The notes under the pieces: model-generated
Databases searched by the model: none
What the model saw: the letters and a program-made list of their open reading frames with translations, nothing else
Told to the model about the DNA's origin: nothing
Position numbers and translations under genes: made by a program
Shown here: one piece after another, positions 1 through 64,000 of the stretch
How the letters are laid out: each line of letters begins with the position of its first letter
How positions within the stretch are numbered: the stretch's first letter is position 1
Assembly (NCBI GenBank): GCA_965223845.1
Contig: CBDCXR010000004.1
Span: 6,432,001 to 6,496,000 of the forward strand
Origin: Planctomycetota bacterium
GTDB taxonomy: Bacteria; Planctomycetota; UBA8108; SXIK01
DNA length: 64,000 nucleotides
Direction: 5' to 3'

Positions 1-2
1 GC

Positions 3-470
3 ATTCCGGTGACGGCGATCCTTCAGCGTGCCGGACGCAACTTCTGTCTCGTCGGAGCCGCGGCGAAGGAGCTCCGTCCGCTCGAGCTCGGTCTCACCAA
101 CGAGACTCAGGTCGAGGTGAAGAGCGGGCTCGAAGAGGGTGAGGTGGTCGTCCTGAATCCCGACGAGTTTGTCGACGAGTCGCAGTTCCCGGAGCCGGAG
201 AAGGAAGAAGCGCCGGAGATCGTCGAGCCCGAAATCGAACCGGCGATCGAGGAGGGCGGCCGCAGCGACGGCGGGCGCCCCGAGCCGGCGTCGTACTCCT
301 CGAGTGACGATGGGCAGCGCGGCGAGCGGGGAGCGGGAGCGCGCGGTGGAGGCTCCGGCCGCGAAGGACGTTCCTGGAGCGGCGGTGGCGGCGGAGGCGA
401 GCGCGGTGGGCGCGGCGGACGCGGCGGCGGTGGAGGCGAGCGCGGCTCGCGCCGTGGTCCTCGGTCCTAA
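3..470 (+). CDS. Efflux periplasmic adaptor (MacA/HlyD-like), C-terminal part; 5' truncated by window edge
   Basis: Frame is open from the window edge (IPVTAIL...LGLTNETQVEVKSGLEEGEVVVL), typical of the membrane-proximal domain of adaptor proteins; acidic then Gly/Arg-rich tail; directly upstream of a MacB-type permease. Confidence 0.8.
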   Translation: MPVTAILQRAGRNFCLVGAAAKELRPLELGLTNETQVEVKSGLEEGEVVVLNPDEFVDESQFPEPEKEEAPEIVEPEIEPAIEEGGRSDGGRPEPASYSSSDDGQRGERGAGARGGGSGREGRSWSGGGGGGERGGRGGRGGGGGERGSRRGPRS

Positions 471-497
471 GGCGCATCGTCCCTCGGCACTCTCTTC

Positions 498-1790
498 ATG
501 CGCTTTGCGACGCTTCAGCTAGCGGCGAGGAATCTCCTCCTCCACAAGCTCCGCAGCTTCCTCACGATGCTCGGAACGATTCTGGGCGTGGGGTCCGTCA
601 TCGCCATGCTCGCGATCGGCGAGGGCTCGAAGCGTGAAGCGGTCGAGCAGATCCGTCAGCTCGGCGCGACGAATATCATCGTGAGTAGCGTCAAGCCGGG
701 TGACGACCTCGACGCCGGCGGCGAGGATCCCGCGGATCAGTCTTCGAGCCAGGAGCAGACGAGTCGCGTGCTCGAGTACGGCCTCACGCATCGCGACGTC
801 GAACGCCTCCGCATCGGCCTTCCGACGGTCGAGCGCGTGCTTCCCGTCGCGCTCGTTCGGAGGAACGCGCAAAGCTCCGGGCGGATGATCAAGAACGCGA
901 GGATCCTCGGCACGGTTGCTGCGTACCGGGGAGTGAAGAATCTCAACATCGCGCGGGGGCGCTTCCTGAGCGATGTCGACGACCGGAAGATCGCAAACGT
1001 AGCTGTCCTCGGATCGGGCGCGGCTCAGAGACTCTTCGGTTATCGCGACCCGCTCGATCAACCGGTGCTGCTCGGACGTCGAGCGTTTCGAGTGATCGGC
1101 GTGATCCAGCGTCCGTCGCACGGATCGCGTTCGGGGCGCGACGACTTCGACGGTGACATTTACGTTCCGCTGAGCGCCGCGCGCAGTCGATTCGGCGAGC
1201 TTCAGATGATCGTCCGTGCGGGCAGCACGGAGTTCGAGCGCACGCAGATCAGCGAGATCACGCTCACCGTTCGGAACGAGGACGAGGTCACGCAGACGGT
1301 CGGGATGGCACGGAAGCTCCTCCTCCAGACTCACCCCGACGGGAACGACTTCGAGATGCAGGTTCCGCTCGAGCTTCTACAACAGGCCGAGCGCGAAAAG
1401 CAGATTTGGAATCTCGTTCTCGGGTCGATCGCCGGAATCTCGCTCCTCGTCGGCGGTATCGGCATCATGAACATCATGCTTGCGACCATCACCGAGCGGA
1501 CGCGCGAGATCGGCGTCCGGCGCGCGCTCGGGGCGAAGCGTCGCGACATTACGGCGCAGTTTCTCGTCGAGACGGTGGTCCTCTCGACCACGGGAGGCAT
1601 CGTCGGCACAGTGCTTGGGATCACCGTGCCGTACCTGGTGACACTGGCGACGGGAATCGAAACCGCGCTCAGCGTCTGGTCGGTGGCCCTCGCGTTCGGT
1701 ATCTCCGTGGGGGTCGGTGTCGTCTTCGGGCTCTATCCGGCGCGGCGTGCCGCGCTCATGCATCCGATCGAAGCGCTCCGGCACGAATAG
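498..1790 (+). CDS. ABC transporter permease, MacB/FtsX family
   Basis: KLRSFLTMLGTILGVGSVIAMLAIGEG at the N-terminus; ISLLVGGIGIMNIMLATITERTREIGVRRALGA; C-terminal FGLYPARRAALMHPIEALRHE. Confidence 0.95.
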   Translation: MRFATLQLAARNLLLHKLRSFLTMLGTILGVGSVIAMLAIGEGSKREAVEQIRQLGATNIIVSSVKPGDDLDAGGEDPADQSSSQEQTSRVLEYGLTHRDVERLRIGLPTVERVLPVALVRRNAQSSGRMIKNARILGTVAAYRGVKNLNIARGRFLSDVDDRKIANVAVLGSGAAQRLFGYRDPLDQPVLLGRRAFRVIGVIQRPSHGSRSGRDDFDGDIYVPLSAARSRFGELQMIVRAGSTEFERTQISEITLTVRNEDEVTQTVGMARKLLLQTHPDGNDFEMQVPLELLQQAEREKQIWNLVLGSIAGISLLVGGIGIMNIMLATITERTREIGVRRALGAKRRDITAQFLVETVVLSTTGGIVGTVLGITVPYLVTLATGIETALSVWSVALAFGISVGVGVVFGLYPARRAALMHPIEALRHE

Positions 1791-1844
1791 TCCACGTCGC
1801 GAGCGGAGCTCCGCGTCCACGAACGAATCCTCGCTACAGAAACC

Positions 1845-4800
1845 ATGCGAATGGCAGTCTCGATCTTCTGTCTCGTCGCCACCATCGCTACCGCGATCGC
1901 GGCGTTCACCATCCTCGCGCGCGGAGCACCGGAGCCGAGCATGGAGCTTCACCGCGCGCGCGTGAGCGGCACCGAGGAGCGGCGCGTGCAGCTCGAGGAA
2001 CATCTCGAGCGGCAGAAGTGGACGCGAAAGGCGCTCATCGGGGGGCTCTTCGCGGCGACCGTTCTCTTCGCTGCGGGCGCCTTCCTTACGCTTGGCGGTT
2101 CGCGAGCCTCGTTCGTGCGAGTCGTTCTTCTCCTCTCGCTGTGCGGGGTCCTCTGTGACTGTCGGCGGAAGGACTACCGCGAGCACGCCGACAAGCAGTC
2201 GTACGCGGCGCTCCTCCACAAGACCGCGGGGACGCCGTGGGAAGTTCCGGCCGAGTTCTCGATCGATCCCGATCCTCGATCGCGGCTATTCGACCCGAGC
2301 GACCCGGATTTTCCCTCGCTGCCCCGACCGGATCGATTGCTCGACTCCTACGAGCTCCCGGAACTCGTCAGAGCGGCCGCGCGGATCGAAATTCGGGCGG
2401 GCGAATCCGCGGACGAGGAGGCGATCGAGGGACTCCGGATCCACCCGATCCCGCCCGACTATTGGGACGCCCTACCCCGCGCGTGCCTCGCGCGGATGCT
2501 CGAGGTGGAGAGCGTCGTCGAAGAGTACCGGCTCGCCTACGAGGAGGAACCGCCGGAGACTCTGCTCGACGCCGCACCGCGTCTCAGCCTCGCGAATATT
2601 GTCGAGCTCGCGCTTCTCAACAGTCGCGAGTACCAGACGCGAAAGGAGATCCTCTACCGCGCTGCGCTCGCTCTGACGCTCGAGCGGTTCGAGTTCGTTC
2701 CGCAGTTTTCGCCGTTCGGGAACGGGGTCGACGCCGACTACACGATCACGCGGTCGCCGGCGACCGGCGGAGATCGCGTCGAGTCGAGCTCGATCGGAAG
2801 CGGCGCCGCGGGGGAGGCGCTCCTCGCGACGGGGGGGACGGCGATCGCGCGGTTCGCGAACGACATCGTGCTCACGTTCGACGGTCCCGGCGGGTGGTCG
2901 AAGGAGATCAGCTCCGAGCTTCTCTTCGAGCTTTCGCAGAGCCTGTTCCAGCGCGACGTGCGGCTCAATCCGCTCGTTCAGTCCGAACGGGATCTCGTCT
3001 ACGCGGCGCGCGATTTCGCCCGCTTTCGCAAGGAGTTCTTCTTCCAGTTCGCGAACCAGTACTACGGTCTGCTGCGGGAGTACCGCGGTATCGAGATCGA
3101 GGCGCAGAATTACTTCTCGCTCGTCCGCACGTTTCGGCAGGCGCAGGCCGAGGTCGGCCTCGGGGTGCAGCGGAGCACGACGCCCGTCGAAGCGGATCAG
3201 TTCGAGCAGAGCATGCTCTCGGGCCGGAGCGATCTCATCTCGACGTGCAACCGGCTCGAGCGCGCGCTCGACAGTCTCAAGCTGTCGATGGGGATTCCCA
3301 CCGAGACGCCGATCAATCTCGATCTCTCCGAGCTTCAGCTCCTCACGCTGCGCAATCAGATCGAAGTAACGGGTGAGCGGGCGCGTCGGTGGCGCGCCCG
3401 CGTGCTCGAGCGGCGACAACGGGACAACCCGAATCGTGACGAGGTCCTGAACGGAAATATCTTCCTTCTCGAGCGACTTCTCGAGTGGGTTCGTCTTCGC
3501 TGGCGACTCGGCTTCGAGGTGGAGCAGCGCGCGGCGCTCGAGCTCTCTCTCGCGCTCGCGCGCGTCGATCTCGCCCGCGCCGAGCACGTACGCGCTCTCG
3601 CGGCTCTCGCCGAGGTGCGGGATTCCGAGCTACCGGTGCCGATCATTCTCATCTTTCAGCGAACGCGCGATGTGGTCGCCACGCTCTTCCGGGTCGCGGA
3701 GCTTCAGATCCCGCTCGCGCTAGCGCGCGGCCGGACCGCGGACGAAGTCGAGCCGCTCGGCGAGCGACGAGCCGCGCTGTTCGCTCGCGACGCGGCGCTC
3801 GGCGAGCGCGTCGCAGAGGTGCTCCGCGATCTTCAGTCCGACGATCTGAGTGGGCTCGTGAACGACGTGGAAGGCATCCGGACCGAGCTGGAGGCGCTCA
3901 TCGGAGAGCTCGATCAACTCGCTGAGCGAGATCCCGCGCGGGAGAATCTCGAGACCACTCTCGCCGAAACCGATTTGCTGGTCGCCACTCTCGACGCTCT
4001 CTTCGAGGGAGCGGAGCTAGGTCTCGCGCCCGTCGATATCAGCGCGAGGGACGCGATGCGAACGGCGCTCGTTCAGCGTCTCGATCTCATGAATGAGCGC
4101 TGGCGACTCGCCGACGACCGGCGAGACGTCAAGATCGCCGCGGACGATCTGAAGAGCGTCCTCGATCTGAACGCGAGCCACTCGATCGGCTCGCGCGATC
4201 GAAAGCCGCTCAAGTTCACGTCGCACGACAGTCAAACGCGTCTCTCGCTTTCGTTCGATCTCCCGCTCAATCGCCGGTCGCAACGAAACGTCTACCGCCG
4301 CGCGCTTATCGACTACCACGCGGGGCGACGGAGTCTCATGGAGCTCGAGGATGCGATCAAGTTCGACATCCGTGACGGTCTTCGCACGCTCGAGGAGACG
4401 CGCATCCAGTATCCGATCGCGGTCACGCAAGCCGGACTCGCGGCCGAGCAGGTGATCAGCGTCCAGCTCCAGCTTACGCTCGGGTTCGAGCGGGTGCGTG
4501 GAACCGACCTCCTCGACGCGCTTCAATCGTCACGGCGGGCGCTGATATCCGTGGCGAACGCGCGGATCGGTTATCTCGTCGACCGGGCTCAGTTCGCGCT
4601 CGATCTCGAGCTCATGGAGATCGATTCCGCGGGGATGTGGACGGCGATCGATGATCCCAGCTACCGGCCGGAACCGAACGTCGCGTACCCCGAGAACGCC
4701 GGACCGGCGTACGGTGACATTCCGAAGTACGTGTTTGTCTCGCGGGAAATCCGGAGCATGCTGCGCGATCATCCTGTACCCGGGGAGACGCGAGCGGCGA

Positions 4801-5006
4801 ATCAGGACGAGGATCGAAGCGCCGCCGAAAGCCGCGCGGTCGCGACCGACGTTCCCGCGGAGACGCCGGACGGCGCGGACGCGGCCGTGGCCGAAGAGCC
4901 CGCGGGAGCGGACGACGAACCGGAGACGACATCGACCGAAGGTGACGGCGCCCCCGCGGGCGACTCGCCGCCTCTCGACGCGAGCGAAGCCGAGGAGTCG
5001 CCGTAA
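1845..5006 (+). CDS. Large TolC-family outer-membrane efflux protein with N-terminal membrane extension and internal helical insertion
   Basis: Two OEP-like repeats (LSLANIVELALLNSREYQ...; ISARDAMRTALVQRLDLMNER...LSFDLPLNRRSQRN); internal lipobox-like LLLSLCGVLCDC followed by RRKDYREHAD; acidic disordered tail; follows adaptor and permease. Alternative start GTG ~2115. Confidence 0.8.
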   Translation: MRMAVSIFCLVATIATAIAAFTILARGAPEPSMELHRARVSGTEERRVQLEEHLERQKWTRKALIGGLFAATVLFAAGAFLTLGGSRASFVRVVLLLSLCGVLCDCRRKDYREHADKQSYAALLHKTAGTPWEVPAEFSIDPDPRSRLFDPSDPDFPSLPRPDRLLDSYELPELVRAAARIEIRAGESADEEAIEGLRIHPIPPDYWDALPRACLARMLEVESVVEEYRLAYEEEPPETLLDAAPRLSLANIVELALLNSREYQTRKEILYRAALALTLERFEFVPQFSPFGNGVDADYTITRSPATGGDRVESSSIGSGAAGEALLATGGTAIARFANDIVLTFDGPGGWSKEISSELLFELSQSLFQRDVRLNPLVQSERDLVYAARDFARFRKEFFFQFANQYYGLLREYRGIEIEAQNYFSLVRTFRQAQAEVGLGVQRSTTPVEADQFEQSMLSGRSDLISTCNRLERALDSLKLSMGIPTETPINLDLSELQLLTLRNQIEVTGERARRWRARVLERRQRDNPNRDEVLNGNIFLLERLLEWVRLRWRLGFEVEQRAALELSLALARVDLARAEHVRALAALAEVRDSELPVPIILIFQRTRDVVATLFRVAELQIPLALARGRTADEVEPLGERRAALFARDAALGERVAEVLRDLQSDDLSGLVNDVEGIRTELEALIGELDQLAERDPARENLETTLAETDLLVATLDALFEGAELGLAPVDISARDAMRTALVQRLDLMNERWRLADDRRDVKIAADDLKSVLDLNASHSIGSRDRKPLKFTSHDSQTRLSLSFDLPLNRRSQRNVYRRALIDYHAGRRSLMELEDAIKFDIRDGLRTLEETRIQYPIAVTQAGLAAEQVISVQLQLTLGFERVRGTDLLDALQSSRRALISVANARIGYLVDRAQFALDLELMEIDSAGMWTAIDDPSYRPEPNVAYPENAGPAYGDIPKYVFVSREIRSMLRDHPVPGETRAANQDEDRSAAESRAVATDVPAETPDGADAAVAEEPAGADDEPETTSTEGDGAPAGDSPPLDASEAEESP

Positions 5007-5053
5007 GGCTCGCGCCTCCGATCACAACGGGCGAGAATGCCCCGGTTGTAGAT

Positions 5054-5581
5054 TTGTCTCGCAAACTCCGAGGGCGACTCGCGGTGCAGCTAGAGGATGC
5101 GATTACGTTCGGCTTGGCGTGGCTCGGCTACGCTCTCCTCGCGTCGGACTTCGCGCGTCGAGCTCGTGGTCGGCGTGACGCGCGCGTGAGCGCGCTGACC
5201 GCGCTCGTAGCGATCGTTCACGTCGCCTGTGTGTACGTCTTCCGTTTCGACGGGTCCGTGCTCGCTGCCTGGCAGAAGAGTGCGGCCGGATTCGTGATCT
5301 TTCACTCGGCGCTGCTCACGATCGTGCTCGCGCCGATGGTCTTCGAGCCGTGGCGTACGCGCATGGTCTTCGTCTCCTTCGGAGTCGTGAGCTTCGGCGG
5401 TCTCGGTGCGCCGTTTCGCTATCCCGAGCTCGGTGTTCTCGCGATCCCGCTTTTCACGGTGTTCGGGGTGGCGCTCGTCTTCGCGTGGCGCGGTCGGAAG
5501 ATCGAGGAAGAGACCCACACGACGAGCGCGAAGCGGACGCGAAGGAAGACGAGGGAGAGGGAGAAGGAAGGAGAGAGATAA
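5054..5581 (+). CDS. Hypothetical multi-pass membrane protein
   Basis: About 5 hydrophobic segments; start may be GTG 5084; last ~20 codons derive from a repeat/purine tract. Confidence 0.65.
   Translation: MSRKLRGRLAVQLEDAITFGLAWLGYALLASDFARRARGRRDARVSALTALVAIVHVACVYVFRFDGSVLAAWQKSAAGFVIFHSALLTIVLAPMVFEPWRTRMVFVSFGVVSFGGLGAPFRYPELGVLAIPLFTVFGVALVFAWRGRKIEEETHTTSAKRTRRKTREREKEGER
5516..5557 (+). repeat. Copy of ACGAAG-rich dispersed repeat arm
   Basis: cacacgacgagcgcgaagcggacgcgaaggaagacgagggag is nearly identical to 38046-38088. Confidence 0.75.
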
Positions 5582-5653
5582 GCGGGGGAAGAGGGGAAGA
5601 GAACGGAGAGAGGGGCGAAGCCCTCGGACGCGGCGCATCGGGAAGCTGCACCT

Positions 5654-5884
5654 TCACTCCGGTTCCGGGTCCGCCGCTTTCGCGAGTGCGGCTCTCGCGC
5701 GCTCTTCGTTTTCGCGAAGGACCATCAACCGGATTCCTTGGACCAACTGAAACTGCGGCTCCATTCCGCCGCAGTCGTCGGCCGAAACCATAGCTCCGAT
5801 GCCGCACGACTCGAGCACGGCTTTCGCGATCTCGGCTTCGACGGGGTCCGTGCACTCCGCGACGACGACGAGATCGGACGGCAT
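5654..5884 (-). CDS. DUF2007-type putative signal-transducing protein
   Basis: MPSDLVVVAECTDPVEAEIAKAVLESCGIGAMVSADDCGG...GIRLMV pattern; AAGGGAAG upstream of ATG 5884. Confidence 0.8.
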   Translation of the reverse strand: MPSDLVVVAECTDPVEAEIAKAVLESCGIGAMVSADDCGGMEPQFQLVQGIRLMVLRENEERARAALAKAADPEPE

Positions 5885-6060
5885 GACGCTTCCCTTCAGA
5901 AAGGAAATCCTCGTCCGCGTGGATTCGGTCACTCAGAACCGATGCTACCGCCGTTTCGAAGCGCGGGCCAATCGGACGATTCGTTCGCCGCGCGAACTCG
6001 CCCTTCGCGTACTTCGTGTGCACCTCTTACAGGGGAGCGAGCTGCGCTACGGACAGACCG

Positions 6061-8919
6061 TCAGTCCTCGGGCCATTCCGTAACCTCGTCCGCAGCATGC
6101 TGGAGCATGGCGCTCGCGGCGCGGCCGAGATGTCCGAGCGTCGGCGTCGTCCGCGCGTTGAACAACGCGATGAGATTTCGGCCGTCGTGACGGCGAATCA
6201 GGATCGTCGCGGTGCCGGAAAGCGATCCGGAATGCGAGCGATCGAAGCGGCCGGGGGCGACGACCCGATTGGACCACCCGAGCGAGTAGTACGTTTCCTT
6301 CTCGCTCCCGTCGTCGTTGTGGCCCGCGGCGCCCGGCGGGCGGCGAAACATCCACTCGATGCTCTCTTCGTTGAGGATCGGACAGTTCGCCGGGTCATCG
6401 AACGCCGCGGCGAACTTCGCGATGTCCGTCGCGGCGGCGATCCAGCCACCGTGCGAGTCCATCGCCTCGAGGAACCAAGCGCCGTACGGCCACGGCACTT
6501 CTTCGTTGAGGTCCTCGTGAAAGACGGAGCGCCCGCTTCCCGGCTGGTAGTACCGCACCTCGTTCTCCGCGCGGACATCCCGGGTGCTCCCGATTCGCAT
6601 CGCGGTTACTCCGATCGGCTTGAGGACGGCGGCCTTCACGTACTCCTCGTACGACTGGCCGCTTAGCTTCTCGATCACGCGGCCGAGGAGACAGTAGCCG
6701 AAGTTCGAATACGCGTATCGCTCGCCCGGAGCAAAGTCGAGCTTCTGAGAGAACATCGCTCGGATGACGGCGGCGGGACCTGCGGGCGGCTCGACTCCCG
6801 TCTCTTCCGCGAACCGAACCGACTGAAACATCGCGTCGAACGACTGCCCGCGGTCCCAGCCACCGCGATGCTCGAGAAGGTGACGAATCGTGATGTCGCG
6901 GAAGCGCAGGTCGAATTTGTCTCCTGCCGCCGCGATGTCTTCTTCGTAATCGAGAACTTCGAGGATCTTGTCATCGAGGCTCAGTCGTCCGCGCTCGATC
7001 CACTGAAGAATCGCGACGGCGGTCACGGGTTTCGAGATGCTGGCGATGCGAAAGAGACTGTCTGTTCGCACCGGCTCCCGCACCGCGACATCGGAGTAAC
7101 CGTAGCCGCGGGAGAACACGACGCGGCCACGGTCCGTCACCGCGACCGACGCCCCGGGTACGCGGTGTTCCTTCATGAACTCGACGATGCGTCGATCGAA
7201 GCTCGCGAATCGATCGTCGAAATCACCCGTCGATACCTTGTACGGCGCTGCCGTCTCTCGAAATCCCGGTCCGCGGATGACGCGACCGGGACGAGCACCC
7301 GTGAACTCGCCGTCCCTGAGGACGAGTTTCCCGTTCACGACGACGTGCTTCATTCCCTCCGATAGCGCGTGAGGGTTCGCGAAATCGGCGCGGTCGGTGA
7401 GGTTTTCGTAGTCGAAGACGATAACGTCGGCGGCGAGTCCGACGGCGATGCGCCCTCGGTCGTAGGCGAGGACGCAGTTCGCGGCGGCGGCGCTCGCCTG
7501 GGCGACGGCGCGTTCGAGCGTGAGTGCACCGAGATCCCGCACGTAGCGCGAGAGGAGCCGAGGAAAGGACCCAAACGCGCGCGGGTGGGAGGCGGACCGG
7601 CTCGCTCCGGCGGGTCCGACGTCCGTGCAAAACGAAACGAATTCGGCCTGCATCGCGCGGATCTTGTTCGCCTCGGTCATCGTCTCCGGAAGCGCGAACG
7701 CCCCGGAACGAACGAGCGCGAAGAACGTGTCCCAGGGATCCTCGCTCTTCGCTTCGGCGATGGCCGCGACCGAGTTCCCGTCGAGTCCTTCGTACCGGTC
7801 GCTTCCCGTGCGTCCGACGACGATGCGATCCCAATCCTCTCCCGCGTGGCGGAACCAGTTCTCCCAGCCCTCGCCGCTCTCCATCTCGCGCCGAATCTCG
7901 GCGCGGACATCGGGGGACTCGAGACTCTTCAGAAGCTCGTCGCGTCCGTTTGCGAAATGACGTGGGTGAATCAGCGCGGCGATCGAGAGACCGTTGTTCA
8001 CGTAGGGATAGATGTCCGCCGTGATTTGCTCGCCGGCCGCCCGCGCGCCGCGGATGTTCGCGATCGCGAGCTCCATCTTGTTCCAGTTGTGCTTGCCGGC
8101 GGCCTTGAGGTGGAAGATATGAACCGGTGTTCCGCCCTTTCGCCCGATTTCGAGCGCCTCGTCGATCGCTTCGAGCAAGCGGTCGCCCTCGTTTCGCATG
8201 TGAGTGTAGTAGCGGCCGCCGTACTCGCCGGCGACCTGGGCGAGCGCCGCGATCTCGTCGGTGTCCGCGTAGACGGCCGGTGGATAGATGAGCGCCGTCG
8301 AAACGCCGATCGCTCCCGCTTCCATCGCCTCGCGGACGAGAGCTCGCATGCGCACGAGCTCTTCGGGGCTGGGTGCGCGGTCCAGATCGCCGATCACGAT
8401 GCGGCGCACCTGCGTGTGTCCGATCGTCTGGACGACGTTGACTGGAAGCCCCCGAAGCTCGAGGAGAGTGAAGTACTCCGCCATCGTCGTCCAGCCCTTC
8501 CGGCGCCCTCGGTCGGCAGAGAGTGGAGCGGCCGAGCCGCCCTCGCCCGCGTTGATCGTCGTGATTCCCTGCGTGAGTAGATTGATGGCGGTCTTCGGGT
8601 CGCCGACCATCGGCGACGCGGACTGTCCCATCATGTCGACGAAACCGGGCGCGACGACGAGCCCGGTGGCGTCGATCACCGCCTTTGCTTCGCTCTCGGC
8701 GATGCGGCCGATACGCACGATGCGTCCGTCGTCGATGCCGACGTCCGCCACGTACCAGGGTGAGCCGGTTCCATCGACGATGCGTCCGCCGCGAATCGCG
8801 AGGTCGAGGGTGGCTCCTTGGTCGGCGAGCGGCGGCGCAACGCTCGCTCCGTTCACCGCGATCGAGACGACGATGGAGAGAGAGAGCGAGACGATGGCGG
8901 AGCGACTCGAGAGATTCAT
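6061..8919 (-). CDS. Exported N-acyl-D-amino-acid deacylase fused to a beta-lactamase/DD-peptidase-type serine hydrolase
   Basis: Signal peptide MNLSSRSAIVSLSLSIVV; DLAIRGGRIVDGTG, THMRNE, HIFHLK, HPRAFGSFPR, GLAADVIVFD (D-aminoacylase); FRIASISK (SxxK), YAYSNFGY (YxN), HSG (serine hydrolase). The ORF-track start at 9453 is overextended. Confidence 0.9.
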   Translation of the reverse strand: MNLSSRSAIVSLSLSIVVSIAVNGASVAPPLADQGATLDLAIRGGRIVDGTGSPWYVADVGIDDGRIVRIGRIAESEAKAVIDATGLVVAPGFVDMMGQSASPMVGDPKTAINLLTQGITTINAGEGGSAAPLSADRGRRKGWTTMAEYFTLLELRGLPVNVVQTIGHTQVRRIVIGDLDRAPSPEELVRMRALVREAMEAGAIGVSTALIYPPAVYADTDEIAALAQVAGEYGGRYYTHMRNEGDRLLEAIDEALEIGRKGGTPVHIFHLKAAGKHNWNKMELAIANIRGARAAGEQITADIYPYVNNGLSIAALIHPRHFANGRDELLKSLESPDVRAEIRREMESGEGWENWFRHAGEDWDRIVVGRTGSDRYEGLDGNSVAAIAEAKSEDPWDTFFALVRSGAFALPETMTEANKIRAMQAEFVSFCTDVGPAGASRSASHPRAFGSFPRLLSRYVRDLGALTLERAVAQASAAAANCVLAYDRGRIAVGLAADVIVFDYENLTDRADFANPHALSEGMKHVVVNGKLVLRDGEFTGARPGRVIRGPGFRETAAPYKVSTGDFDDRFASFDRRIVEFMKEHRVPGASVAVTDRGRVVFSRGYGYSDVAVREPVRTDSLFRIASISKPVTAVAILQWIERGRLSLDDKILEVLDYEEDIAAAGDKFDLRFRDITIRHLLEHRGGWDRGQSFDAMFQSVRFAEETGVEPPAGPAAVIRAMFSQKLDFAPGERYAYSNFGYCLLGRVIEKLSGQSYEEYVKAAVLKPIGVTAMRIGSTRDVRAENEVRYYQPGSGRSVFHEDLNEEVPWPYGAWFLEAMDSHGGWIAAATDIAKFAAAFDDPANCPILNEESIEWMFRRPPGAAGHNDDGSEKETYYSLGWSNRVVAPGRFDRSHSGSLSGTATILIRRHDGRNLIALFNARTTPTLGHLGRAASAMLQHAADEVTEWPED

Positions 8920-8928
8920 GAGGAAGAA

Positions 8929-8970
8929 TTCACCACGAAGAGCACGAAGGACACGAAGAAAGACGAACGG
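8929..8970 (+). repeat. Copy of ACGAAG-rich dispersed repeat arm
   Basis: ttcaccacgaagagcacgaaggacacgaagaaagacgaacgg aligns with 38044-38086. Confidence 0.7.
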
Positions 8971-9289
8971 TGGGAAGGTTTTGAATTGAGAAGACTCGAG
9001 GTGTGGAATCGGTCTCGACCCATCGCCACAGTAGCTTTGCGTGAAGAGCCGAGCAAGCGGCTGGAGGGCGAGGAGCTCGGACGGGGCACTAACATTCCCG
9101 CGGCTGCGTACGCACAGGAAGGGGCGCATCTTCTCCCGTCCACTCGAACGTCGCGGGCGTGGGTCGGAGCGTTGCTCGGGCGCAGCGATTCGGAGATGAT
9201 TCCCGAGAAAGAGCCTACGAGCGCAGCGCATTGTGAGATACGGTCGGCGGCGGAATCCACGAGGGCTCGAACCGGGGGACACGCGCACC

Positions 9290-10159
9290 ATGAAACGGAC
9301 TGGATTCGCGAGTGGGCTCGGCGTTCTGCTGTCCATCGCGCCCGCATTCGCGCAAGAACTCGAGCTCGATTTCGGCGCGCGCGGGCCGGCACCGGGTCTC
9401 GGTCCAGACCACGTCCGTGTCGTCGCACGACTTCTCATCGCGAGCCCGGACATTCAAGTCCAAGGCTGGAGTGTCGTGATCGGGTCGCGAGACTGCGAGA
9501 TCGTAGGCGCGACCGTGGACGGAACCGTCGCGGAGGATCGATCGGACGGCGGTCCGGGGTGCATCGACCACGGAGGCTTCACTTTCGAGAGAACGTTCAT
9601 CGGGACGGAAGCAGCATCGGGTGACTCCTTCGTGAACAGCGCGATCGTCATGTCGTGCGATTTGGTTGCGGAAGGAAGTCCGCACGACCTCCTCGTCGTT
9701 ACGGCGCGGCAGACACCCGAAGCCGACCCGTGCGGCGATTGCACGTTTTTCTACGAGATCGGCCCCGTACTCGTCGAATCCGACGCGTTCGACCAACCGC
9801 GAACGGTGGAGACGTCCGTTGTCGACCGAGGGAAGACTCGAGAGTTTTCGGTCTCGACGGCGACGGTGAATCCGTGCGGACGAAGATTTCGCCGCGGCGA
9901 CTGCAACGACGACGGCGCGGTCAACATTTCCGACGTCGTCTTCGTCTTGAATTCGCTGTTTCTTCCGAACTCCGACCGCCCCTGCGATGACGCCTGCGAT
10001 GCCGACGACGACGGATTCGTCAATCTCGGCGACGCGATGGTCGCGCTCGGGCTACTCTTTCTCGGGGCGGGCGGTCTTCCGCCTCCCGGCCCGCTCGGCT
10101 GCGGCGTCGACCCGACGGGCGATCAGCTCGACTGCGCCGCGGTTGGCCTATGCGGATAG
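9290..10159 (+). CDS. Exported protein with beta-sandwich (cohesin-like) domain and C-terminal dockerin-like module
   Basis: Signal peptide MKRTGFASGLGVLLSIAPAFA; two EF-hand-like repeats GDCNDDGAVNISD and DADDDGFVNLGD, followed by PPPGPLGCGVDPT. Confidence 0.8.
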   Translation: MKRTGFASGLGVLLSIAPAFAQELELDFGARGPAPGLGPDHVRVVARLLIASPDIQVQGWSVVIGSRDCEIVGATVDGTVAEDRSDGGPGCIDHGGFTFERTFIGTEAASGDSFVNSAIVMSCDLVAEGSPHDLLVVTARQTPEADPCGDCTFFYEIGPVLVESDAFDQPRTVETSVVDRGKTREFSVSTATVNPCGRRFRRGDCNDDGAVNISDVVFVLNSLFLPNSDRPCDDACDADDDGFVNLGDAMVALGLLFLGAGGLPPPGPLGCGVDPTGDQLDCAAVGLCG

Positions 10160-10323
10160 CTCGACACGGAGTTCGGAGCCGGGACGCGATGGCGACGAGC
10201 CTCGCCTCGCTGGGGATGAGCTCCGCCGGATCTCGCCGATTTCAGTCCGATGGGACCTTTGTGGGGTTTAGACGATTTGGGCCTCGGTCTCGGTCGCTTC
10301 CCTCTCCTTTGAAAGTCCCTGTA

Positions 10324-12321
10324 ATGCGAGACCTTCGTATCCCGCTCATCGTTTCGCTCTTCGTGATCGGTGCATCTCCGGCGTTCACCCAGAGCGACGG
10401 CCCTCCCCGTCCCGAAGAGCTCGATCCGGAGGACGGCGTCGCAACGATTCCCAGCCGCGAGGCGTACGAGCGCCTCTCGTACCAGGGTGACGCGGGACGC
10501 GACGCGTACTTGAACGACATTCAATTCGTGAAGTTCCAGCTCGAAAACGCCGGCAGCGACAAGGCGCAGCTCTACTTCATGAACACGAAGCGATACCGGG
10601 CGCACCCGAGATTCATGCAGGCGATCGGAATTCGCAGATTCGGGCGCGGGCGAAGCGGCGGCAACTCGGGGCCGGGACGGCAGATGCGGGGGGCGATCGC
10701 GTACCACCCGCGCGTGCGCGCACCCGACGGGAGCGCGGGCGTCTACACGTACGACTTTCAGCCGAACGACTCGTTTCCGCTCGAACTCCTGGAGTTTTGT
10801 CAGCGACTCATTCTCGAGAAGGCGCCCTTCCTCAAGGGAAAGCTCGTCTACCACCCGCTCCGCGGCGGGCTCGAACCGTACGAGCGAGAGAAAGAAAAGT
10901 ACGCCGAGGCGAAGATCACGGTCTATCTCGACGACGATCTCGAGATGAACCTCGGATTCCTTCCCCTCAATCGCGGGGCGACCTTCGGTCGCTTGCGCAT
11001 CATGAAATCGGCTGGGCTTCCGACGCCCCGCGACGTCGTCCTCTACCGTTCACTTCCGAACGAGCTTCCGCGCGTCGCGGGAATTATCACCGAGGCACGT
11101 CAGACGCCGCTTTCGCACGTGAATCTCCGCGCGATCCAGGACGGCGTCCCGAACGCGTTCGTCACCGGAGCGACCAAGAACTCGGCGATCGCGCCTCTCG
11201 TCGGGAAGTGGGTTCGTTACGAAGTATCGGATGACGGCTTCGAGATCCGCGAAGCCGAGCAAGCGGAGGTCGACACCCACTTCGAGAGCATTCGACCCAA
11301 GGCAAGACAAACGCCGTCGAGGGATCTCTCGGTTACCGAGATGCGGCCGCTGGCGAAGATCGGCTTCGCAGACTCGTCTGCGTACGGCGTGAAGGCCGCG
11401 AATGTCGGCGCGATGCGGACGTTCGGCCTCCCGGAGGGCATCGTCCCCGACGGCTTCGGCGTTCCGTTTCATTTCTACGACGCGTTCATGAAGCACAACG
11501 AACTCTACGCGAAGGCACGCAGCCTCTTTGCCGACCCGGCGTTTCGCGAAGACGGGGACCATCGCTCGGCGGTCCTCGCGCGGTTTCGGTCCCACATTCG
11601 TAGTGGTGATCTACCCGACTGGATGTTCGCGGCGGTCGCGGAGCTGGAGCGTTCCTTTCCGAGCGGGACGCCCATTCGGTGCCGCTCGAGCACGAACAAC
11701 GAGGATCTTCCGCGGTTCAGCGGCGCCGGTCTCTACGGCTCCTACACGCACGATGCGGACGATGGCCATCTCGGACGGACGATCAAAAAAGTCTACGCGA
11801 GTCTCTGGAGCGACCGCGCGTACGAGGAGCGCGAGTTCTACCGCATCGATCACTTTGCCGCGGCGATGGGCGTTCTCGTGCACCCGAGCTACAAGGGAGA
11901 GCGCGCGAACGGGGTCGTCGTGACGACCGATGTTCTCTACGAAACCGACGGCACGTACTACGTCAACGCGCAGGTGGGAGAGGACCTCGTGACGAATCCC
12001 GACTCGGCGTCGGTGCCGGAGGAGGTCCTGCTCGGCTGGTGGAAGGAAGACGGCGCGAAGCTCATGCAGCACTCGAACCGAGTCGCGGCCGAGAAGCGGA
12101 TCCTCGAGCCCGCACACCTGGACGTCCTCAGAACGTGCCTCGGGAAGATCCACGCAAAATTCGCCAAGCTCTACGAGGTCGATCCTGAGGACGAGAACTT
12201 CGCGATGGAGATCGAGTTCAAGGTCGCGAAGGACGGATCGGTCGCGATCAAGCAGGCCCGACCGTGGGTATTTCCATCGGCGCCCGAGCCGCTCGAAGCG
12301 AGCGTGCCCGAGGACGAGTGA
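10324..12321 (+). CDS. Exported PPDK/PEP-synthase-family dikinase (unknown N-domain, phospho-His swivel domain, ATP-grasp domain)
   Basis: Signal peptide MRDLRIPLIVSLFVIGASPAFTQ; AGIITEARQTPLSHVNLRAIQDGVPNA (swivel domain, His codon 11116); YGVKAAN, VPDGFGVP, RSSTNNEDLPRFSGAG, KKVYASLW, EIEFK, KQARP (PPDK_N ATP-grasp). Confidence 0.85.
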   Translation: MRDLRIPLIVSLFVIGASPAFTQSDGPPRPEELDPEDGVATIPSREAYERLSYQGDAGRDAYLNDIQFVKFQLENAGSDKAQLYFMNTKRYRAHPRFMQAIGIRRFGRGRSGGNSGPGRQMRGAIAYHPRVRAPDGSAGVYTYDFQPNDSFPLELLEFCQRLILEKAPFLKGKLVYHPLRGGLEPYEREKEKYAEAKITVYLDDDLEMNLGFLPLNRGATFGRLRIMKSAGLPTPRDVVLYRSLPNELPRVAGIITEARQTPLSHVNLRAIQDGVPNAFVTGATKNSAIAPLVGKWVRYEVSDDGFEIREAEQAEVDTHFESIRPKARQTPSRDLSVTEMRPLAKIGFADSSAYGVKAANVGAMRTFGLPEGIVPDGFGVPFHFYDAFMKHNELYAKARSLFADPAFREDGDHRSAVLARFRSHIRSGDLPDWMFAAVAELERSFPSGTPIRCRSSTNNEDLPRFSGAGLYGSYTHDADDGHLGRTIKKVYASLWSDRAYEEREFYRIDHFAAAMGVLVHPSYKGERANGVVVTTDVLYETDGTYYVNAQVGEDLVTNPDSASVPEEVLLGWWKEDGAKLMQHSNRVAAEKRILEPAHLDVLRTCLGKIHAKFAKLYEVDPEDENFAMEIEFKVAKDGSVAIKQARPWVFPSAPEPLEASVPEDE

Positions 12322-12615
12322 CGGTCGACCCGGAGCGGTATCGAGCGGACAGGGGTCCGTGGACGCCGGTGGAAAGCGGCGACCGAGCGGTTCTCGCGTA
12401 GAATACCGTTTCGCGGTTCGCCCGAGTGACTTCTCGACCGATCGCTCGGGTGTCGAAGCTCGTCCGTGCAATCTTCGCGCACTGCCCGAAGGGCCGGTCG
12501 GGAAGGCGCCGAACGTCGTCGGCGTGCGTGTTTCGGCGGACGCACTTCGCCCGTAGTCGAACACGGTCTGATCGCGATCCGAGCCCGGGCGGGAAGGCGA
12601 AAGCGAGGTAGAACG

Positions 12616-13896
12616 ATGGAAGCGCGATGGGACCGTCTCTCGCTTTCCAAAGTCGAGAATCGCATCTGCGATCTGATAGCGAAGATCGGGGACAAACCGA
12701 GGCACTTCGTCCGGCCCGAGATGTCCCTAGTCGAAGATCTCGGGTTCGACAGCCTTGAGATCGTCGAGCTCATGATGGAGGTCGAAGAAGACTTCGACGT
12801 TTCGCTTCCTGACCGTCCCGACGACCCAGTAAGCAAACAGATCTTTACGAGACATCCGTTCCGCGTGAGAGACTTGGCGGAGTTCGTGTATCGCGAATCT
12901 CGCGCCGGGAGGAGGGACAGTGAATGGACGCGAATGGCGACAGAGCCGCGGCCGGCGCCTACGACCGCTTTTACGCAGCTTGGGGGATCGCTCCTCGACG
13001 ACGCTCGAGCGGTGGATCCGCTGTACGAACCCCTCGGAGACGGCTCCGAAGAAACCTCGCTCTTCCGGAGGTCGACCGACGGAATGCAGTGCGTCCTCGT
13101 CCCGGAATCTTCGGTCGAAATCGGCAGCGGTGAAGAGGGCGCACAGGCGGATGAGCAACCGGCCCACTCCGTACGATTGAGCGAGTTTCTCATCGACGTT
13201 GAACCGGTGTCGACAGCCGCGTTCGCGCGCTTCCTCAATTCCATCGGGGAGATCGATGACGATACCCTGAGGAGGTGGTTCGTTCTCGCGCCCGAAGATC
13301 GTCGAGCTGAGCACATGCCGATCAAGCGGCGCAAAGACAGATGGGAACCCTTCCACCGAGCGGAACTGTGGCCCATGGTTCTCGTCTCGTGGTACGGCGC
13401 CAACGCCTACTCGAAATGGGCGAACGGGCAAGACTGGACCGATGACCGATCGGATGCCATGTTCCTGCCGTCGGACGCTCAGTGGGAGTACGCGGCTCGA
13501 GGAGCCACTCGGCGGAGGTTCCCATGGGGGGAAGAAGAGCCCACACCGGAGATGGCTAGACTGTCTCTTCACCGTTGGGGGACGACCTACTCGCTCGCGA
13601 GTCTTCCGCTTGCGAACGTGAACGAGGAGCTCGGGCTCTCGCCGTTTGGACTCAGACACATGGCGGGGAACGTTTGGCACTGGTGTCGCGACGACTACGA
13701 CCCGAAGTTCTACTCGACCGACGCCGCGAAGGGGCAAGATCCGGTGTGCCGGTCATCGACGGGCGTGAAAAGCGAACGGGGCGGGAGCTGGATCGGCCCC
13801 GCGGATCTCGCGCGCTCGTCGTATCGTCGAGGTCGCCCTCCGCTCGCACGCGGGCGATGTCTCGGATTTCGCTGCGTGGGGCACGTCGAGACTTGA
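12616..13896 (+). CDS. Acyl carrier protein domain fused to an FGE-sulfatase (SUMF1/EgtB/PvdO) fold domain
   Basis: SLVEDLGFDSLEIVELMMEVEEDFDV (phosphopantetheine Ser46); DEQPAHSV, VSWYGANAY, LPSDAQWEYAARG, FGLRHMAGNVWHW, RGGSW, GFRC; GAGG upstream of the ATG. Confidence 0.9.
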   Translation: MEARWDRLSLSKVENRICDLIAKIGDKPRHFVRPEMSLVEDLGFDSLEIVELMMEVEEDFDVSLPDRPDDPVSKQIFTRHPFRVRDLAEFVYRESRAGRRDSEWTRMATEPRPAPTTAFTQLGGSLLDDARAVDPLYEPLGDGSEETSLFRRSTDGMQCVLVPESSVEIGSGEEGAQADEQPAHSVRLSEFLIDVEPVSTAAFARFLNSIGEIDDDTLRRWFVLAPEDRRAEHMPIKRRKDRWEPFHRAELWPMVLVSWYGANAYSKWANGQDWTDDRSDAMFLPSDAQWEYAARGATRRRFPWGEEEPTPEMARLSLHRWGTTYSLASLPLANVNEELGLSPFGLRHMAGNVWHWCRDDYDPKFYSTDAAKGQDPVCRSSTGVKSERGGSWIGPADLARSSYRRGRPPLARGRCLGFRCVGHVET

Positions 13897-13954
13897 GGCT
13901 CTCGCCGGGATCGAACTCGAAAAACAGAGCTTGCGATGACGGAGGAATGATCCG

Positions 13955-16477
13955 GTGAGTGCCGCGATACTCGGAGTCGGTGCGCGAAGGAAGCGAAACC
14001 CTTCGTTATCTCCGAGCGCCGCGGTGGTGCTCGTCTCGATCGCATTCTCGCGGGGACCTCTTGCCGCGGACGAGAGCGCGATCGAGCGCTACGAACAGTA
14101 CGCTCTCACCCACACGGGCGATTCCGAACGTGGAAGGGCCATTTTTCGTGACGAAAAACGGACGCGCTGCATCGCTTGCCATCGCACGGGAGAGGAAGGC
14201 GGCGAGCTCGGACCCGATCTCTCTCGCATCGGTGGGAAGTTCGATCGTCCGCATCTCATCGAATCGCTCCTCGAGCCATCGCGGCAGATCGTCGAGGGGT
14301 ATCGCGCTACGACCGTCGTCACGAACGAAGGCGAGGCGATCACGGGCGTTCTCAGGGATGACTCAAACGAGAACCTCACTCTCGTCGACGCCGAGCTGAA
14401 GACACACGTCATTCCGAGTCCGCGCATCCGAACGCGGGAGATGAGCGAGATTTCGCTGATGCCGGCGGGGATCACCGAGACGCTCAGCTCGGCCGAGCTC
14501 ACAGATCTCGTCGCTTATCTGGAGACGCTTCGTCCCGGCGGCAAGGAGAAGTTCGGCGGTGGCGTGGTCGGTCCCGTTCGTTTGCCCGACGGATTTCGCA
14601 TCCGAACCGTAGCGACCGGACTCACCGGTGCGACTGCCCTCGAAACGACGCGCGACGGCCGCGTCTTCGTTTGCGAGCAGACCGGAGCGCTTCGGGTCGT
14701 CAAGCACGGTCGCCTCCTCGACGAGCCGTTCGTGACGCTCCCAGTCGAGGCGAACTGGGAGCGCGGGCTCATCGGCGTGACCGTCGCCCCCGATTTCCCC
14801 GCGGCGCCGTACGTCTACGTCTGCTACGTCGCGGGCGAGCCCTTCACGCATCATCGAGTGAGCCGATTCACCGCGAAGGGCGATGTTGCCGCGCCGGGAA
14901 GTGAAGAGATCATTCTCGTCGGCGACGACCAGAAGAAGCTCGGTGGGAACGTCCCGGCCGGTCACCAAGGAGGCGCGCTCCACTTCGGGAACGACGGCTG
15001 TCTTTACGTGGGGATCGGTGAACAGACGGCCGGAGCTCCGGCGCAGAAACTCGGTTCGCTTCTGGGGAAGATCCTCCGCATTCACCCCGATGGCGCCATC
15101 CCCGAGGACAACCCGTTCACGAGTGCAACGACCGGGAAGTACCGCGCCATCTGGGCGCGAGGATGCCGGAATCCGTTCACGTTTTCGTTTCGCGATCGTG
15201 ACGGTCTTCTTCTTATCAACGACGTCGGCGGGAGGTTCGAAGAGATCAATCGCGGTGTCGCGGGCGCGAACTACGGCTGGCCCGTCGTCGATCACGGTCC
15301 GGTTGGCGACGAACGATTTCAGGGTCCCGAGCACATCTACAAGCAGGCGTCCATCTCGGGTGGGGACTTCCTCCGCGCAGAGTCGTCGTGGCCGAAAGAG
15401 TTCCGCGATCGCTATTTCTTCGCCGACTTCGTTCACGGCTGGGTCAAGACCGTGGATCCGAACGAGCCGCAGGTCGCGTCGACATTCGCGAGTGGACTCC
15501 GCCGCCCAGTCGATCTACGTTTCTCGAGCGAAGACGTCCTCTATGTCCTCCTGCGAAACGCATGGGTGATCGATCGCAAGTTCGAACCGGGGACGGGGAG
15601 TCTTCTCGCGATCGAACGAAGCGCGACCGAGAGCTCGCCGAGCGCGGAGGTCGACGCGGGTTCGAGGATCCGATTCACGGAAAACGCCGTCGACGCATCG
15701 GCTGGCAACCTGGCGTGCTACCGCATCGAAACTCGATCGGCGACGTATTACCTCGAGAAGACCGGAGCCGGGCTTTCGAGTCTCCTCGATCGGGACGGCA
15801 ACGACTGGCTCGGCTTTCGGCCGGACCCCGGGAGCGGTGCGAGCGGGGAGTACCGCGGGTTTCCGAACGCGGTCCACAAGCAGGGGGGAAGCTACTTTCA
15901 TCCGCGCAATCGCGCGACCGATCCGAGCACGACGAGGGTCGAGTACGTCGGGCCGGAGCGCGTGACGATCTCCGCCACCGCGGACCGTGGGCATTGGGCC
16001 GGCCGCTTCGATTTCTACGCAGACCGCTGCACATTCACGATGACGAAAATGCCCGCGGAAAAGAAATACTGGGTGCTCTACGAAGGTACACCCGGGGGCG
16101 AGTACGACGACGAGGATTGGTGGCTGGCATCGGGGTCGGAGAATCGACACGCCCTCACCGAGCGACGCCGCGGAGACCTCCCGTCGCCCGAGTGGATCGC
16201 ATTTGGTGATCGCGCTCTCGAGCGGACGCTCGTCCTCGTTCACCACGAGGACGACGAGCACCCGGATACGTTCTACGCAATGCAGAAGAAAATGACCGTG
16301 TTCGGTTTCGGTCGAGAGGGAATCGAGAAGTTCATCGATCGAGTTCCCCAGAGCTTTTCGATCGCGTTCAGCGAAAGCCCGGAACCGGCGGCGATCGATC
16401 GAGTGGCGGCCGCGCTGCTCGAACCCTCCCGCGCGGAGATTCGCATCGAAGAGTCTGACCGCGTAGACACCGAGTGA
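13955..16477 (+). CDS. PVC-type cytochrome c + PQQ-dependent glucose/sorbosone dehydrogenase propeller + C-terminal beta-rich domain
   Basis: GDSERGRAIF...CIACH...GPDLSRIG...SLMPAG (heme domain); ERGLIG, HQGGALHFGNDG, GKILRIHPDGAIPEDNPF, GCRNPF, GANYGWP (GSDH). Confidence 0.88.
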   Translation: MSAAILGVGARRKRNPSLSPSAAVVLVSIAFSRGPLAADESAIERYEQYALTHTGDSERGRAIFRDEKRTRCIACHRTGEEGGELGPDLSRIGGKFDRPHLIESLLEPSRQIVEGYRATTVVTNEGEAITGVLRDDSNENLTLVDAELKTHVIPSPRIRTREMSEISLMPAGITETLSSAELTDLVAYLETLRPGGKEKFGGGVVGPVRLPDGFRIRTVATGLTGATALETTRDGRVFVCEQTGALRVVKHGRLLDEPFVTLPVEANWERGLIGVTVAPDFPAAPYVYVCYVAGEPFTHHRVSRFTAKGDVAAPGSEEIILVGDDQKKLGGNVPAGHQGGALHFGNDGCLYVGIGEQTAGAPAQKLGSLLGKILRIHPDGAIPEDNPFTSATTGKYRAIWARGCRNPFTFSFRDRDGLLLINDVGGRFEEINRGVAGANYGWPVVDHGPVGDERFQGPEHIYKQASISGGDFLRAESSWPKEFRDRYFFADFVHGWVKTVDPNEPQVASTFASGLRRPVDLRFSSEDVLYVLLRNAWVIDRKFEPGTGSLLAIERSATESSPSAEVDAGSRIRFTENAVDASAGNLACYRIETRSATYYLEKTGAGLSSLLDRDGNDWLGFRPDPGSGASGEYRGFPNAVHKQGGSYFHPRNRATDPSTTRVEYVGPERVTISATADRGHWAGRFDFYADRCTFTMTKMPAEKKYWVLYEGTPGGEYDDEDWWLASGSENRHALTERRRGDLPSPEWIAFGDRALERTLVLVHHEDDEHPDTFYAMQKKMTVFGFGREGIEKFIDRVPQSFSIAFSESPEPAAIDRVAAALLEPSRAEIRIEESDRVDTE

Positions 16478-16499
16478 CGAGACACGAGAGGACGCGTTC

Positions 16500-18053
16500 G
16501 TGCCGCTTCTAAGCTTAGGCTTCGTATTGGTTCTCTTGGCGATCGACGCGGACGTTCGAGCGTTTCAGCATCAACGCGTCCACCCCGTCCTCGTTCGAAA
16601 TGAGCACAATCCACTGCTCAGAATAGAGATCGAGTGCGCGCGAAAGAGTGTATTCCTCGAGTCCGTGACGTTCTCTCTCACCGGGACGGACGATCTCCGC
16701 GATTTTGAGAGCTTGTCTCTCTTCTCGACGGAGGACAAAGGCGCGTTTTCGACCGGGGCTCGAATCGGTGATGCACTCGCGCCCGCGAAATCCATCACCT
16801 TTCGAGGACACCTCCGCCTCCGGAAAGGGACGAACGTCCTTTGGCTCTCGTGTCGTCTGAACTCGAGTGCCCGTCTCGGTCGCTACGTCGACGCGACGTG
16901 CACTGAGATCAAGACGAACGCCGGTGCGGTCGCTCCGGTAGACCGCTCTCCCGGTGTCCGAAAGCGCATCGGAGTTGCGCTCCGCCGTCACTGGGACGAC
17001 GGCGTGCACACCTACCGCATCCCGGCACTCGCGACGACTCCACGTGGTACCCTTCTCTGCGTCTTCGACGCGCGCCGGCGAAAGTCACGAGATCTCCAGG
17101 AGGACATCGACATCGGGATCGTCCGCAGCGTGGACGGAGGAGAGACGTGGACGCCGATGCAGATCGTCATGGATATGGGCGAGTACGGGAACCTCCCCGA
17201 GGAGCAAAACGGCTGCAGCGACCCCGGGACCGTCGTCGACCCGAAAACGGGAGAGATCTTCGTCTTCGCCGTGTGGACGTGGGGTCGTCCCGGCACGCAC
17301 CAGTGGAGATCGGGCGGCTCCGAACCGGGCTTCGAGATCGGCAAGACCGCGCAGTTCATGATGGTGCGCTCGCGCGACGAGGGAGAGACCTGGAGTGAAC
17401 CGGAGAATCTGACGCGACGCATCAAGAAGAAAGAGTGGATCCTTCTCGTTCCGTCGCCGCAGCAGGGAATCGCACTCGCCGATGGCACTCTCGTCGTGCC
17501 GGTCGGAGGGCGCGACGCGCGGGACACGCGGTTCTCGACCGTGATGCTGAGTCGCGATCACGGGAAGAGCTGGGAAGTGCGGACGCCCTACGCGCACGAG
17601 AACACCGAGAGCCAAGCCGTGATGCTTGGCGACGGCCGGCTGATGCTCAACTGCCGCTCGAGAACGACGAAGTTCCGCGCAGTCATCGTCTCATCCGACC
17701 TCGGCGGAACGTGGACGGAACACCCGACGAATCGAAAGGTACTCATCGAACCGCACTGTAACGGCAGTCTCTATCGATTCGAGTACCAGCGCGAAGGGAA
17801 AGAGCGTCATGTCCTTCTCTTCGCGAACCCACACTCACAGACGGGTCGCGATCACCACTCGATTCAGGTGAGTTTCGACGACGGCGAGACGTGGCCCAAG
17901 GAGCACCGTCTCCTTCTCGACGAAGGGCGCGGGAAGGGCTACCCGAGCCTGAGTCGCGTGGACGAGCGCCATGTCGGTATCGTCTACGAAGGGAGTCAGG
18001 CGCATCTGGTGTTCGAGCGAATCGCGATCGAGGAGCTGGTGGAGGAGCGGTAA
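16500..18053 (+). CDS. Exo-alpha-sialidase (GH33) with N-terminal associated domain
   Basis: YRIP motif; Asp-boxes SVDGGETW, SRDEGETW, SRDHGKSW, SSDLGGTW, SFDDGETW; catalytic Tyr region GYPSL...YEG; signal peptide. Confidence 0.92.
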   Translation: MPLLSLGFVLVLLAIDADVRAFQHQRVHPVLVRNEHNPLLRIEIECARKSVFLESVTFSLTGTDDLRDFESLSLFSTEDKGAFSTGARIGDALAPAKSITFRGHLRLRKGTNVLWLSCRLNSSARLGRYVDATCTEIKTNAGAVAPVDRSPGVRKRIGVALRRHWDDGVHTYRIPALATTPRGTLLCVFDARRRKSRDLQEDIDIGIVRSVDGGETWTPMQIVMDMGEYGNLPEEQNGCSDPGTVVDPKTGEIFVFAVWTWGRPGTHQWRSGGSEPGFEIGKTAQFMMVRSRDEGETWSEPENLTRRIKKKEWILLVPSPQQGIALADGTLVVPVGGRDARDTRFSTVMLSRDHGKSWEVRTPYAHENTESQAVMLGDGRLMLNCRSRTTKFRAVIVSSDLGGTWTEHPTNRKVLIEPHCNGSLYRFEYQREGKERHVLLFANPHSQTGRDHHSIQVSFDDGETWPKEHRLLLDEGRGKGYPSLSRVDERHVGIVYEGSQAHLVFERIAIEELVEER

Positions 18054-18265
18054 GAGCTGCCGTCGGAGTCTCGGCGATCGGCGGGAATCGGGAGACTCCG
18101 GACTCGAATGACGCGCGAGTGTTCGGGAGGGGCGAACCATCGCGCCAGTGTCGCCAGGCCTGCTCTCCGTATTCTCATGGAGAGCCGACTGGTCGCGATT
18201 CTGGTACTCGTCCGAGCCGGGGATTTCGGACGCGGCGAAGACCGAGTGAATCTTGAAGCGATCTC

Positions 18266-19525
18266 TCAGGCGCTCTCAGACGTCTCGTCTCTCGCGATCT
18301 CGCATTCGTAGAGACTCCCGCGTCGAAGCCTCCCGACGGCGAAGCTCAAGCTTCCCACCGTGTGCTTCGCGCCGACTTGAAACGGACCGTCGATCCTCTC
18401 CTCTAGCCACACGGACAGGGGCTGCTCGGGCTCTCCTTCGAACGACTCGACCGAGACCCCCAACTCAGCGCAGAGCTGGCCCAGATGGACTCCCCCGCCG
18501 GCAATCCAGCGGTCGTCGCCGGCGCGCCGGAGGCCCCGCGGCAGGCCGTCGAATTCGTCTCGAATGTCGCCCAGGAGCTCCTCGACGACGTCCTCGAGCG
18601 TGACGAGCCCGGTCGTCCTACCGTCCTTCGACTTGACGATGGCTATGTGCATGCGTTCGCGTACGAAGGAGGCCATCACGTCGGCCGCGCTGTCGTCTTC
18701 GGAAACCGTGATGATCGAGCGCAGCGGTAGCGGTGTCTCGGAGCCCCGCGTCGAGTCGGTCGAGAGGAGGAGCATCTCCTTCACGTTGACGTACCCGATC
18801 ACGTGGTGGACATCGCCGTCCTTGCAAACCGGAAAGCGCGTGTGCAGATGTCGCCGCGCGTAACCGATCGCTTCCTCGAGAGTCTGGTTCGAGTCGAGGA
18901 AAGCGATTTCATCGAGCGGTATCCGGATGTCCTTCGCGGTGAATTCCGAGAGCTGCGGCGCTCGCTTGATGATCCGTTCCTGTTGAGGTCCGATCTCCCG
19001 CGACAGGCGAGCCAGGCCCGCGAGAGCGGCGATTTCTTCGACCGTCGCGGCGCCTTCGTTCTCGTCATCGCGGCGTCGCTCGAACGGGCGGTTGATCAGG
19101 TGAATGAACCACAATACGGGCTGCAAGGCGACCGCTGAGACTTGCAGCGGTCGCGCGATCACAAGCGCTAGGCCCCGATTGAATCGCACGCCGAGCGACT
19201 TGGCCAGGATCTCGGTGAACTGCAGCATCACGAACGTGAAGATCGCGGCGAAGAGCCAGAGATACTCCTCGCCGAAGACCTTTCCGAACTGAGCTCCAGC
19301 GATGGAGGCGCCGACCGTGTGCGCCGCCGTGTTGAGGAGAAGAATCACCGCGATGGGACGCTCCACGTGGCTCTTGAAGCCCTGCCAGATCCGCCCAATG
19401 CGAGGCCTTCGCTCGGACAAGCTCGCTACTTGAGCCGGCGTCAAAGACAAAAGCGTCGCCTCCATGAGCGAGCAGATCGCCGAGATGACAAGTGCGATCA
19501 GGACGCCCACAACGAAGAGTGTCAT
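18266..19525 (-). CDS. Hemolysin/CNNM family protein (DUF21 + CBS pair + CorC_HlyC)
   Basis: ISAICSLMEATLLS, ILLLNTAAH, FTEILAKSLG; HTRFPV; GLVTLEDVVEELLGDIRDEFD; GGAGG RBS. Confidence 0.92.
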   Translation of the reverse strand: MTLFVVGVLIALVISAICSLMEATLLSLTPAQVASLSERRPRIGRIWQGFKSHVERPIAVILLLNTAAHTVGASIAGAQFGKVFGEEYLWLFAAIFTFVMLQFTEILAKSLGVRFNRGLALVIARPLQVSAVALQPVLWFIHLINRPFERRRDDENEGAATVEEIAALAGLARLSREIGPQQERIIKRAPQLSEFTAKDIRIPLDEIAFLDSNQTLEEAIGYARRHLHTRFPVCKDGDVHHVIGYVNVKEMLLLSTDSTRGSETPLPLRSIITVSEDDSAADVMASFVRERMHIAIVKSKDGRTTGLVTLEDVVEELLGDIRDEFDGLPRGLRRAGDDRWIAGGGVHLGQLCAELGVSVESFEGEPEQPLSVWLEERIDGPFQVGAKHTVGSLSFAVGRLRRGSLYECEIARDETSESA

Positions 19526-19993
19526 CGAGTGTTCCTCCGGGCTCTTCTTCTTCGTGCGTTCGAGTACGGGGTCGGGACGGTTGGAGCCGTCGACGCGATT
19601 CGTCAGCGCTTCTACGCTATCTCCGCCGAGCGGCGATTCAAGCTCCCTGCTCTCGTCGCGCGTTCGAAGAAAACCGAGGCGCTTCTCCCCGCTGAGTCTT
19701 ACGTTCGCGCTCCGCTCGTTGCGGGTCTCGATGGAATCGCTCGACTCTCCTTCACGCCGCGTCGGATCCCGGGCGCGTGAGAGGCTGACGAGGCGATCGA
19801 GACCTGTCGTTCGCTACGACAACGTCCTGCGAGTGTTCGTCGTACCGCCGAGACCTGATCATCGGACGGATCGCTACCCTGATCCTCGGTGTGGCAGAAG
19901 CGAAACTCCGGTCAGTTCGGCGCCACCTTCTCGCCAGTTCACCGCCGACGGCGGCTTGCCCCTCGCTCACCGAACGAGAGGAGATCCTGGGCA

Positions 19994-21406
19994 TTAGGTG
20001 CGTTTCCAGGGCCCGGTGATCGCCAGCGTGTAACCAGGGACCTGAATGTTGAGGAAAAGCGTCATCGGCTCGCCCGGTCCGAAGCACGCTCCGCAGATCT
20101 CCATATCGCTAGTGTAGCGATTGCGCCCCAGGGTGTAGATCTCCCCCTTTCGCGTGACTCCACGCAAGTACTTCACGGGCGCCTCGTCCTCGCAAATGAT
20201 CAGGTCTCCCCAGGGCGCGACGGCGACATTGTCGCAGCGGTTTACGAGCTTCGTGTTGTTCGGTTCGAGGTAGAGCTGCAGACGACCCGGTTGGTCCTTC
20301 TCCTTCGCGGTGGCCTCGAATGGGCTCGGGAAGTAGCGGAAGATCTGTCCCTTGCGACCGATTCCACCGTCGGTGCAGGCGAAGTAAATCTCTTCGTTTC
20401 CGTACCAGATGCCCTCACCGCGCGCGAACACCGCGGCGCCGGCGTCCCGACCGCGCTTGCGCAGGTCGTCTTCGGGCGCCTCCACGTCGTCCATGTCCAT
20501 CCACTCGACATCGAGGCACTCTCCGACAGGAATCTTCGGCGCCCCGGTCGTCGGGAAGTTTCTCGTATCGCAGGACTTTCGATCGCGGACGACTAACGAC
20601 TGTAGTTTGCCGCCCGAGCGCAGATCGCCGCGTTTCTTCGGCAGGAATCTGTAGAGCAGACCGTCTTCACGATCCTCGGTCTGATAAACGACGCCACTCC
20701 TGGGCTCGACCGCAACCGCCTCGTGATTGAAGCGCCCCATCGCCTTGAGCGGAATCGGCTCGACGGGGCCGGTCGCCTGCACCGGAACTTCAAAGTTGTA
20801 GCCGTGGTCCTTCTCGCTCCAATTGAAGTTCTCCTCGCCCACCTTGAGCTCAGGCGTGCCCTTGTCAACAGTCTCCTCGCACGTGATCCAAGTGTTCCAG
20901 GGTGTCGGGCCGCCCGCGCAGTTGCGAGTTGTTCCCGCGAGACTGAGGAAGCTGCGCTCCACGGTTTGAGAGGCCAGGTCGTAGACGAGGGTCGTGGTGC
21001 CTCCAACATGCGGGAACTTGCCCTTGCCCAGATCGTAGACCTTGCTGCTATCCATTGTCGAAAACAGGTGATTGCCGATTCCCCACGGGCCCTTGAAGGT
21101 CTCTTCGGGCGTCAGCTCGTGATTGCGAATCAAGATCACTTTGCCCTTCGGACCCGCGAACGCCGCCATGCCGTCGGGCGCTGCGGGAGTGCGAAAGCCA
21201 TCGCTCATCGGGTCGCCGGCGCGAGAAATCACCTTGTAGGTAAATCCCTCGGGGAGATCGAATACATCGGCGGGATCGCGTTTGAGATCACCGTACACGT
21301 GCACTTCGTTCTGATAGTCCGCGGCCCGAACGAATCGGTTCAATCCCAGGAATCCGGCGCTGACTGCGGCAACGGACCTTAGCGCTTCTCGTCGGCTGAC
21401 GTTCAT
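19994..21406 (-). CDS. phoX: PhoX-family (DUF839) alkaline phosphatase, Tat-exported
   Basis: Tat motif SRREAL; PDGMAAF, RNHE, NCAGGPTPWNTWITCEE, MGRFNHEA, RGEG, CDNV, ICED, EICGACF. Confidence 0.9.
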   Translation of the reverse strand: MNVSRREALRSVAAVSAGFLGLNRFVRAADYQNEVHVYGDLKRDPADVFDLPEGFTYKVISRAGDPMSDGFRTPAAPDGMAAFAGPKGKVILIRNHELTPEETFKGPWGIGNHLFSTMDSSKVYDLGKGKFPHVGGTTTLVYDLASQTVERSFLSLAGTTRNCAGGPTPWNTWITCEETVDKGTPELKVGEENFNWSEKDHGYNFEVPVQATGPVEPIPLKAMGRFNHEAVAVEPRSGVVYQTEDREDGLLYRFLPKKRGDLRSGGKLQSLVVRDRKSCDTRNFPTTGAPKIPVGECLDVEWMDMDDVEAPEDDLRKRGRDAGAAVFARGEGIWYGNEEIYFACTDGGIGRKGQIFRYFPSPFEATAKEKDQPGRLQLYLEPNNTKLVNRCDNVAVAPWGDLIICEDEAPVKYLRGVTRKGEIYTLGRNRYTSDMEICGACFGPGEPMTLFLNIQVPGYTLAITGPWKRT

Positions 21407-21538
21407 GATGCTCAACTGAATCGTGACGAAAGTGAAAGAGTGGACGATGGATCGTTCGGGCAGCGGGAACCCTATCTACGCTGCCGGAGCGCGCTCTTTC
21501 GGTTGTACCCGGCACGTCGAATTCGGCGGGTTCTTTCG

Positions 21539-21555
21539 ATCAACTTTTGTGCCAA
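21539..21555 (-). promoter_or_regulatory. Candidate sigma-54 promoter upstream of phoX
   Basis: Minus strand reads TTGGCAC-AAAAG-TTGAT: correct -24/-12 spacing, with -12 GC replaced by GA; about 130 bp upstream of the start. Confidence 0.4.
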
Positions 21556-21642
21556 GAGGGTGTCTTCGCTTCCGCCGGTGTGCGGCCCGTCCCCAGGCGA
21601 TCCCTCAGGGGCATTCGTTCTGGAATCCTCGGAACCGGTAAC

Positions 21643-22137
21643 CTACCCGTGGATGTGCGCTTGCACGAGTTCATTCTTGGCGAACACTTCCTCCTTGAGT
21701 CGCGTCTTGAACAAAGCGAGCTTCTCGGCAAGGGAGTCGTCAGCGAGTGAGAGAATCTGAAGAGCGAGAATGGCTGCGTTTCGCGCTCCGTCGATCGCAA
21801 CCGTCGCGACCGGAACACCCGGCGACATCTGAACCGTGGCGTGGAGCGCGTCCGTGCCCTGAAGAGCACCGCTCGAAAGGGGAACGCCGATCACCGGAAG
21901 AGTCGTCTTCGCGGCGATCGCCCCTCCGAGATGCGCGGCCATTCCCGCACCGCAGATAATCACGGAAAAGTGGTCTCTCGCTTCGGAGGCGAGAGCCATC
22001 GCTTCATCGGGTGCCCGGTGTACGGAGAGCACGCGTACTTCACAGTCGATTTCGAAATCCTGCAGTACCTGCACCGCTTCTTTCATCACGGGAAAGTCCG
22101 AGTCACTTCCCATCAGAATCAGCACCGGCTTTGGCAT
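21643..22137 (-). CDS. purE: N5-CAIR mutase / AIR carboxylase
   Basis: ILMGSDSD, SVHR, GAGMAAHLGG, TTLPVIGVP, VQMSPGVPVATV, NAAILA; GAGGAGG RBS. Confidence 0.96.
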   Translation of the reverse strand: MPKPVLILMGSDSDFPVMKEAVQVLQDFEIDCEVRVLSVHRAPDEAMALASEARDHFSVIICGAGMAAHLGGAIAAKTTLPVIGVPLSSGALQGTDALHATVQMSPGVPVATVAIDGARNAAILALQILSLADDSLAEKLALFKTRLKEEVFAKNELVQAHIHG

Positions 22138-22290
22138 TCTTGCCCTCCTCCGTTCGGTGATCGCGAATTCGTCGGCTGCGGTCGCCGTGGTGAAGATTTC
22201 GCGGCCCGGATCTCGAGCCGCCTCGCGGCGCAAGAGACATCGAATCCTCCCGTAGTCGGCGACTCGGTGGCGGCCTCTCCGCCGGCACGT

Positions 22291-22644
22291 TCAGGCTCCG
22301 ATCGACGGGAGATCTTTGAAGCCGTCGGCCCGGCTTCGTCTTGTTCGGATCCGACGACAGTGTCTTGCGACCGCGCGTTTCGCTCGCTCCGCCACTAGGT
22401 CCGCTGCTTCCCGTATCGTGGCCGCCTCACTGGTGACGGCGATGGATTCCGCGCGCCTCACCTGAAGGATCAGGCGAGCCAACTTGTCGACGCCTCCTCG
22501 AGGGCCGTTGACGTCCTGGAAAGTGAGCGTGGCGCGGATCACACGATCAGCAAAACGACCGAGGGCGAAAGCGAGTCGCCTCTCGGCGTAGGTGCGATCA
22601 TCGGGTTCGAGTTCGAATCGACGGCTGGTGATGACGAGTTGCAT
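22291..22644 (-). CDS. HPF/RaiA-family ribosome-associated protein
   Basis: YAERRLAFALGRF...DVNGPRGGVDK signature; GGAGG at 22654-22658 favours ATG 22644. Confidence 0.85.
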   Translation of the reverse strand: MQLVITSRRFELEPDDRTYAERRLAFALGRFADRVIRATLTFQDVNGPRGGVDKLARLILQVRRAESIAVTSEAATIREAADLVAERAKRAVARHCRRIRTRRSRADGFKDLPSIGA

Positions 22645-22735
22645 GAGGCTCATCCTCCGCTAGTGGTTTGGCCGTTTCCGTTCGAAGCCTAGCCCCGGAG
22701 CGAAGAATCGTCTAATACGAAAGAGCGACGAGTCG

Positions 22736-22752
22736 TATCGTAAAAACCGATA
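22736..22752. promoter_or_regulatory. LysR-type operator-like inverted repeat
   Basis: TATCG-taaaaac-CGATA: perfect 5-bp arms containing a T-N11-A core, in an AT-enriched patch upstream of the HPF gene. Confidence 0.55.
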
Positions 22753-22925
22753 TGAGCGAGGCGCGCGAGGGGCCAGCCAGCGCTCCACTCACTGCTCCCG
22801 CGAGATCGCGCACGCGATCCCTCGGCCGTGGTCGTCGTCTAGATCCTGGTTGTTGCGATTGGTGCACCGCTGTCTAATGTTTCGGAAGGCGAGATACGCC
22901 GAAACGCGCTGCTCGGGAGACAGGT

Positions 22926-25145
22926 TTGCTCTTTTCATCTCCTCACTCGAAACTGCATGCTCACGCGGCACTTGCGTGTCTGCTGGGTGTTGGTGTTTTG
23001 GTCTCGGAGATCTGTCCGGCGGCTCCGCCCGAAGATCCGCCGAAGGATTCGAGAGATCGTCACGCCGAGAGGCCGGCAGAGTTCTTCGAGAAGAAAATCC
23101 GCCCCGTTCTCGTCGATCGGTGCTACGGCTGTCACTCCGAGGCGAGCGGGAAGGCGAAGGGCGGCTTTCGACTCGATTCGCGGGATGGCATCCGGCGCGG
23201 GGGCGAGACCGGGCCCGCCGTCGTTCCTGGACGGCCCGACGCGAGCTTGCTCCTGCGCGCGATCCGGCGCGAAGGCCCGAAGATGCCGCCCGACGGTCCG
23301 CTTCCGGATCGCGTCATCCGCGATTTCGTGCAGTGGATCGAGCTCGGGGCGCCCGACCCCCGGACCGAAGACGAGACTCGAGCTCGCGGCGAGGCGGCGG
23401 CGAGCGCGGCCGGGCGCCACTGGGCGTTTACTTCGCCGCGTCGATCCGAGCCTCCGTCCGTCGCTGACGAGTCCTGGCCGTCCGGCCCGATCGATCGATT
23501 CGTCCTCGCACGTCTCGAAGCCGAGGGGATCGCGCCCAGCGCCGCCGCCGATCCGGCGACTCTACTTCGTCGCGTGACCTTCGACCTCACGGGTCTTCCG
23601 CCGAGCGAGGATGCGATCGAGTCGTTCCTTGCGGACGCGAGTCCGGTCGCCTACGAGAAAGTCGTCGACCGGCTGCTCAGCTCGGTTCAGTTCGGTGAGC
23701 GGTGGGCGCGACTTTGGCTCGACGTCGCGCGCTACGCCGAAGACCAGGCGCACATCGTCGGAAACAACGAGTCGCTGTTTTATCCGAACGCGTACATCTA
23801 TCGCGACTGGGTCATCGCCGCACTGAGCAGCGACGTGCCGTACGACCGGTTCGTCAGGCTACAACTCGCCGTCGATTTGCTCGAGCCGGAAAACGACCGC
23901 GATCTTCCCGCGCTCGGTTTCATCGGACTGGGCCCGAAGTACTACGATCGCAACAACCCGGTCGTCATGGGGGACGAGTGGGAAGATCGCGTCGACACGG
24001 TCTCGCGTGGAATCCTCGGCCTCACCGTCGCGTGCGCACGCTGCCACGATCACAAGTACGATCCGATCTCGACCGAGGACTACTACGGACTCGCTGGGGT
24101 GTTCGCGAGCACGGAGATGTTCAACCGGCCGCGAGGGGAAAAAGCGGAGCGCGGTAAGAAAGGTCAGGCCAAATCGCCATCGGGCGCGCTTCACATCGTG
24201 CGCGAAGGCAAAGTGCGGGACCTCCACGTCCAGGTTCGCGGCAACCCGGAGAACAAGGGGCCGCTCGTTCGGCGGCGATTCTTGAGCCTGTTCGAACGGG
24301 ACGGCGAACCGCGGCCCTTTGAACGCGGAAGCGGACGTGCGGAGCTCGCGGAGTCCGTGACCAAAACGTCGACCGCGCTCACGGCGCGCGTCATCGTGAA
24401 CCGCGTATGGGGCGAGCTCACCGGCGCGGCGATTGTCGCGACACCGAGCAACTTCGGTGTCCTCGGAGCGCGGCCGACGCATCCCGAGCTCCTCGACGAC
24501 CTCGCGATTCGCTTCGTCGAGTCGGGGTGGTCGCTCAAATGGCTCTGCCGGGAGATCGTACTCTCGTCGACGTATCGCCAACGAAGTGACGTCGATCCCG
24601 TGAGAGCGGCGCGCGACGAGGCGAATCGACTTCTCTGGCGCATGCATCGTCGTCGGCTTCCGATCGAGTCTTGGCGCGACGCGATCCTCACCGTCGCGGG
24701 CGAACTCGACGCTGCGGTGGGGGGGAAGTCGGTCGATCCGGCGCGACCGGAAGAGAAACGGCGGACGGTGTACGCGCGCGTCAGCCGCTTCCAGCTCAAC
24801 TCTATGCTTCAGCTGTTCGACTTCCCCGACCCGAATGTACACGCAGCGCAGCGCGCGCTCACGATCACTCCGCTCCAGAAGCTCTTCGCGCTGAACAGCG
24901 CCTTCATTCTGCACCAGGCGCAGCGACTCGCCGACTCGCTTCTCGCGGAGTTCGGCGGGGCAGCGTCGATGGTTCCCGAGACGGGAGTCCGGCGTGCGTA
25001 CGCTCGCGTGTTCGGTCGGGCTCCGTCGGTTCGCGAGCTCGCGATCGGTCGCGAGTTTTTCGCGACTCGCTCAGGCGACGCCGCGGCGTGGAAGGAGTAC
25101 GTCCACGCGCTTCTCGTGTCGAACGAGCTCGTCTATTTGGACTGA
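22926..25145 (+). CDS. Planctomycete cytochrome c (PSCyt1) + DUF1549 + DUF1553 (PSD1) protein
   Basis: FFEKKIRPVLVDRCYGCH; HWAF; IDRFVLARL; GERWARLWLDVARYAE; CARCHDHKYDPI; ARVIVNRVW; HPELLDDLA; start approximate. Confidence 0.93.
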   Translation: MLFSSPHSKLHAHAALACLLGVGVLVSEICPAAPPEDPPKDSRDRHAERPAEFFEKKIRPVLVDRCYGCHSEASGKAKGGFRLDSRDGIRRGGETGPAVVPGRPDASLLLRAIRREGPKMPPDGPLPDRVIRDFVQWIELGAPDPRTEDETRARGEAAASAAGRHWAFTSPRRSEPPSVADESWPSGPIDRFVLARLEAEGIAPSAAADPATLLRRVTFDLTGLPPSEDAIESFLADASPVAYEKVVDRLLSSVQFGERWARLWLDVARYAEDQAHIVGNNESLFYPNAYIYRDWVIAALSSDVPYDRFVRLQLAVDLLEPENDRDLPALGFIGLGPKYYDRNNPVVMGDEWEDRVDTVSRGILGLTVACARCHDHKYDPISTEDYYGLAGVFASTEMFNRPRGEKAERGKKGQAKSPSGALHIVREGKVRDLHVQVRGNPENKGPLVRRRFLSLFERDGEPRPFERGSGRAELAESVTKTSTALTARVIVNRVWGELTGAAIVATPSNFGVLGARPTHPELLDDLAIRFVESGWSLKWLCREIVLSSTYRQRSDVDPVRAARDEANRLLWRMHRRRLPIESWRDAILTVAGELDAAVGGKSVDPARPEEKRRTVYARVSRFQLNSMLQLFDFPDPNVHAAQRALTITPLQKLFALNSAFILHQAQRLADSLLAEFGGAASMVPETGVRRAYARVFGRAPSVRELAIGREFFATRSGDAAAWKEYVHALLVSNELVYLD

Positions 25146-25405
25146 GTTTGGGTGACGCGTCCGTGACGATGTGTCGCCTCACTCGGCGCCGTACGCTCGG
25201 CGGTGGAACGGCGAGCTCGGAAACGGGAGGGCCGCCGGCTGAGGTCGAGGCTCGAGTGATTTTCGGAGCTTCCGGCGGCCGCGCGCACCCGCGAAGAGCT
25301 TGACGCGACTCGCGAGACCGACGAATCTGTTGGTTTGAAGCTGATTCGGCTCAGCCGTTCGCGTCCGGCTCGATCGGACGCTCCGTCAACGACACGAGGC
25401 GAACC

Positions 25406-26830
25406 GTGGACGAAGCGACGACTTCCTCTCCGCGAAGGGATCCGCGTACGCTGAACCGCCGCGACATGCTCCGGCGGGCCGGCGGCGGTTTTGGTGCGCT
25501 CGGGCTAGCCGGCATGCTCGATTCCGTCGCGCGGGGAGCGTCGAGCGCGGGGTCGACGGTCGCGCTCCATCGTCCGGCGCGCGCGAAGAGCGTCATCTTT
25601 CTCTTCATGAACGGCGCGCCGTCTCACGTCGACACCTTCGATCCAAAACCCGCGCTCGCGAAGCACGCCGGCGAAGAGCCGCCGAGCAAGTGGAAGAAGG
25701 GCAAGGTCGGCGGCCTCATGCCGTCTCCGTTCCGCTTCGACGCACACGGCGAGAGCGGCGTCGTCATGAGCGAGCTTCTGCCGGAGCTTTCTCATTCGGC
25801 CGACGACCTCTGCGTGCTCCGATCGATGCACACCGACGTGCCGAACCACGAGCCCGGTCTCCTCATGATGCTTTCGGGGAACCAGCAGCCGGTGCGTCCG
25901 TCCCTCGGCTCTTGGGTCTCGTACGGCCTCGGCACTGAGAACGAAAATCTTCCGGGGTACGTCGTTCTCTGCCCCGGGCGGCCGGTCGTCGGACCACGTC
26001 TCTGGTCGTCTGGTTTTCTCCCGGGCGAGCATCAGGGCACTGCGCTCGACACGCGTGATCTCGCGGTCGAGAAGCTGATCGCAAATGTGCGGCATCCGAG
26101 TTTGTCGATCGCCGACCAGCGTCGCCAGGTCGATCTTATCCGCGAGTTGAACGCGCTTCACCGCGAGGCGCGCCCCGGCGAGGTTGCGCTCGATGCGCAA
26201 ATCCGATCGCTCGAAACCGCGTTTCGGATGCAGATCGAAGCGACGGACGCGTTCGACGTCGCGCGGGAGACCGATTCCGTGCGTGATCGCTACGGTCGGA
26301 CACCGTACGGACAATCGTGTCTCATGGCTCGCCGACTCGTCGAGCGCGGTGTGCGCTTCGTTCAGGTCTACTACGTCTCCGGCAAGAACAAGCAGCCGTG
26401 GGACACACACGCCGACAACGACAACCGTCATCGAACCCTGTGCGCGGACAGCGACCGCGGGACGGCGGCGCTCATCGAGGACCTCCGCCAGCGCGGACTC
26501 CTCGAAGACACGCTCGTGATCTGGGGCGGGGAATTCGGACGTACACCGTACGCCCAACCCGCGAAAAACGGCCGCGCCGGGCGCGACCACCATCACACCG
26601 GCTTTTCGATGTTCCTCGCGGGCGGCGGCGTGCGAGGCGGCACGATGTACGGCACGACGGACGAGTTCGGAATTCATGCCGTCGAGAAGCGAGCTCACGT
26701 GCACGATCTTCACGCTACGATCCTCCACCTCCTCGGCATCGACCACGAGCAGCTCACCTACCGGTGGTCGGGACGGGATTTCCGCCTCACCGACGTCCAC
26801 GGGAACGTGATGCACGACATCATCGCGTGA
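25406..26830 (+). CDS. DUF1501 domain protein (Tat-exported)
   Basis: LNRRDML Tat motif; AKSVIFLFMNGAPSHVDTFDPKP; ARRLVERGVRFVQ; WGGEFGRTP; GRDHH; HDLHATILHLLG. Confidence 0.95.
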   Translation: MDEATTSSPRRDPRTLNRRDMLRRAGGGFGALGLAGMLDSVARGASSAGSTVALHRPARAKSVIFLFMNGAPSHVDTFDPKPALAKHAGEEPPSKWKKGKVGGLMPSPFRFDAHGESGVVMSELLPELSHSADDLCVLRSMHTDVPNHEPGLLMMLSGNQQPVRPSLGSWVSYGLGTENENLPGYVVLCPGRPVVGPRLWSSGFLPGEHQGTALDTRDLAVEKLIANVRHPSLSIADQRRQVDLIRELNALHREARPGEVALDAQIRSLETAFRMQIEATDAFDVARETDSVRDRYGRTPYGQSCLMARRLVERGVRFVQVYYVSGKNKQPWDTHADNDNRHRTLCADSDRGTAALIEDLRQRGLLEDTLVIWGGEFGRTPYAQPAKNGRAGRDHHHTGFSMFLAGGGVRGGTMYGTTDEFGIHAVEKRAHVHDLHATILHLLGIDHEQLTYRWSGRDFRLTDVHGNVMHDIIA

Positions 26831-26836
26831 CGCGCC

Positions 26837-28267
26837 GTGGGTGATTCGTTTTGGCTCGGCATCGCGATCGGCGTCTACCTCGTCGTTCTCTTCGCGATCG
26901 GCCTCTGGGCTCGCGGTCGCATCCACGACGCGTCCGACTACATCGTCGCCGGCCGCCGACTCCCGTTCTTCTTTTCGACGGGGACTCTGCTCGCGACTTG
27001 GTTCGGCGCGGGCATCGTTCTCGCGACGACGGACGAGGTGCGCGAGAGCGGGCTCCAGAACATCGCGCTCGAGCCCATCGGTCCCGGACTCTGCCTCGTT
27101 TTCGTGGCGCTCTTCTTCGCCCGGCCGATGTGGAACGCGCGCCTCCTTACGCACAACGACCTCTACGCGAGGCGGTACGGAAAGCGCGTCGAAATCCTTT
27201 CGAGTCTCTACGCGATCAACTTCGTTCCTTGGATTTCTGCGCAGCTCCTCGGCATGGCGGGGATCCTTCGCGTCTACTTTGAGCTCCCGCTCGAAGCGGG
27301 GATCGTTCTCGTCGCGTTTGTCGCCCTCGGCTACACGCTCCTCGGCGGCATGTGGTCGGTCACGATCACCGACGCGTTTCAGCTCGTTCTGATCCTCCTC
27401 GGTCTCGTGTGGCTCTTGGTCGTGACCCTCGCCGAGCTCGGCGGCGGCTCCGCGTCGGCTGGCTGGAGCGAAATGCTGCGAGCGACGCCGCCCGAGGACC
27501 TCGAAGCGTTCTCGGTGAAGAGCACGGCGGAGATGTTCGAGTGGCTCTCGCTCTTCCTCGCGGGGACGATCGGCATCATTCCGAGTCAGGACCTGATGCA
27601 GCGAGTCTTTGCGGCCAGATCGGCACGCGTCGCGGTGTGGTCGAGCCTGACCGCCGGACTTCTCTACCTCGCCTTCGGCGCGATCCCGGTCGTCGTCGGC
27701 CTAGCGAGTCGTGGACTCCTCGACGTGGAGATCGACAGCGACATCGTCGCGGAGCTCGGCCGATCGCTCATGGGGCCGGTCGCCGGAACGATCTTCGTCC
27801 TCGCGATCCTCTCCGCGGTCCTCTCGACCATCGACAGCGCGCTCCTCGCGCCGGCGAGTGTATTCGCGCAAAACTTCCTTCGTCACGTCGCCGGAGGACG
27901 CGTGTCGGTGCTCGCGCTCACGCGGCTCGCAGCAATCGGAATTGCGGCCGCGAGCTCACTCCTCGCGCTCAGCGGAAACGACGCATTCGCGTTTCTCGAG
28001 GAGTCGTACTCGATGGGGCTCGCCCCGTTCGTAGTGCTCGTGTTCGCCGTCTACCAGAAGACGACTCGCGAGCTCCCCGCGCTTCTCGCGCTTTCCTTCG
28101 GGCTCCTCGCGTGGCTCGCCGAGATCTTGGCGTCGTGGCGGGGGACGACTCTGACGCTGAAGCCGGTCTTCGGCGAGGAGCCCGCGGAGATCCCTTCGGC
28201 GATCGTGATCCTGGTGGTGAGCTTCTCGCTCTACGTCCTCGGGGATCTGTGGGAGCGGCGGAGGTAG
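26837..28267 (+). CDS. Sodium:solute symporter (SSS/SLC5) family protein
   Basis: DYIVAGRRLP, LLATWFGAG, YTLLGGMWSVTITDAFQ, SQDLMQRVFAA, SAVLSTIDSALL; about 13 TM segments. Confidence 0.92.
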   Translation: MGDSFWLGIAIGVYLVVLFAIGLWARGRIHDASDYIVAGRRLPFFFSTGTLLATWFGAGIVLATTDEVRESGLQNIALEPIGPGLCLVFVALFFARPMWNARLLTHNDLYARRYGKRVEILSSLYAINFVPWISAQLLGMAGILRVYFELPLEAGIVLVAFVALGYTLLGGMWSVTITDAFQLVLILLGLVWLLVVTLAELGGGSASAGWSEMLRATPPEDLEAFSVKSTAEMFEWLSLFLAGTIGIIPSQDLMQRVFAARSARVAVWSSLTAGLLYLAFGAIPVVVGLASRGLLDVEIDSDIVAELGRSLMGPVAGTIFVLAILSAVLSTIDSALLAPASVFAQNFLRHVAGGRVSVLALTRLAAIGIAAASSLLALSGNDAFAFLEESYSMGLAPFVVLVFAVYQKTTRELPALLALSFGLLAWLAEILASWRGTTLTLKPVFGEEPAEIPSAIVILVVSFSLYVLGDLWERRR

Positions 28268-28314
28268 AGCGGGCTTCTGGCTCGTGTGCGATCTCTTTTC
28301 CGATTCCGAATTAC

Positions 28315-29832
28315 CTAGTCGTGCACGAGCACTAGAAACGCAACGAACTCCACGTCACCCCCATCGCACGCCGGGAAACCGTACACCTGGATGAGGTCCC
28401 CCATGCCGAGGGATCCGAGGGGAATGACGTCGTTCTCGCCGCCGCGGAGGTCGAGGACGACCGCCGTGTCGAGCACGTCGACGAGTATGCCGTTGAGCAT
28501 GAGGCGCCGTTCGACCGGGTCGACCGCCTCGAGGGGACCCTCGAGCCGATCCGGCGAGATGATCACCTTCCGCGCGATCCCGGGATCCGTCGCGTCCGGC
28601 TCGATCGCGACGTCGATCGGACCGCAGTCGAGGAGCTCGTCGAGCTCCACGAAGGTGATCGGTCCGCGTCCGCTGATCTCGACGGATTCACCGCTCGGGA
28701 GGAGGTAGCTCACCGTCTCCTCCGCACCTTCGGGCCGAACGGCGAGCTCGTGTCCGCCCTCCGTCGGCGCGACCGAGATCAGCTCACCGACGATACGATT
28801 CCGAACGAGAATACAGTGGGCGAGGAGAACGCCCTCGGCGTCGAGGTGCTTTCCGCGGACCCGCACTTCGGCACCGGGCTGGATCGCTTCCGGGCCGACG
28901 CGTTCGTCGCAACCCTGCAGGATGATCGTGTTGTCCGACAGGCGGACCGTCAAATCGCCGTCTTCGAAGTCACCGTCTTCGACGCGGAGGAGGAATTCGC
29001 CGTCAGTGACCTCGCTCTGTGCGATCCCGCGCGCCCGCTCCGTTTCGCCGACGACGATGATCGAGGCGAGGATGCGCCCGTCCGAGGTCAGCGGGCCGCG
29101 GACGGTCGCACGAACGTCGAGCGGCAAATCTTCGGGCGCGATCGGTTCGCCGGCCGCGTTGAACACGATCGTTTCGTCGTCGATGATGATTTCCGCGTGA
29201 CCGCGATCGGAACCGAAGTCGAGGAGGAGACCGTCGACGAGACCGTCCGTCTCGAAGCGCTCGGCGATGCGCCCTTCGAGCGTGCGCGGACAGCCGTCCG
29301 TGCCGTGCCGAATGTCGACGAACGCGACCGGCCGAAAGATGCACTTTCCGGAGTTTCCGGCTTGGTGTAGGTGGATCGACTTATTCGCGTCTATGTCGAG
29401 GCGGATCTCGAGCGTCTCCCCTCCGATGACGCGGAATGGACCGCGCGGGTTGAGGTCGAGCTTGCCGCTCGGGAGCTTCATGGTGAGATCTTCGCACGGG
29501 CCGCCGATCGCACGGAGACGCGAGACGCGAAGCCGGACCTTGTGGTAGGTGCCGGACGGGACCTCCTCCACCGCGAGCAGAAAGTCCTCGTCGCGCAGGT
29601 CGAGAATGTCGACCTCTTTCCCGTCGGCCGATTCGTACACGGTGATGGGGTGTCCTTCACCGAGGAGCGAAACTTCGTGGATGGTGAGGAAGATGTGGTC
29701 GTAGTCGGCCGGACCGTCCGCGACGAGCACGGCGACCTGGCCGGTCTGAGAACCGCCCGATCCACCACCGCCGCAGCCCACGGCGACGAAGAGTGCACAA
29801 CAGATGAGGGTTTCGAGGCAGCGTCGTGGCAT
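28315..29832 (-). CDS. Lipoprotein with DUF4382 domain and DUF5666-like OB-fold repeats
   Basis: Lipobox LFVAVGC followed by GGGGSGG linker; VLVADGP, VPSGTYHKVRL, KLPSGKLDL, LDIDANKS; repeated G-x-I...V-x-V-x-G modules. Confidence 0.75.
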   Translation of the reverse strand: MPRRCLETLICCALFVAVGCGGGGSGGSQTGQVAVLVADGPADYDHIFLTIHEVSLLGEGHPITVYESADGKEVDILDLRDEDFLLAVEEVPSGTYHKVRLRVSRLRAIGGPCEDLTMKLPSGKLDLNPRGPFRVIGGETLEIRLDIDANKSIHLHQAGNSGKCIFRPVAFVDIRHGTDGCPRTLEGRIAERFETDGLVDGLLLDFGSDRGHAEIIIDDETIVFNAAGEPIAPEDLPLDVRATVRGPLTSDGRILASIIVVGETERARGIAQSEVTDGEFLLRVEDGDFEDGDLTVRLSDNTIILQGCDERVGPEAIQPGAEVRVRGKHLDAEGVLLAHCILVRNRIVGELISVAPTEGGHELAVRPEGAEETVSYLLPSGESVEISGRGPITFVELDELLDCGPIDVAIEPDATDPGIARKVIISPDRLEGPLEAVDPVERRLMLNGILVDVLDTAVVLDLRGGENDVIPLGSLGMGDLIQVYGFPACDGGDVEFVAFLVLVHD

Positions 29833-30110
29833 GGAAGAGATCTCCAGTGCGATCCGGCCTTTCGGCGAGCCGCGCGGTTCAGAGTGGTAACGAGATGGAG
29901 TGCCCCGAGGTCTTCACGGCAAGCCGCGTGCCCGCTAGCGGAATCCTGCGTCGAAGCGTTCTAAGTGCTTTTGCCGACACGAGCCGCTCAGTCGGCGCGG
30001 ATTGTACCGGAACTTGGCGACTCGCGCGAACCGTCCAAGAAACGGTCGGCGGGTAGAAAACGGGTGACCCGGAATGTTCTCGCCCGCGAGGACGTTCGAC
30101 GGGGCCCGAA

Positions 30111-31583
30111 TCACTCTCCGGCGAGACGCCGCAGCAAGCGAACGAGAAACTCGATCAATTCGCCGTAGTTCTCGACGGAGATGCGTTCGTTCACCCCGTG
30201 AATCGACGATTTCGTCGCGTCCGTCACCCACAGCGGAAGGAAGCGGTAGACGTCGTCGGCGATCTTCGCGTAGTGGCGCGAGTCGGTCGCCCCGAACACG
30301 AGATACGGCGCAACGATCACATTCGGGAAAGACTCGCTGATCGTGTGCTGGAGGGCACGAAAGGCACGTGAATCGGTGGACGAGACGGGCGACGGTTCCG
30401 TGCTCGCCCCGACCGACTCGATGCGAATCTCCGGCCCGACGATTTCGCGCAAGCGATCGAGCGTTGTCGCCACCGTCTCGCCCGGCAAGATGCGCAGATT
30501 GACGACGGCCCGCGCGGACTCGGGGAGCACGTTGTCCTTCACGCCGGCGTCGAGGATCGTCGGCGCGACGGTGGTCCGGACGAGAGCGGCCGTCGTCGTG
30601 TCGGCTGCGAGCGAGCCCTCGACGAGCGGCCGAGAGAGCCAAAGGTTCGCGGCGCCCAAGCGAACGGCGTAGGAAGATTCGGGCGCGAGAAACGCGAGCA
30701 TCTCCTCCGTCGCTCCGCTCATCTGAGTCGGGAACGGATCCGCTTCGATCGCGGCGATCGCTCGCGCGACGGCGCCGATCGCCGTCTTCTTCGGAGGCGT
30801 CGACGAGTGTCCACCCGTCGCCTCCGCGCGGAGCTCGACGCTCAAGTAACCCTTCTCCGCGATACCGACCAGCGCAACGGGCCGATCGACAACGGTCAAG
30901 ATGCGCTCTGCGATGAAGCCGCCCTCATCGACCACGTATTCGAACTGAATCCCGCGAGCGCGAAGCCTCTCGGCGATCGCTCCGTTTCCGCGCGCCCCAC
31001 CGGTTTCCTCGTCGTGGCCAAAGGCGAAGTAGATGGTTTGCGCGGGTTGAAATCCCTCGGCGATGAGGTGTTCGATCGCTTCGAACAGTCCGAACACGCC
31101 GCTTTTCACGTCGAGCGCGCCGCGCCCCCAAATCGTTCCGGCTGCCAGCACTCCGCCGAACGGAGGATGCTTCCAACTCTCGGCCGTGCGCGGGTCGGCC
31201 GGCACGACGTCGAGATGCGACATGAAGAGACCCGGCGCGCGAGTGGAGTCGCTTCCGTCCCAACGAAAGAGAAGGCTGTATTCGTTCACGACCTCGCGCG
31301 CGAGCTCGCGATGCGTCGCGGGGAAGACCTGCTCGAGGTAGCGATGGAGCAGAAGGAACGGCGCGGTCGATTCGGGCGCTCCGCCGGCGGAAGCGATCGT
31401 TTCAAGCTGGATCCCCTTCGCGAGAACTTGGCTCGCACCGACGGCGTCGACCTCGATCGGGGTCCCCGGCGGGACGGCGATCTGACGCGAAGGGAGACGC
31501 GCGGTGCGAACGACGAGGATCGCGGCGAGCAGGGCGGCGATGGAGAGGACGAAAACGATGACTCGCCGGAGGTATTTTCTCAT
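30111..31583 (-). CDS. M20 family peptidase (carboxypeptidase S / PM20D1-like)
   Basis: SHLDVVP, WGRGALDVK, GHDEE, VDEGG, GGHSSTPP, GATDSRHY, IHGVNERI; N-terminal membrane anchor. Confidence 0.93.
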   Translation of the reverse strand: MRKYLRRVIVFVLSIAALLAAILVVRTARLPSRQIAVPPGTPIEVDAVGASQVLAKGIQLETIASAGGAPESTAPFLLLHRYLEQVFPATHRELAREVVNEYSLLFRWDGSDSTRAPGLFMSHLDVVPADPRTAESWKHPPFGGVLAAGTIWGRGALDVKSGVFGLFEAIEHLIAEGFQPAQTIYFAFGHDEETGGARGNGAIAERLRARGIQFEYVVDEGGFIAERILTVVDRPVALVGIAEKGYLSVELRAEATGGHSSTPPKKTAIGAVARAIAAIEADPFPTQMSGATEEMLAFLAPESSYAVRLGAANLWLSRPLVEGSLAADTTTAALVRTTVAPTILDAGVKDNVLPESARAVVNLRILPGETVATTLDRLREIVGPEIRIESVGASTEPSPVSSTDSRAFRALQHTISESFPNVIVAPYLVFGATDSRHYAKIADDVYRFLPLWVTDATKSSIHGVNERISVENYGELIEFLVRLLRRLAGE

Positions 31584-31656
31584 GTCACCTCAGCTCGCAA
31601 TCGGCGCGCGAGACGGGCACGGGAACGGGTGAAGGGATGGACTCCCGAGTGACTTT

Positions 31657-33126
31657 CTACGCAATCAAGCCGTGATGCACCCGTGCCTCACCCGTCGGCC
31701 CGACGAGACGCTCGTCGAGACCGCGGTGGCGATACTTGAGCTCCTGCGCGTCGAATCCACAGAGGTGAAGAATCGTCGCCTGGAGATCGTGGACGCTCAT
31801 CCGATTCTCGGTCGCGTAGTAGCCGAGCTCGTCGGTCGCGCCGTAGGAAAGACCGCCGCGGATGCCGCCGCCCGCCATCCAGATGGTCATGCAGTGCGGA
31901 TGGTGATCGCGTCCGATGAACTGGCCGTACGAGCCGCCGCGATTCTCGCGCATCGACGTTCGGCCGAACTCGCCGCTCCAAACAACGAGCGTTTCGTCGA
32001 GGAGCCCGCGCGCCTTGAGGTCTTGAATGAGCGCCGCAATCGGGCGGTCCATGCCGCGGCACTTGTTCGGAAGGTGCTTCACGATGTCCGTATCTCGGCT
32101 CACACCGTGAAAATCCCAGCCCCAGTCGAAGAGCTGGACGTACCGCACTCCGCGCTCGACCAGTCGTCGCGCGAGGAGACAGTTGTTTGCGAACGATCCC
32201 GGTCCAGGCTTCGCGCCGTAGAGTTCGAGCGTCGCGTCGGACTCTCTCGAGATGTCCATCACCTCGGGGACGGCGATCTGCATCCGGTACGCGAGCTCGT
32301 ACTGCGCGATGCGCGTGAGCGTCTCGGGGTCGCCGTACTCTTCGAGCTCGATCTGATTCAGGCGCTGGAGCGCGTCGAGACTTCGTCGACGCACCCCGCG
32401 GTCGATACCCTTCGGATTCGATGCGTAGAGAATCGGATCTCCGCTCGAGCGACACTGGACGCCTTGGTAGACGGTCGGCAGATACCCGGTGCTCCACAGA
32501 CTCTTCCCGCCGCTCGGATCCGTTCCCCCAGAAAGTAGAACAACGAAGCCCGGTAGGTCGTCGGCTTCCGAGCCCAGGCCGTAGGTGAGCCACGAACCCA
32601 TCGAAGCGCCGCCGAAGCGGGGCGTTCCCGTGTAGAGATAGAGCTGCGCCGGGGCGTGATTGAACTCCGTGGTGTACATCGAGCGGATGACGGCGACGTC
32701 GTCGATGACTTCGCTCATTCGCGGGAGGAGCTCCGAGACGAGAGTCCCTGAGTTCCCGCGCGGCTCGAAGTGGTAGGGCGTGCCGAGCATCTTCGGGCGT
32801 CCCTGAATGAACGCAAAGCGAGCGTTCTCGAGAAAGCTCTCGGGACAGAGCTGATCACTGAGCTCGACGAGCTTCGGCTTGTAGTCGAAGAGCTCCTGCT
32901 GCGGCGGCGAGCCGGCCATGTGTAGATAGATGACCCGCTTCGCGCGCGGTGCGAAATGTGGTCCGAGTAGCGGCGCGGCGCCATCGTCACTCGCGAGTGA
33001 CGCGCGCTCCTTTCCGAGGAGCGAGCTGAGGGCGAGCGCGCCGATACCGGCGGTCGACCGCCGAAAGAAATGCCGACGGGTGACGGCGCGAATGCGCGCG
33101 AGCTCGGTTTCTCGGTGAATGTTCAT
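31657..33126 (-). CDS. DUF1501 domain protein (Tat-exported)
   Basis: TRRHFF Tat motif; AKRVIYLHMAGSPPQQELFDYKP; NCLLARRLVERGVRYVQ; WSGEFGRT; GRDHHP. Confidence 0.95.
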   Translation of the reverse strand: MNIHRETELARIRAVTRRHFFRRSTAGIGALALSSLLGKERASLASDDGAAPLLGPHFAPRAKRVIYLHMAGSPPQQELFDYKPKLVELSDQLCPESFLENARFAFIQGRPKMLGTPYHFEPRGNSGTLVSELLPRMSEVIDDVAVIRSMYTTEFNHAPAQLYLYTGTPRFGGASMGSWLTYGLGSEADDLPGFVVLLSGGTDPSGGKSLWSTGYLPTVYQGVQCRSSGDPILYASNPKGIDRGVRRRSLDALQRLNQIELEEYGDPETLTRIAQYELAYRMQIAVPEVMDISRESDATLELYGAKPGPGSFANNCLLARRLVERGVRYVQLFDWGWDFHGVSRDTDIVKHLPNKCRGMDRPIAALIQDLKARGLLDETLVVWSGEFGRTSMRENRGGSYGQFIGRDHHPHCMTIWMAGGGIRGGLSYGATDELGYYATENRMSVHDLQATILHLCGFDAQELKYRHRGLDERLVGPTGEARVHHGLIA

Positions 33127-33168
33127 GGCTGCGTGTCGCTTGTGACGGCCTCGAACCAACTGCTCTCT

Positions 33169-36100
33169 TTACCGCTTGGTCAGCACCGCGTCGAGATTGA
33201 GAACGACGTTTGCAACGACCGTCCACGCCGCCGCGTCGTGGACGTCGACCCCGGATGGAAGTGCGCCGAGCGGATCCGTAGCGATCGCTTCTGCGGCGTC
33301 GACGTGAGTTTCGTAGTGCTTTCTCTCGCTCTCGAAGAGTCCGGCGAGCGTGGCGATCTGCTCGCCGCTCGGCGGACGGGCGAGCGCGAGACGAAGCGCG
33401 AACGCCGCGCGATCGTGCGTCGATTCTCCGCCTTCCCGAAGGATTCGTCGCCCGAGCGCTTGTGCGGCTTCGACGAACCCGGGGTCATTCAGAGTGACGA
33501 ACGCCTGGAGCGGAGTATTTGTCGGCGTGCGGCGGAGTGTGCACACTTCGCGGCTCGGCGCGTCGAACGTCGCCATCGACGGGTACGGGACGGTGCGCCG
33601 CCAAAAGGTGTAGAGGCCTCGGCGGTAACGATCTTCGCCCGTGCTGGTCGGCCATTTGCGGTCGCCGTTGAACGCCGCGCGCCAGAGGCCGGGCGGCTGC
33701 GGGGGGTACACCGATGGTCCGCCGATCTTTCGGCTGAGTAGTCCCGCGATGGCGAGAGCCTGATCGCGGACCATTTCCGCCTCGAGTCGCCCGCTCGGTC
33801 CCCGCGCGAGGAGTCGGTTCGCGGGGTCCCGAGTGCGGAGCTCCTTCGAGGCGCGTGATGACTGGCGATAGGTCGAGGAGAGAACGATTGAGCGAACGAA
33901 TCGTTTCATGTCCCAATCGGTGCGAAAGTCGCTCGCGAGCCAATCGAGGAGCTCGGGGTGGCTCGGCGCTTCGCCTTGCTTCCCGAAGTCTTCCTCCGTG
34001 CGAACGAGGCCCGTTCCGAAGATTCGCGCCCAGAATCGGTTGACGGTGACGCGCGCCGTGAGCGGATTGTCGCTCGAGAGCAGCCAGCGCGCGACGCCGA
34101 GTCGATTCGCGGGAGCATCGCTTGGGAGTGTGCCGAACGCCGCCGGAACCGCCGCGGAAACCTCGTCTCCGGGAGTGAGGAAGTTGCCGCGCGTCATCAC
34201 TCGCGTGGTCCGGCGTTTTTTCCCTTCGAGCTCGTTGAGGACCGGCGTCCGAGGGGCGTTTCTCTCGAGTTCGGTGATTCTCGTTCGGATCGGCGCCATC
34301 TTCCCGTCGACGCGAAGAAAACGCCGGAGAACTAGCCGAAGCGCTTCCCCGAGCGCTTCGCGATCCGCGGCGGTACGCTCGGACGGCGAAATCGCAAGGA
34401 GCTTCGACGCGGCGACAGGAGCAACGGGGACCGGGGTACGCCCGCGAAGAACGGAAACGCGGACGCGCGGCAGCGACCCTCCGCCTGGGGCACTCAAGCG
34501 CAGCGAGATGGCGAGTTCGGAATCGCCCGCGGGCAAAGGCTCGGAGACCGGGAACACCGCCACGAATCGCCGGGTCGACGTCGCGTCGCCGGCCCAGCCC
34601 GAGTCTTCGCTCGCATCGTCGCGTACCGCGTTCGCGATCGACCACTTCGCGGCTTCGGAGTTCGCGCTCGGAGCCGTCAGGGCGATCGATCGCGCACCGT
34701 CGGGCGCGAATGCGACGCTCGTCGCCGGCGCCTTGTCCTCGCGACTCTGCCACACGGGCGTTCGATCTTCGTCGAGGATCAGAACGCGAAAACCGTCGAG
34801 TCGAGACTGGAGTCGGTTGTCCGTCCGATTCCACACCGCGATGCGCCCGAGGTCCCGCACCTCGCCGAGGTCGACCTCCCACCACGGGTCGCTCTCGAGT
34901 TTCGTGTGCGTCGTCGACATCGCCTCCGAGTAGTTGCCGTTCGTGTTGCCGTCGATCGCGAGCTCGGCCGGTCCACCGAAGTCCGTGCTCGACTGGCGAG
35001 CCTTCCCGCGCCGCGCGATGTTCTCCGCCCCGCTGAAGACTTCGACCTCGGCGAGCGAGAGCATACGCGAGTTGCCCGGAAGCTCGATCCGAACGAATCG
35101 ACCGCGGAGCGCTCCGCCGCCCGCGGGTCGATAGCTCGCGCCGAACCGATGGACGATGAACGGAAGCGCGACCGTTGGATCACCCTCCGGAGGTTCACTA
35201 CCCGAAGAGGACGGGAACACGTCGAGACGAAAGCCGCTGATGTCCCGCGTGTCGAGATTCACCCGCAGGTCGTACGAAACGGCTCCCAGCGCGGATTCCT
35301 TCGGAGCTGCGCCGACGACGAGCTCGCCGTCCTCGCGCGCATCGACCGCGACGCCGCGATCCGCGGTGAGCCTCTCGAACGCTAGCGGCACCCACGACTT
35401 CTCATCGAGTTCGCGTTCGCGCTCCCAGCGCTCGAGCGCGGCGTTCCTCTCCGCGCCGGAGCGCGGAGCGAGCCGAAGCCGCTCGAGCTCGCGCTCGAGC
35501 GCGGCGAGCTCCCGCTGCTGCGCCTCCGTCGGAGTCTTGATCCGCGGACGTTCGTCTCCCTTGTCGCTGTCGGCGGTGTTGTTGAAGAAGGCGTAGAATT
35601 CGTAGTACTCCCGCTGGGTGATCGGGTCGAACTTGTGCGAATGGCACTGCGCACAGCCCATCGTGAGGCCCATCCAGACCTGAGCCGTCGTGCTGACGCG
35701 ATCCTTCACCGCGATGACACGAAATTCCTCGTCGTCCGTCCCGCCTTCATCGTTAGCGAGTGTGTTTCGGTGAAACGCCGTCGCGAGAATCTGGTCTACC
35801 GTCGCGTTCGGGAGAAGATCGCCCGCGAGCTGTTCGGTCGTGAACTCGTTGAAGGGGATGTTCCGATTGAAAGCGTCGATCACCCAGTCGCGATAGCGCC
35901 AAATGGATCGCAACGGGTCCGAGCCGTAGCCCTTCGAGTCGGCGTAGCGAGCGAGATCGAGCCAGACGCGGGCCCAGCGTTCGCCGTAAGCCGGCGACGC
36001 GAGCAGACGGTCGACGAGTCGCTCGTAGGCGTCCGCTTGGGTGTCGCCGATGAACGCCGCGACTTCGTCGGGAGCCGGAGGAAGTCCAGTGAGGTCGAGG

Positions 36101-36687
36101 CTCGCGCGTCGAATGAGCGTGTAGCGGTCGGCTTCGGGAGCTGGTCGTAAGCCTTCGGCTTCGAGTCGACGAAGAACGAATCGATCGATGGGATGTCGGG
36201 CCCAAGACTCATCGCGAACGCTCGGCGGTTCGGGCGTGCGAATCGGTCGAAACGACCAGTGAGTCGGCGCGGCGTTGTCGTCCGCGAGTCGTAGCTCGCT
36301 CGGCCACTCGGCGCCGGAGTCGATCCACGCTCCGATGGTCTCGATCTCCGCCGGCGTCAAGACGGGGCCCTTTCGCGGCATGCGTTCGCCGGGATCGGTG
36401 CTCACGAGGCGCCGGAAGAGCTCGCTCTCGTTGCGCGAGCCCGTGGTGATCGCGCGGCCGGAGTCTCCCCCCGCGATCGCCGGGGCACGACGATCTAGGC
36501 GGTAACCGCCCTTGCGCTCGGCCGGTCCGTGGCAGCCGACGCAGCGTGACGTGAGAATCGGCGCGACGTCGCGCCGGAAATCGACCTTCCCGCCGGCCTC
36601 GTCGGCGGATCCGCGTGCATCGCGAGCGCCGATGAGGAGAAGGATGGCGGTGACGGTGACGGTGAGTCGAGTTCGTCGGTTGTTCAT
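33169..36687 (-). CDS. PSCyt1 + DUF1549 + inserted F5/8 / F-type lectin domain + DUF1553 protein
   Basis: VDFRRDVAPILTSRCVGCH; YGERWARVWLDLARYADS; CAQCHSHKFDP; AIDGNT...HT...WWEVDLG...NRTD; NPLTARVTVNRFW; TNTPLQA. Confidence 0.93.
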   Translation of the reverse strand: MNNRRTRLTVTVTAILLLIGARDARGSADEAGGKVDFRRDVAPILTSRCVGCHGPAERKGGYRLDRRAPAIAGGDSGRAITTGSRNESELFRRLVSTDPGERMPRKGPVLTPAEIETIGAWIDSGAEWPSELRLADDNAAPTHWSFRPIRTPEPPSVRDESWARHPIDRFVLRRLEAEGLRPAPEADRYTLIRRASLDLTGLPPAPDEVAAFIGDTQADAYERLVDRLLASPAYGERWARVWLDLARYADSKGYGSDPLRSIWRYRDWVIDAFNRNIPFNEFTTEQLAGDLLPNATVDQILATAFHRNTLANDEGGTDDEEFRVIAVKDRVSTTAQVWMGLTMGCAQCHSHKFDPITQREYYEFYAFFNNTADSDKGDERPRIKTPTEAQQRELAALERELERLRLAPRSGAERNAALERWERERELDEKSWVPLAFERLTADRGVAVDAREDGELVVGAAPKESALGAVSYDLRVNLDTRDISGFRLDVFPSSSGSEPPEGDPTVALPFIVHRFGASYRPAGGGALRGRFVRIELPGNSRMLSLAEVEVFSGAENIARRGKARQSSTDFGGPAELAIDGNTNGNYSEAMSTTHTKLESDPWWEVDLGEVRDLGRIAVWNRTDNRLQSRLDGFRVLILDEDRTPVWQSREDKAPATSVAFAPDGARSIALTAPSANSEAAKWSIANAVRDDASEDSGWAGDATSTRRFVAVFPVSEPLPAGDSELAISLRLSAPGGGSLPRVRVSVLRGRTPVPVAPVAASKLLAISPSERTAADREALGEALRLVLRRFLRVDGKMAPIRTRITELERNAPRTPVLNELEGKKRRTTRVMTRGNFLTPGDEVSAAVPAAFGTLPSDAPANRLGVARWLLSSDNPLTARVTVNRFWARIFGTGLVRTEEDFGKQGEAPSHPELLDWLASDFRTDWDMKRFVRSIVLSSTYRQSSRASKELRTRDPANRLLARGPSGRLEAEMVRDQALAIAGLLSRKIGGPSVYPPQPPGLWRAAFNGDRKWPTSTGEDRYRRGLYTFWRRTVPYPSMATFDAPSREVCTLRRTPTNTPLQAFVTLNDPGFVEAAQALGRRILREGGESTHDRAAFALRLALARPPSGEQIATLAGLFESERKHYETHVDAAEAIATDPLGALPSGVDVHDAAAWTVVANVVLNLDAVLTKR

Positions 36688-36802
36688 CGGCGAGTCGTCG
36701 CTAAGGGTGGAAATGGAGTCTCCTCCAGGTGTCCGGGCGATGCAAGCGTCCACTCACCCGCGGTACCATCGCTCGAACGATCGACGACCGGGAGATGTAT
36801 TG

Positions 36803-38017
36803 ATGCGACGATCCTCGTACGCCGCCATCGCGACCGCTGCGCTCGCTGCACTCGTGTGCACGGCGGGTGGGTCGAGCTCGACGGGAGAGGGTGATCCGGC
36901 GGAGCGCCGTCCGTGTTCGGCGCTCGAGCGCTCGCACCTCGACCGTTCACCCGAGCTCGGCACGCGCTTCCTACTCGCTCACATTCAACCCGCGGGAAAC
37001 TTCGCGTACGAGTACGACTGGCATCGCCGAACGTTCAGTGAAGACGACAATCCAGTTCGCCAGGCGGGTGCTCTTTGGTCGCTCGCGCTCATCTATCAGG
37101 ACGGCCGAGATCCAGAGGTTGCGCGCGGGGTCGAGCGAGTGCTCGCGTTCTTCGAGAAACACTCGCGCCTCACAACGAAGGGCGAGCGGTACACGGTCTA
37201 TCCGGGCGTCGAAAGCGGGCGGCTCGGAACCGTTGCGCTGGTCGCGCTCGCCTCGCTCGACTACTGGCGCGCGCTCGAATCGACCGGCGCGGATCCGGAA
37301 CGCGCGCGGGCCGTGCGCGCTCGCCTCGACGAGTATCTCGCCTACCTCGTCCGCGTCCGCCGCAAAGACGGAAGTTGGCCCCAGTCCTACCACCATTCGA
37401 CGGGGAAGGGTTTCGGTTCGAGCTCCCCCTACTTCGACGGCGAAGCCCTGCTCGCGCTCGCGAAGGCGGCGCGCTACGCAGGGCGTGAAGACTTTCGCGA
37501 GCTCGCGATCGCATCCGCGAACTCCGGGCGTCGCCGCTGGGTGACGGAAGCGCTCGTGCGCGATCCCGACTCGTCGAAAACGAAGGGATACTACCAGTGG
37601 GGGTCGATGGCGTTCTATGAGCTCGCAACGAGCGGCTGGCCCGAAGGGCGCGAGTTTGGCGGAACGGTGCTCGACCTCGCCGATTGGATGATCGATGTCC
37701 ACCGAACCCTCCAGCGCCGGCGCAACACCGGCTACGCGTATGAGGGAATCGTGCACGCCTACCGACTCGCATCAGAGCGGGGGGATGCGCGTGCGGAGAA
37801 ATACCGCTGCACGATCGAGCTCGGCATGGAGAAGCTGACGAGCTGGCAAGTCGGAAGTCCGATCGCAAACGCCCACATTCGCTCGGGGCCTTCGCCGAGC
37901 GCGCTCGCGATCGGCGGAGTCCAAAACCACGCACGGGAACCGGGGCTTCGGATCGACGTCACTCAACATCAGATGCACGCGGTAATCCTCGCGCGGCGAT
38001 GGGTGTTCGGTCGCTAG
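36803..38017 (+). CDS. Exported uncharacterised (alpha/alpha)6-barrel-like protein
   Basis: Signal peptide; GNFAYEYD...NPVRQAGALWSL, YFDGEALLAL, RIDVTQH motifs; helix-repeat pattern. Confidence 0.65.
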   Translation: MRRSSYAAIATAALAALVCTAGGSSSTGEGDPAERRPCSALERSHLDRSPELGTRFLLAHIQPAGNFAYEYDWHRRTFSEDDNPVRQAGALWSLALIYQDGRDPEVARGVERVLAFFEKHSRLTTKGERYTVYPGVESGRLGTVALVALASLDYWRALESTGADPERARAVRARLDEYLAYLVRVRRKDGSWPQSYHHSTGKGFGSSSPYFDGEALLALAKAARYAGREDFRELAIASANSGRRRWVTEALVRDPDSSKTKGYYQWGSMAFYELATSGWPEGREFGGTVLDLADWMIDVHRTLQRRRNTGYAYEGIVHAYRLASERGDARAEKYRCTIELGMEKLTSWQVGSPIANAHIRSGPSPSALAIGGVQNHAREPGLRIDVTQHQMHAVILARRWVFGR

Positions 38018-38038
38018 GCTTATTGGTCGAAAGAGAGG

Positions 38039-38386
38039 AGAGTTTCACACGAAGAGCGCGAAGGGGACGCGAAGGAAGACGAAGGGAGATCGGAAATGAT
38101 GTGAAAAGGAGATCGAGTTTCGTGGTCCAGAATTCAGAGGGGCAGACGATCGAGCACCCGGAGCTCGATACTCAGGGGTCTCCCACTGCGCCTCGATCAT
38201 CCCAGCCCTCCGATGCGAGAGACTCAAACGACCGTACTCCGCGATCGTGCTTCCTCGCGAGTCGATCGGAGATTCGGACCGCCGGAATCGAAAATCGCGA
38301 CCTAGCCCGTTCTCAATCTCCCTCTCATTTTCATTCTTAATTCCCATTCTCCTTCGTCTTCCTTCGCGCTCTTCGTGTGAAACTCT
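38039..38386. mobile_element. MITE/REP-like non-coding element with 26-bp perfect terminal inverted repeats
   Basis: agagtttcacacgaagagcgcgaagg (38039-38064) is the exact reverse complement of 38361-38386; lies between convergent genes; no credible internal CDS; no target-site duplication seen. Confidence 0.65.
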
Positions 38387-38396
38387 TGACAGAGGT

Positions 38397-39167
38397 CTAC
38401 GCGCCAAAGTCCGCCGGGTCTTGCCCGTAGTAACAAGAAAGCTCGCGATACAGCTCCGGATGCCGCCGCTTCATCGTCCGCCCCTTTTCGAAGAAGCACT
38501 CCGTAGCGACCGCGAAGAATTCCGCTGGATTCGTCGTCCCGTACTTGTCGAGCAAGGTCCGGCGGCCTCGCTCCGCTTTGTCGATGAGCGCGTCGTACTC
38601 CCGAGTCATGATCTTCGCCCACGCCGCGTAGCGCTCGTTTGACCGGAGGGTCGGTGTGCCGTCGGCGTAGTCGTCGAGGAGATCGAGCTTGTGCGCGAAC
38701 TCGTGGAGGACGAGGTTTCGTCCGTCCTTGTGGTTCGCGGCGCCGTGGTGAGCCGCGTCCCAAGCGAGGACGACCGGGCCGCGGTGCTGGGCGAGTCCCA
38801 GGATCGCGGTGTCACCCGAGGTGACAAGTCCACCGCGCTGTGCGCGCATGCCCGGCGCGACGATCGTCGACGGGTAGACGAGGATCGAATCGACGTTTCG
38901 GTAGTACTCGTGCTCGACCCCGAGGAGGAGGAGCCCCGCCTGGGCAGCGATCGTGCACTGAGCCTCGGCGGTCATGACGAAGCCGCCGCAACCTTCCCAG
39001 TTCTTCTCGGCGACGAGCACCTTGACGATGCCGCGGAGGTTTCGCTGCGCTTCGGTCCCGAGCGACGCAAAGAAGGGGAGTGCGTTCAGATGCGTTTCCC
39101 ACGCAGGGGGAAACGGCGACGCGAGGATCTTCCGCCGTCGTCGCCGTCGGAGCCAAGCGAAGATCAT
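38397..39167 (-). CDS. Zinc-dependent peptidase, M90 (MtfA) family
   Basis: KNWEGCGG, IAAQAGL, ILVYP, GPVVLAW, DGRNLVLHEFAHKLD, YGTTNPAEFFAVATECFFE; ATGA overlap with the upstream stop. Confidence 0.93.
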   Translation of the reverse strand: MIFAWLRRRRRRKILASPFPPAWETHLNALPFFASLGTEAQRNLRGIVKVLVAEKNWEGCGGFVMTAEAQCTIAAQAGLLLLGVEHEYYRNVDSILVYPSTIVAPGMRAQRGGLVTSGDTAILGLAQHRGPVVLAWDAAHHGAANHKDGRNLVLHEFAHKLDLLDDYADGTPTLRSNERYAAWAKIMTREYDALIDKAERGRRTLLDKYGTTNPAEFFAVATECFFEKGRTMKRRHPELYRELSCYYGQDPADFGA

Positions 39168-40303
39168 CTCGCCGAGTTCTCGGCGCGAGATGGATCTCTC
39201 CGCGCGGGCGGCGCCGGACTCACGCGGCGGACGCGGTGATTGAGCGTGTCGCCGATGAAGACGTTCCCTGCGCGATCGACGCACACTCCGTGTGGGCGCG
39301 CGAGCTCGGCGCTTCGTGCCGGTCCACCGTCCCCTCCGCCGCCGCGATGGTTCGGTCCGCGTCCGGCGATCGTCTCGATCGTCCCCGTCTTCGTGTCGAT
39401 CCGCCGGATCGCCTGATTCTCCGTATCGACCACGTAGACGCTGCCCCGCGGGCCGATCGCGATCCCCTTCGGCCCGTTCATCGTCGCGCGGAGTGCGGGT
39501 CCGTTGTCGCCGGAGTAGCCCTTGGCTCCCGTCCCTGCGACGTGCTCGAGAACTCCGGTCGCGAGCGGCATCTTCCAGACGCTGTGACCTTCTCGAAGCG
39601 CGATCCAGAGTGTCTCCTTCTCGACGTAGAGAGCGCGCGGCCCGAGCATCGGTCGCCCGCGCGCCTTGGTGCCCGCCGCCGGCAGCTCTTTCTCGCCCGT
39701 TCCCGCGATCGTGGTCACGATGCCGCTCTCGAGATCGACGCGGCGGATGCGGTGATTGCCGATGTCGGCGATGTAGAGGCCGCCGCGCCCGTCGAGTGCG
39801 ATGCTGTGAGGGCGGGAGAACATCGCCTTCGTCGCGAGCCCATCGTCGCCGCCGTAACCCCGTTTCCCCGTGCCCGCGACCGTGTCGATCGTACCCTTCC
39901 GGCCGTCGACACGCCGGACGATGTGGTTCTTCATTTCGACGATGTAGAACGTCCCGTCCGGCTCGAAGCGAATCTCGTAGGGTTCGTTGAGCTTCGCCGC
40001 GGTCGCGGGCCCGCCATCCCCCGAATAGCCTTTCTCACCGGTTCCCGCGACGACGCGCGCGCGCCCCGTCTTTCGATCGACTCGCCAGACGCGGTGGTTC
40101 CGGACTTCGGTCGCGTAGAGTGCGCCATCGGGGCCGATCTCGACGCCGAACGGGTCGCCGATATTCACTTCGAGCGCCGAGCCGGCGTTGGCGCCGCGAT
40201 CGGGCTTTCCCGTGCCGAGAACCGTCGTCATCGTCTCGGGAGTGGCGGCCACGGGCAACGTGACGAGCGCGCCTGCGGAGAACGATAGGATCAAAATCAG
40301 CAT
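39164..40303 (-). CDS. Exported NHL-repeat beta-propeller protein
   Basis: Repeated VAGTGEKGYSGDGGPA...L..P..I.......YIAD..NHRIRR units; signal peptide. Confidence 0.92.
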   Translation of the reverse strand: MLILILSFSAGALVTLPVAATPETMTTVLGTGKPDRGANAGSALEVNIGDPFGVEIGPDGALYATEVRNHRVWRVDRKTGRARVVAGTGEKGYSGDGGPATAAKLNEPYEIRFEPDGTFYIVEMKNHIVRRVDGRKGTIDTVAGTGKRGYGGDDGLATKAMFSRPHSIALDGRGGLYIADIGNHRIRRVDLESGIVTTIAGTGEKELPAAGTKARGRPMLGPRALYVEKETLWIALREGHSVWKMPLATGVLEHVAGTGAKGYSGDNGPALRATMNGPKGIAIGPRGSVYVVDTENQAIRRIDTKTGTIETIAGRGPNHRGGGGDGGPARSAELARPHGVCVDRAGNVFIGDTLNHRVRRVSPAPPARRDPSRAENSAR

Positions 40304-40314
40304 CGGGAATTCAC

Positions 40315-40857
40315 TCAACGCACATCGAAGGCCCAGGCGATCACCGCGCAGGCCCCTGCGACCGCGAGGGGAACGACGACCATGCACCACGGCGGAAGGA
40401 AGCGAGAGGCGGGGAGACGAAAGAGTCGAAGCAGCCACCCGACGAGAGTGACGATCCCTAGCGATGCAACCCCGCCGCACATCGCGAGCCAGAGTTCGGG
40501 CGTCCGCCGCGAGTCGTCCCACGAGACGATGATCCCTGTGAGCACGGCCGTGACGCCCAACCATTCAGGCACAACCCAAAACAGCACGCGACGGTGGAAC
40601 GGGGCCGCGAGGACACCGGTCGCTCCGGACGCGAGGACGAGGCTTCCGCTGGTGATCACACCGACCCAGAAGATCCCGAGGACGTATTTGAGGTTGTCGA
40701 TGCCTCCGGGCGGAATCAGGAGCCATCCGAGCGGAATCAGTCCGATCGGAACGATCGCTCCGACGAGAAACAGGGCCGACAGCCAGCTCAGCACGTAGCG
40801 GGGTCGCTCGGCCGCCGGAATCGGCTTCATGGAGCACACCGCCGAAGCCGCCCTCAC
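40315..40857 (-). CDS. Hypothetical membrane protein
   Basis: About 5 hydrophobic segments; GTGA overlap with the upstream stop (alternative ATG 40830). Confidence 0.65.
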   Translation of the reverse strand: MRAASAVCSMKPIPAAERPRYVLSWLSALFLVGAIVPIGLIPLGWLLIPPGGIDNLKYVLGIFWVGVITSGSLVLASGATGVLAAPFHRRVLFWVVPEWLGVTAVLTGIIVSWDDSRRTPELWLAMCGGVASLGIVTLVGWLLRLFRLPASRFLPPWCMVVVPLAVAGACAVIAWAFDVR

Positions 40858-42401
40858 TCAGGCTTCTCGAGACCATCGGGGAGCGCCACCGTCTTGATCT
40901 TTCGCTTCTTGTCGAGGTTCGCATTCAGCTCCTCGACCGTCACGACCTCGGAATCGACGCCACCCTCGGGCACCTTCGCGCCCGATACCCAGAGGATGGC
41001 GTTGAGGACCGCGCGCCGCTGGAGATCGTACGCCCAATTGCGATGCCAATGGCCGCCGGTGAAGCCGACGCCGCGCCCGCCGTCCGGACGCTCGACCCCC
41101 CACATGAGCGTTTCCACCCGTCCGGACGCCGCGACGATGTGAGGATACGGGCGCGGCGGATAGCCGTTCTTCGCGCGTGTCTTGTCGCTCGGCTTGGCGC
41201 GGAGGATCGACGTCACGCCCTTCATTTCGTCGCGGAACCGAATGCAGAAATACCATTCGTCGTGGATCGATCCCTCCGCAACACCGCGCGCGATCGGGTG
41301 ATCCTTCGTGACCTTGAGCTCGGCTTTCCAGTGTGGGTTCGACGAATACTCGTGCTCGTAGTAGCCGCCGATCCACTTTCGAAAGAACTCACCGCGCTCG
41401 CCCTTCCCGACCTCGACCGCGTAGTGCATGCACATGAGGCCGACGCCGCGCGCGAGGATCTTGTCCATCTCCTCGAAGTTCGACTCGATCGGGTGGCGCC
41501 GATTGCCATCGGAGTAGACGATGATTCCGTCGGCGTTGTCGAACGCGCTCGGGTCCTTCGGCCAACCGGAGTCGTGGTAGCTCGCGGCGACGACGGTATC
41601 GAGCGCTTTCAGCCGCCGCGCGAGGATCTTGACGCCGGCGTTGAACTCGTGCTCACCCGACGCGTGGGACGGCGCGCCGGCGACGAGCACGATCTTCTTG
41701 CGCCCGCCGTCGAGCTTGAGCCGCTTGAGCGCGATGTCCTTGAACTGCACGGTCATCGGCGGGCCCGAGTGAATCTGAAGCGCGAGACGACCGGCGGCGT
41801 CTCGGTGCGCGGCCTCTTCGTCCACGACCACCGCCGTGAGCGTTCCGTTGATCCGAAGCTCGATCCGCGGTCCGCGAGCCGTGATGTGGTAGTCGTTCCA
41901 GCCGTCCTTCTCGAACTCGAACGCGCTGAGGTCGAGCGTGCTCTCGGTTCGCTTCCCGTCCGCTGCGATCGAGGTGCTCTTCCCGCGTGCGGCGAGTCCG
42001 CGCCGTCCGGTGTGCTCGTCGTAGAGGGCGCCGAGCCACTGTCCGCTCCGGTCGATGTCCGCTTGGTAGCCGACGGCGTGACCGTCGTTCGCGATCTGCG
42101 AACGGATTTGAATGCCGGAGTTCGCGCGGTCGGAGCCGAGGATCCGAAACTTGAGCTTCAGCTCGAAGTCGTCGAGTTCTCCGCGCTGCCAGACGAGAAA
42201 CTGATTCTTCGTGCACGGCACCGCGTCGCTCGAGCGCGCGGTGATGGCCCCGTCCTCGACGGACCAGTAGCGCATGTCGGGCGCGGACCAGCCGCCGAGC
42301 GTCTCCCCGTCGAACAGGGACCGGTAGCCGTCGGCGCCCGAGGCGCTGGCGGTCGCGATGAGAGCGATGAGGGAGTGGCAGAGAAGTGTAGCTCGGAACA
42401 T
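40854..42401 (-). CDS. DUF1080 (3-keto-glycoside hydrolase-like) + ThuA domain protein
   Basis: SLFDGETLGGW, DFELKLKF, NSGIQIRS, GYQADI, WNDYHI, LALQIHSG; then IVLVAGAPSH...HEF, HYAVE, DEWYF, GFTGGHWH. Confidence 0.92.
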   Translation of the reverse strand: MFRATLLCHSLIALIATASASGADGYRSLFDGETLGGWSAPDMRYWSVEDGAITARSSDAVPCTKNQFLVWQRGELDDFELKLKFRILGSDRANSGIQIRSQIANDGHAVGYQADIDRSGQWLGALYDEHTGRRGLAARGKSTSIAADGKRTESTLDLSAFEFEKDGWNDYHITARGPRIELRINGTLTAVVVDEEAAHRDAAGRLALQIHSGPPMTVQFKDIALKRLKLDGGRKKIVLVAGAPSHASGEHEFNAGVKILARRLKALDTVVAASYHDSGWPKDPSAFDNADGIIVYSDGNRRHPIESNFEEMDKILARGVGLMCMHYAVEVGKGERGEFFRKWIGGYYEHEYSSNPHWKAELKVTKDHPIARGVAEGSIHDEWYFCIRFRDEMKGVTSILRAKPSDKTRAKNGYPPRPYPHIVAASGRVETLMWGVERPDGGRGVGFTGGHWHRNWAYDLQRRAVLNAILWVSGAKVPEGGVDSEVVTVEELNANLDKKRKIKTVALPDGLEKPE

Positions 42402-42652
42402 GGGATCGGCGACTCGTCGGTTGTTCGTGTCCGCCCGCCGAGCGGCGGGCACAAGGTCCTGCGGAGGGGGATGATGACCGCGGCGCGGCGCCTCAACCAG
42501 CATTCTCCGTGAGTGTCGGGATTTTTCCCGCCCGGCGCCGGGAGCGCGGTCGAGTCCGGCATGGCCCTTGCCGAACCGTAGCGACGGCCTCGGGCCGGTG
42601 TTAGCGTATCGGTTCGCAGAACGCCGGCCGGTCGAAAGCGCCGGCCGCGGAT

Positions 42653-42680
42653 TTCACCGTCCGGCTCGTCCGGGTAGAAT
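42653..42680 (+). promoter_or_regulatory. Candidate sigma-70 promoter
   Basis: TTCACC-N16-TAGAAT in the divergent intergenic region about 65 bp before ATG 42745. Confidence 0.35.
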
Positions 42681-42744
42681 GGCTTACTTCGAGCCCGCGC
42701 ATCGAAGGACCGCGCGGGTGGCGCCTTCCCCAGAGGATTTTTTC

Positions 42745-43962
42745 ATGAGACTGCTCGCTACGAAACTCTGCGTGTTCGTCGCGTTGTTCGCGTTCGTGTG
42801 TGCACCTGTCGATGCGCGCCCCGATGACAAGCCCGAAGACAAGCCCGAAGACAAGGCCGCTGCGATCGAGTTTCAGAAACAGATCGCGCCGATCCTGAAG
42901 GAGAACTGTCTCCGCTGTCACGGCGAGAAGAAGGCGAAGGGGAAGCTTCGACTCCACACCGGTGCTGAGATCACGAAGGCGAAGGTCATCGTTCCCGGCA
43001 AGCCGGAGGAGAGCGAGCTCTACCGACGGATCATTCTTCCGGAAGATCACGACGACATCATGCCGCCGAGCGGCGATCCGCTCTCGAAGGAAGATCAGGA
43101 AGCCATCAAGCAGTGGATCCTCGCCGGCGCGAACTTCGGGGCCGGTGGTGGCGAGCCGGCGCCGGAACCGAAAAAGGATCCGGGCCCGCCCGAGCCCGAA
43201 GCGGCGCCGCCGGCCGACGCGCTCGAGAAGATTCGTTCGCTCGGTGCGCTCGTTCTGCCGCTCTACCAGGGATCGAATCTGATCTCGGTCGACTTTCGAG
43301 CGACGGCTCCGGAGATCGGCGACGAGCAGCTCAAGGCGCTCGAGCCCGTCGCGCAGCACGTCACGAGACTGAACCTCGCTCGCACGAAGGTGACCGATTC
43401 GGGTCTCGCGCCGCTCGCGAAGCTTTCCAATCTCGAGCGATTGCACCTCGAGAAGACCGGCGTCGGCGACGCGGCGCTCGCGCATGTCGTAAAGTTGCCG
43501 TTCCTTCGCTACTTGAACGTCTACGGGACCAAAGTCACGGACGCCGGTCTCGGCCACGTGAAGAACATGGCCGGGTTGAGAAAGCTCTACCTCTGGCAGA
43601 CGGGCGTCACCTACGCCGCTTATCTCGACCTGAAGAGTGCGCGTGAGGATCTCCGCGCGGACCTCGGGTGGGACCATCCCGGCATCGTAAAGGAGCGTCT
43701 CACGAAGAACCTCGCCGCGGCGGCGAAGGAAAAGGAAGAGGCCGCGAAGCGCGAAGAAGACGCCAAGAAAGAGAAAGAAGCCGCGGCCAAGCGCGAGGAA
43801 GAGGCGAAGAAAGCGAAGGAGGCGGCAGCGAAACGAGAAGAAGAGCTCAAGAAGAAGCTCGACGAGCTCTCCAAGCCCGCCGGCGACAAAGTCGCCGACG
43901 CGAAGCCGCCCGAAGAAAAAAAGGAAGGCGCTGAGAAAGCCGGCGATAAGAAGGACAACTGA
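42745..43962 (+). CDS. Planctomycete cytochrome c + leucine-rich repeats + charged C-terminal helix
   Basis: Signal peptide; FQKQIAPILKENCLRCHG...MPP...WILAGA; LNLARTKVTDSGL, LHLEKTGVGD, LNVYGTKVTDAGL, LYLWQTGVT. Confidence 0.9.
   Translation: MRLLATKLCVFVALFAFVCAPVDARPDDKPEDKPEDKAAAIEFQKQIAPILKENCLRCHGEKKAKGKLRLHTGAEITKAKVIVPGKPEESELYRRIILPEDHDDIMPPSGDPLSKEDQEAIKQWILAGANFGAGGGEPAPEPKKDPGPPEPEAAPPADALEKIRSLGALVLPLYQGSNLISVDFRATAPEIGDEQLKALEPVAQHVTRLNLARTKVTDSGLAPLAKLSNLERLHLEKTGVGDAALAHVVKLPFLRYLNVYGTKVTDAGLGHVKNMAGLRKLYLWQTGVTYAAYLDLKSAREDLRADLGWDHPGIVKERLTKNLAAAAKEKEEAAKREEDAKKEKEAAAKREEEAKKAKEAAAKREEELKKKLDELSKPAGDKVADAKPPEEKKEGAEKAGDKKDN
43720..43845 (+). repeat. Three tandem 42-bp (14-aa) coding repeats
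   Basis: AAKEKEEAAKREED / AKKEKEAAAKREEE / AKKAKEAAAKREEE. Confidence 0.85.
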
Positions 43963-43991
43963 CGCTCGCCCGGCAGCGCAGGAGATGGAGC

Positions 43992-44023
43992 ACCCGCGGC
44001 TCGGCGACGAGTCGCGGGTTTTT
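43992..44023 (+). terminator. Rho-independent terminator
   Basis: ACCCGCGGCTCG-GCGA-CGAGTCGCGGGT: 12-bp stem (one G-U), GNRA loop, then a T run; 30 bp after stop 43962. Confidence 0.75.
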
Positions 44024-44061
44024 CGATGGTCCGCGCGGTGAGCTGAACCGAGGGGTGAGAA

Positions 44062-44838
44062 GTGCCTGAGCTCTCGGACGGCGCGGTGGTGGCGGTTCTG
44101 GGGGCGATCGTCGTCGGCGCGGCGGTCCTCGCGACGGTGCTTTGGCGGTCGGTGGATCGAGATCGTCGCCCCGCCACGAACACCGGTGGCGGTGGGGGCA
44201 TCGGGCAGGCCCTGGGACGTGTGGTGCTCACGCTTCTCCTCGCGATCGGTCTCGTCGTCTGTGCGGTTCAGCCGGCGTTCGCCTCGAGGCTCTTCGCGTA
44301 CTTTCTCGGCGTCGCGGCGCTCGTGGTCGCGGCTGCGTTCGGGCGCGCGTGGTGGCGGACCCGCCACTTCACTCGAGCCCGGCGTCTCGCTGAGCGGGGT
44401 GACGTCGACGGCGCGATCTTTCATCTGCGCGATCGAGTCGATGACGCCGCCGCGCGCGAGGACGCGGTCGCGATCTTGCTCGCCACCTTTGGCCGGTATC
44501 CGGAAGCGCTCGCCGCCGCGCGGGCCGCGTACGAGGCGAACGCGGAAATCGGGCGCTCAACCGAGGGTGCGATCCTCCTCGGGATGGGGCGGACGGATCG
44601 AGCCATCGAGCTCCTCGCCGAGGAGCTCACGAAGCGTGCCGACGACTTCGTGACGCGGTCGAACTACGCGCTCGCGCTGACGCAGGCCGGGCGACAACGC
44701 GATGCGGCGGCGGAGCTCGAACGTCTTCGCGCGCAGCACGATGAGCTCCCGACCGTGCCGCGACGGGCGCATCGAGAACGAACGCGAATCCTCGAGGCGG
44801 TGGAGACCGCGTTCGCCGACGCAGCGACGGGCGACTGA
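44062..44838 (+). CDS. Membrane-anchored TPR protein
   Basis: Three N-terminal TM segments, then GRYPEAL, GAILLGMGRTDRAIELL, SNYALALTQAGR TPR-like helices. Confidence 0.7.
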   Translation: MPELSDGAVVAVLGAIVVGAAVLATVLWRSVDRDRRPATNTGGGGGIGQALGRVVLTLLLAIGLVVCAVQPAFASRLFAYFLGVAALVVAAAFGRAWWRTRHFTRARRLAERGDVDGAIFHLRDRVDDAAAREDAVAILLATFGRYPEALAAARAAYEANAEIGRSTEGAILLGMGRTDRAIELLAEELTKRADDFVTRSNYALALTQAGRQRDAAAELERLRAQHDELPTVPRRAHRERTRILEAVETAFADAATGD

Positions 44839-45245
44839 ATCCTCAGGCGAATCCGCGCTCGGTGGTCTTCGTCGCGTCGCTGCGCGCGCTAGAGCTGCAC
44901 GCAGTCCACCGTTTAGACCACTCCGATCCGGCCAATCGTGAGGCGAAGATCGCGGTGAAGGCAAGCGTTCCGCTTCGTCTGAACAGACCACCAAGAGTCG
45001 ATGTCATCGAGAACGGACGACGCCGTCGACTTCGCTCATCGCGACTCGTTCGAACAGTGCAAGCTACTATGGTTACCTGCTTCACACTCGTTGATGCATC
45101 GAGACAGAGAGCGTTGAGGCACGCATCGACGAGCGGTAGAGTAGCCCATTCGCGACCTCGCTTCGCTTTGGTTCTGAGGAGCCCTCGCGACGAAGTCACG
45201 ATCGATAGGATCGCTGCCGTGCAGATTGTAGAGAAGGTGTGTCCG

Positions 45246-47348
45246 ATGCAGATTTGCAACGCCGCAGTGGGGGTGGGCTTGTTCGTGGTCGCACTCGAGG
45301 GTGCGCTGTTCGCGCAAGGCGGGACGATTGCGCTCGACGATGCCAACGACGCGCAAGATGTCATCTTGCTCGAGGGCCCGGTCGTCTTCGTTCGCCACCC
45401 GCACAAGCAAGTCGGTGGCTTCGGGCGTGAGCCGCATCGGCTGGCCGGCGTCGACACCGTCGAGGTCGACCACGCCGGAAACTTCTACGTCTACGATCCG
45501 CGTCAACACTGCATCAAGGTGTGGTCCCTCGATCGCAGCGGCGAGGACGTGATCGAGGTGATCACGTCCGAATCGATCGAGGAGTCCGGACTCGCGGGGC
45601 TCGGACGAGTGCGCGGAATCTCGGCCGGTAGAGCCTTCGATCCGGACGAGGAGACGCGCGTCCTGATCCTCGATTGCGACGCCGAACGCACGCCCTGCTG
45701 CCGAATCCTCGAACGGCGCTCGCGCCACGACGGACGCTGGCGGCAGCTCGAGCACACGCGATTCTTCTCACGTCCACATGACCTCACGGTCGATCGAAGA
45801 GGCCGCATCGTGATCGCGGAGCGCGGCGGGACGATCGAGGTCCTCGAGCCCGACGGTGCCGGGCGCGATCTCGATTTCGCGCGGAACGGCGTGCTGAAAC
45901 TCGGCGCGGTCGCCGGGATTCGAGTGAGCGCGTTCAAGGCCGTGGACACGGACCTCGCCGGCAATCTGTACGTCAGTGACAAGAACAACGGCCGCATTCT
46001 CAAGCTGTCACCGAAGGGAGACGTCCTCCGCGTCATCGGCGAGCAGGGCGCCGCGAAGCACCAGTTCGCCGCTCAGGTCGAAGGCGTCGCGGTCGACTGG
46101 CGCGGAAACGTCTACGGTCGCGATGAGAAGAACGAGCGTTTCCTCGTCTTCGGGCCGGACGGCGAGTTTGTCGGCGCGTTCGGTGAGCGGGGCCTCGAGC
46201 CGAATCAGCAGGAAGGAGCCGACGAGTTCACGATCGCGAAGTCGCGCGACACGATCATTATCGCCGACGCTCTCAACTATCGGGCCTCCGCACACAGCCT
46301 TCGGCGGGCGAGCTTTCACGAGGAGGTCGTCGCGGCGGCAACCGACTATCCGCGAGGACTCGTCGTCCTTCCGATTTGGATCGCCGGCGGGAAGCGGGGC
46401 GATGCTCCGGGCGAGGAGTTCGACGAGCCGAACGAGCTCGCGTTCGATCGCGAGGGGAGATTGTGGGCCGGTGACGTCTACAACTTCCGGGTGCAGATTT
46501 TCGCTCAAGATGGGACGTTCGTCGCTGTCGTCGGCGGCGAAGGGTCGGCGCCGGGCGAATTCGTGCGACCGGGGTCAGGAAAGTTCGGCGCCGAAGCGAT
46601 TCGAGCCGATTCCGAAAACTCCGTCTACGTCGTCGATCGCGGTGGCGACAAGATCAACGTCTACGACGGCGGCTCGTTCGAGTGCGTGCGGATGATTCGC
46701 GACCCGGAGCGGTTCGAAGATCCGACGGGACTCGCGATCGACTCGAAGGACCGGCTCTACGTCGCCGATCAGGGCACGGGAAGCGTTCATCAGTACTCGC
46801 GCGGAGGGGAGTACCAGCGAACGTTCGAGCACACGCGGGGCGGCGAGATCATCCTCAAGAAGACGGAGACGCTCGCGCTCGACGAAGCCCGCGATCGACT
46901 GTTCGCCTCGAGCGAGGATGCTTCGCGCGTCGAAGCGTTCGGGCTCTCGAGCGGAACATCGCTCGGGCTTCACGTCGTCGAGATTCAAACGAGCGGTCGC
47001 CCCATGCCGGGACGCGTGATCGACGACGTCGAGGGGATCGCCACGGACACCGTGAACGACTGGCTTCTCGTCTCCGATGAGGACAACGGTCGGTTCCTCG
47101 TTCACGATCTCGGGCGGGAAACGCTCGGAGACCCCGGCGACGATTTCGCGTTCATTGGCGCGTTCGGTCAGCTCGGAAGCGGACCCGGCGAGTTTCTGTC
47201 GGCGGACGGCGTCGTGGCCGCTCCGGAGATCGGGCTCATCGCGGTCGCCGATCAGGGAAACTTCCGCATTCAGGTGTTTCGCATCGACGACGTGAAGAAG
47301 GCGTTCGCGGGGAGCGCTGGAGTTTCGACCGCTTCGCGCGCCGAGTGA
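45246..47348 (+). CDS. Exported NHL-repeat multi-propeller protein
   Basis: Signal-like N-terminus; many VD..GN.YV.D..N.R repeats and G..G..PGEF..P linkers; the ORF-track start 44862 is probably overextended. Confidence 0.85.
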   Translation: MQICNAAVGVGLFVVALEGALFAQGGTIALDDANDAQDVILLEGPVVFVRHPHKQVGGFGREPHRLAGVDTVEVDHAGNFYVYDPRQHCIKVWSLDRSGEDVIEVITSESIEESGLAGLGRVRGISAGRAFDPDEETRVLILDCDAERTPCCRILERRSRHDGRWRQLEHTRFFSRPHDLTVDRRGRIVIAERGGTIEVLEPDGAGRDLDFARNGVLKLGAVAGIRVSAFKAVDTDLAGNLYVSDKNNGRILKLSPKGDVLRVIGEQGAAKHQFAAQVEGVAVDWRGNVYGRDEKNERFLVFGPDGEFVGAFGERGLEPNQQEGADEFTIAKSRDTIIIADALNYRASAHSLRRASFHEEVVAAATDYPRGLVVLPIWIAGGKRGDAPGEEFDEPNELAFDREGRLWAGDVYNFRVQIFAQDGTFVAVVGGEGSAPGEFVRPGSGKFGAEAIRADSENSVYVVDRGGDKINVYDGGSFECVRMIRDPERFEDPTGLAIDSKDRLYVADQGTGSVHQYSRGGEYQRTFEHTRGGEIILKKTETLALDEARDRLFASSEDASRVEAFGLSSGTSLGLHVVEIQTSGRPMPGRVIDDVEGIATDTVNDWLLVSDEDNGRFLVHDLGRETLGDPGDDFAFIGAFGQLGSGPGEFLSADGVVAAPEIGLIAVADQGNFRIQVFRIDDVKKAFAGSAGVSTASRAE

Positions 47349-47664
47349 CTCTCGAGTTCGTCGAGCGTTCGCCCTCTCTCGGATTTCTCTTCTTTGCCCG
47401 CGTTGCGTCGCGTGCGTCTCGCCGAGCGTAACTCGCCTGGCGAAGAGGCGATGCGTCGAGACCGCTCGTTTCTCCCGCGATGGGCCCGCGGGTCTCCGCA
47501 CCGCAGAGCGAGCCCGGGTTGATCGCCGCTCCGGCCGCCGAACTCGAACTTCCCTTCTTCGATCTTCCTCGGAGTGGAGATCGAGTTCGCGTCTTCACGC
47601 AATCTTAGCGTAAGATCGAAACCCGCTTGGATTGGCGTAGCGGCAGCGGAAACTCGGGAGCGAA

Positions 47665-50600
47665 ATGATGTCGAGGTCGAAGGACCGTTGGATGTTCGTG
47701 TCGGCGGCGCTCATCGCGTCGACCCTACTCGTCGCGATCCTCCCTGTTGCCGATGCAACGGCGCAGAGTCTCGTGATCTCCGAGTTCATGGCGATGAACG
47801 ACGACATCCTCGCCGACGAGGACGGAGAGTATTCCGACTGGGTGGAGGTCTACAACGCGGGCGCGGACGCGGTGAGCCTCGCTGGGTGGGCGCTCACCGA
47901 CGACGAGAGCGAGTCGGAGAAATGGACCTTCCCCGAGCTCGAGCTCCCGGCCGGCGGGTTTCTGGTCGTTTTTGCCTCGGGAAAGGATCGCCGCGATCCA
48001 GATGCCGAGCTGCACACGAGCTTTCGCCTGAGCGGGGCCGGTGAGTACCTCGCGCTGGTCGAGCCGGGCGGGGTGCGCACCGTCTCCGAGTATCGCCCCG
48101 AGTACCCGGCGCAAGTTGCGTACGCGTCCTACGGTCGGCCGATGACGACGACGCGCTTCGCCTTCGCGACCGAGGGCGAGGCGGTGCGCTATTTTGTTCC
48201 GACCGACGATAGTCTAGGCGACGCGTGGCGCGATCTCGAATTCGACGACGCCGGCTGGGCGAGCGGACCGACGCCGATCGGATTCGATCAGAAATCGACG
48301 ACGACCTTCGCCGAGATCGTCGCGACCGACGTCGCCGAAGTCTTTCGCGGAGTCAATCCGGGGATCTTTCTTCGGAAGCGGTTTACGTTCAGCGGTGCGC
48401 GCCCCGACGAGCTCGACGTCCTTCTTCTTCGTGCGCGTTACGAGGACGGTTTCGCCGCGTACCTAAACGGCGAGCTCGTGGCGAGCGCGGAAGTGCCGGA
48501 GGATCTCGATTGGAGCTCGCGGGCGGACTCCTCGCGTCAGGCTGGCCGCGAGACGGAAATCGTGCTTTTCGACATTACCTCGTCGCTCGCGCATCTCCGC
48601 GAGGGGGAGAACGTCCTCGCGATCCACGCACTCAACCGAAGCGTGAGCAATTCCGATTTCTTGATTTCGGTCGATCTCGAGGGAGTGCGGGTCGATGGCA
48701 TCGAGACGACCACGCGACGGTTTTTCGACCAGCCTTCTCCGGGACTCCCCAACGGCGAGGGATCGGAACGCATCGCCGAGAGCCCGACGTTTTCGCGTCC
48801 GACGGGGGTCTCGGTCGAAGACGTGATACTCGAGCTGTCGACGGCGACGCCCGGCGGGCAAATCCGCTACACGACGGACGGCTCGAAGCCCGAACCGCAT
48901 TCGCCCCTCTACAGCGGGACGATCACACTCGATCGGACGCTTGTGGTTCGCGCGCGGACGTTCGCGCCGGGCTACGTCCGGAGTCCCGTCAGCACGGAGA
49001 GCTACGTCCGTCTTGCCGACGATGTCGTCAGGTTCTCGTCGGATCTCCCGATTTTCGTGATCAATACGTTCGGCGGGGCCATCACCCCGACCGTCTTTAG
49101 GGACGCCCACGTCTACGTAACCGATGTCGGTGAAGACGGCCGAGCAACGCTGACGGACGGCGTCGATTTCGCCGGACCGGGCGCACTCAAGGTTCGCGGA
49201 TCGAGCACCGAAGGTCGTCCGAAGAAGGCGTTCAATCTCGAACTGCGCGACGATCGCGGCGATGACCGAGCCGCGAGCTTGCTCGGGCTCCCGGCGGATG
49301 CCGATTGGGTCCTCTACGCTCCCTACAACTTCGACCGCGCTCTGATGCGGAATCCGTTCGTGTACGAGGTGAGCAATCAGGTGGGCCGCTACGCGACCCG
49401 CACGCGCTTCTGCGAGGTCTTCGTGAACACGTCGGGCGGTCCCGTGCGCTACGCGAACTACGTGGGGCTCTACGTTCTCATCGAGAAGATCACTCGGGGA
49501 GAGCACCGCGTCGACGTCGAAAAGCTCGAACCGTTCCACAACTCGAGACCGGAGATCACGGGCGGGTACATGCTCAAGATCGATCGACCGGATCCGGGCG
49601 ACATCGGCTTCAACGCCGGCGGAGAGAGCATCAAGTACGTCGATCCGAAGGAAGAGGACGTCACGACGGAGCAACGCCAGTACATCTCGTCGTTCGTCGC
49701 GCAGATGGCGCGGTCGACGTCTTTCCCGGACGCCCACGACGCCCTGAATGGCTATCACGCCTTCCTCGATGAACAGTCGTGGATCGACCATCATCTCATC
49801 AACGAGTTCACGAAGAATCCGGACGCGCTTCGTCTCAGCACCTACTTCTTCAAGCCGCGCGGCGGTGTGATGGAGTACGGGCCGGTGTGGGACTTCGATC
49901 GCACGCTCGGACCGGACGACGACGCGCGCGCCGCGAGCCCGATCGGCTGGATGGGGCCGCATGCTTCCGGTTGGTGGGGCGCGCTGCTTCGCCGGCCAGA
50001 CTTCTCGAGCGCCTACAGCGAGCGCTGGATCGACCTGCGCGAGGGCGCGTTCGCGACGGAGAACCTCCTCTCGATCATCGACAGTATGGCGGCAGAGCTC
50101 GCCGAGGCGCAGGTGCGGAACTACGAGCGGTGGCGTGGTCTCGTCAACCCGAACGGCGGTTGGGAGAACGAGGTGCGCTCGCTCAAGAATTGGGTGACGC
50201 AGCGCGTCGCGTGGATGGACAGCGAGCTCCTTCTTCCCCCAGAGTTCAGCCATCCCGGCGGCCCCGTCTCGGCCGGGTTTACCGTCTCACTCCTCACGCC
50301 GAAGGGCGACATCTACTACACGATCGATGGTTCCGATCCCGCGAACCGGGGGGACATCGCGGCGACGGCGCGGCTCTACGACGGGCCGATCCCGATTGAG
50401 GGAACGATGGCGATCACTGCGCGGACGCGCTTCGGAGAGACTTGGAGCCGCCCGGTGGACGAGGTCTACGCGACGGGAGTGCCCCGTCTCGTCGTCACGG
50501 AAGTGAACTACGACCCGCCGAAGGATGCCGAGACGGATTTCTCTGGCGCAGACCGAGAGTTTATCGAGCTGCAGAACGTCGGTGACGTGCCGATCGACCT

Positions 50601-51264
50601 GACGGATTGGGAGCTCGGCCCGCGTCCGAGCTTCGACTTCAACGAGAGTGCAGTCAAGACGCTCGCACCCGGCGAGTTCCTGGTGATCGTGAACGACCTC
50701 GAGGGATTTGTCTCACGCTACGGCGACGAAGGGATCCAGATCGCGGGAGAGTACACTCGGAGCCTCGGAAGCAGCGTGCAGCCCATCGGGGTGATCGACG
50801 CGAACGGATCGCCGGTCGTACAGTTCAGCTACGATGGCAATTGGTATCCCGAGGCGAAGAAAGACGGTGGTCACTCCATCGTCATCCGCGATGCTCGCGC
50901 GGCACCCGAGACGTGGATCCACGGGGAGAGCTGGCGGGCGAGCGCGGCGGTCTTCGGGTCACCGGGCGCCGAAGATCCCGATCCGACCCCGGGCGGTCAG
51001 ATCCCCGGCGATCACAATCAGGACGGCCGATTCAACATCGCCGACGCGATCGGTCTCCTCGGCTATCTCTTCGAAGGGACGGAGGCGCCGTGCGCAACCG
51101 AGGACGCGGTCACCGCTCTCCTCGACGTGAACGGCGATGCTCGAGTGAATATCGCCGACGCGATCTTCTCTCTGAGCTACCTCTTCGTCGACGGGGAGCC
51201 ACCGGTCTTCGGGATCGACTGCCGGCCGATCGCGGGTTGTGGGACGGTGTGCGTCGACGGGTAG
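47665..51264 (+). CDS. CotH-family kinase with lamin-tail domains, Fn3-associated/chitobiase domains and C-terminal dockerin-like module
   Basis: Signal peptide; LVISEFMAMN...DWVEVYN (LTD); IRYTTDGSKP; KVRGSST, DWVLYAPY, YVGLYVLIEKI, KNPDA, GPVWDFD (CotH); VTEVNYDP...EFIELQN (LTD); GDHNQDGRFNIAD and DVNGDARVNIAD. Confidence 0.92.
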   Translation: MMSRSKDRWMFVSAALIASTLLVAILPVADATAQSLVISEFMAMNDDILADEDGEYSDWVEVYNAGADAVSLAGWALTDDESESEKWTFPELELPAGGFLVVFASGKDRRDPDAELHTSFRLSGAGEYLALVEPGGVRTVSEYRPEYPAQVAYASYGRPMTTTRFAFATEGEAVRYFVPTDDSLGDAWRDLEFDDAGWASGPTPIGFDQKSTTTFAEIVATDVAEVFRGVNPGIFLRKRFTFSGARPDELDVLLLRARYEDGFAAYLNGELVASAEVPEDLDWSSRADSSRQAGRETEIVLFDITSSLAHLREGENVLAIHALNRSVSNSDFLISVDLEGVRVDGIETTTRRFFDQPSPGLPNGEGSERIAESPTFSRPTGVSVEDVILELSTATPGGQIRYTTDGSKPEPHSPLYSGTITLDRTLVVRARTFAPGYVRSPVSTESYVRLADDVVRFSSDLPIFVINTFGGAITPTVFRDAHVYVTDVGEDGRATLTDGVDFAGPGALKVRGSSTEGRPKKAFNLELRDDRGDDRAASLLGLPADADWVLYAPYNFDRALMRNPFVYEVSNQVGRYATRTRFCEVFVNTSGGPVRYANYVGLYVLIEKITRGEHRVDVEKLEPFHNSRPEITGGYMLKIDRPDPGDIGFNAGGESIKYVDPKEEDVTTEQRQYISSFVAQMARSTSFPDAHDALNGYHAFLDEQSWIDHHLINEFTKNPDALRLSTYFFKPRGGVMEYGPVWDFDRTLGPDDDARAASPIGWMGPHASGWWGALLRRPDFSSAYSERWIDLREGAFATENLLSIIDSMAAELAEAQVRNYERWRGLVNPNGGWENEVRSLKNWVTQRVAWMDSELLLPPEFSHPGGPVSAGFTVSLLTPKGDIYYTIDGSDPANRGDIAATARLYDGPIPIEGTMAITARTRFGETWSRPVDEVYATGVPRLVVTEVNYDPPKDAETDFSGADREFIELQNVGDVPIDLTDWELGPRPSFDFNESAVKTLAPGEFLVIVNDLEGFVSRYGDEGIQIAGEYTRSLGSSVQPIGVIDANGSPVVQFSYDGNWYPEAKKDGGHSIVIRDARAAPETWIHGESWRASAAVFGSPGAEDPDPTPGGQIPGDHNQDGRFNIADAIGLLGYLFEGTEAPCATEDAVTALLDVNGDARVNIADAIFSLSYLFVDGEPPVFGIDCRPIAGCGTVCVDG

Positions 51265-51507
51265 GCGATCGCTCCGACGCGCAGCGTACACGCGAGGACA
51301 GCGTATGCGGGTCCGGTGGAGTTGCGTTTTTCCTCGAGCGCGGAATAATGGCGCAACGTCCCGGACGACTCGCCCAGATTTCGTGCGAACGCCGGATCTC
51401 TCTTCGCGATCGACCGCGCGGAGCAACGACCGTCAGTAGGCGGAGCCCCGCGCGCTGACCGTCACCGCGCGCGTTTTTATGCGCGACCGTGTGCGCCCCG
51501 TTGCGTA

Positions 51508-54500
51508 ATGGCCGACCCGCACGAAACCACCCGGTCGAACGATTCGACGACGGATTCTCTCGACGCGACGCCGGCGGCGTCGGAGGAGACGGCGGCCGAC
51601 GTGCACGATGCCATGGCACGCGTGCGCCAGCGGCTGCTCGACCTCACGATGCGAAACCGGCTGCTCAGCTTTCGCCTGAGCAAGCGCGCGGTCCCCATCG
51701 TCGACGAGCTTCCTCGTCAGACGCTCGAGTGTCTCGTCGGGCAGGGCCGCGCGATGCGTCTCGATCCCCTCGCGCGCGACGACGAGCCGCCCCCGCCGGA
51801 AGAGCGCGACGTGGGCCCTCGGCCGGCACGAGCCACGGCGACCGGAGACGAGCTGCCGCGAGCGGACGCGAACGAGACGGAATCCACTCGCACCGTCGAG
51901 GGCGAGGGCCGGGCGGAGAGTGAGGCGCAGCCATCCTCTGCGCCGGCGCGCGCGCCGAGCACCGATCTCGAGACGGAGCTCCCGCAGGATCCAGGTCGAG
52001 GTCGCGAATCCTCGCCGCGTCATCGCGACGCGGCTCTCCAGACTCCGTATGCGTACGAGGAGCTCGAGAAGCGTCTCCGGGGCATCCAGCGCGCCTACAT
52101 CGACGCGATTCAATCGACGGGCGTGAATCTCCTCCATCTCGCCTGCGGTTTTCTCGAGTGGTACGAGGATGCCGAGTCGACCACGCTCCGGCGCGCGCCG
52201 CTTCTCCTCGTTCCCGTCGCGATCGAGCGGCAGCGGGTCGAGCTCAAGGCGGACGTCCCGCGCGAGGAGGGGAAGCCCCCGCGGAAGCTCTACCAGTACC
52301 GCTATACGATCGCTTACGAGGGCGAGGATCTTACGTCGAACGTCTCGCTGGGGATCAAGCTTCAAAACGAATTCGGCGTCGATCTGCCGGCGCTGAGCGA
52401 GTTCATTCCCGCCGATGGCGGCGTGGTCGATCCCGAAGAGTACTTGGAGGCGGTGGCGGAAGTTCTGCGCGGTCACCCCGACGCAGCGCGCTGGCGGGTG
52501 CGGCGCGAGATGGTCATCGGATTCTTCAGCTTCAGCAAGTTTCGCATGTACCTCGACCTCGACCCGAGAGTCTGGCCGGCGGGAAAGGCGCCTGAGGAGA
52601 ACGAGCTACTCCGCGACATGCTCGTCGGCCGCCAGCGGGAGCCGCTCGAACTACCGACGCCCGAGGAGATCGATCGCGCGCAGACGAGCTGGGAGCTACC
52701 GCTCGTTCTCGATGCCGATTGCTCGCAGACGGCTTCGCTCATGGCGGCGATGGACGGAGCGAACCTCGTCATCGAAGGGCCGCCGGGCACGGGAAAGTCG
52801 CAGACGATCACGAACCTCGTCGGGCTCGCGCTCGGCGCCGGGAAACGCGTGCTCTTCGTCTCGGAGAAGCAAGCCGCGCTCGATGTCGTCCGGCGAAAAC
52901 TCGACGCCGTCGGCCTCGGCGAGTACTGCCTCGAGCTCCACAGTCACAAAGCGCGAATCGGGTCCCTACTCGATGATCTCCGGCGCCGACTCGAGTTCGA
53001 GCCGAAAGCGTCGCGGCGTAGTCACAAGCTGCTCGAGACACTCGAGGAGCACCGCCGAACGCTGAACGACTACGCGGCGCTCGTCGCGAGGGTGGTCGGG
53101 CTCCGCGGCGAGACGGTCGAGAAGATCTTTTGGCGCGCGCGGCACTATTCCGAGGGGCTCGCGCGTTCGGCCAAGGAGCGCGGGATCGATGTCGCGGAAG
53201 TGCGCGTCCGACTCGACGCCGTGCGGTCACCGGATCTCGACGCGGATCGCCTCGGCGAGATGGAGGCCCAGCTCGACGAGGTGCGCCGACACGTCGAGGA
53301 CGGAATTCTTACCCGTGCGGCGTGCTGGAAGCACTTCAAACCGCGACTGCTCGTCCCGGAGGACCGCGAGACGATCGGAGCCGCGATCGAAGAGATCGAA
53401 GAAATCGTCGGCGAGCTCTATGCACCGTTCGAACGCTTCGTCGGAGATGGTCTCGTGCCGCGGGACTGGACGCTCGCCTCGATCGAGAGGATGCTCGCCG
53501 ACGACGTTCTCGCGGCCCGGCCTTCCGTGGACGTCGTCGCGGGCGTCGCAGCGTGCGTGGCGCGCGATCCCGACGGTGCCGGGCGGATGGTCGCGCTCGC
53601 GGAGGAACTCGAAGCGCATCGGGACGCGGTGCGGGGGATCGAGGAAAGGCGCGAACGAACACGCGGGGTGCCGGAGGATGTACTGCGGCGTTACGACGAG
53701 ATCGCGACAAAGCTCGAGAGCGCTCGGATCGAGGTCGGAGACGCGGCCGACATCGAGAGTGCGCTCGAGACGGTCGCGAACGCGCGGCGAGCGGTCGTCG
53801 CGTTCGGCCGTCATGTCGCCGTCGTCGCGCGCGAGCTCTCGCTCACCGTCCCCGAGACGCTCGCGGCCGGTCTTCAGCTTCAGCGCTGCGCGAAGGCGCT
53901 TCTCTCGCTCGACGCCGATGCTCTCGCGGCGATCGAACCGCGTCACGCTGACGCTGAATTCGTTCGCGCTCTTGCGTCCGCGCGAGACCGAGCGAAGACG
54001 CTCGTCGCTGAGCGCGCGGAGCTCGAAGAGTTGTTCTCGCTCCGCGACGCACCGAGCAATGATGGCTTGCGCGATCTCAGGTTGCAGCTCCGCGAAGCGG
54101 AGGGGAGCTTTTTCCGGTGGCTCCCGTTTTCGAAGCGAGCGAAGCTGCGCCGGGTGATCCGGAGGTTCTGCCAGCGACCGGACGTCGTCCATCGAGATGA
54201 CGTGCCCCGACTGCTCGAGCGTCTCTCCGATTTTCGCGAGCGCGAAGCAGAGTTCTCCGGTGACGTAGCTCTCGCCGATCGACTCGGGACGCTCTTTCGC
54301 GGAACGGAAACCCGTTGGGAGACGCTCGATCGTGTCGCGGCACTCGCCGAGGAGGCGCACGCACTAACGGACGGCTCGGGCGTTCAGCGGTTCCTCGAGG
54401 GCACTCGCCGTGCGGTCGAGGGGAGATCGCGCTGGGCGAACGAGCGTGAAGAGCTCGAGCGAGTGGAGGCGGCGCTCGCCGCGGCGCGTTCGCGCTTCGA

Positions 54501-56802
54501 TTCCGCAATCGTCGGCGGCGCCGGCTGGCCGACGGACACGAACTACTCCGCGGGGGCGGAGTGGTTCGGGACGCTCTCGAGTGAAATCGCGAGCTATCGA
54601 GACGCATTTCTACCGTGCGCGCTCGGTGACGACTCGAGCTTTCGGGAGCTCCGCGAGGAAGCGCGGGCGCGCATTGAAGCGTACGAAGAGGAGAGGGCTT
54701 TCGCTCGCGAAGCAGGGGTGATCGCGGCGCGTCTCGGACCGGAGAGCGGCTTCGCAAAGGAGCTGGGAGCGGAGTTTCGCGGGACGGAGACCGATCCTGC
54801 GCGGATTCGTTCGACACTCTCCTGGATCGAAGAGATCGAGGGCCTCGCGCTTCCGTCGGGATGGGGGGAGTGGATTCTCCGCTCCGTGCACGAGCGATTC
54901 GATCGGTCGATCGACGCCGCGCGTGCGGCGATGAAGCTCGTCGCACCGTGGCGGGCTGCGGTCGAGAAGCTGCTCGAGTTCGGCGATCTGCGGAGCGCAC
55001 CCGGATTTGATCCCGGGCGCTCGGCCGCGTTCGACCTCTCCGCTCCCGGGGTGGTGAGTGCGTGCCGCGCGGGTCTTCCCGAGCTGCTCAACTGGTCGCG
55101 GTGGTGCCAGGCTCGACGGCGCGCGACGGAGCTCGGACTCGAGGCGCTCGTCGGTGCAGCGGAAACCGGTCGCGTGCCGACCGATCGACTCCGCACCGCG
55201 CTCTACGCGGAACTCTACGGCGAACGAGCGCGGCGGCTCCTCACCGAGCATCCGGAGCTCGAGGGATTCGACCGCCATCACTTCGAGCGCGTGCAGCAAG
55301 ACTTCAGCCGGAAGGATCAGCAGTGGGCGACGGCATCGCGCCGCGCCATCGTCGAAGCGCTCGGCAAGATCATTCCACCCGAAGGTGTGACGACGGGGCG
55401 GGTGGGCGACTACTCGGAGCTCCATCTCATCCGGCACGAAGCATCGAAGAAGCGGCGGCACATCCCGATTCGCCAGCTCGTCGAGCGCGCGGCGAGCGCG
55501 CTGATGGCACTGAAACCGTGCTGGCTCATGTCGCCACTTTCGGTCGCACAATTCCTACCGCCGGGCGAGGTGATGTTCGACCTCGTCGTCATGGACGAGG
55601 CGTCACAGATTCGACCGGAGGACGCGCTCGGCGCGATGGCGCGAGGAGTCCAGGTGATTACGGTCGGTGACAGCAAGCAGATGCCGCCGACGCGGTTCTT
55701 CGATCAGATCGACGACGATGAAGCAGAGCCGGATGAGGAGACCGCCCTCGAGCAGTCCGAATCCATCCTCGACCTCTGCCGCGGGGCGTACTTCTCGACG
55801 ATGCTCGAGTGGCACTACCGGAGCGAACACGAGAGCCTGATTCAGTTTTCGAACGAGGCTTACTACGACGGACGACTGATTCCCTATCCGTCGATCTACG
55901 ACGATCACCCGCGCTACGGAGTGAAGTGGTCGTTCGTCGAAGGCGCGTACTCGCGCGGCCGAAACGTCCCCGAGGCGGAACAAGTCGTCGCGGCCGTGCT
56001 CGAGCACGCGAAAGCGCAGCTCGGCGAATCGGAGAAACGCCGCGAAAGCCTGGGTGTCGCGACGATGAACATCGATCAGCGCGACCTCGTTCTCGATCTC
56101 CTCGACCGCGCAGCCGAGGAAGACGAGGAAGCGGACGAGGCGCTCTCCGCGCTCGCCTCGATGGAAGATCCGCTCTTCGTCAAGAACCTCGAGAACGTCC
56201 AGGGCGACGAGCGCGACCACATTCTGATTTCATGCACCTACGGGCCGGATGCAGAGACCGGGCGCGTGTTCCAGCGCTTCGGACCGATCGGACAGCGAGG
56301 AGGCGAGAGACGATTGAACGTGCTCTTCACTCGCGCGCGACGGCGAGTCACCGTGATCTCGTCGCTTCGCGGATCGGACATCCGGCTCACCGAACGCAGC
56401 CCGCGGGGTGTCATCGATTTTCGCGGCTACCTCGAGTTCGCCGAAGGTGGTGGTGGATCCCGGTCGGCCGAAAGAAAGCGCGAGCCATCGAGCGCCCTTC
56501 AGCGTGAGCTCGCCGGGGCGATCGAGCGGCTCGGTTACGAACCGGTCTTTCAAGTCGGCGTTGCGAGCTACTCGATCGACGTCGCGGTCGTCCACCCCGA
56601 CGAACCCGGCCGGTTCATTCTCGGCGTCGAATGCGACAGCTCGAGCTACTCGGGAACTCGGGTCGCGCGCGACCGCGAGCGGCTGCGCGCACAAGTTCTT
56701 CGCCATCGCGGCTGGCGTCTCCACCGCGTGTGGGCAGTGGATTGGTATCAGAACCGCGACACCGAGGTCGCGCGGCTCGAGGCGGCGATTCGCGAAGCCT
56801 AG
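51508..56802 (+). CDS. DUF4011 - SF1 (Upf1-like) helicase - Vsr/DUF559-like nuclease; Hhe-type anti-phage protein
   Basis: RQRLLDLTMRNRLL, TGVNLLHLACGFLEW, APLLLVPV (DUF4011); GPPGTGKSQTITN, VSEKQAAL, MSPLSVAQFL, DEASQ, GDSKQMPP, HYRS, ENVQGDERD, RRLNVLFTRAR; C-terminal IDVAV...GVECD...RDRERLR..L..RGWRLHRVW. Confidence 0.9.
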   Translation: MADPHETTRSNDSTTDSLDATPAASEETAADVHDAMARVRQRLLDLTMRNRLLSFRLSKRAVPIVDELPRQTLECLVGQGRAMRLDPLARDDEPPPPEERDVGPRPARATATGDELPRADANETESTRTVEGEGRAESEAQPSSAPARAPSTDLETELPQDPGRGRESSPRHRDAALQTPYAYEELEKRLRGIQRAYIDAIQSTGVNLLHLACGFLEWYEDAESTTLRRAPLLLVPVAIERQRVELKADVPREEGKPPRKLYQYRYTIAYEGEDLTSNVSLGIKLQNEFGVDLPALSEFIPADGGVVDPEEYLEAVAEVLRGHPDAARWRVRREMVIGFFSFSKFRMYLDLDPRVWPAGKAPEENELLRDMLVGRQREPLELPTPEEIDRAQTSWELPLVLDADCSQTASLMAAMDGANLVIEGPPGTGKSQTITNLVGLALGAGKRVLFVSEKQAALDVVRRKLDAVGLGEYCLELHSHKARIGSLLDDLRRRLEFEPKASRRSHKLLETLEEHRRTLNDYAALVARVVGLRGETVEKIFWRARHYSEGLARSAKERGIDVAEVRVRLDAVRSPDLDADRLGEMEAQLDEVRRHVEDGILTRAACWKHFKPRLLVPEDRETIGAAIEEIEEIVGELYAPFERFVGDGLVPRDWTLASIERMLADDVLAARPSVDVVAGVAACVARDPDGAGRMVALAEELEAHRDAVRGIEERRERTRGVPEDVLRRYDEIATKLESARIEVGDAADIESALETVANARRAVVAFGRHVAVVARELSLTVPETLAAGLQLQRCAKALLSLDADALAAIEPRHADAEFVRALASARDRAKTLVAERAELEELFSLRDAPSNDGLRDLRLQLREAEGSFFRWLPFSKRAKLRRVIRRFCQRPDVVHRDDVPRLLERLSDFREREAEFSGDVALADRLGTLFRGTETRWETLDRVAALAEEAHALTDGSGVQRFLEGTRRAVEGRSRWANEREELERVEAALAAARSRFDSAIVGGAGWPTDTNYSAGAEWFGTLSSEIASYRDAFLPCALGDDSSFRELREEARARIEAYEEERAFAREAGVIAARLGPESGFAKELGAEFRGTETDPARIRSTLSWIEEIEGLALPSGWGEWILRSVHERFDRSIDAARAAMKLVAPWRAAVEKLLEFGDLRSAPGFDPGRSAAFDLSAPGVVSACRAGLPELLNWSRWCQARRRATELGLEALVGAAETGRVPTDRLRTALYAELYGERARRLLTEHPELEGFDRHHFERVQQDFSRKDQQWATASRRAIVEALGKIIPPEGVTTGRVGDYSELHLIRHEASKKRRHIPIRQLVERAASALMALKPCWLMSPLSVAQFLPPGEVMFDLVVMDEASQIRPEDALGAMARGVQVITVGDSKQMPPTRFFDQIDDDEAEPDEETALEQSESILDLCRGAYFSTMLEWHYRSEHESLIQFSNEAYYDGRLIPYPSIYDDHPRYGVKWSFVEGAYSRGRNVPEAEQVVAAVLEHAKAQLGESEKRRESLGVATMNIDQRDLVLDLLDRAAEEDEEADEALSALASMEDPLFVKNLENVQGDERDHILISCTYGPDAETGRVFQRFGPIGQRGGERRLNVLFTRARRRVTVISSLRGSDIRLTERSPRGVIDFRGYLEFAEGGGGSRSAERKREPSSALQRELAGAIERLGYEPVFQVGVASYSIDVAVVHPDEPGRFILGVECDSSSYSGTRVARDRERLRAQVLRHRGWRLHRVWAVDWYQNRDTEVARLEAAIREA

Positions 56803-56942
56803 CCGAGCGATCCGTTCCCGGAGTCACGCTCCACCGCGTCCCAGCGGACGTGAAGGTCGAGCGCATTCGGGCGAACTGCGCGCGCAGCGACAGAGATCGG
56901 TCCCCGCGCGCGCGTCGAATCACCGCCGAGCCGGAGCTCAGG

Positions 56943-57275
56943 TCACTTGACGACGAAGCCCACGATCATCGCGGCGACGACACCCACTACGAAGATCACG
57001 ATCGCCACGATCGTGTCGACCGCCTGTTCCTCGGCTCGCCGCTTTTGCTCGCCGGCCTTCGGAAAACGCGGGATGCGGCGAACGAGAAGAAAGATCGCCT
57101 CGGCGATGACCATCAATCCGAAGGGGATGAACGCGGCGTCCCAGCCGCGGGTATTCGTGATGGAAAAATCGTCTTTCACCAGCGCGACCACCCCGAGTAC
57201 AGCGATGGCCACTCCGATCAACAGAATCACGACCTGCCACACGTAGCGGAACGGAATCTTCCATTCATCAGCCAT
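56943..57275 (-). CDS. Small hypothetical membrane protein (3 TM)
   Basis: Three hydrophobic segments; GGAGG 7 nt before the ATG; candidate promoter upstream. Confidence 0.7.
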   Translation of the reverse strand: MADEWKIPFRYVWQVVILLIGVAIAVLGVVALVKDDFSITNTRGWDAAFIPFGLMVIAEAIFLLVRRIPRFPKAGEQKRRAEEQAVDTIVAIVIFVVGVVAAMIVGFVVK

Positions 57276-57394
57276 TCGAGATCCTCCAACAACTTGACCC
57301 GAAGCCGCACTCCGGCGACGGTGCTCTCAGCGCGAATCGCCGAAACCGCGGAGCGCTGCCGTACGATGTTCGCACTAAACACAGCGTTGGGGTC

Positions 57395-57423
57395 AGTGTC
57401 GGTCTCACTCCGAGCGCTGTCAA
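57395..57423 (-). promoter_or_regulatory. Candidate sigma-70 promoter
   Basis: Minus strand TTGACA-N17-GACACT, 120 bp upstream of ATG 57275. Confidence 0.5.
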
Positions 57424-57663
57424 CGCTCCGTCCCGCCTTCGGATCGGGGCCGGTACGTGCGCGGGATCGAGGTGTCGTCTAAACAGAGGAGCGAGTTCGG
57501 CGCTCGAGATGTCGTCGATGGGATCGCTCGGCGGGGCGCGTGCAGCGCGGCCGGAAGGGGCGGGACCGTCCTACGCGTGAGGCTCCCCCGTGAGTTCGGC
57601 GCTCGAACGGTTCGACGGTACCGGGGCGTCCGACCGTGCGCGACCCGACCGACGATCGACCCG

Positions 57664-59034
57664 TCAGTTGGTCGTCGCCTCCGTTGTCTCGTTCACCAGC
57701 TCGGTGAGCAAGTCGACGAGTTTTCGGAGGTCGAAGGGCTTTGCGAGGTAGCCGTCGCACCCAGCATTCACGCACTCCGCCGGCGTCACGCCGGTCGATT
57801 GGGCCGTGAGCATGACGATCGGGCAGTCGATCCCTTCGGAGCGGATGACACGAGTCGCTTCGAGTCCGTCGATGACCGGCATCTGGAGGTCCATGAGAAT
57901 GAGGTCGAACGGCTGACTCGTCGCGAGCTCGATCGCTTCTTCGCCGTTGCTCGCGGTCGAAACGGTCGCGCCGGCCCGCTCGAGTGCGCTTTGTGCGATC
58001 ACCCGGTTTGCGATGCCATCCTCGACGAGGAGGACGCGCTCCCGCAGCCTCGGGACGCCGTTCGAGGACGTGCTTTCTCCTTCTTCGCCGTCGTTCTCAC
58101 GGACGAGATCGACGTCGAGAAATACGGAGAACGTGCTCCCGGTGCCGACGGAGCTCTCGACTCCGATGGTTCCCCGCATCGTCTGCGCGACGTGGCGAGT
58201 GATGGCGAGCCCGAGCCCGAGTCCGCCGTATTGTCGAGTGACGGAGCTGTCGGCCTGGACGAACGGTTCGAAGATCGACGCGTGCATGTTGCGCGGGACC
58301 CCGATTCCCGTATCGGAGACGTCGACCCGAAGGCGGCAGGTGTTGTCGTCGATCTCGTGGTCGACGTCGATCGTCACGCGGCCAGAATCCGTGAACTTGA
58401 TCGCGTTCGTGACGAGGTTTGCGAGCATCTGCCGGAGCCGCGCGGGATCACTTTCGACCAGCGGCGGAAGCGGAGTGCGGATGACGAGATTGAGGCTGAG
58501 CCCCTTCTCTTCTGCTCGCGGTCGCATCGAGGACACGAGTTCACCGAATACGCTCTCGGGAGCGAACGGTACCCGGTCGAACGTGAGCTCGCCGGACTCG
58601 ATCTTCGAAAGCTCGAGGATCTGATCGATGATGCCAACTAGGTGCTCAGCGCTGTTCTCGATGATCTTGAGCCACTCGAGCCGCTTCTTCGTGCTGCTGC
58701 CTTCGGCGTTGACGAGGAGAAGCTGCGCGAACCCCGTGATCGCGTTCAGCGGAGTTCGAATTTCGTGGCTCATGTTGGAGAGAAAGAGACTCTTCGCCGC
58801 CCTCTGCTCGGCCTCGGTCGGCGCGCGGGCGACACCGGCACTCGCTGGGACGAAACGGCTGGAAGTTCTCGCGTCGTTGTCGCCGGGATCATTCCGCGAG
58901 GACAGGATCTTCTCTTCGAGATCGCCGATCGCAGCTAGAAGGCGTTCTCCGCGAGTGGCGTCGAGCTCCGCCGCCAAGCTCCGGAGCGGGTCCAAATCGA
59001 ACTCGGGACCAGTCATTTCGTTCCGTCCATGCAT
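57664..59034 (-). CDS. Cytoplasmic hybrid histidine kinase/response regulator (HisKA-HATPase-REC)
   Basis: AKSLFLSNMSHEIRTPLN (H box), RLRQMLANLVTNAIKFT, DTGIG, FVQAD, GLGLGLAI; REC with VLLVED, ILMDLQMP, LAKPF; start 59034 or 59016. Confidence 0.95.
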   Translation of the reverse strand: MHGRNEMTGPEFDLDPLRSLAAELDATRGERLLAAIGDLEEKILSSRNDPGDNDARTSSRFVPASAGVARAPTEAEQRAAKSLFLSNMSHEIRTPLNAITGFAQLLLVNAEGSSTKKRLEWLKIIENSAEHLVGIIDQILELSKIESGELTFDRVPFAPESVFGELVSSMRPRAEEKGLSLNLVIRTPLPPLVESDPARLRQMLANLVTNAIKFTDSGRVTIDVDHEIDDNTCRLRVDVSDTGIGVPRNMHASIFEPFVQADSSVTRQYGGLGLGLAITRHVAQTMRGTIGVESSVGTGSTFSVFLDVDLVRENDGEEGESTSSNGVPRLRERVLLVEDGIANRVIAQSALERAGATVSTASNGEEAIELATSQPFDLILMDLQMPVIDGLEATRVIRSEGIDCPIVMLTAQSTGVTPAECVNAGCDGYLAKPFDLRKLVDLLTELVNETTEATTN

Positions 59035-59276
59035 CCTCGAGAGTTACCTACGTGAAGGATCGACCGAAACGTGTACGGCCATGAGCAGAACGACCGTACC
59101 GGACGATCCCCGCACTTGGACGGAACGCGCGGGTTATCGGTCGCGCGACGCCGAAGTGAGCGGGTGCATCACGACGGTTTGGCGACGCGGCGAAGAGGAG
59201 GGATGACGGAGCGGGGGGAGGGGCGTAGTCAGCGGCGTCTCGTTCTCCCCCTTCGAGTCCGATCTTCCGCGAACGA

Positions 59277-60227
59277 CTAGCGTCCACCTCCGGGGAGCGG
59301 CAGTACGTGGAGCTCTCCCTTGTTGAAGAGCGGGACGAGGAGGCGGCCGCGCTCAGCGTCGTAGCCCACGTCGGCCGGCGCGTCGAGCGAGTCGAAGGCG
59401 GCGACGATTTCAGCGCCCCGCGACTGAAACACGCAGCTCCCTTCCCAGCTCGTCGCGAACAGGCTGCCATCACCCGTTCGGATCAGACCGTCTCCCTGGG
59501 CCTTCGGCAGCTTCACGATGGGAGCGCGGACTCCGTCGCGCGCGAGGCGGTAGATCTCTCCTCGCGTCCAATTGACCACAATCACGCCGTGAGCGTCCGC
59601 GAGGAGTCCATTCGGCTGACCGAGATCGACGCTCTTCGCGATTGTGCTCACCGTATCGTCCGGCGCGATCGCGTAGACCGCGTCCGTCTCACTCGACGTG
59701 AAACCCGGGCCGAGACCGGTGTCCGATACGTAAACCGTTCCGTCGTTCGCCGCCGCGAGATCGTTGAGAAACGTTGCGCCGGGAATCGAGATGCTGCCGA
59801 GCTCCGATCCCGTTTCGCGCGCGAACTTTCGCACCACCGTGACGTCGGTGACATAGAGAACCTCGTCGACGATGGCGAGGCCCTTGGGCGCGTTGAGCGT
59901 CACGTCCTCCCGGCTGCCGTCGATCCACTTCAGCTCGGCGATCGTTCCATCGGGACGGACGCGGCTGATGAATCCCTTCCCGTCGTCGCCGAACGGACTC
60001 CCATTGATGTTCGAGACGAGATAGAGATCCGTGCTCGTGTCGTGGAGAGCCGACTCGGGAACGCTGAACCCCACGATGGCGAAAGGCTCCTTCGCCGCAT
60101 CGTCGTCGAGCGACGCGCACCCGGTGAGGGTGAGGCAAACCGTAAGGAATGCCAGGGGCCCTGCCGCCCTCGCGGCCGGGGCGTTCGGTGATCTGAAACG
60201 TCGGCGGAATCGAGGAGGCCGCAGCAT
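59277..60227 (-). CDS. SMP-30/gluconolactonase-family beta-propeller lipoprotein
   Basis: Lipobox LTLTGC; GFSVPES, YLVSNING, LNAPKG, FLNDL, PNGL, GDGL, PADVG. Confidence 0.85.
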   Translation of the reverse strand: MLRPPRFRRRFRSPNAPAARAAGPLAFLTVCLTLTGCASLDDDAAKEPFAIVGFSVPESALHDTSTDLYLVSNINGSPFGDDGKGFISRVRPDGTIAELKWIDGSREDVTLNAPKGLAIVDEVLYVTDVTVVRKFARETGSELGSISIPGATFLNDLAAANDGTVYVSDTGLGPGFTSSETDAVYAIAPDDTVSTIAKSVDLGQPNGLLADAHGVIVVNWTRGEIYRLARDGVRAPIVKLPKAQGDGLIRTGDGSLFATSWEGSCVFQSRGAEIVAAFDSLDAPADVGYDAERGRLLVPLFNKGELHVLPLPGGGR

Positions 60228-60481
60228 CGGAGAAGCTCCTGAAGTCGAAGAAGATCGGCGGTCGCCGTCCTGCGGGCGCAGAGACCCGGTCGGCGACGGC
60301 GGAACGAGTTCTCGGAAGGAGAGCACAAGGTATCCCCGCGCGAGTCGAATGCAAGTGAGGCCGGTGCCCGCCGAGTGCCCGCGGTTTGGCCAGTTCAGGA
60401 TCCGAACGCGCGGAGCCGAAAAAGAAGGAGCTCCTCGGAGTGCCTTCGCCCTTTCTCCGCTTTCTGAATCGAGGTTTTCTC

Positions 60482-61537
60482 ATGAGCTCCCCTCTCCGCT
60501 CGCTCATCGACTGTGGCACAAAGCTCTGGCTGGACTCGATCGACCCGGAGCTCGTCGAAACGAGCCGAAGGCTAGGCGCGACCGGCGCGACATCGAATCC
60601 GGTAATCGTCGCCGGGATTCTCGAGAGCGGTCGATACGACGACCAAATCATCGAGCTCGCGGAGAAGGGGCTCGACGACGACGCGATCGCCTGGGAGATG
60701 ACGGATCGCCTCGTTCGCGCGGCGCAGGCGGTTTTCGCACGGGTGTGGGAAGACACGGACGGCGACGACGGGTACGTCAGCTTCGAGGTCGACCCGCTTC
60801 TCGAAGATGCGGAGCTCGGACTCGACCACGATGAGCGGGTGAAGCGGTACGTCGAACTCGCGTCTCGCTGGGCCGAGGGGCACACCAACCGAATGATCAA
60901 AGTGCCGGCGACGCCCGCGGGACTCGATGCTCTCGAAGAAATTGCCGCGGCGGGAGTCACTCTCAACGTCACGCTCATCTTCACTGCCGATCAGTACCGC
61001 GCGGCGCGCGACGCGGTCTGGCGCGGAGCCCAGCGGCGTGCGAATCCGGATTCACTGAAGAGCGTCTACAGTATCTTCGTCTCTCGCCTCGACGCGTACA
61101 CGGCCAAGCACGTCCCGAGCTTGAGCGAAGAGGCGCAAGGGATGGTCGGAATCGTGAACGCACAGAAGATCTGGGCGGAGAACGAGGCGTTCTGGGCGGA
61201 CAGGGGTCTCGCGAGGAAGCAGGAAATCATCTTCGCGAGCACCGGAACGAAGAATCCGAAAGAATCTCCTGACCGCTACGTGGAAGCGCTCGCCGGATCA
61301 GACATCCAAACGAATCCGCCGGCGACGAACGACGCTGCTGAAGCGTCGAGAAAAACGTACACGCGAACGGTCGACCGGCTGCCGCCGGATGCCGTGCTCG
61401 AGGAGATCGAGCGCGAGGTCGACACCGTCGCGATGCACCGCGTTCTCATGGAGGAGGGCATCGCGAAGTTCGCGGATCCGCACAAGGCGCTCCTCCGTTT
61501 GATCGAGGAGAAGCGCGGATCGTTGGCGGTGCGTTGA
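60482..61537 (+). CDS. tal: Transaldolase
   Basis: [27 protein letters not shown] (Schiff-base Lys), [21 protein letters not shown]. Confidence 0.93.
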
Positions 61538-61719
61538 CCGGGAGACTTCGTTCCCCTACCCAGCTCCGTTCCCGTTTCGGAAGGGGCGACAGCAGGGCGC
61601 CAGCGAACGACTTCGTCGCCGGCTCGATCGCGACGGACGTCCAGGTGCGCTCGAGCATCCGAGGGGACGAGGCGGACGAGGGGGAACGGCAACGAGAGCG
61701 GGTACGGGAAACGAGGACC

Positions 61720-63999
61720 TCAGCGCGGGCGAAACAGCCCGTGCTTCTTCAGGCGCGAAACGAGCGAGTTGCGATTCCGAACTCCCGCCCGCCGCGCGGC
61801 CTCTGAGAGATTCCCTCCCGCGCCTTCGACGAGTTCCTCGAGGAAGCGTCGCTCCGCCGCGCGGCAGAGCGCATCGAACTCGCCGAGTGACATCGTCGCG
61901 GGGTCCGTAGCGAAGAGCTGCGCCCGCGCGTCCGCCGCTCCGGGGGCGTTCGAGCTCGAGTCTCGGTTCTCTCCGCTCACTTGCTTCGCGAGCCGGCCGA
62001 TCGTCGTCGCTCGTGCGGAAGTCGCGTCGCCTCCCGGTATCTCCCCGAGCGACGCGCGATCGATCTGCGAGCCCTCCCCGAGGATGACCGCGCTCTCGAT
62101 CGTGTGCTCGAGCTCGCGAACGTTTCCGCGCCAAGGGCGTGCGACAAGCTCCCGCATCGCGTCTTCGGTGATGTCGTTGACGACTCGTCCGTACTTTTCG
62201 CTCGCTCGATGGACGAAGTGCCGCGCGAGGAGTGGAATGTCCTCGATGCGGTCGCGAAGAGGCGGGATCTCTACTCGGACGACGTTCAGGCGATAGTAGA
62301 GGTCTTCGCGAAACGTTCCTTCCGCGACGGCCGCAGCGAGATCGATGTTCGATGCGGCCACGACGCGAACGTCGATTTTCCGCATGCGATTCTCGCCGAG
62401 GCGACGGATCTCTCCTTCTTGGAGGACGCGGAGGAGTTTCGCCTGAAGATCGAGGCTCGTGTTCGAGATCTCGTCGAGGAAGATCGTTCCGCCGTCCGCC
62501 TCCTGAAAGAGTCCCGCGCGCGCATGGATCGCGCCGGAAAACGCCCCGCGTTCGTGCCCGAAGAGCTCGCTCTCGAGGAGCGAACCCGGAAGTGCGCCGC
62601 AGTCGACGGCGACGAACGGCCGCTGACTCCGCTCGCTCGCGTAGTGGATGGCGCGCGCGACGACCTCTTTTCCCGTCCCCGTCTCGCCCGCGATGAGAAC
62701 GCCCGCGTCGGTGCGCGCGACCTTCTCGAGGACGTCGAACAGTCGCTGCATCGACGCGCTGCGGCCGATGAGCTGCTGGAATTCGTAGCGGTCTTCGACT
62801 TCCCGTTGGAGCCGGCGGTTCTCTTCCTGAAGCTGCTCGAGCAGACGCGCGTTCTCGACCGCGATCGCCGCGAGCTGAGCGAAGGAGACGAGGTAGTCGA
62901 GATCGTCGCGATCGAATCGCACGGCTCCGCGCCCGTCGACGTAGATCGCCCCGATCACCTCGTCGCGCCGTGCGAGCGGCACGCACATGAGCGTGTGAAT
63001 CTGAAGCGATTTGATGCTCTGCCGCTCGCGGAACCGCTCATCGGCCGCCGCGTCCGTCGCGAGGACGGGACCGCCGCCCTCGGTGACGTCGCGAAGAACG
63101 CTCCGGCAGATGTCGGTCGCGTCTTCGACCGACTCGGCGGCCATGCCGCGCGCGGCGCGCGTGAGGAATTGTCCGTCGCGTTCCTTGAGAAGCACGAGTC
63201 CCTTCTCCGCGTGTGTCGTTTCGATCGCGACCTGAAGAACGTGGTCGAGGAGCGGATCGAGCTCGCGGAACGAGTGCATCCCGGCGGCGAGGCGGTGGAA
63301 GGAGCGCTCGCGACGCCGCGCCTCGCGGCGGGTCCGAGCGGCGGAGTCGCGGTGGCGCCCGTCGATTTCACGATGGAGCGCGTGGTGTTCGAGGAATTTC
63401 GTTCGCAGCTCGGGATCGTCGAAGTCATCGGCCGTTCGGCGAAGGTGTACGTAGGCTCGGCGGAGAGCGTCGTCCGCTTCTTCTTCTCGAACTTCGACAT
63501 CGCCGGGAGTACCGGAGCGGCGTGCGTCGCGCAGCGCTTCGAGCGCACATCGTCGCTCCCACCAGATCGAAGCGGCGAGGGCGCACCGCCCGCCGCGTTC
63601 AAGCGTCTTGGTGGCTTCACATGTCACGCGCTCGGCCGCGGCAGCGTCACCGCGTGCTCGTTCGAGCTTCGCGCGGAGAAGTGCGAGCTCGAGCTCGCGG
63701 ATGCGGTGCGGAGCGGCACCGAGAAGCTCGCCCAGTTCCGCCATCGTCTGAGCCGCCGAGTCGAGCTCTTCCGCCGCGAGCTGGAACTCCGCTTCGGCGA
63801 GAAGCACGGTGATCCGCGGCGATGGTGACCCCGCTCGCTCGGCGAGCTCACGCGCACGGGAGAGCGCAAGACTCGCCGCGGGTGTACCGTCCGCGAGCCC
63901 GTCGATCCGCGCGAGCCGAACGAGATTCGCGCTCTCGGACGCCGCGTTGCCGTAGCGTTGCGCCATCTCGAGTGCGTCTTCGAGCAGGGGACGCGCCCG
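61720..63999 (-). CDS. Sigma-54-dependent activator (TPR-like helices - GAF - AAA+ - Fis HTH); 5' truncated by window edge
   Basis: Frame is open to the window end; LMCVPL...IGAIYVD (GAF); GETGTGKE, ESELFGHERGAFSGA, FLDEI, FREDLYYRLNV, WRGNVREL; GNLSEAARRAG HTH. Confidence 0.93.
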   Translation of the reverse strand, partial: RARPLLEDALEMAQRYGNAASESANLVRLARIDGLADGTPAASLALSRARELAERAGSPSPRITVLLAEAEFQLAAEELDSAAQTMAELGELLGAAPHRIRELELALLRAKLERARGDAAAAERVTCEATKTLERGGRCALAASIWWERRCALEALRDARRSGTPGDVEVREEEADDALRRAYVHLRRTADDFDDPELRTKFLEHHALHREIDGRHRDSAARTRREARRRERSFHRLAAGMHSFRELDPLLDHVLQVAIETTHAEKGLVLLKERDGQFLTRAARGMAAESVEDATDICRSVLRDVTEGGGPVLATDAAADERFRERQSIKSLQIHTLMCVPLARRDEVIGAIYVDGRGAVRFDRDDLDYLVSFAQLAAIAVENARLLEQLQEENRRLQREVEDRYEFQQLIGRSASMQRLFDVLEKVARTDAGVLIAGETGTGKEVVARAIHYASERSQRPFVAVDCGALPGSLLESELFGHERGAFSGAIHARAGLFQEADGGTIFLDEISNTSLDLQAKLLRVLQEGEIRRLGENRMRKIDVRVVAASNIDLAAAVAEGTFREDLYYRLNVVRVEIPPLRDRIEDIPLLARHFVHRASEKYGRVVNDITEDAMRELVARPWRGNVRELEHTIESAVILGEGSQIDRASLGEIPGGDATSARATTIGRLAKQVSGENRDSSSNAPGAADARAQLFATDPATMSLGEFDALCRAAERRFLEELVEGAGGNLSEAARRAGVRNRNSLVSRLKKHGLFRPR

Positions 64000-64000
64000 C

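Follow-up and report, generated by a model that had tools for sequence, protein, structure and literature searches.

Introduction

The described enzymes closest to the protein analysed here combine an ATP-grasp domain with a swivelling phospho-histidine (His) domain, in orders that differ from family to family. In PEP synthase (PEPS) and PPDK the ATP-grasp is followed by the His swivel and a C-terminal pyruvate-binding barrel, and in PigC, RedH and RPH of L. monocytogenes (PDB 5hv1) an N-terminal ATP-grasp precedes a central substrate domain and a C-terminal His domain, as laid out for RPH in PMC4844700, where K22, R117 and T136 are given as needed for activity. GWD1 and PWD have their acceptor domain first, then the His swivel and a C-terminal ATP-grasp, with a central domain of 444 aa in GWD1 (PMC13553574). 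GWD is held to be confined to starch-storing eukaryotes, the few bacterial sequences being put down to transfer (PMC6260743; 10.64898/2026.09.25.754361), and the available part of PMC7569903 mentions no bacteria in connection with it. A further case comes from the phosphoramidon cluster, which has a ligase-dikinase-MFS gene layout, and whose PPDK-like TalE (MK644118; ~79 kDa as His-TalE) N-phosphorylates Leu-Trp (PMC6482885).

Among exported kinases, CotH is encoded together with a polyphosphate (polyP) polymerase and a DUF4956 protein beside pel operons (10.1101/768473; 10.1101/2024.04.20.589940; PMC12345266) and also in C. perfringens NELoc-2 (PMC2879425), and the available text of PMC12345266 reports this trio as not found outside pel loci. 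For S. intermedius, the authors proposed that polyP remains cytoplasmic and described the DUF4956-type membrane protein as MgtC-like with an ACT domain; in the parts of these sources available to us, a drop in aggregation is reported for the membrane-protein and CotH knockouts only, not for VTC, and the first two shifted the Pel level in opposite directions (10.1101/2024.04.20.589940; PMC12345266). Given these opposite Pel effects, and with no aggregation loss reported for VTC, a simple linear pathway fits badly. No report on the activity of a bacterial VTC or DUF4956 protein was found in the full-text literature searched, and the available part of PMC10657179 contains nothing on bacterial VTC.

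Domain architecture and catalytic residues

The gene under study lies in a window of 64 kb, by which we mean the whole stretch of DNA that was analysed, and has the following features:

10324..12321, + strand: gene for P0001, a predicted exported dikinase-like phosphotransferase of 665 aa
10324..10389, + strand: predicted Sec-type signal peptide, residues ~1-22 (positive by heuristic; probable cleavage before Gln23; judged also from homolog N-termini)
10405..10953, + strand: N-domain, residues ~28-210, alpha/beta by secondary structure, with conserved Lys70, Asn87 and His94
10954..11295, + strand: swivelling phospho-histidine domain, residues ~211-324, with the His265 codon at 11116-11118
11329..12276, + strand: ATP-grasp nucleotide-binding domain, residues 336-651, with K357, R454, E460, D461, S473, E631, Q644 and R646

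An earlier note on this DNA had described a GWD-like order with the His swivel ahead of a C-terminal ATP-grasp, and this layout is borne out: the N-domain comes first, then the His swivel, and the ATP-grasp ends at residue 651 of 665. PEPS and PPDK share with P0001 an ATP-grasp with beta-phosphate-transfer residues and a swivelling phospho-His, but in a different order, and the order of RPH, PigC and RedH is reversed in P0001; moreover, the acceptor domains of RPH and PEPS are unrelated to the N-domain, and both enzymes are cytoplasmic. P0001 scores 62.5 bits against TIGR01418 (cut-off 739.75), 58.3 bits against NF041857 for RPH (cut-off 999) and 12.9 bits against GWD1_pHisD (PF22973; gathering cut-off 27), to which P0257, the best of the members with a listed score, also stays below the cut-off at 23.2 bits. 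In 36 of 62 members, GWD1_pHisD outscores every PEP-utiliser model on the His domain, these matches being weak (best E 4.9e-05). P0001 further differs from GWD in its small alpha/beta N-domain (~185 aa separate the signal peptide from the His domain, whereas the central domain of GWD1 alone has 444 aa), in the lack of CBM45 (Pfam found no CBM in P0001, and neither CBM45 nor a glycoside hydrolase partner was found in it or in 87 scanned fusion proteins), and in belonging to a bacterial family that is predicted to be exported, often on adhesin-like stalks. Judged by these comparisons of sequence, P0001 is not a PEPS, PPDK, RPH or GWD member.

His265, which the earlier note took for the phosphorylated residue, is kept in all 270 family proteins of our alignment, and K357, R454, E460, G467 and Q644 are invariant wherever covered. 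The alignment pairs K357, R454 and S473 with the RPH residues K22, R117 and T136. The loop at 467-473 may resemble that of GWD/PWD. The nucleotide site of P0001 looks intact and resembles a normal adenylate site, so that no feature of the sequence calls for polyP; the sole oddity is His520, present in 264 of 269 family members, where PEPS, RPH and the cytoplasmic Streptomyces relatives have Gln. An invariant phospho-His, an intact nucleotide site and the swivel-type phosphotransferase mechanism that had been proposed are all supported.

In the N-domain, K70 is conserved in 254 of 263, N87 in 246 of 265 and H94 in 263 of 264 covered rows, and conserved basic residues are few (K70, R45, R122, H91 and H94). 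This domain is presumed to be the acceptor site, or site of the second half-reaction. It has no match in Pfam, NCBIfam, PHROGs or PDB sequences, and whole-model fold searches of P0001 returned ATP-grasp and swivel matches only, which fill the list and mask the N-domain. Its single-sequence model (pLDDT 35.9) was too poor for use, and the leads of an ESM Atlas part search were all below 0.9, among them a Myxococcota hypothetical protein (0.81) and an algal GWD1_pHisD cluster (0.77). Stand-alone N-domains were also sought among short proteins and discarded, as the four matches among 141 candidates were all apparent fragments or frameshifted members.

Family size, export signals and surface fusions

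Of 8000 candidates with a similar length, 3072 are homologs of P0001, and 1044 matches at E up to 1e-30 were obtained among 50% representatives. A simple heuristic, used in place of SignalP, called a signal peptide in P0001; it was positive for 102 of the 120 homologs closest to P0001 and for 89 of 150 distant homologs, and for none of 600 internal decoys. From these 150 distant relatives, a non-random pick of 87 was scanned for further domains (E cut-offs 1e-3, 1e-3 and 1e-8): 24 carry FN3 and 23 cadherin or cadherin-like domains, five a T9SS tail, three CWB2, two SLH and one RTX repeats, and none has a CBM45, CotH or VTC domain. The whole module of residues 33-653 (~620 aa) is embedded in proteins of up to 3769 aa, and two distant relatives hold two complete dikinase modules each; giant surface proteins thus carry it as a portable unit, a point that the earlier note missed. 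Its proposal of export is well supported by the conservation of the heuristic signal peptide in close homologs and by these surface-type fusions. Of its refuting conditions, the two that sequence can address, a signal peptide or a His265 that is not conserved, both failed to refute the proposal. No full-length exported family member was present in phage and plasmid collections.

Many family kinases have N-terminal EF-hands, and small EF-hand proteins are encoded directly downstream in three loci (L020, 4514-5224; L009, 9896-10459; L066, 2665-3153), hinting at calcium binding. One member (L079, 189-2072) comes from a contig of 2 kb that binning assigned to a Poseidoniales archaeon, yet it clusters with Poribacteria sequences, which may reflect transfer or mis-binning.

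Cytoplasmic relatives in Streptomyces

The family also has cytoplasmic relatives in dipeptide-type clusters, likewise missed earlier. Three Streptomyces plasmid genes code for the full architecture including the N-domain (hhalign E 6.7e-39, ~25% identity), and the two tested lack a signal peptide and retain K70 and H94. These dikinase genes sit between those for a BacD-like amino-acid ligase and an MFS transporter, within a PAS-HTH regulator, BacD-like ATP-grasp ligase, cytoplasmic dikinase and MFS transporter arrangement (L081, 6448-12756; L082, 6510-12900; L083, ~4300-10900). The orphan cluster probably makes a phosphorylated dipeptide. Its gene layout is that of TalE, which is of similar protein size; the likeness to TalE is one of layout and size only, and the Streptomyces enzymes themselves differ from P0001 in lacking a signal peptide and in their low identity. 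Because they keep K70 and H94 beside a dipeptide-type ligase, the comparison suggests that the N-domain of the family binds an organic, possibly peptidic, acceptor.

A VTC-DUF4956 pair beside the kinase gene

A scan of GTDB gave at least 547 confirmed stretches, of which the best 80 were used as loci; these come from Planctomycetota, Verrucomicrobiota, Poribacteria, Acidobacteriota and other phyla. Searches with HMMs over six frames, confirmed by Pfam except for three close copies found by HMM alone, revealed, in 12 of these best 80 loci of at least 547 (11 of the 63 with full flanks), a same-strand VTC + DUF4956 pair that abuts the kinase gene. The orthologs that adjoin the pair are at 50-55% identity. 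Three gene orders occur: DUF4956-VTC-kinase (L010, L020, L034, L045, L074), VTC-DUF4956-kinase with ATGA overlaps (L057, L059, L061, L080) and kinase-VTC-DUF4956 (L041, L042, L073). Gaps range from -4 to 138 bp in the nine loci with the pair upstream of the kinase, and each of the 12 VTC genes found across 1.01 Mb of flanking sequence lies on the same strand as the kinase gene, either directly next to it or one gene further on.

Poribacteria synteny and generic families aside, this pair is the only recurring cross-phylum neighbour in the best 80 of at least 547 loci; recurrent neighbours in Poribacteria loci were dismissed as plain synteny among close relatives. No recurrent glycan operon, amylase or CotH was found among 83 same-strand neighbours scanned (282 neighbours were called), and no CotH gene occurs in the best 80 of at least 547 loci. 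The pair is absent from 68 of these 80, 22 of which represent one Poribacteria clade, and a six-frame translation of the 64-kb window gave no VTC or DUF4956 match. In a quick tree of the kinase (81 rows), linked loci occupy seven places with unlinked relatives between them; with 23 of its 78 inner branches open, the tree is compatible both with repeated recruitment and with one ancestral linkage that was lost many times.

The linked VTCs form three divergent groups, with 20-26% identity to that of L059 outside its own group. They match the catalytic domain of yeast Vtc4 at E 2e-19, and equivalents of its residues R264, R266 and E426 (PMC9911596) are kept in 12 of 12. In the yeast complex (Vtc4/Vtc3/Vtc1), Vtc transmembrane units, some fused and some separate, build the channel; DUF4956, with two to five hydrophobic segments in the three members tested, has no match among PDB sequences (best E 0.85), so that a channel role could be assigned to it by analogy only.

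The linkage of an exported dikinase family to VTC/DUF4956 is apparently new. As far as sequence can tell, this family is apparently a widespread, undescribed exported variant of the dikinase superfamily; we found no description of it, of its VTC/DUF4956 link or of polyP export by the pair in the full-text literature searched, which leaves most subscription journals outside.

In two Acidimicrobiales loci, a phytase-like gene on the minus strand is divergent from the kinase (L063, 6388-7497; L070, 6227-7378).

Other enzymes in the same slot

We opened six of 16 plasmid matches to one VTC. CotH adjoins in one of them and a phytase-like protein (PF13449) in four, in one case behind a phosphate transporter; the sixth has no adjoining same-strand gene and has HAD phosphatase and phosphonate ABC genes nearby. 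Clear signal peptides are present in CotH and in two of three phytase-like proteins inspected. Therefore, three unrelated exported phosphoryl-handling proteins, CotH, phytase-like and dikinase, alternate beside VTC-DUF4956. Exported kinases such as CotH raise the question of where their phosphoryl donor comes from. In both cassettes an exported kinase, often with FN3-type modules, is encoded beside VTC and DUF4956, the dikinase occupying CotH's place in 12 of the best 80 of at least 547 loci, but the two kinases have unrelated folds and the dikinase of our window has no cassette nearby.

The CotH-VTC-DUF4956 locus is that of Deinococcus taeanensis (L084, 3611-6421), with no pel gene in its 5-kb flanks. 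The four Alphaproteobacteria operons (L085-L088, ~4400-8400) read DUF4956-VTC-(phosphate transporter)-phytase-like, and their PF13449 protein is a candidate extracytoplasmic polyphosphatase.

Neighbourhood of the gene in the window

Around the P0001 gene, terminators occur at chance number and a promoter-like site was not found. A signal-peptide protein with a C-terminal dockerin-like domain (9290-10159, +; E 2.7e-4, below the cut-off) is encoded 164 bp upstream, and the gene directly downstream (12613-13896, +) codes for an unusual protein in which an acyl-carrier domain is joined to one of FGE-sulfatase-like (SenA/EgtB-related) type. The closest relative, L001, has a dockerin-type gene nearby; otherwise neither of these two neighbours recurs in the best 80 of at least 547 loci, and both genes were dropped as operon partners because they are not recurrent.

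Farther away, the window encodes an amidohydrolase (D-aminoacylase-like) fused to a beta-lactamase-family serine hydrolase (6061-9453, -), with relatives in L049 and L066, and a PhoX alkaline phosphatase with a twin-arginine-like N-terminus (19994-21415, -) 8 kb from the kinase. A 1199-aa CotH kinase (47665-51264, +; CotH E 5e-46) with signal peptide, lamin-tail and FN3-associated domains lies 35 kb from the dikinase; since neither has VTC/DUF4956 with it, orphan copies of cassette-type kinases do occur. Next to it, a 1764-aa protein (51508-56802, +) joins DUF4011, an AAA helicase and an MTES_1575 nuclease, a layout which we take to resemble candidate defence genes.

Proposed mechanism and alternatives

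The reading that we favour, tentatively and at somewhat less than an even chance, is that P0001 is an exported swivel-His kinase and functional analogue of CotH, fuelled by polyP and phosphorylating a surface peptide or polymer. It builds on the architecture, conservation, export signals and linkage in relatives reported above, from which we infer all of the chemistry, the donor and the acceptor. P0001 is predicted to be periplasmic or surface-tethered. A phosphoanhydride donor would bind in the C-terminal ATP-grasp and be attacked by His265, the terminal phosphate leaving and phospho-His265 staying, a step that we propose because of RPH/GWD chemistry and the intact residues. The His domain would then swing to the N-domain, where Lys70, Asn87 and His94 may hold an organic acceptor to which the phosphate would be transferred; the likeliest acceptor is a peptide, a protein or a polymer of the envelope at the cell surface. 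As for the fuel, gene context points to a cytoplasmic VTC-domain polymerase making polyP and a DUF4956 membrane protein passing it out, where it could serve as donor directly or by charging an outside adenylate pool. The dikinase may thus be one of several interchangeable outside ends of the VTC-DUF4956 cassette, filling CotH's slot.

In its broadest form, which we regard as doubtful, VTC and DUF4956 would form an exporter resembling eukaryotic VTC that delivers polyP as an extracytoplasmic energy currency, into which CotH, phytase-like and dikinase proteins plug; the dikinase family would then be the first swivel-His dikinase to work outside the cell on polyP, not ATP, phosphorylating surface molecules. 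Against polyP speak the 68 of the best 80 loci of at least 547, and the window itself, that have no pair. The earlier note had deduced a need for extracytoplasmic ATP: export stood up, while ATP as the supply now has a rival in polyP, the VTC + DUF4956 pair being the only cross-phylum neighbour.

An exported X,water dikinase that simply runs on ATP (environmental, leaked or supplied by a host) and phosphorylates a surface acceptor has a low though appreciable probability, and would reduce the VTC/DUF4956 link to a co-regulated phosphate economy. It agrees with the intact adenylate site, with the 68 of the best 80 loci lacking the cassette, and with the use of ATP by the characterised relatives RPH, GWD and TalE (PMC4844700; PMC13553574; PMC6482885), but does not explain why an abutting, partly ATGA-overlapping linkage recurs in three gene orders, nor why exported CotH and phytase-like proteins take the same slot.

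Both the nucleotide site and the cassette would be accounted for if polyP were a second substrate bound at the N-domain, so that the enzyme either turned polyP and AMP into ADP or ran ATP + H2O + polyPn -> AMP + Pi + polyPn+1, thereby regenerating outside nucleotides or banking the energy of scavenged ATP. The conserved N-domain Lys and His could bind phosphate, and a side route of GWD yields ~18% ADP (PMC13553574). However, the cytoplasmic Streptomyces enzymes encoded next to a dipeptide ligase retain this Lys and His, which speaks for an organic acceptor, and the five conserved basic residues of the N-domain are few for a polyanion groove; we consider this possibility unlikely.

Improbable, in our estimate, is an ecto-nucleotide diphosphohydrolase with water as final acceptor (ATP -> AMP + 2 Pi), serving to scavenge phosphate or to clear extracellular ATP from hosts or biofilms: GWD loses ~80% of ATP this way in vitro (PMC13553574), phytase-like proteins and a phosphate transporter occupy the same cassette slot elsewhere, and a phytase-like gene flanks the kinase in L063 and L070, yet a three-domain swivel with a separate invariant N-domain site (His94, 263 of 264) exceeds the needs of a hydrolase. 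A bacterial glucan,water dikinase that acts outside the cell on insoluble glycans, starch-like or other, and opens them up for degradation is very improbable, the GWD-like domain order, the weak GWD1_pHisD matches and the mostly marine, polysaccharide-rich PVC and Poribacteria genomes of the best 80 of at least 547 loci being outweighed by the absence of CBM45 or a glycoside hydrolase partner from P0001 and the 87 fusion proteins, the lack of any amylase or glycan locus that recurs among the 83 neighbours scanned, and an N-domain far smaller than the central domain of GWD (PMC13553574). A glucan or antibiotic acceptor is unsupported on the same grounds of CBM45 and glycan operons, so that the interpretation of the earlier note is supported in part.

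Implications

In the literature covered, dikinase-type enzymes are all cytoplasmic or plastid, a pattern that this family, apparently built for export, would break. The family is widespread, and its export appears to follow more than one route (Sec signal, T9SS tail, RTX repeats, wall anchors), so that marine and host-associated bacteria seem commonly to carry out energy-requiring phosphorylation outside their cells. The presence of a second, unrelated exported kinase in the VTC-DUF4956 slot makes the donor question concretely testable, and a compact three-gene operon is available in the cultured Stieleria marina K23_9 (L034). As a prokaryotic relative with the GWD order of domains, the family bears on the origin of starch kinases, and it may also represent a polyP-driven biocatalyst.
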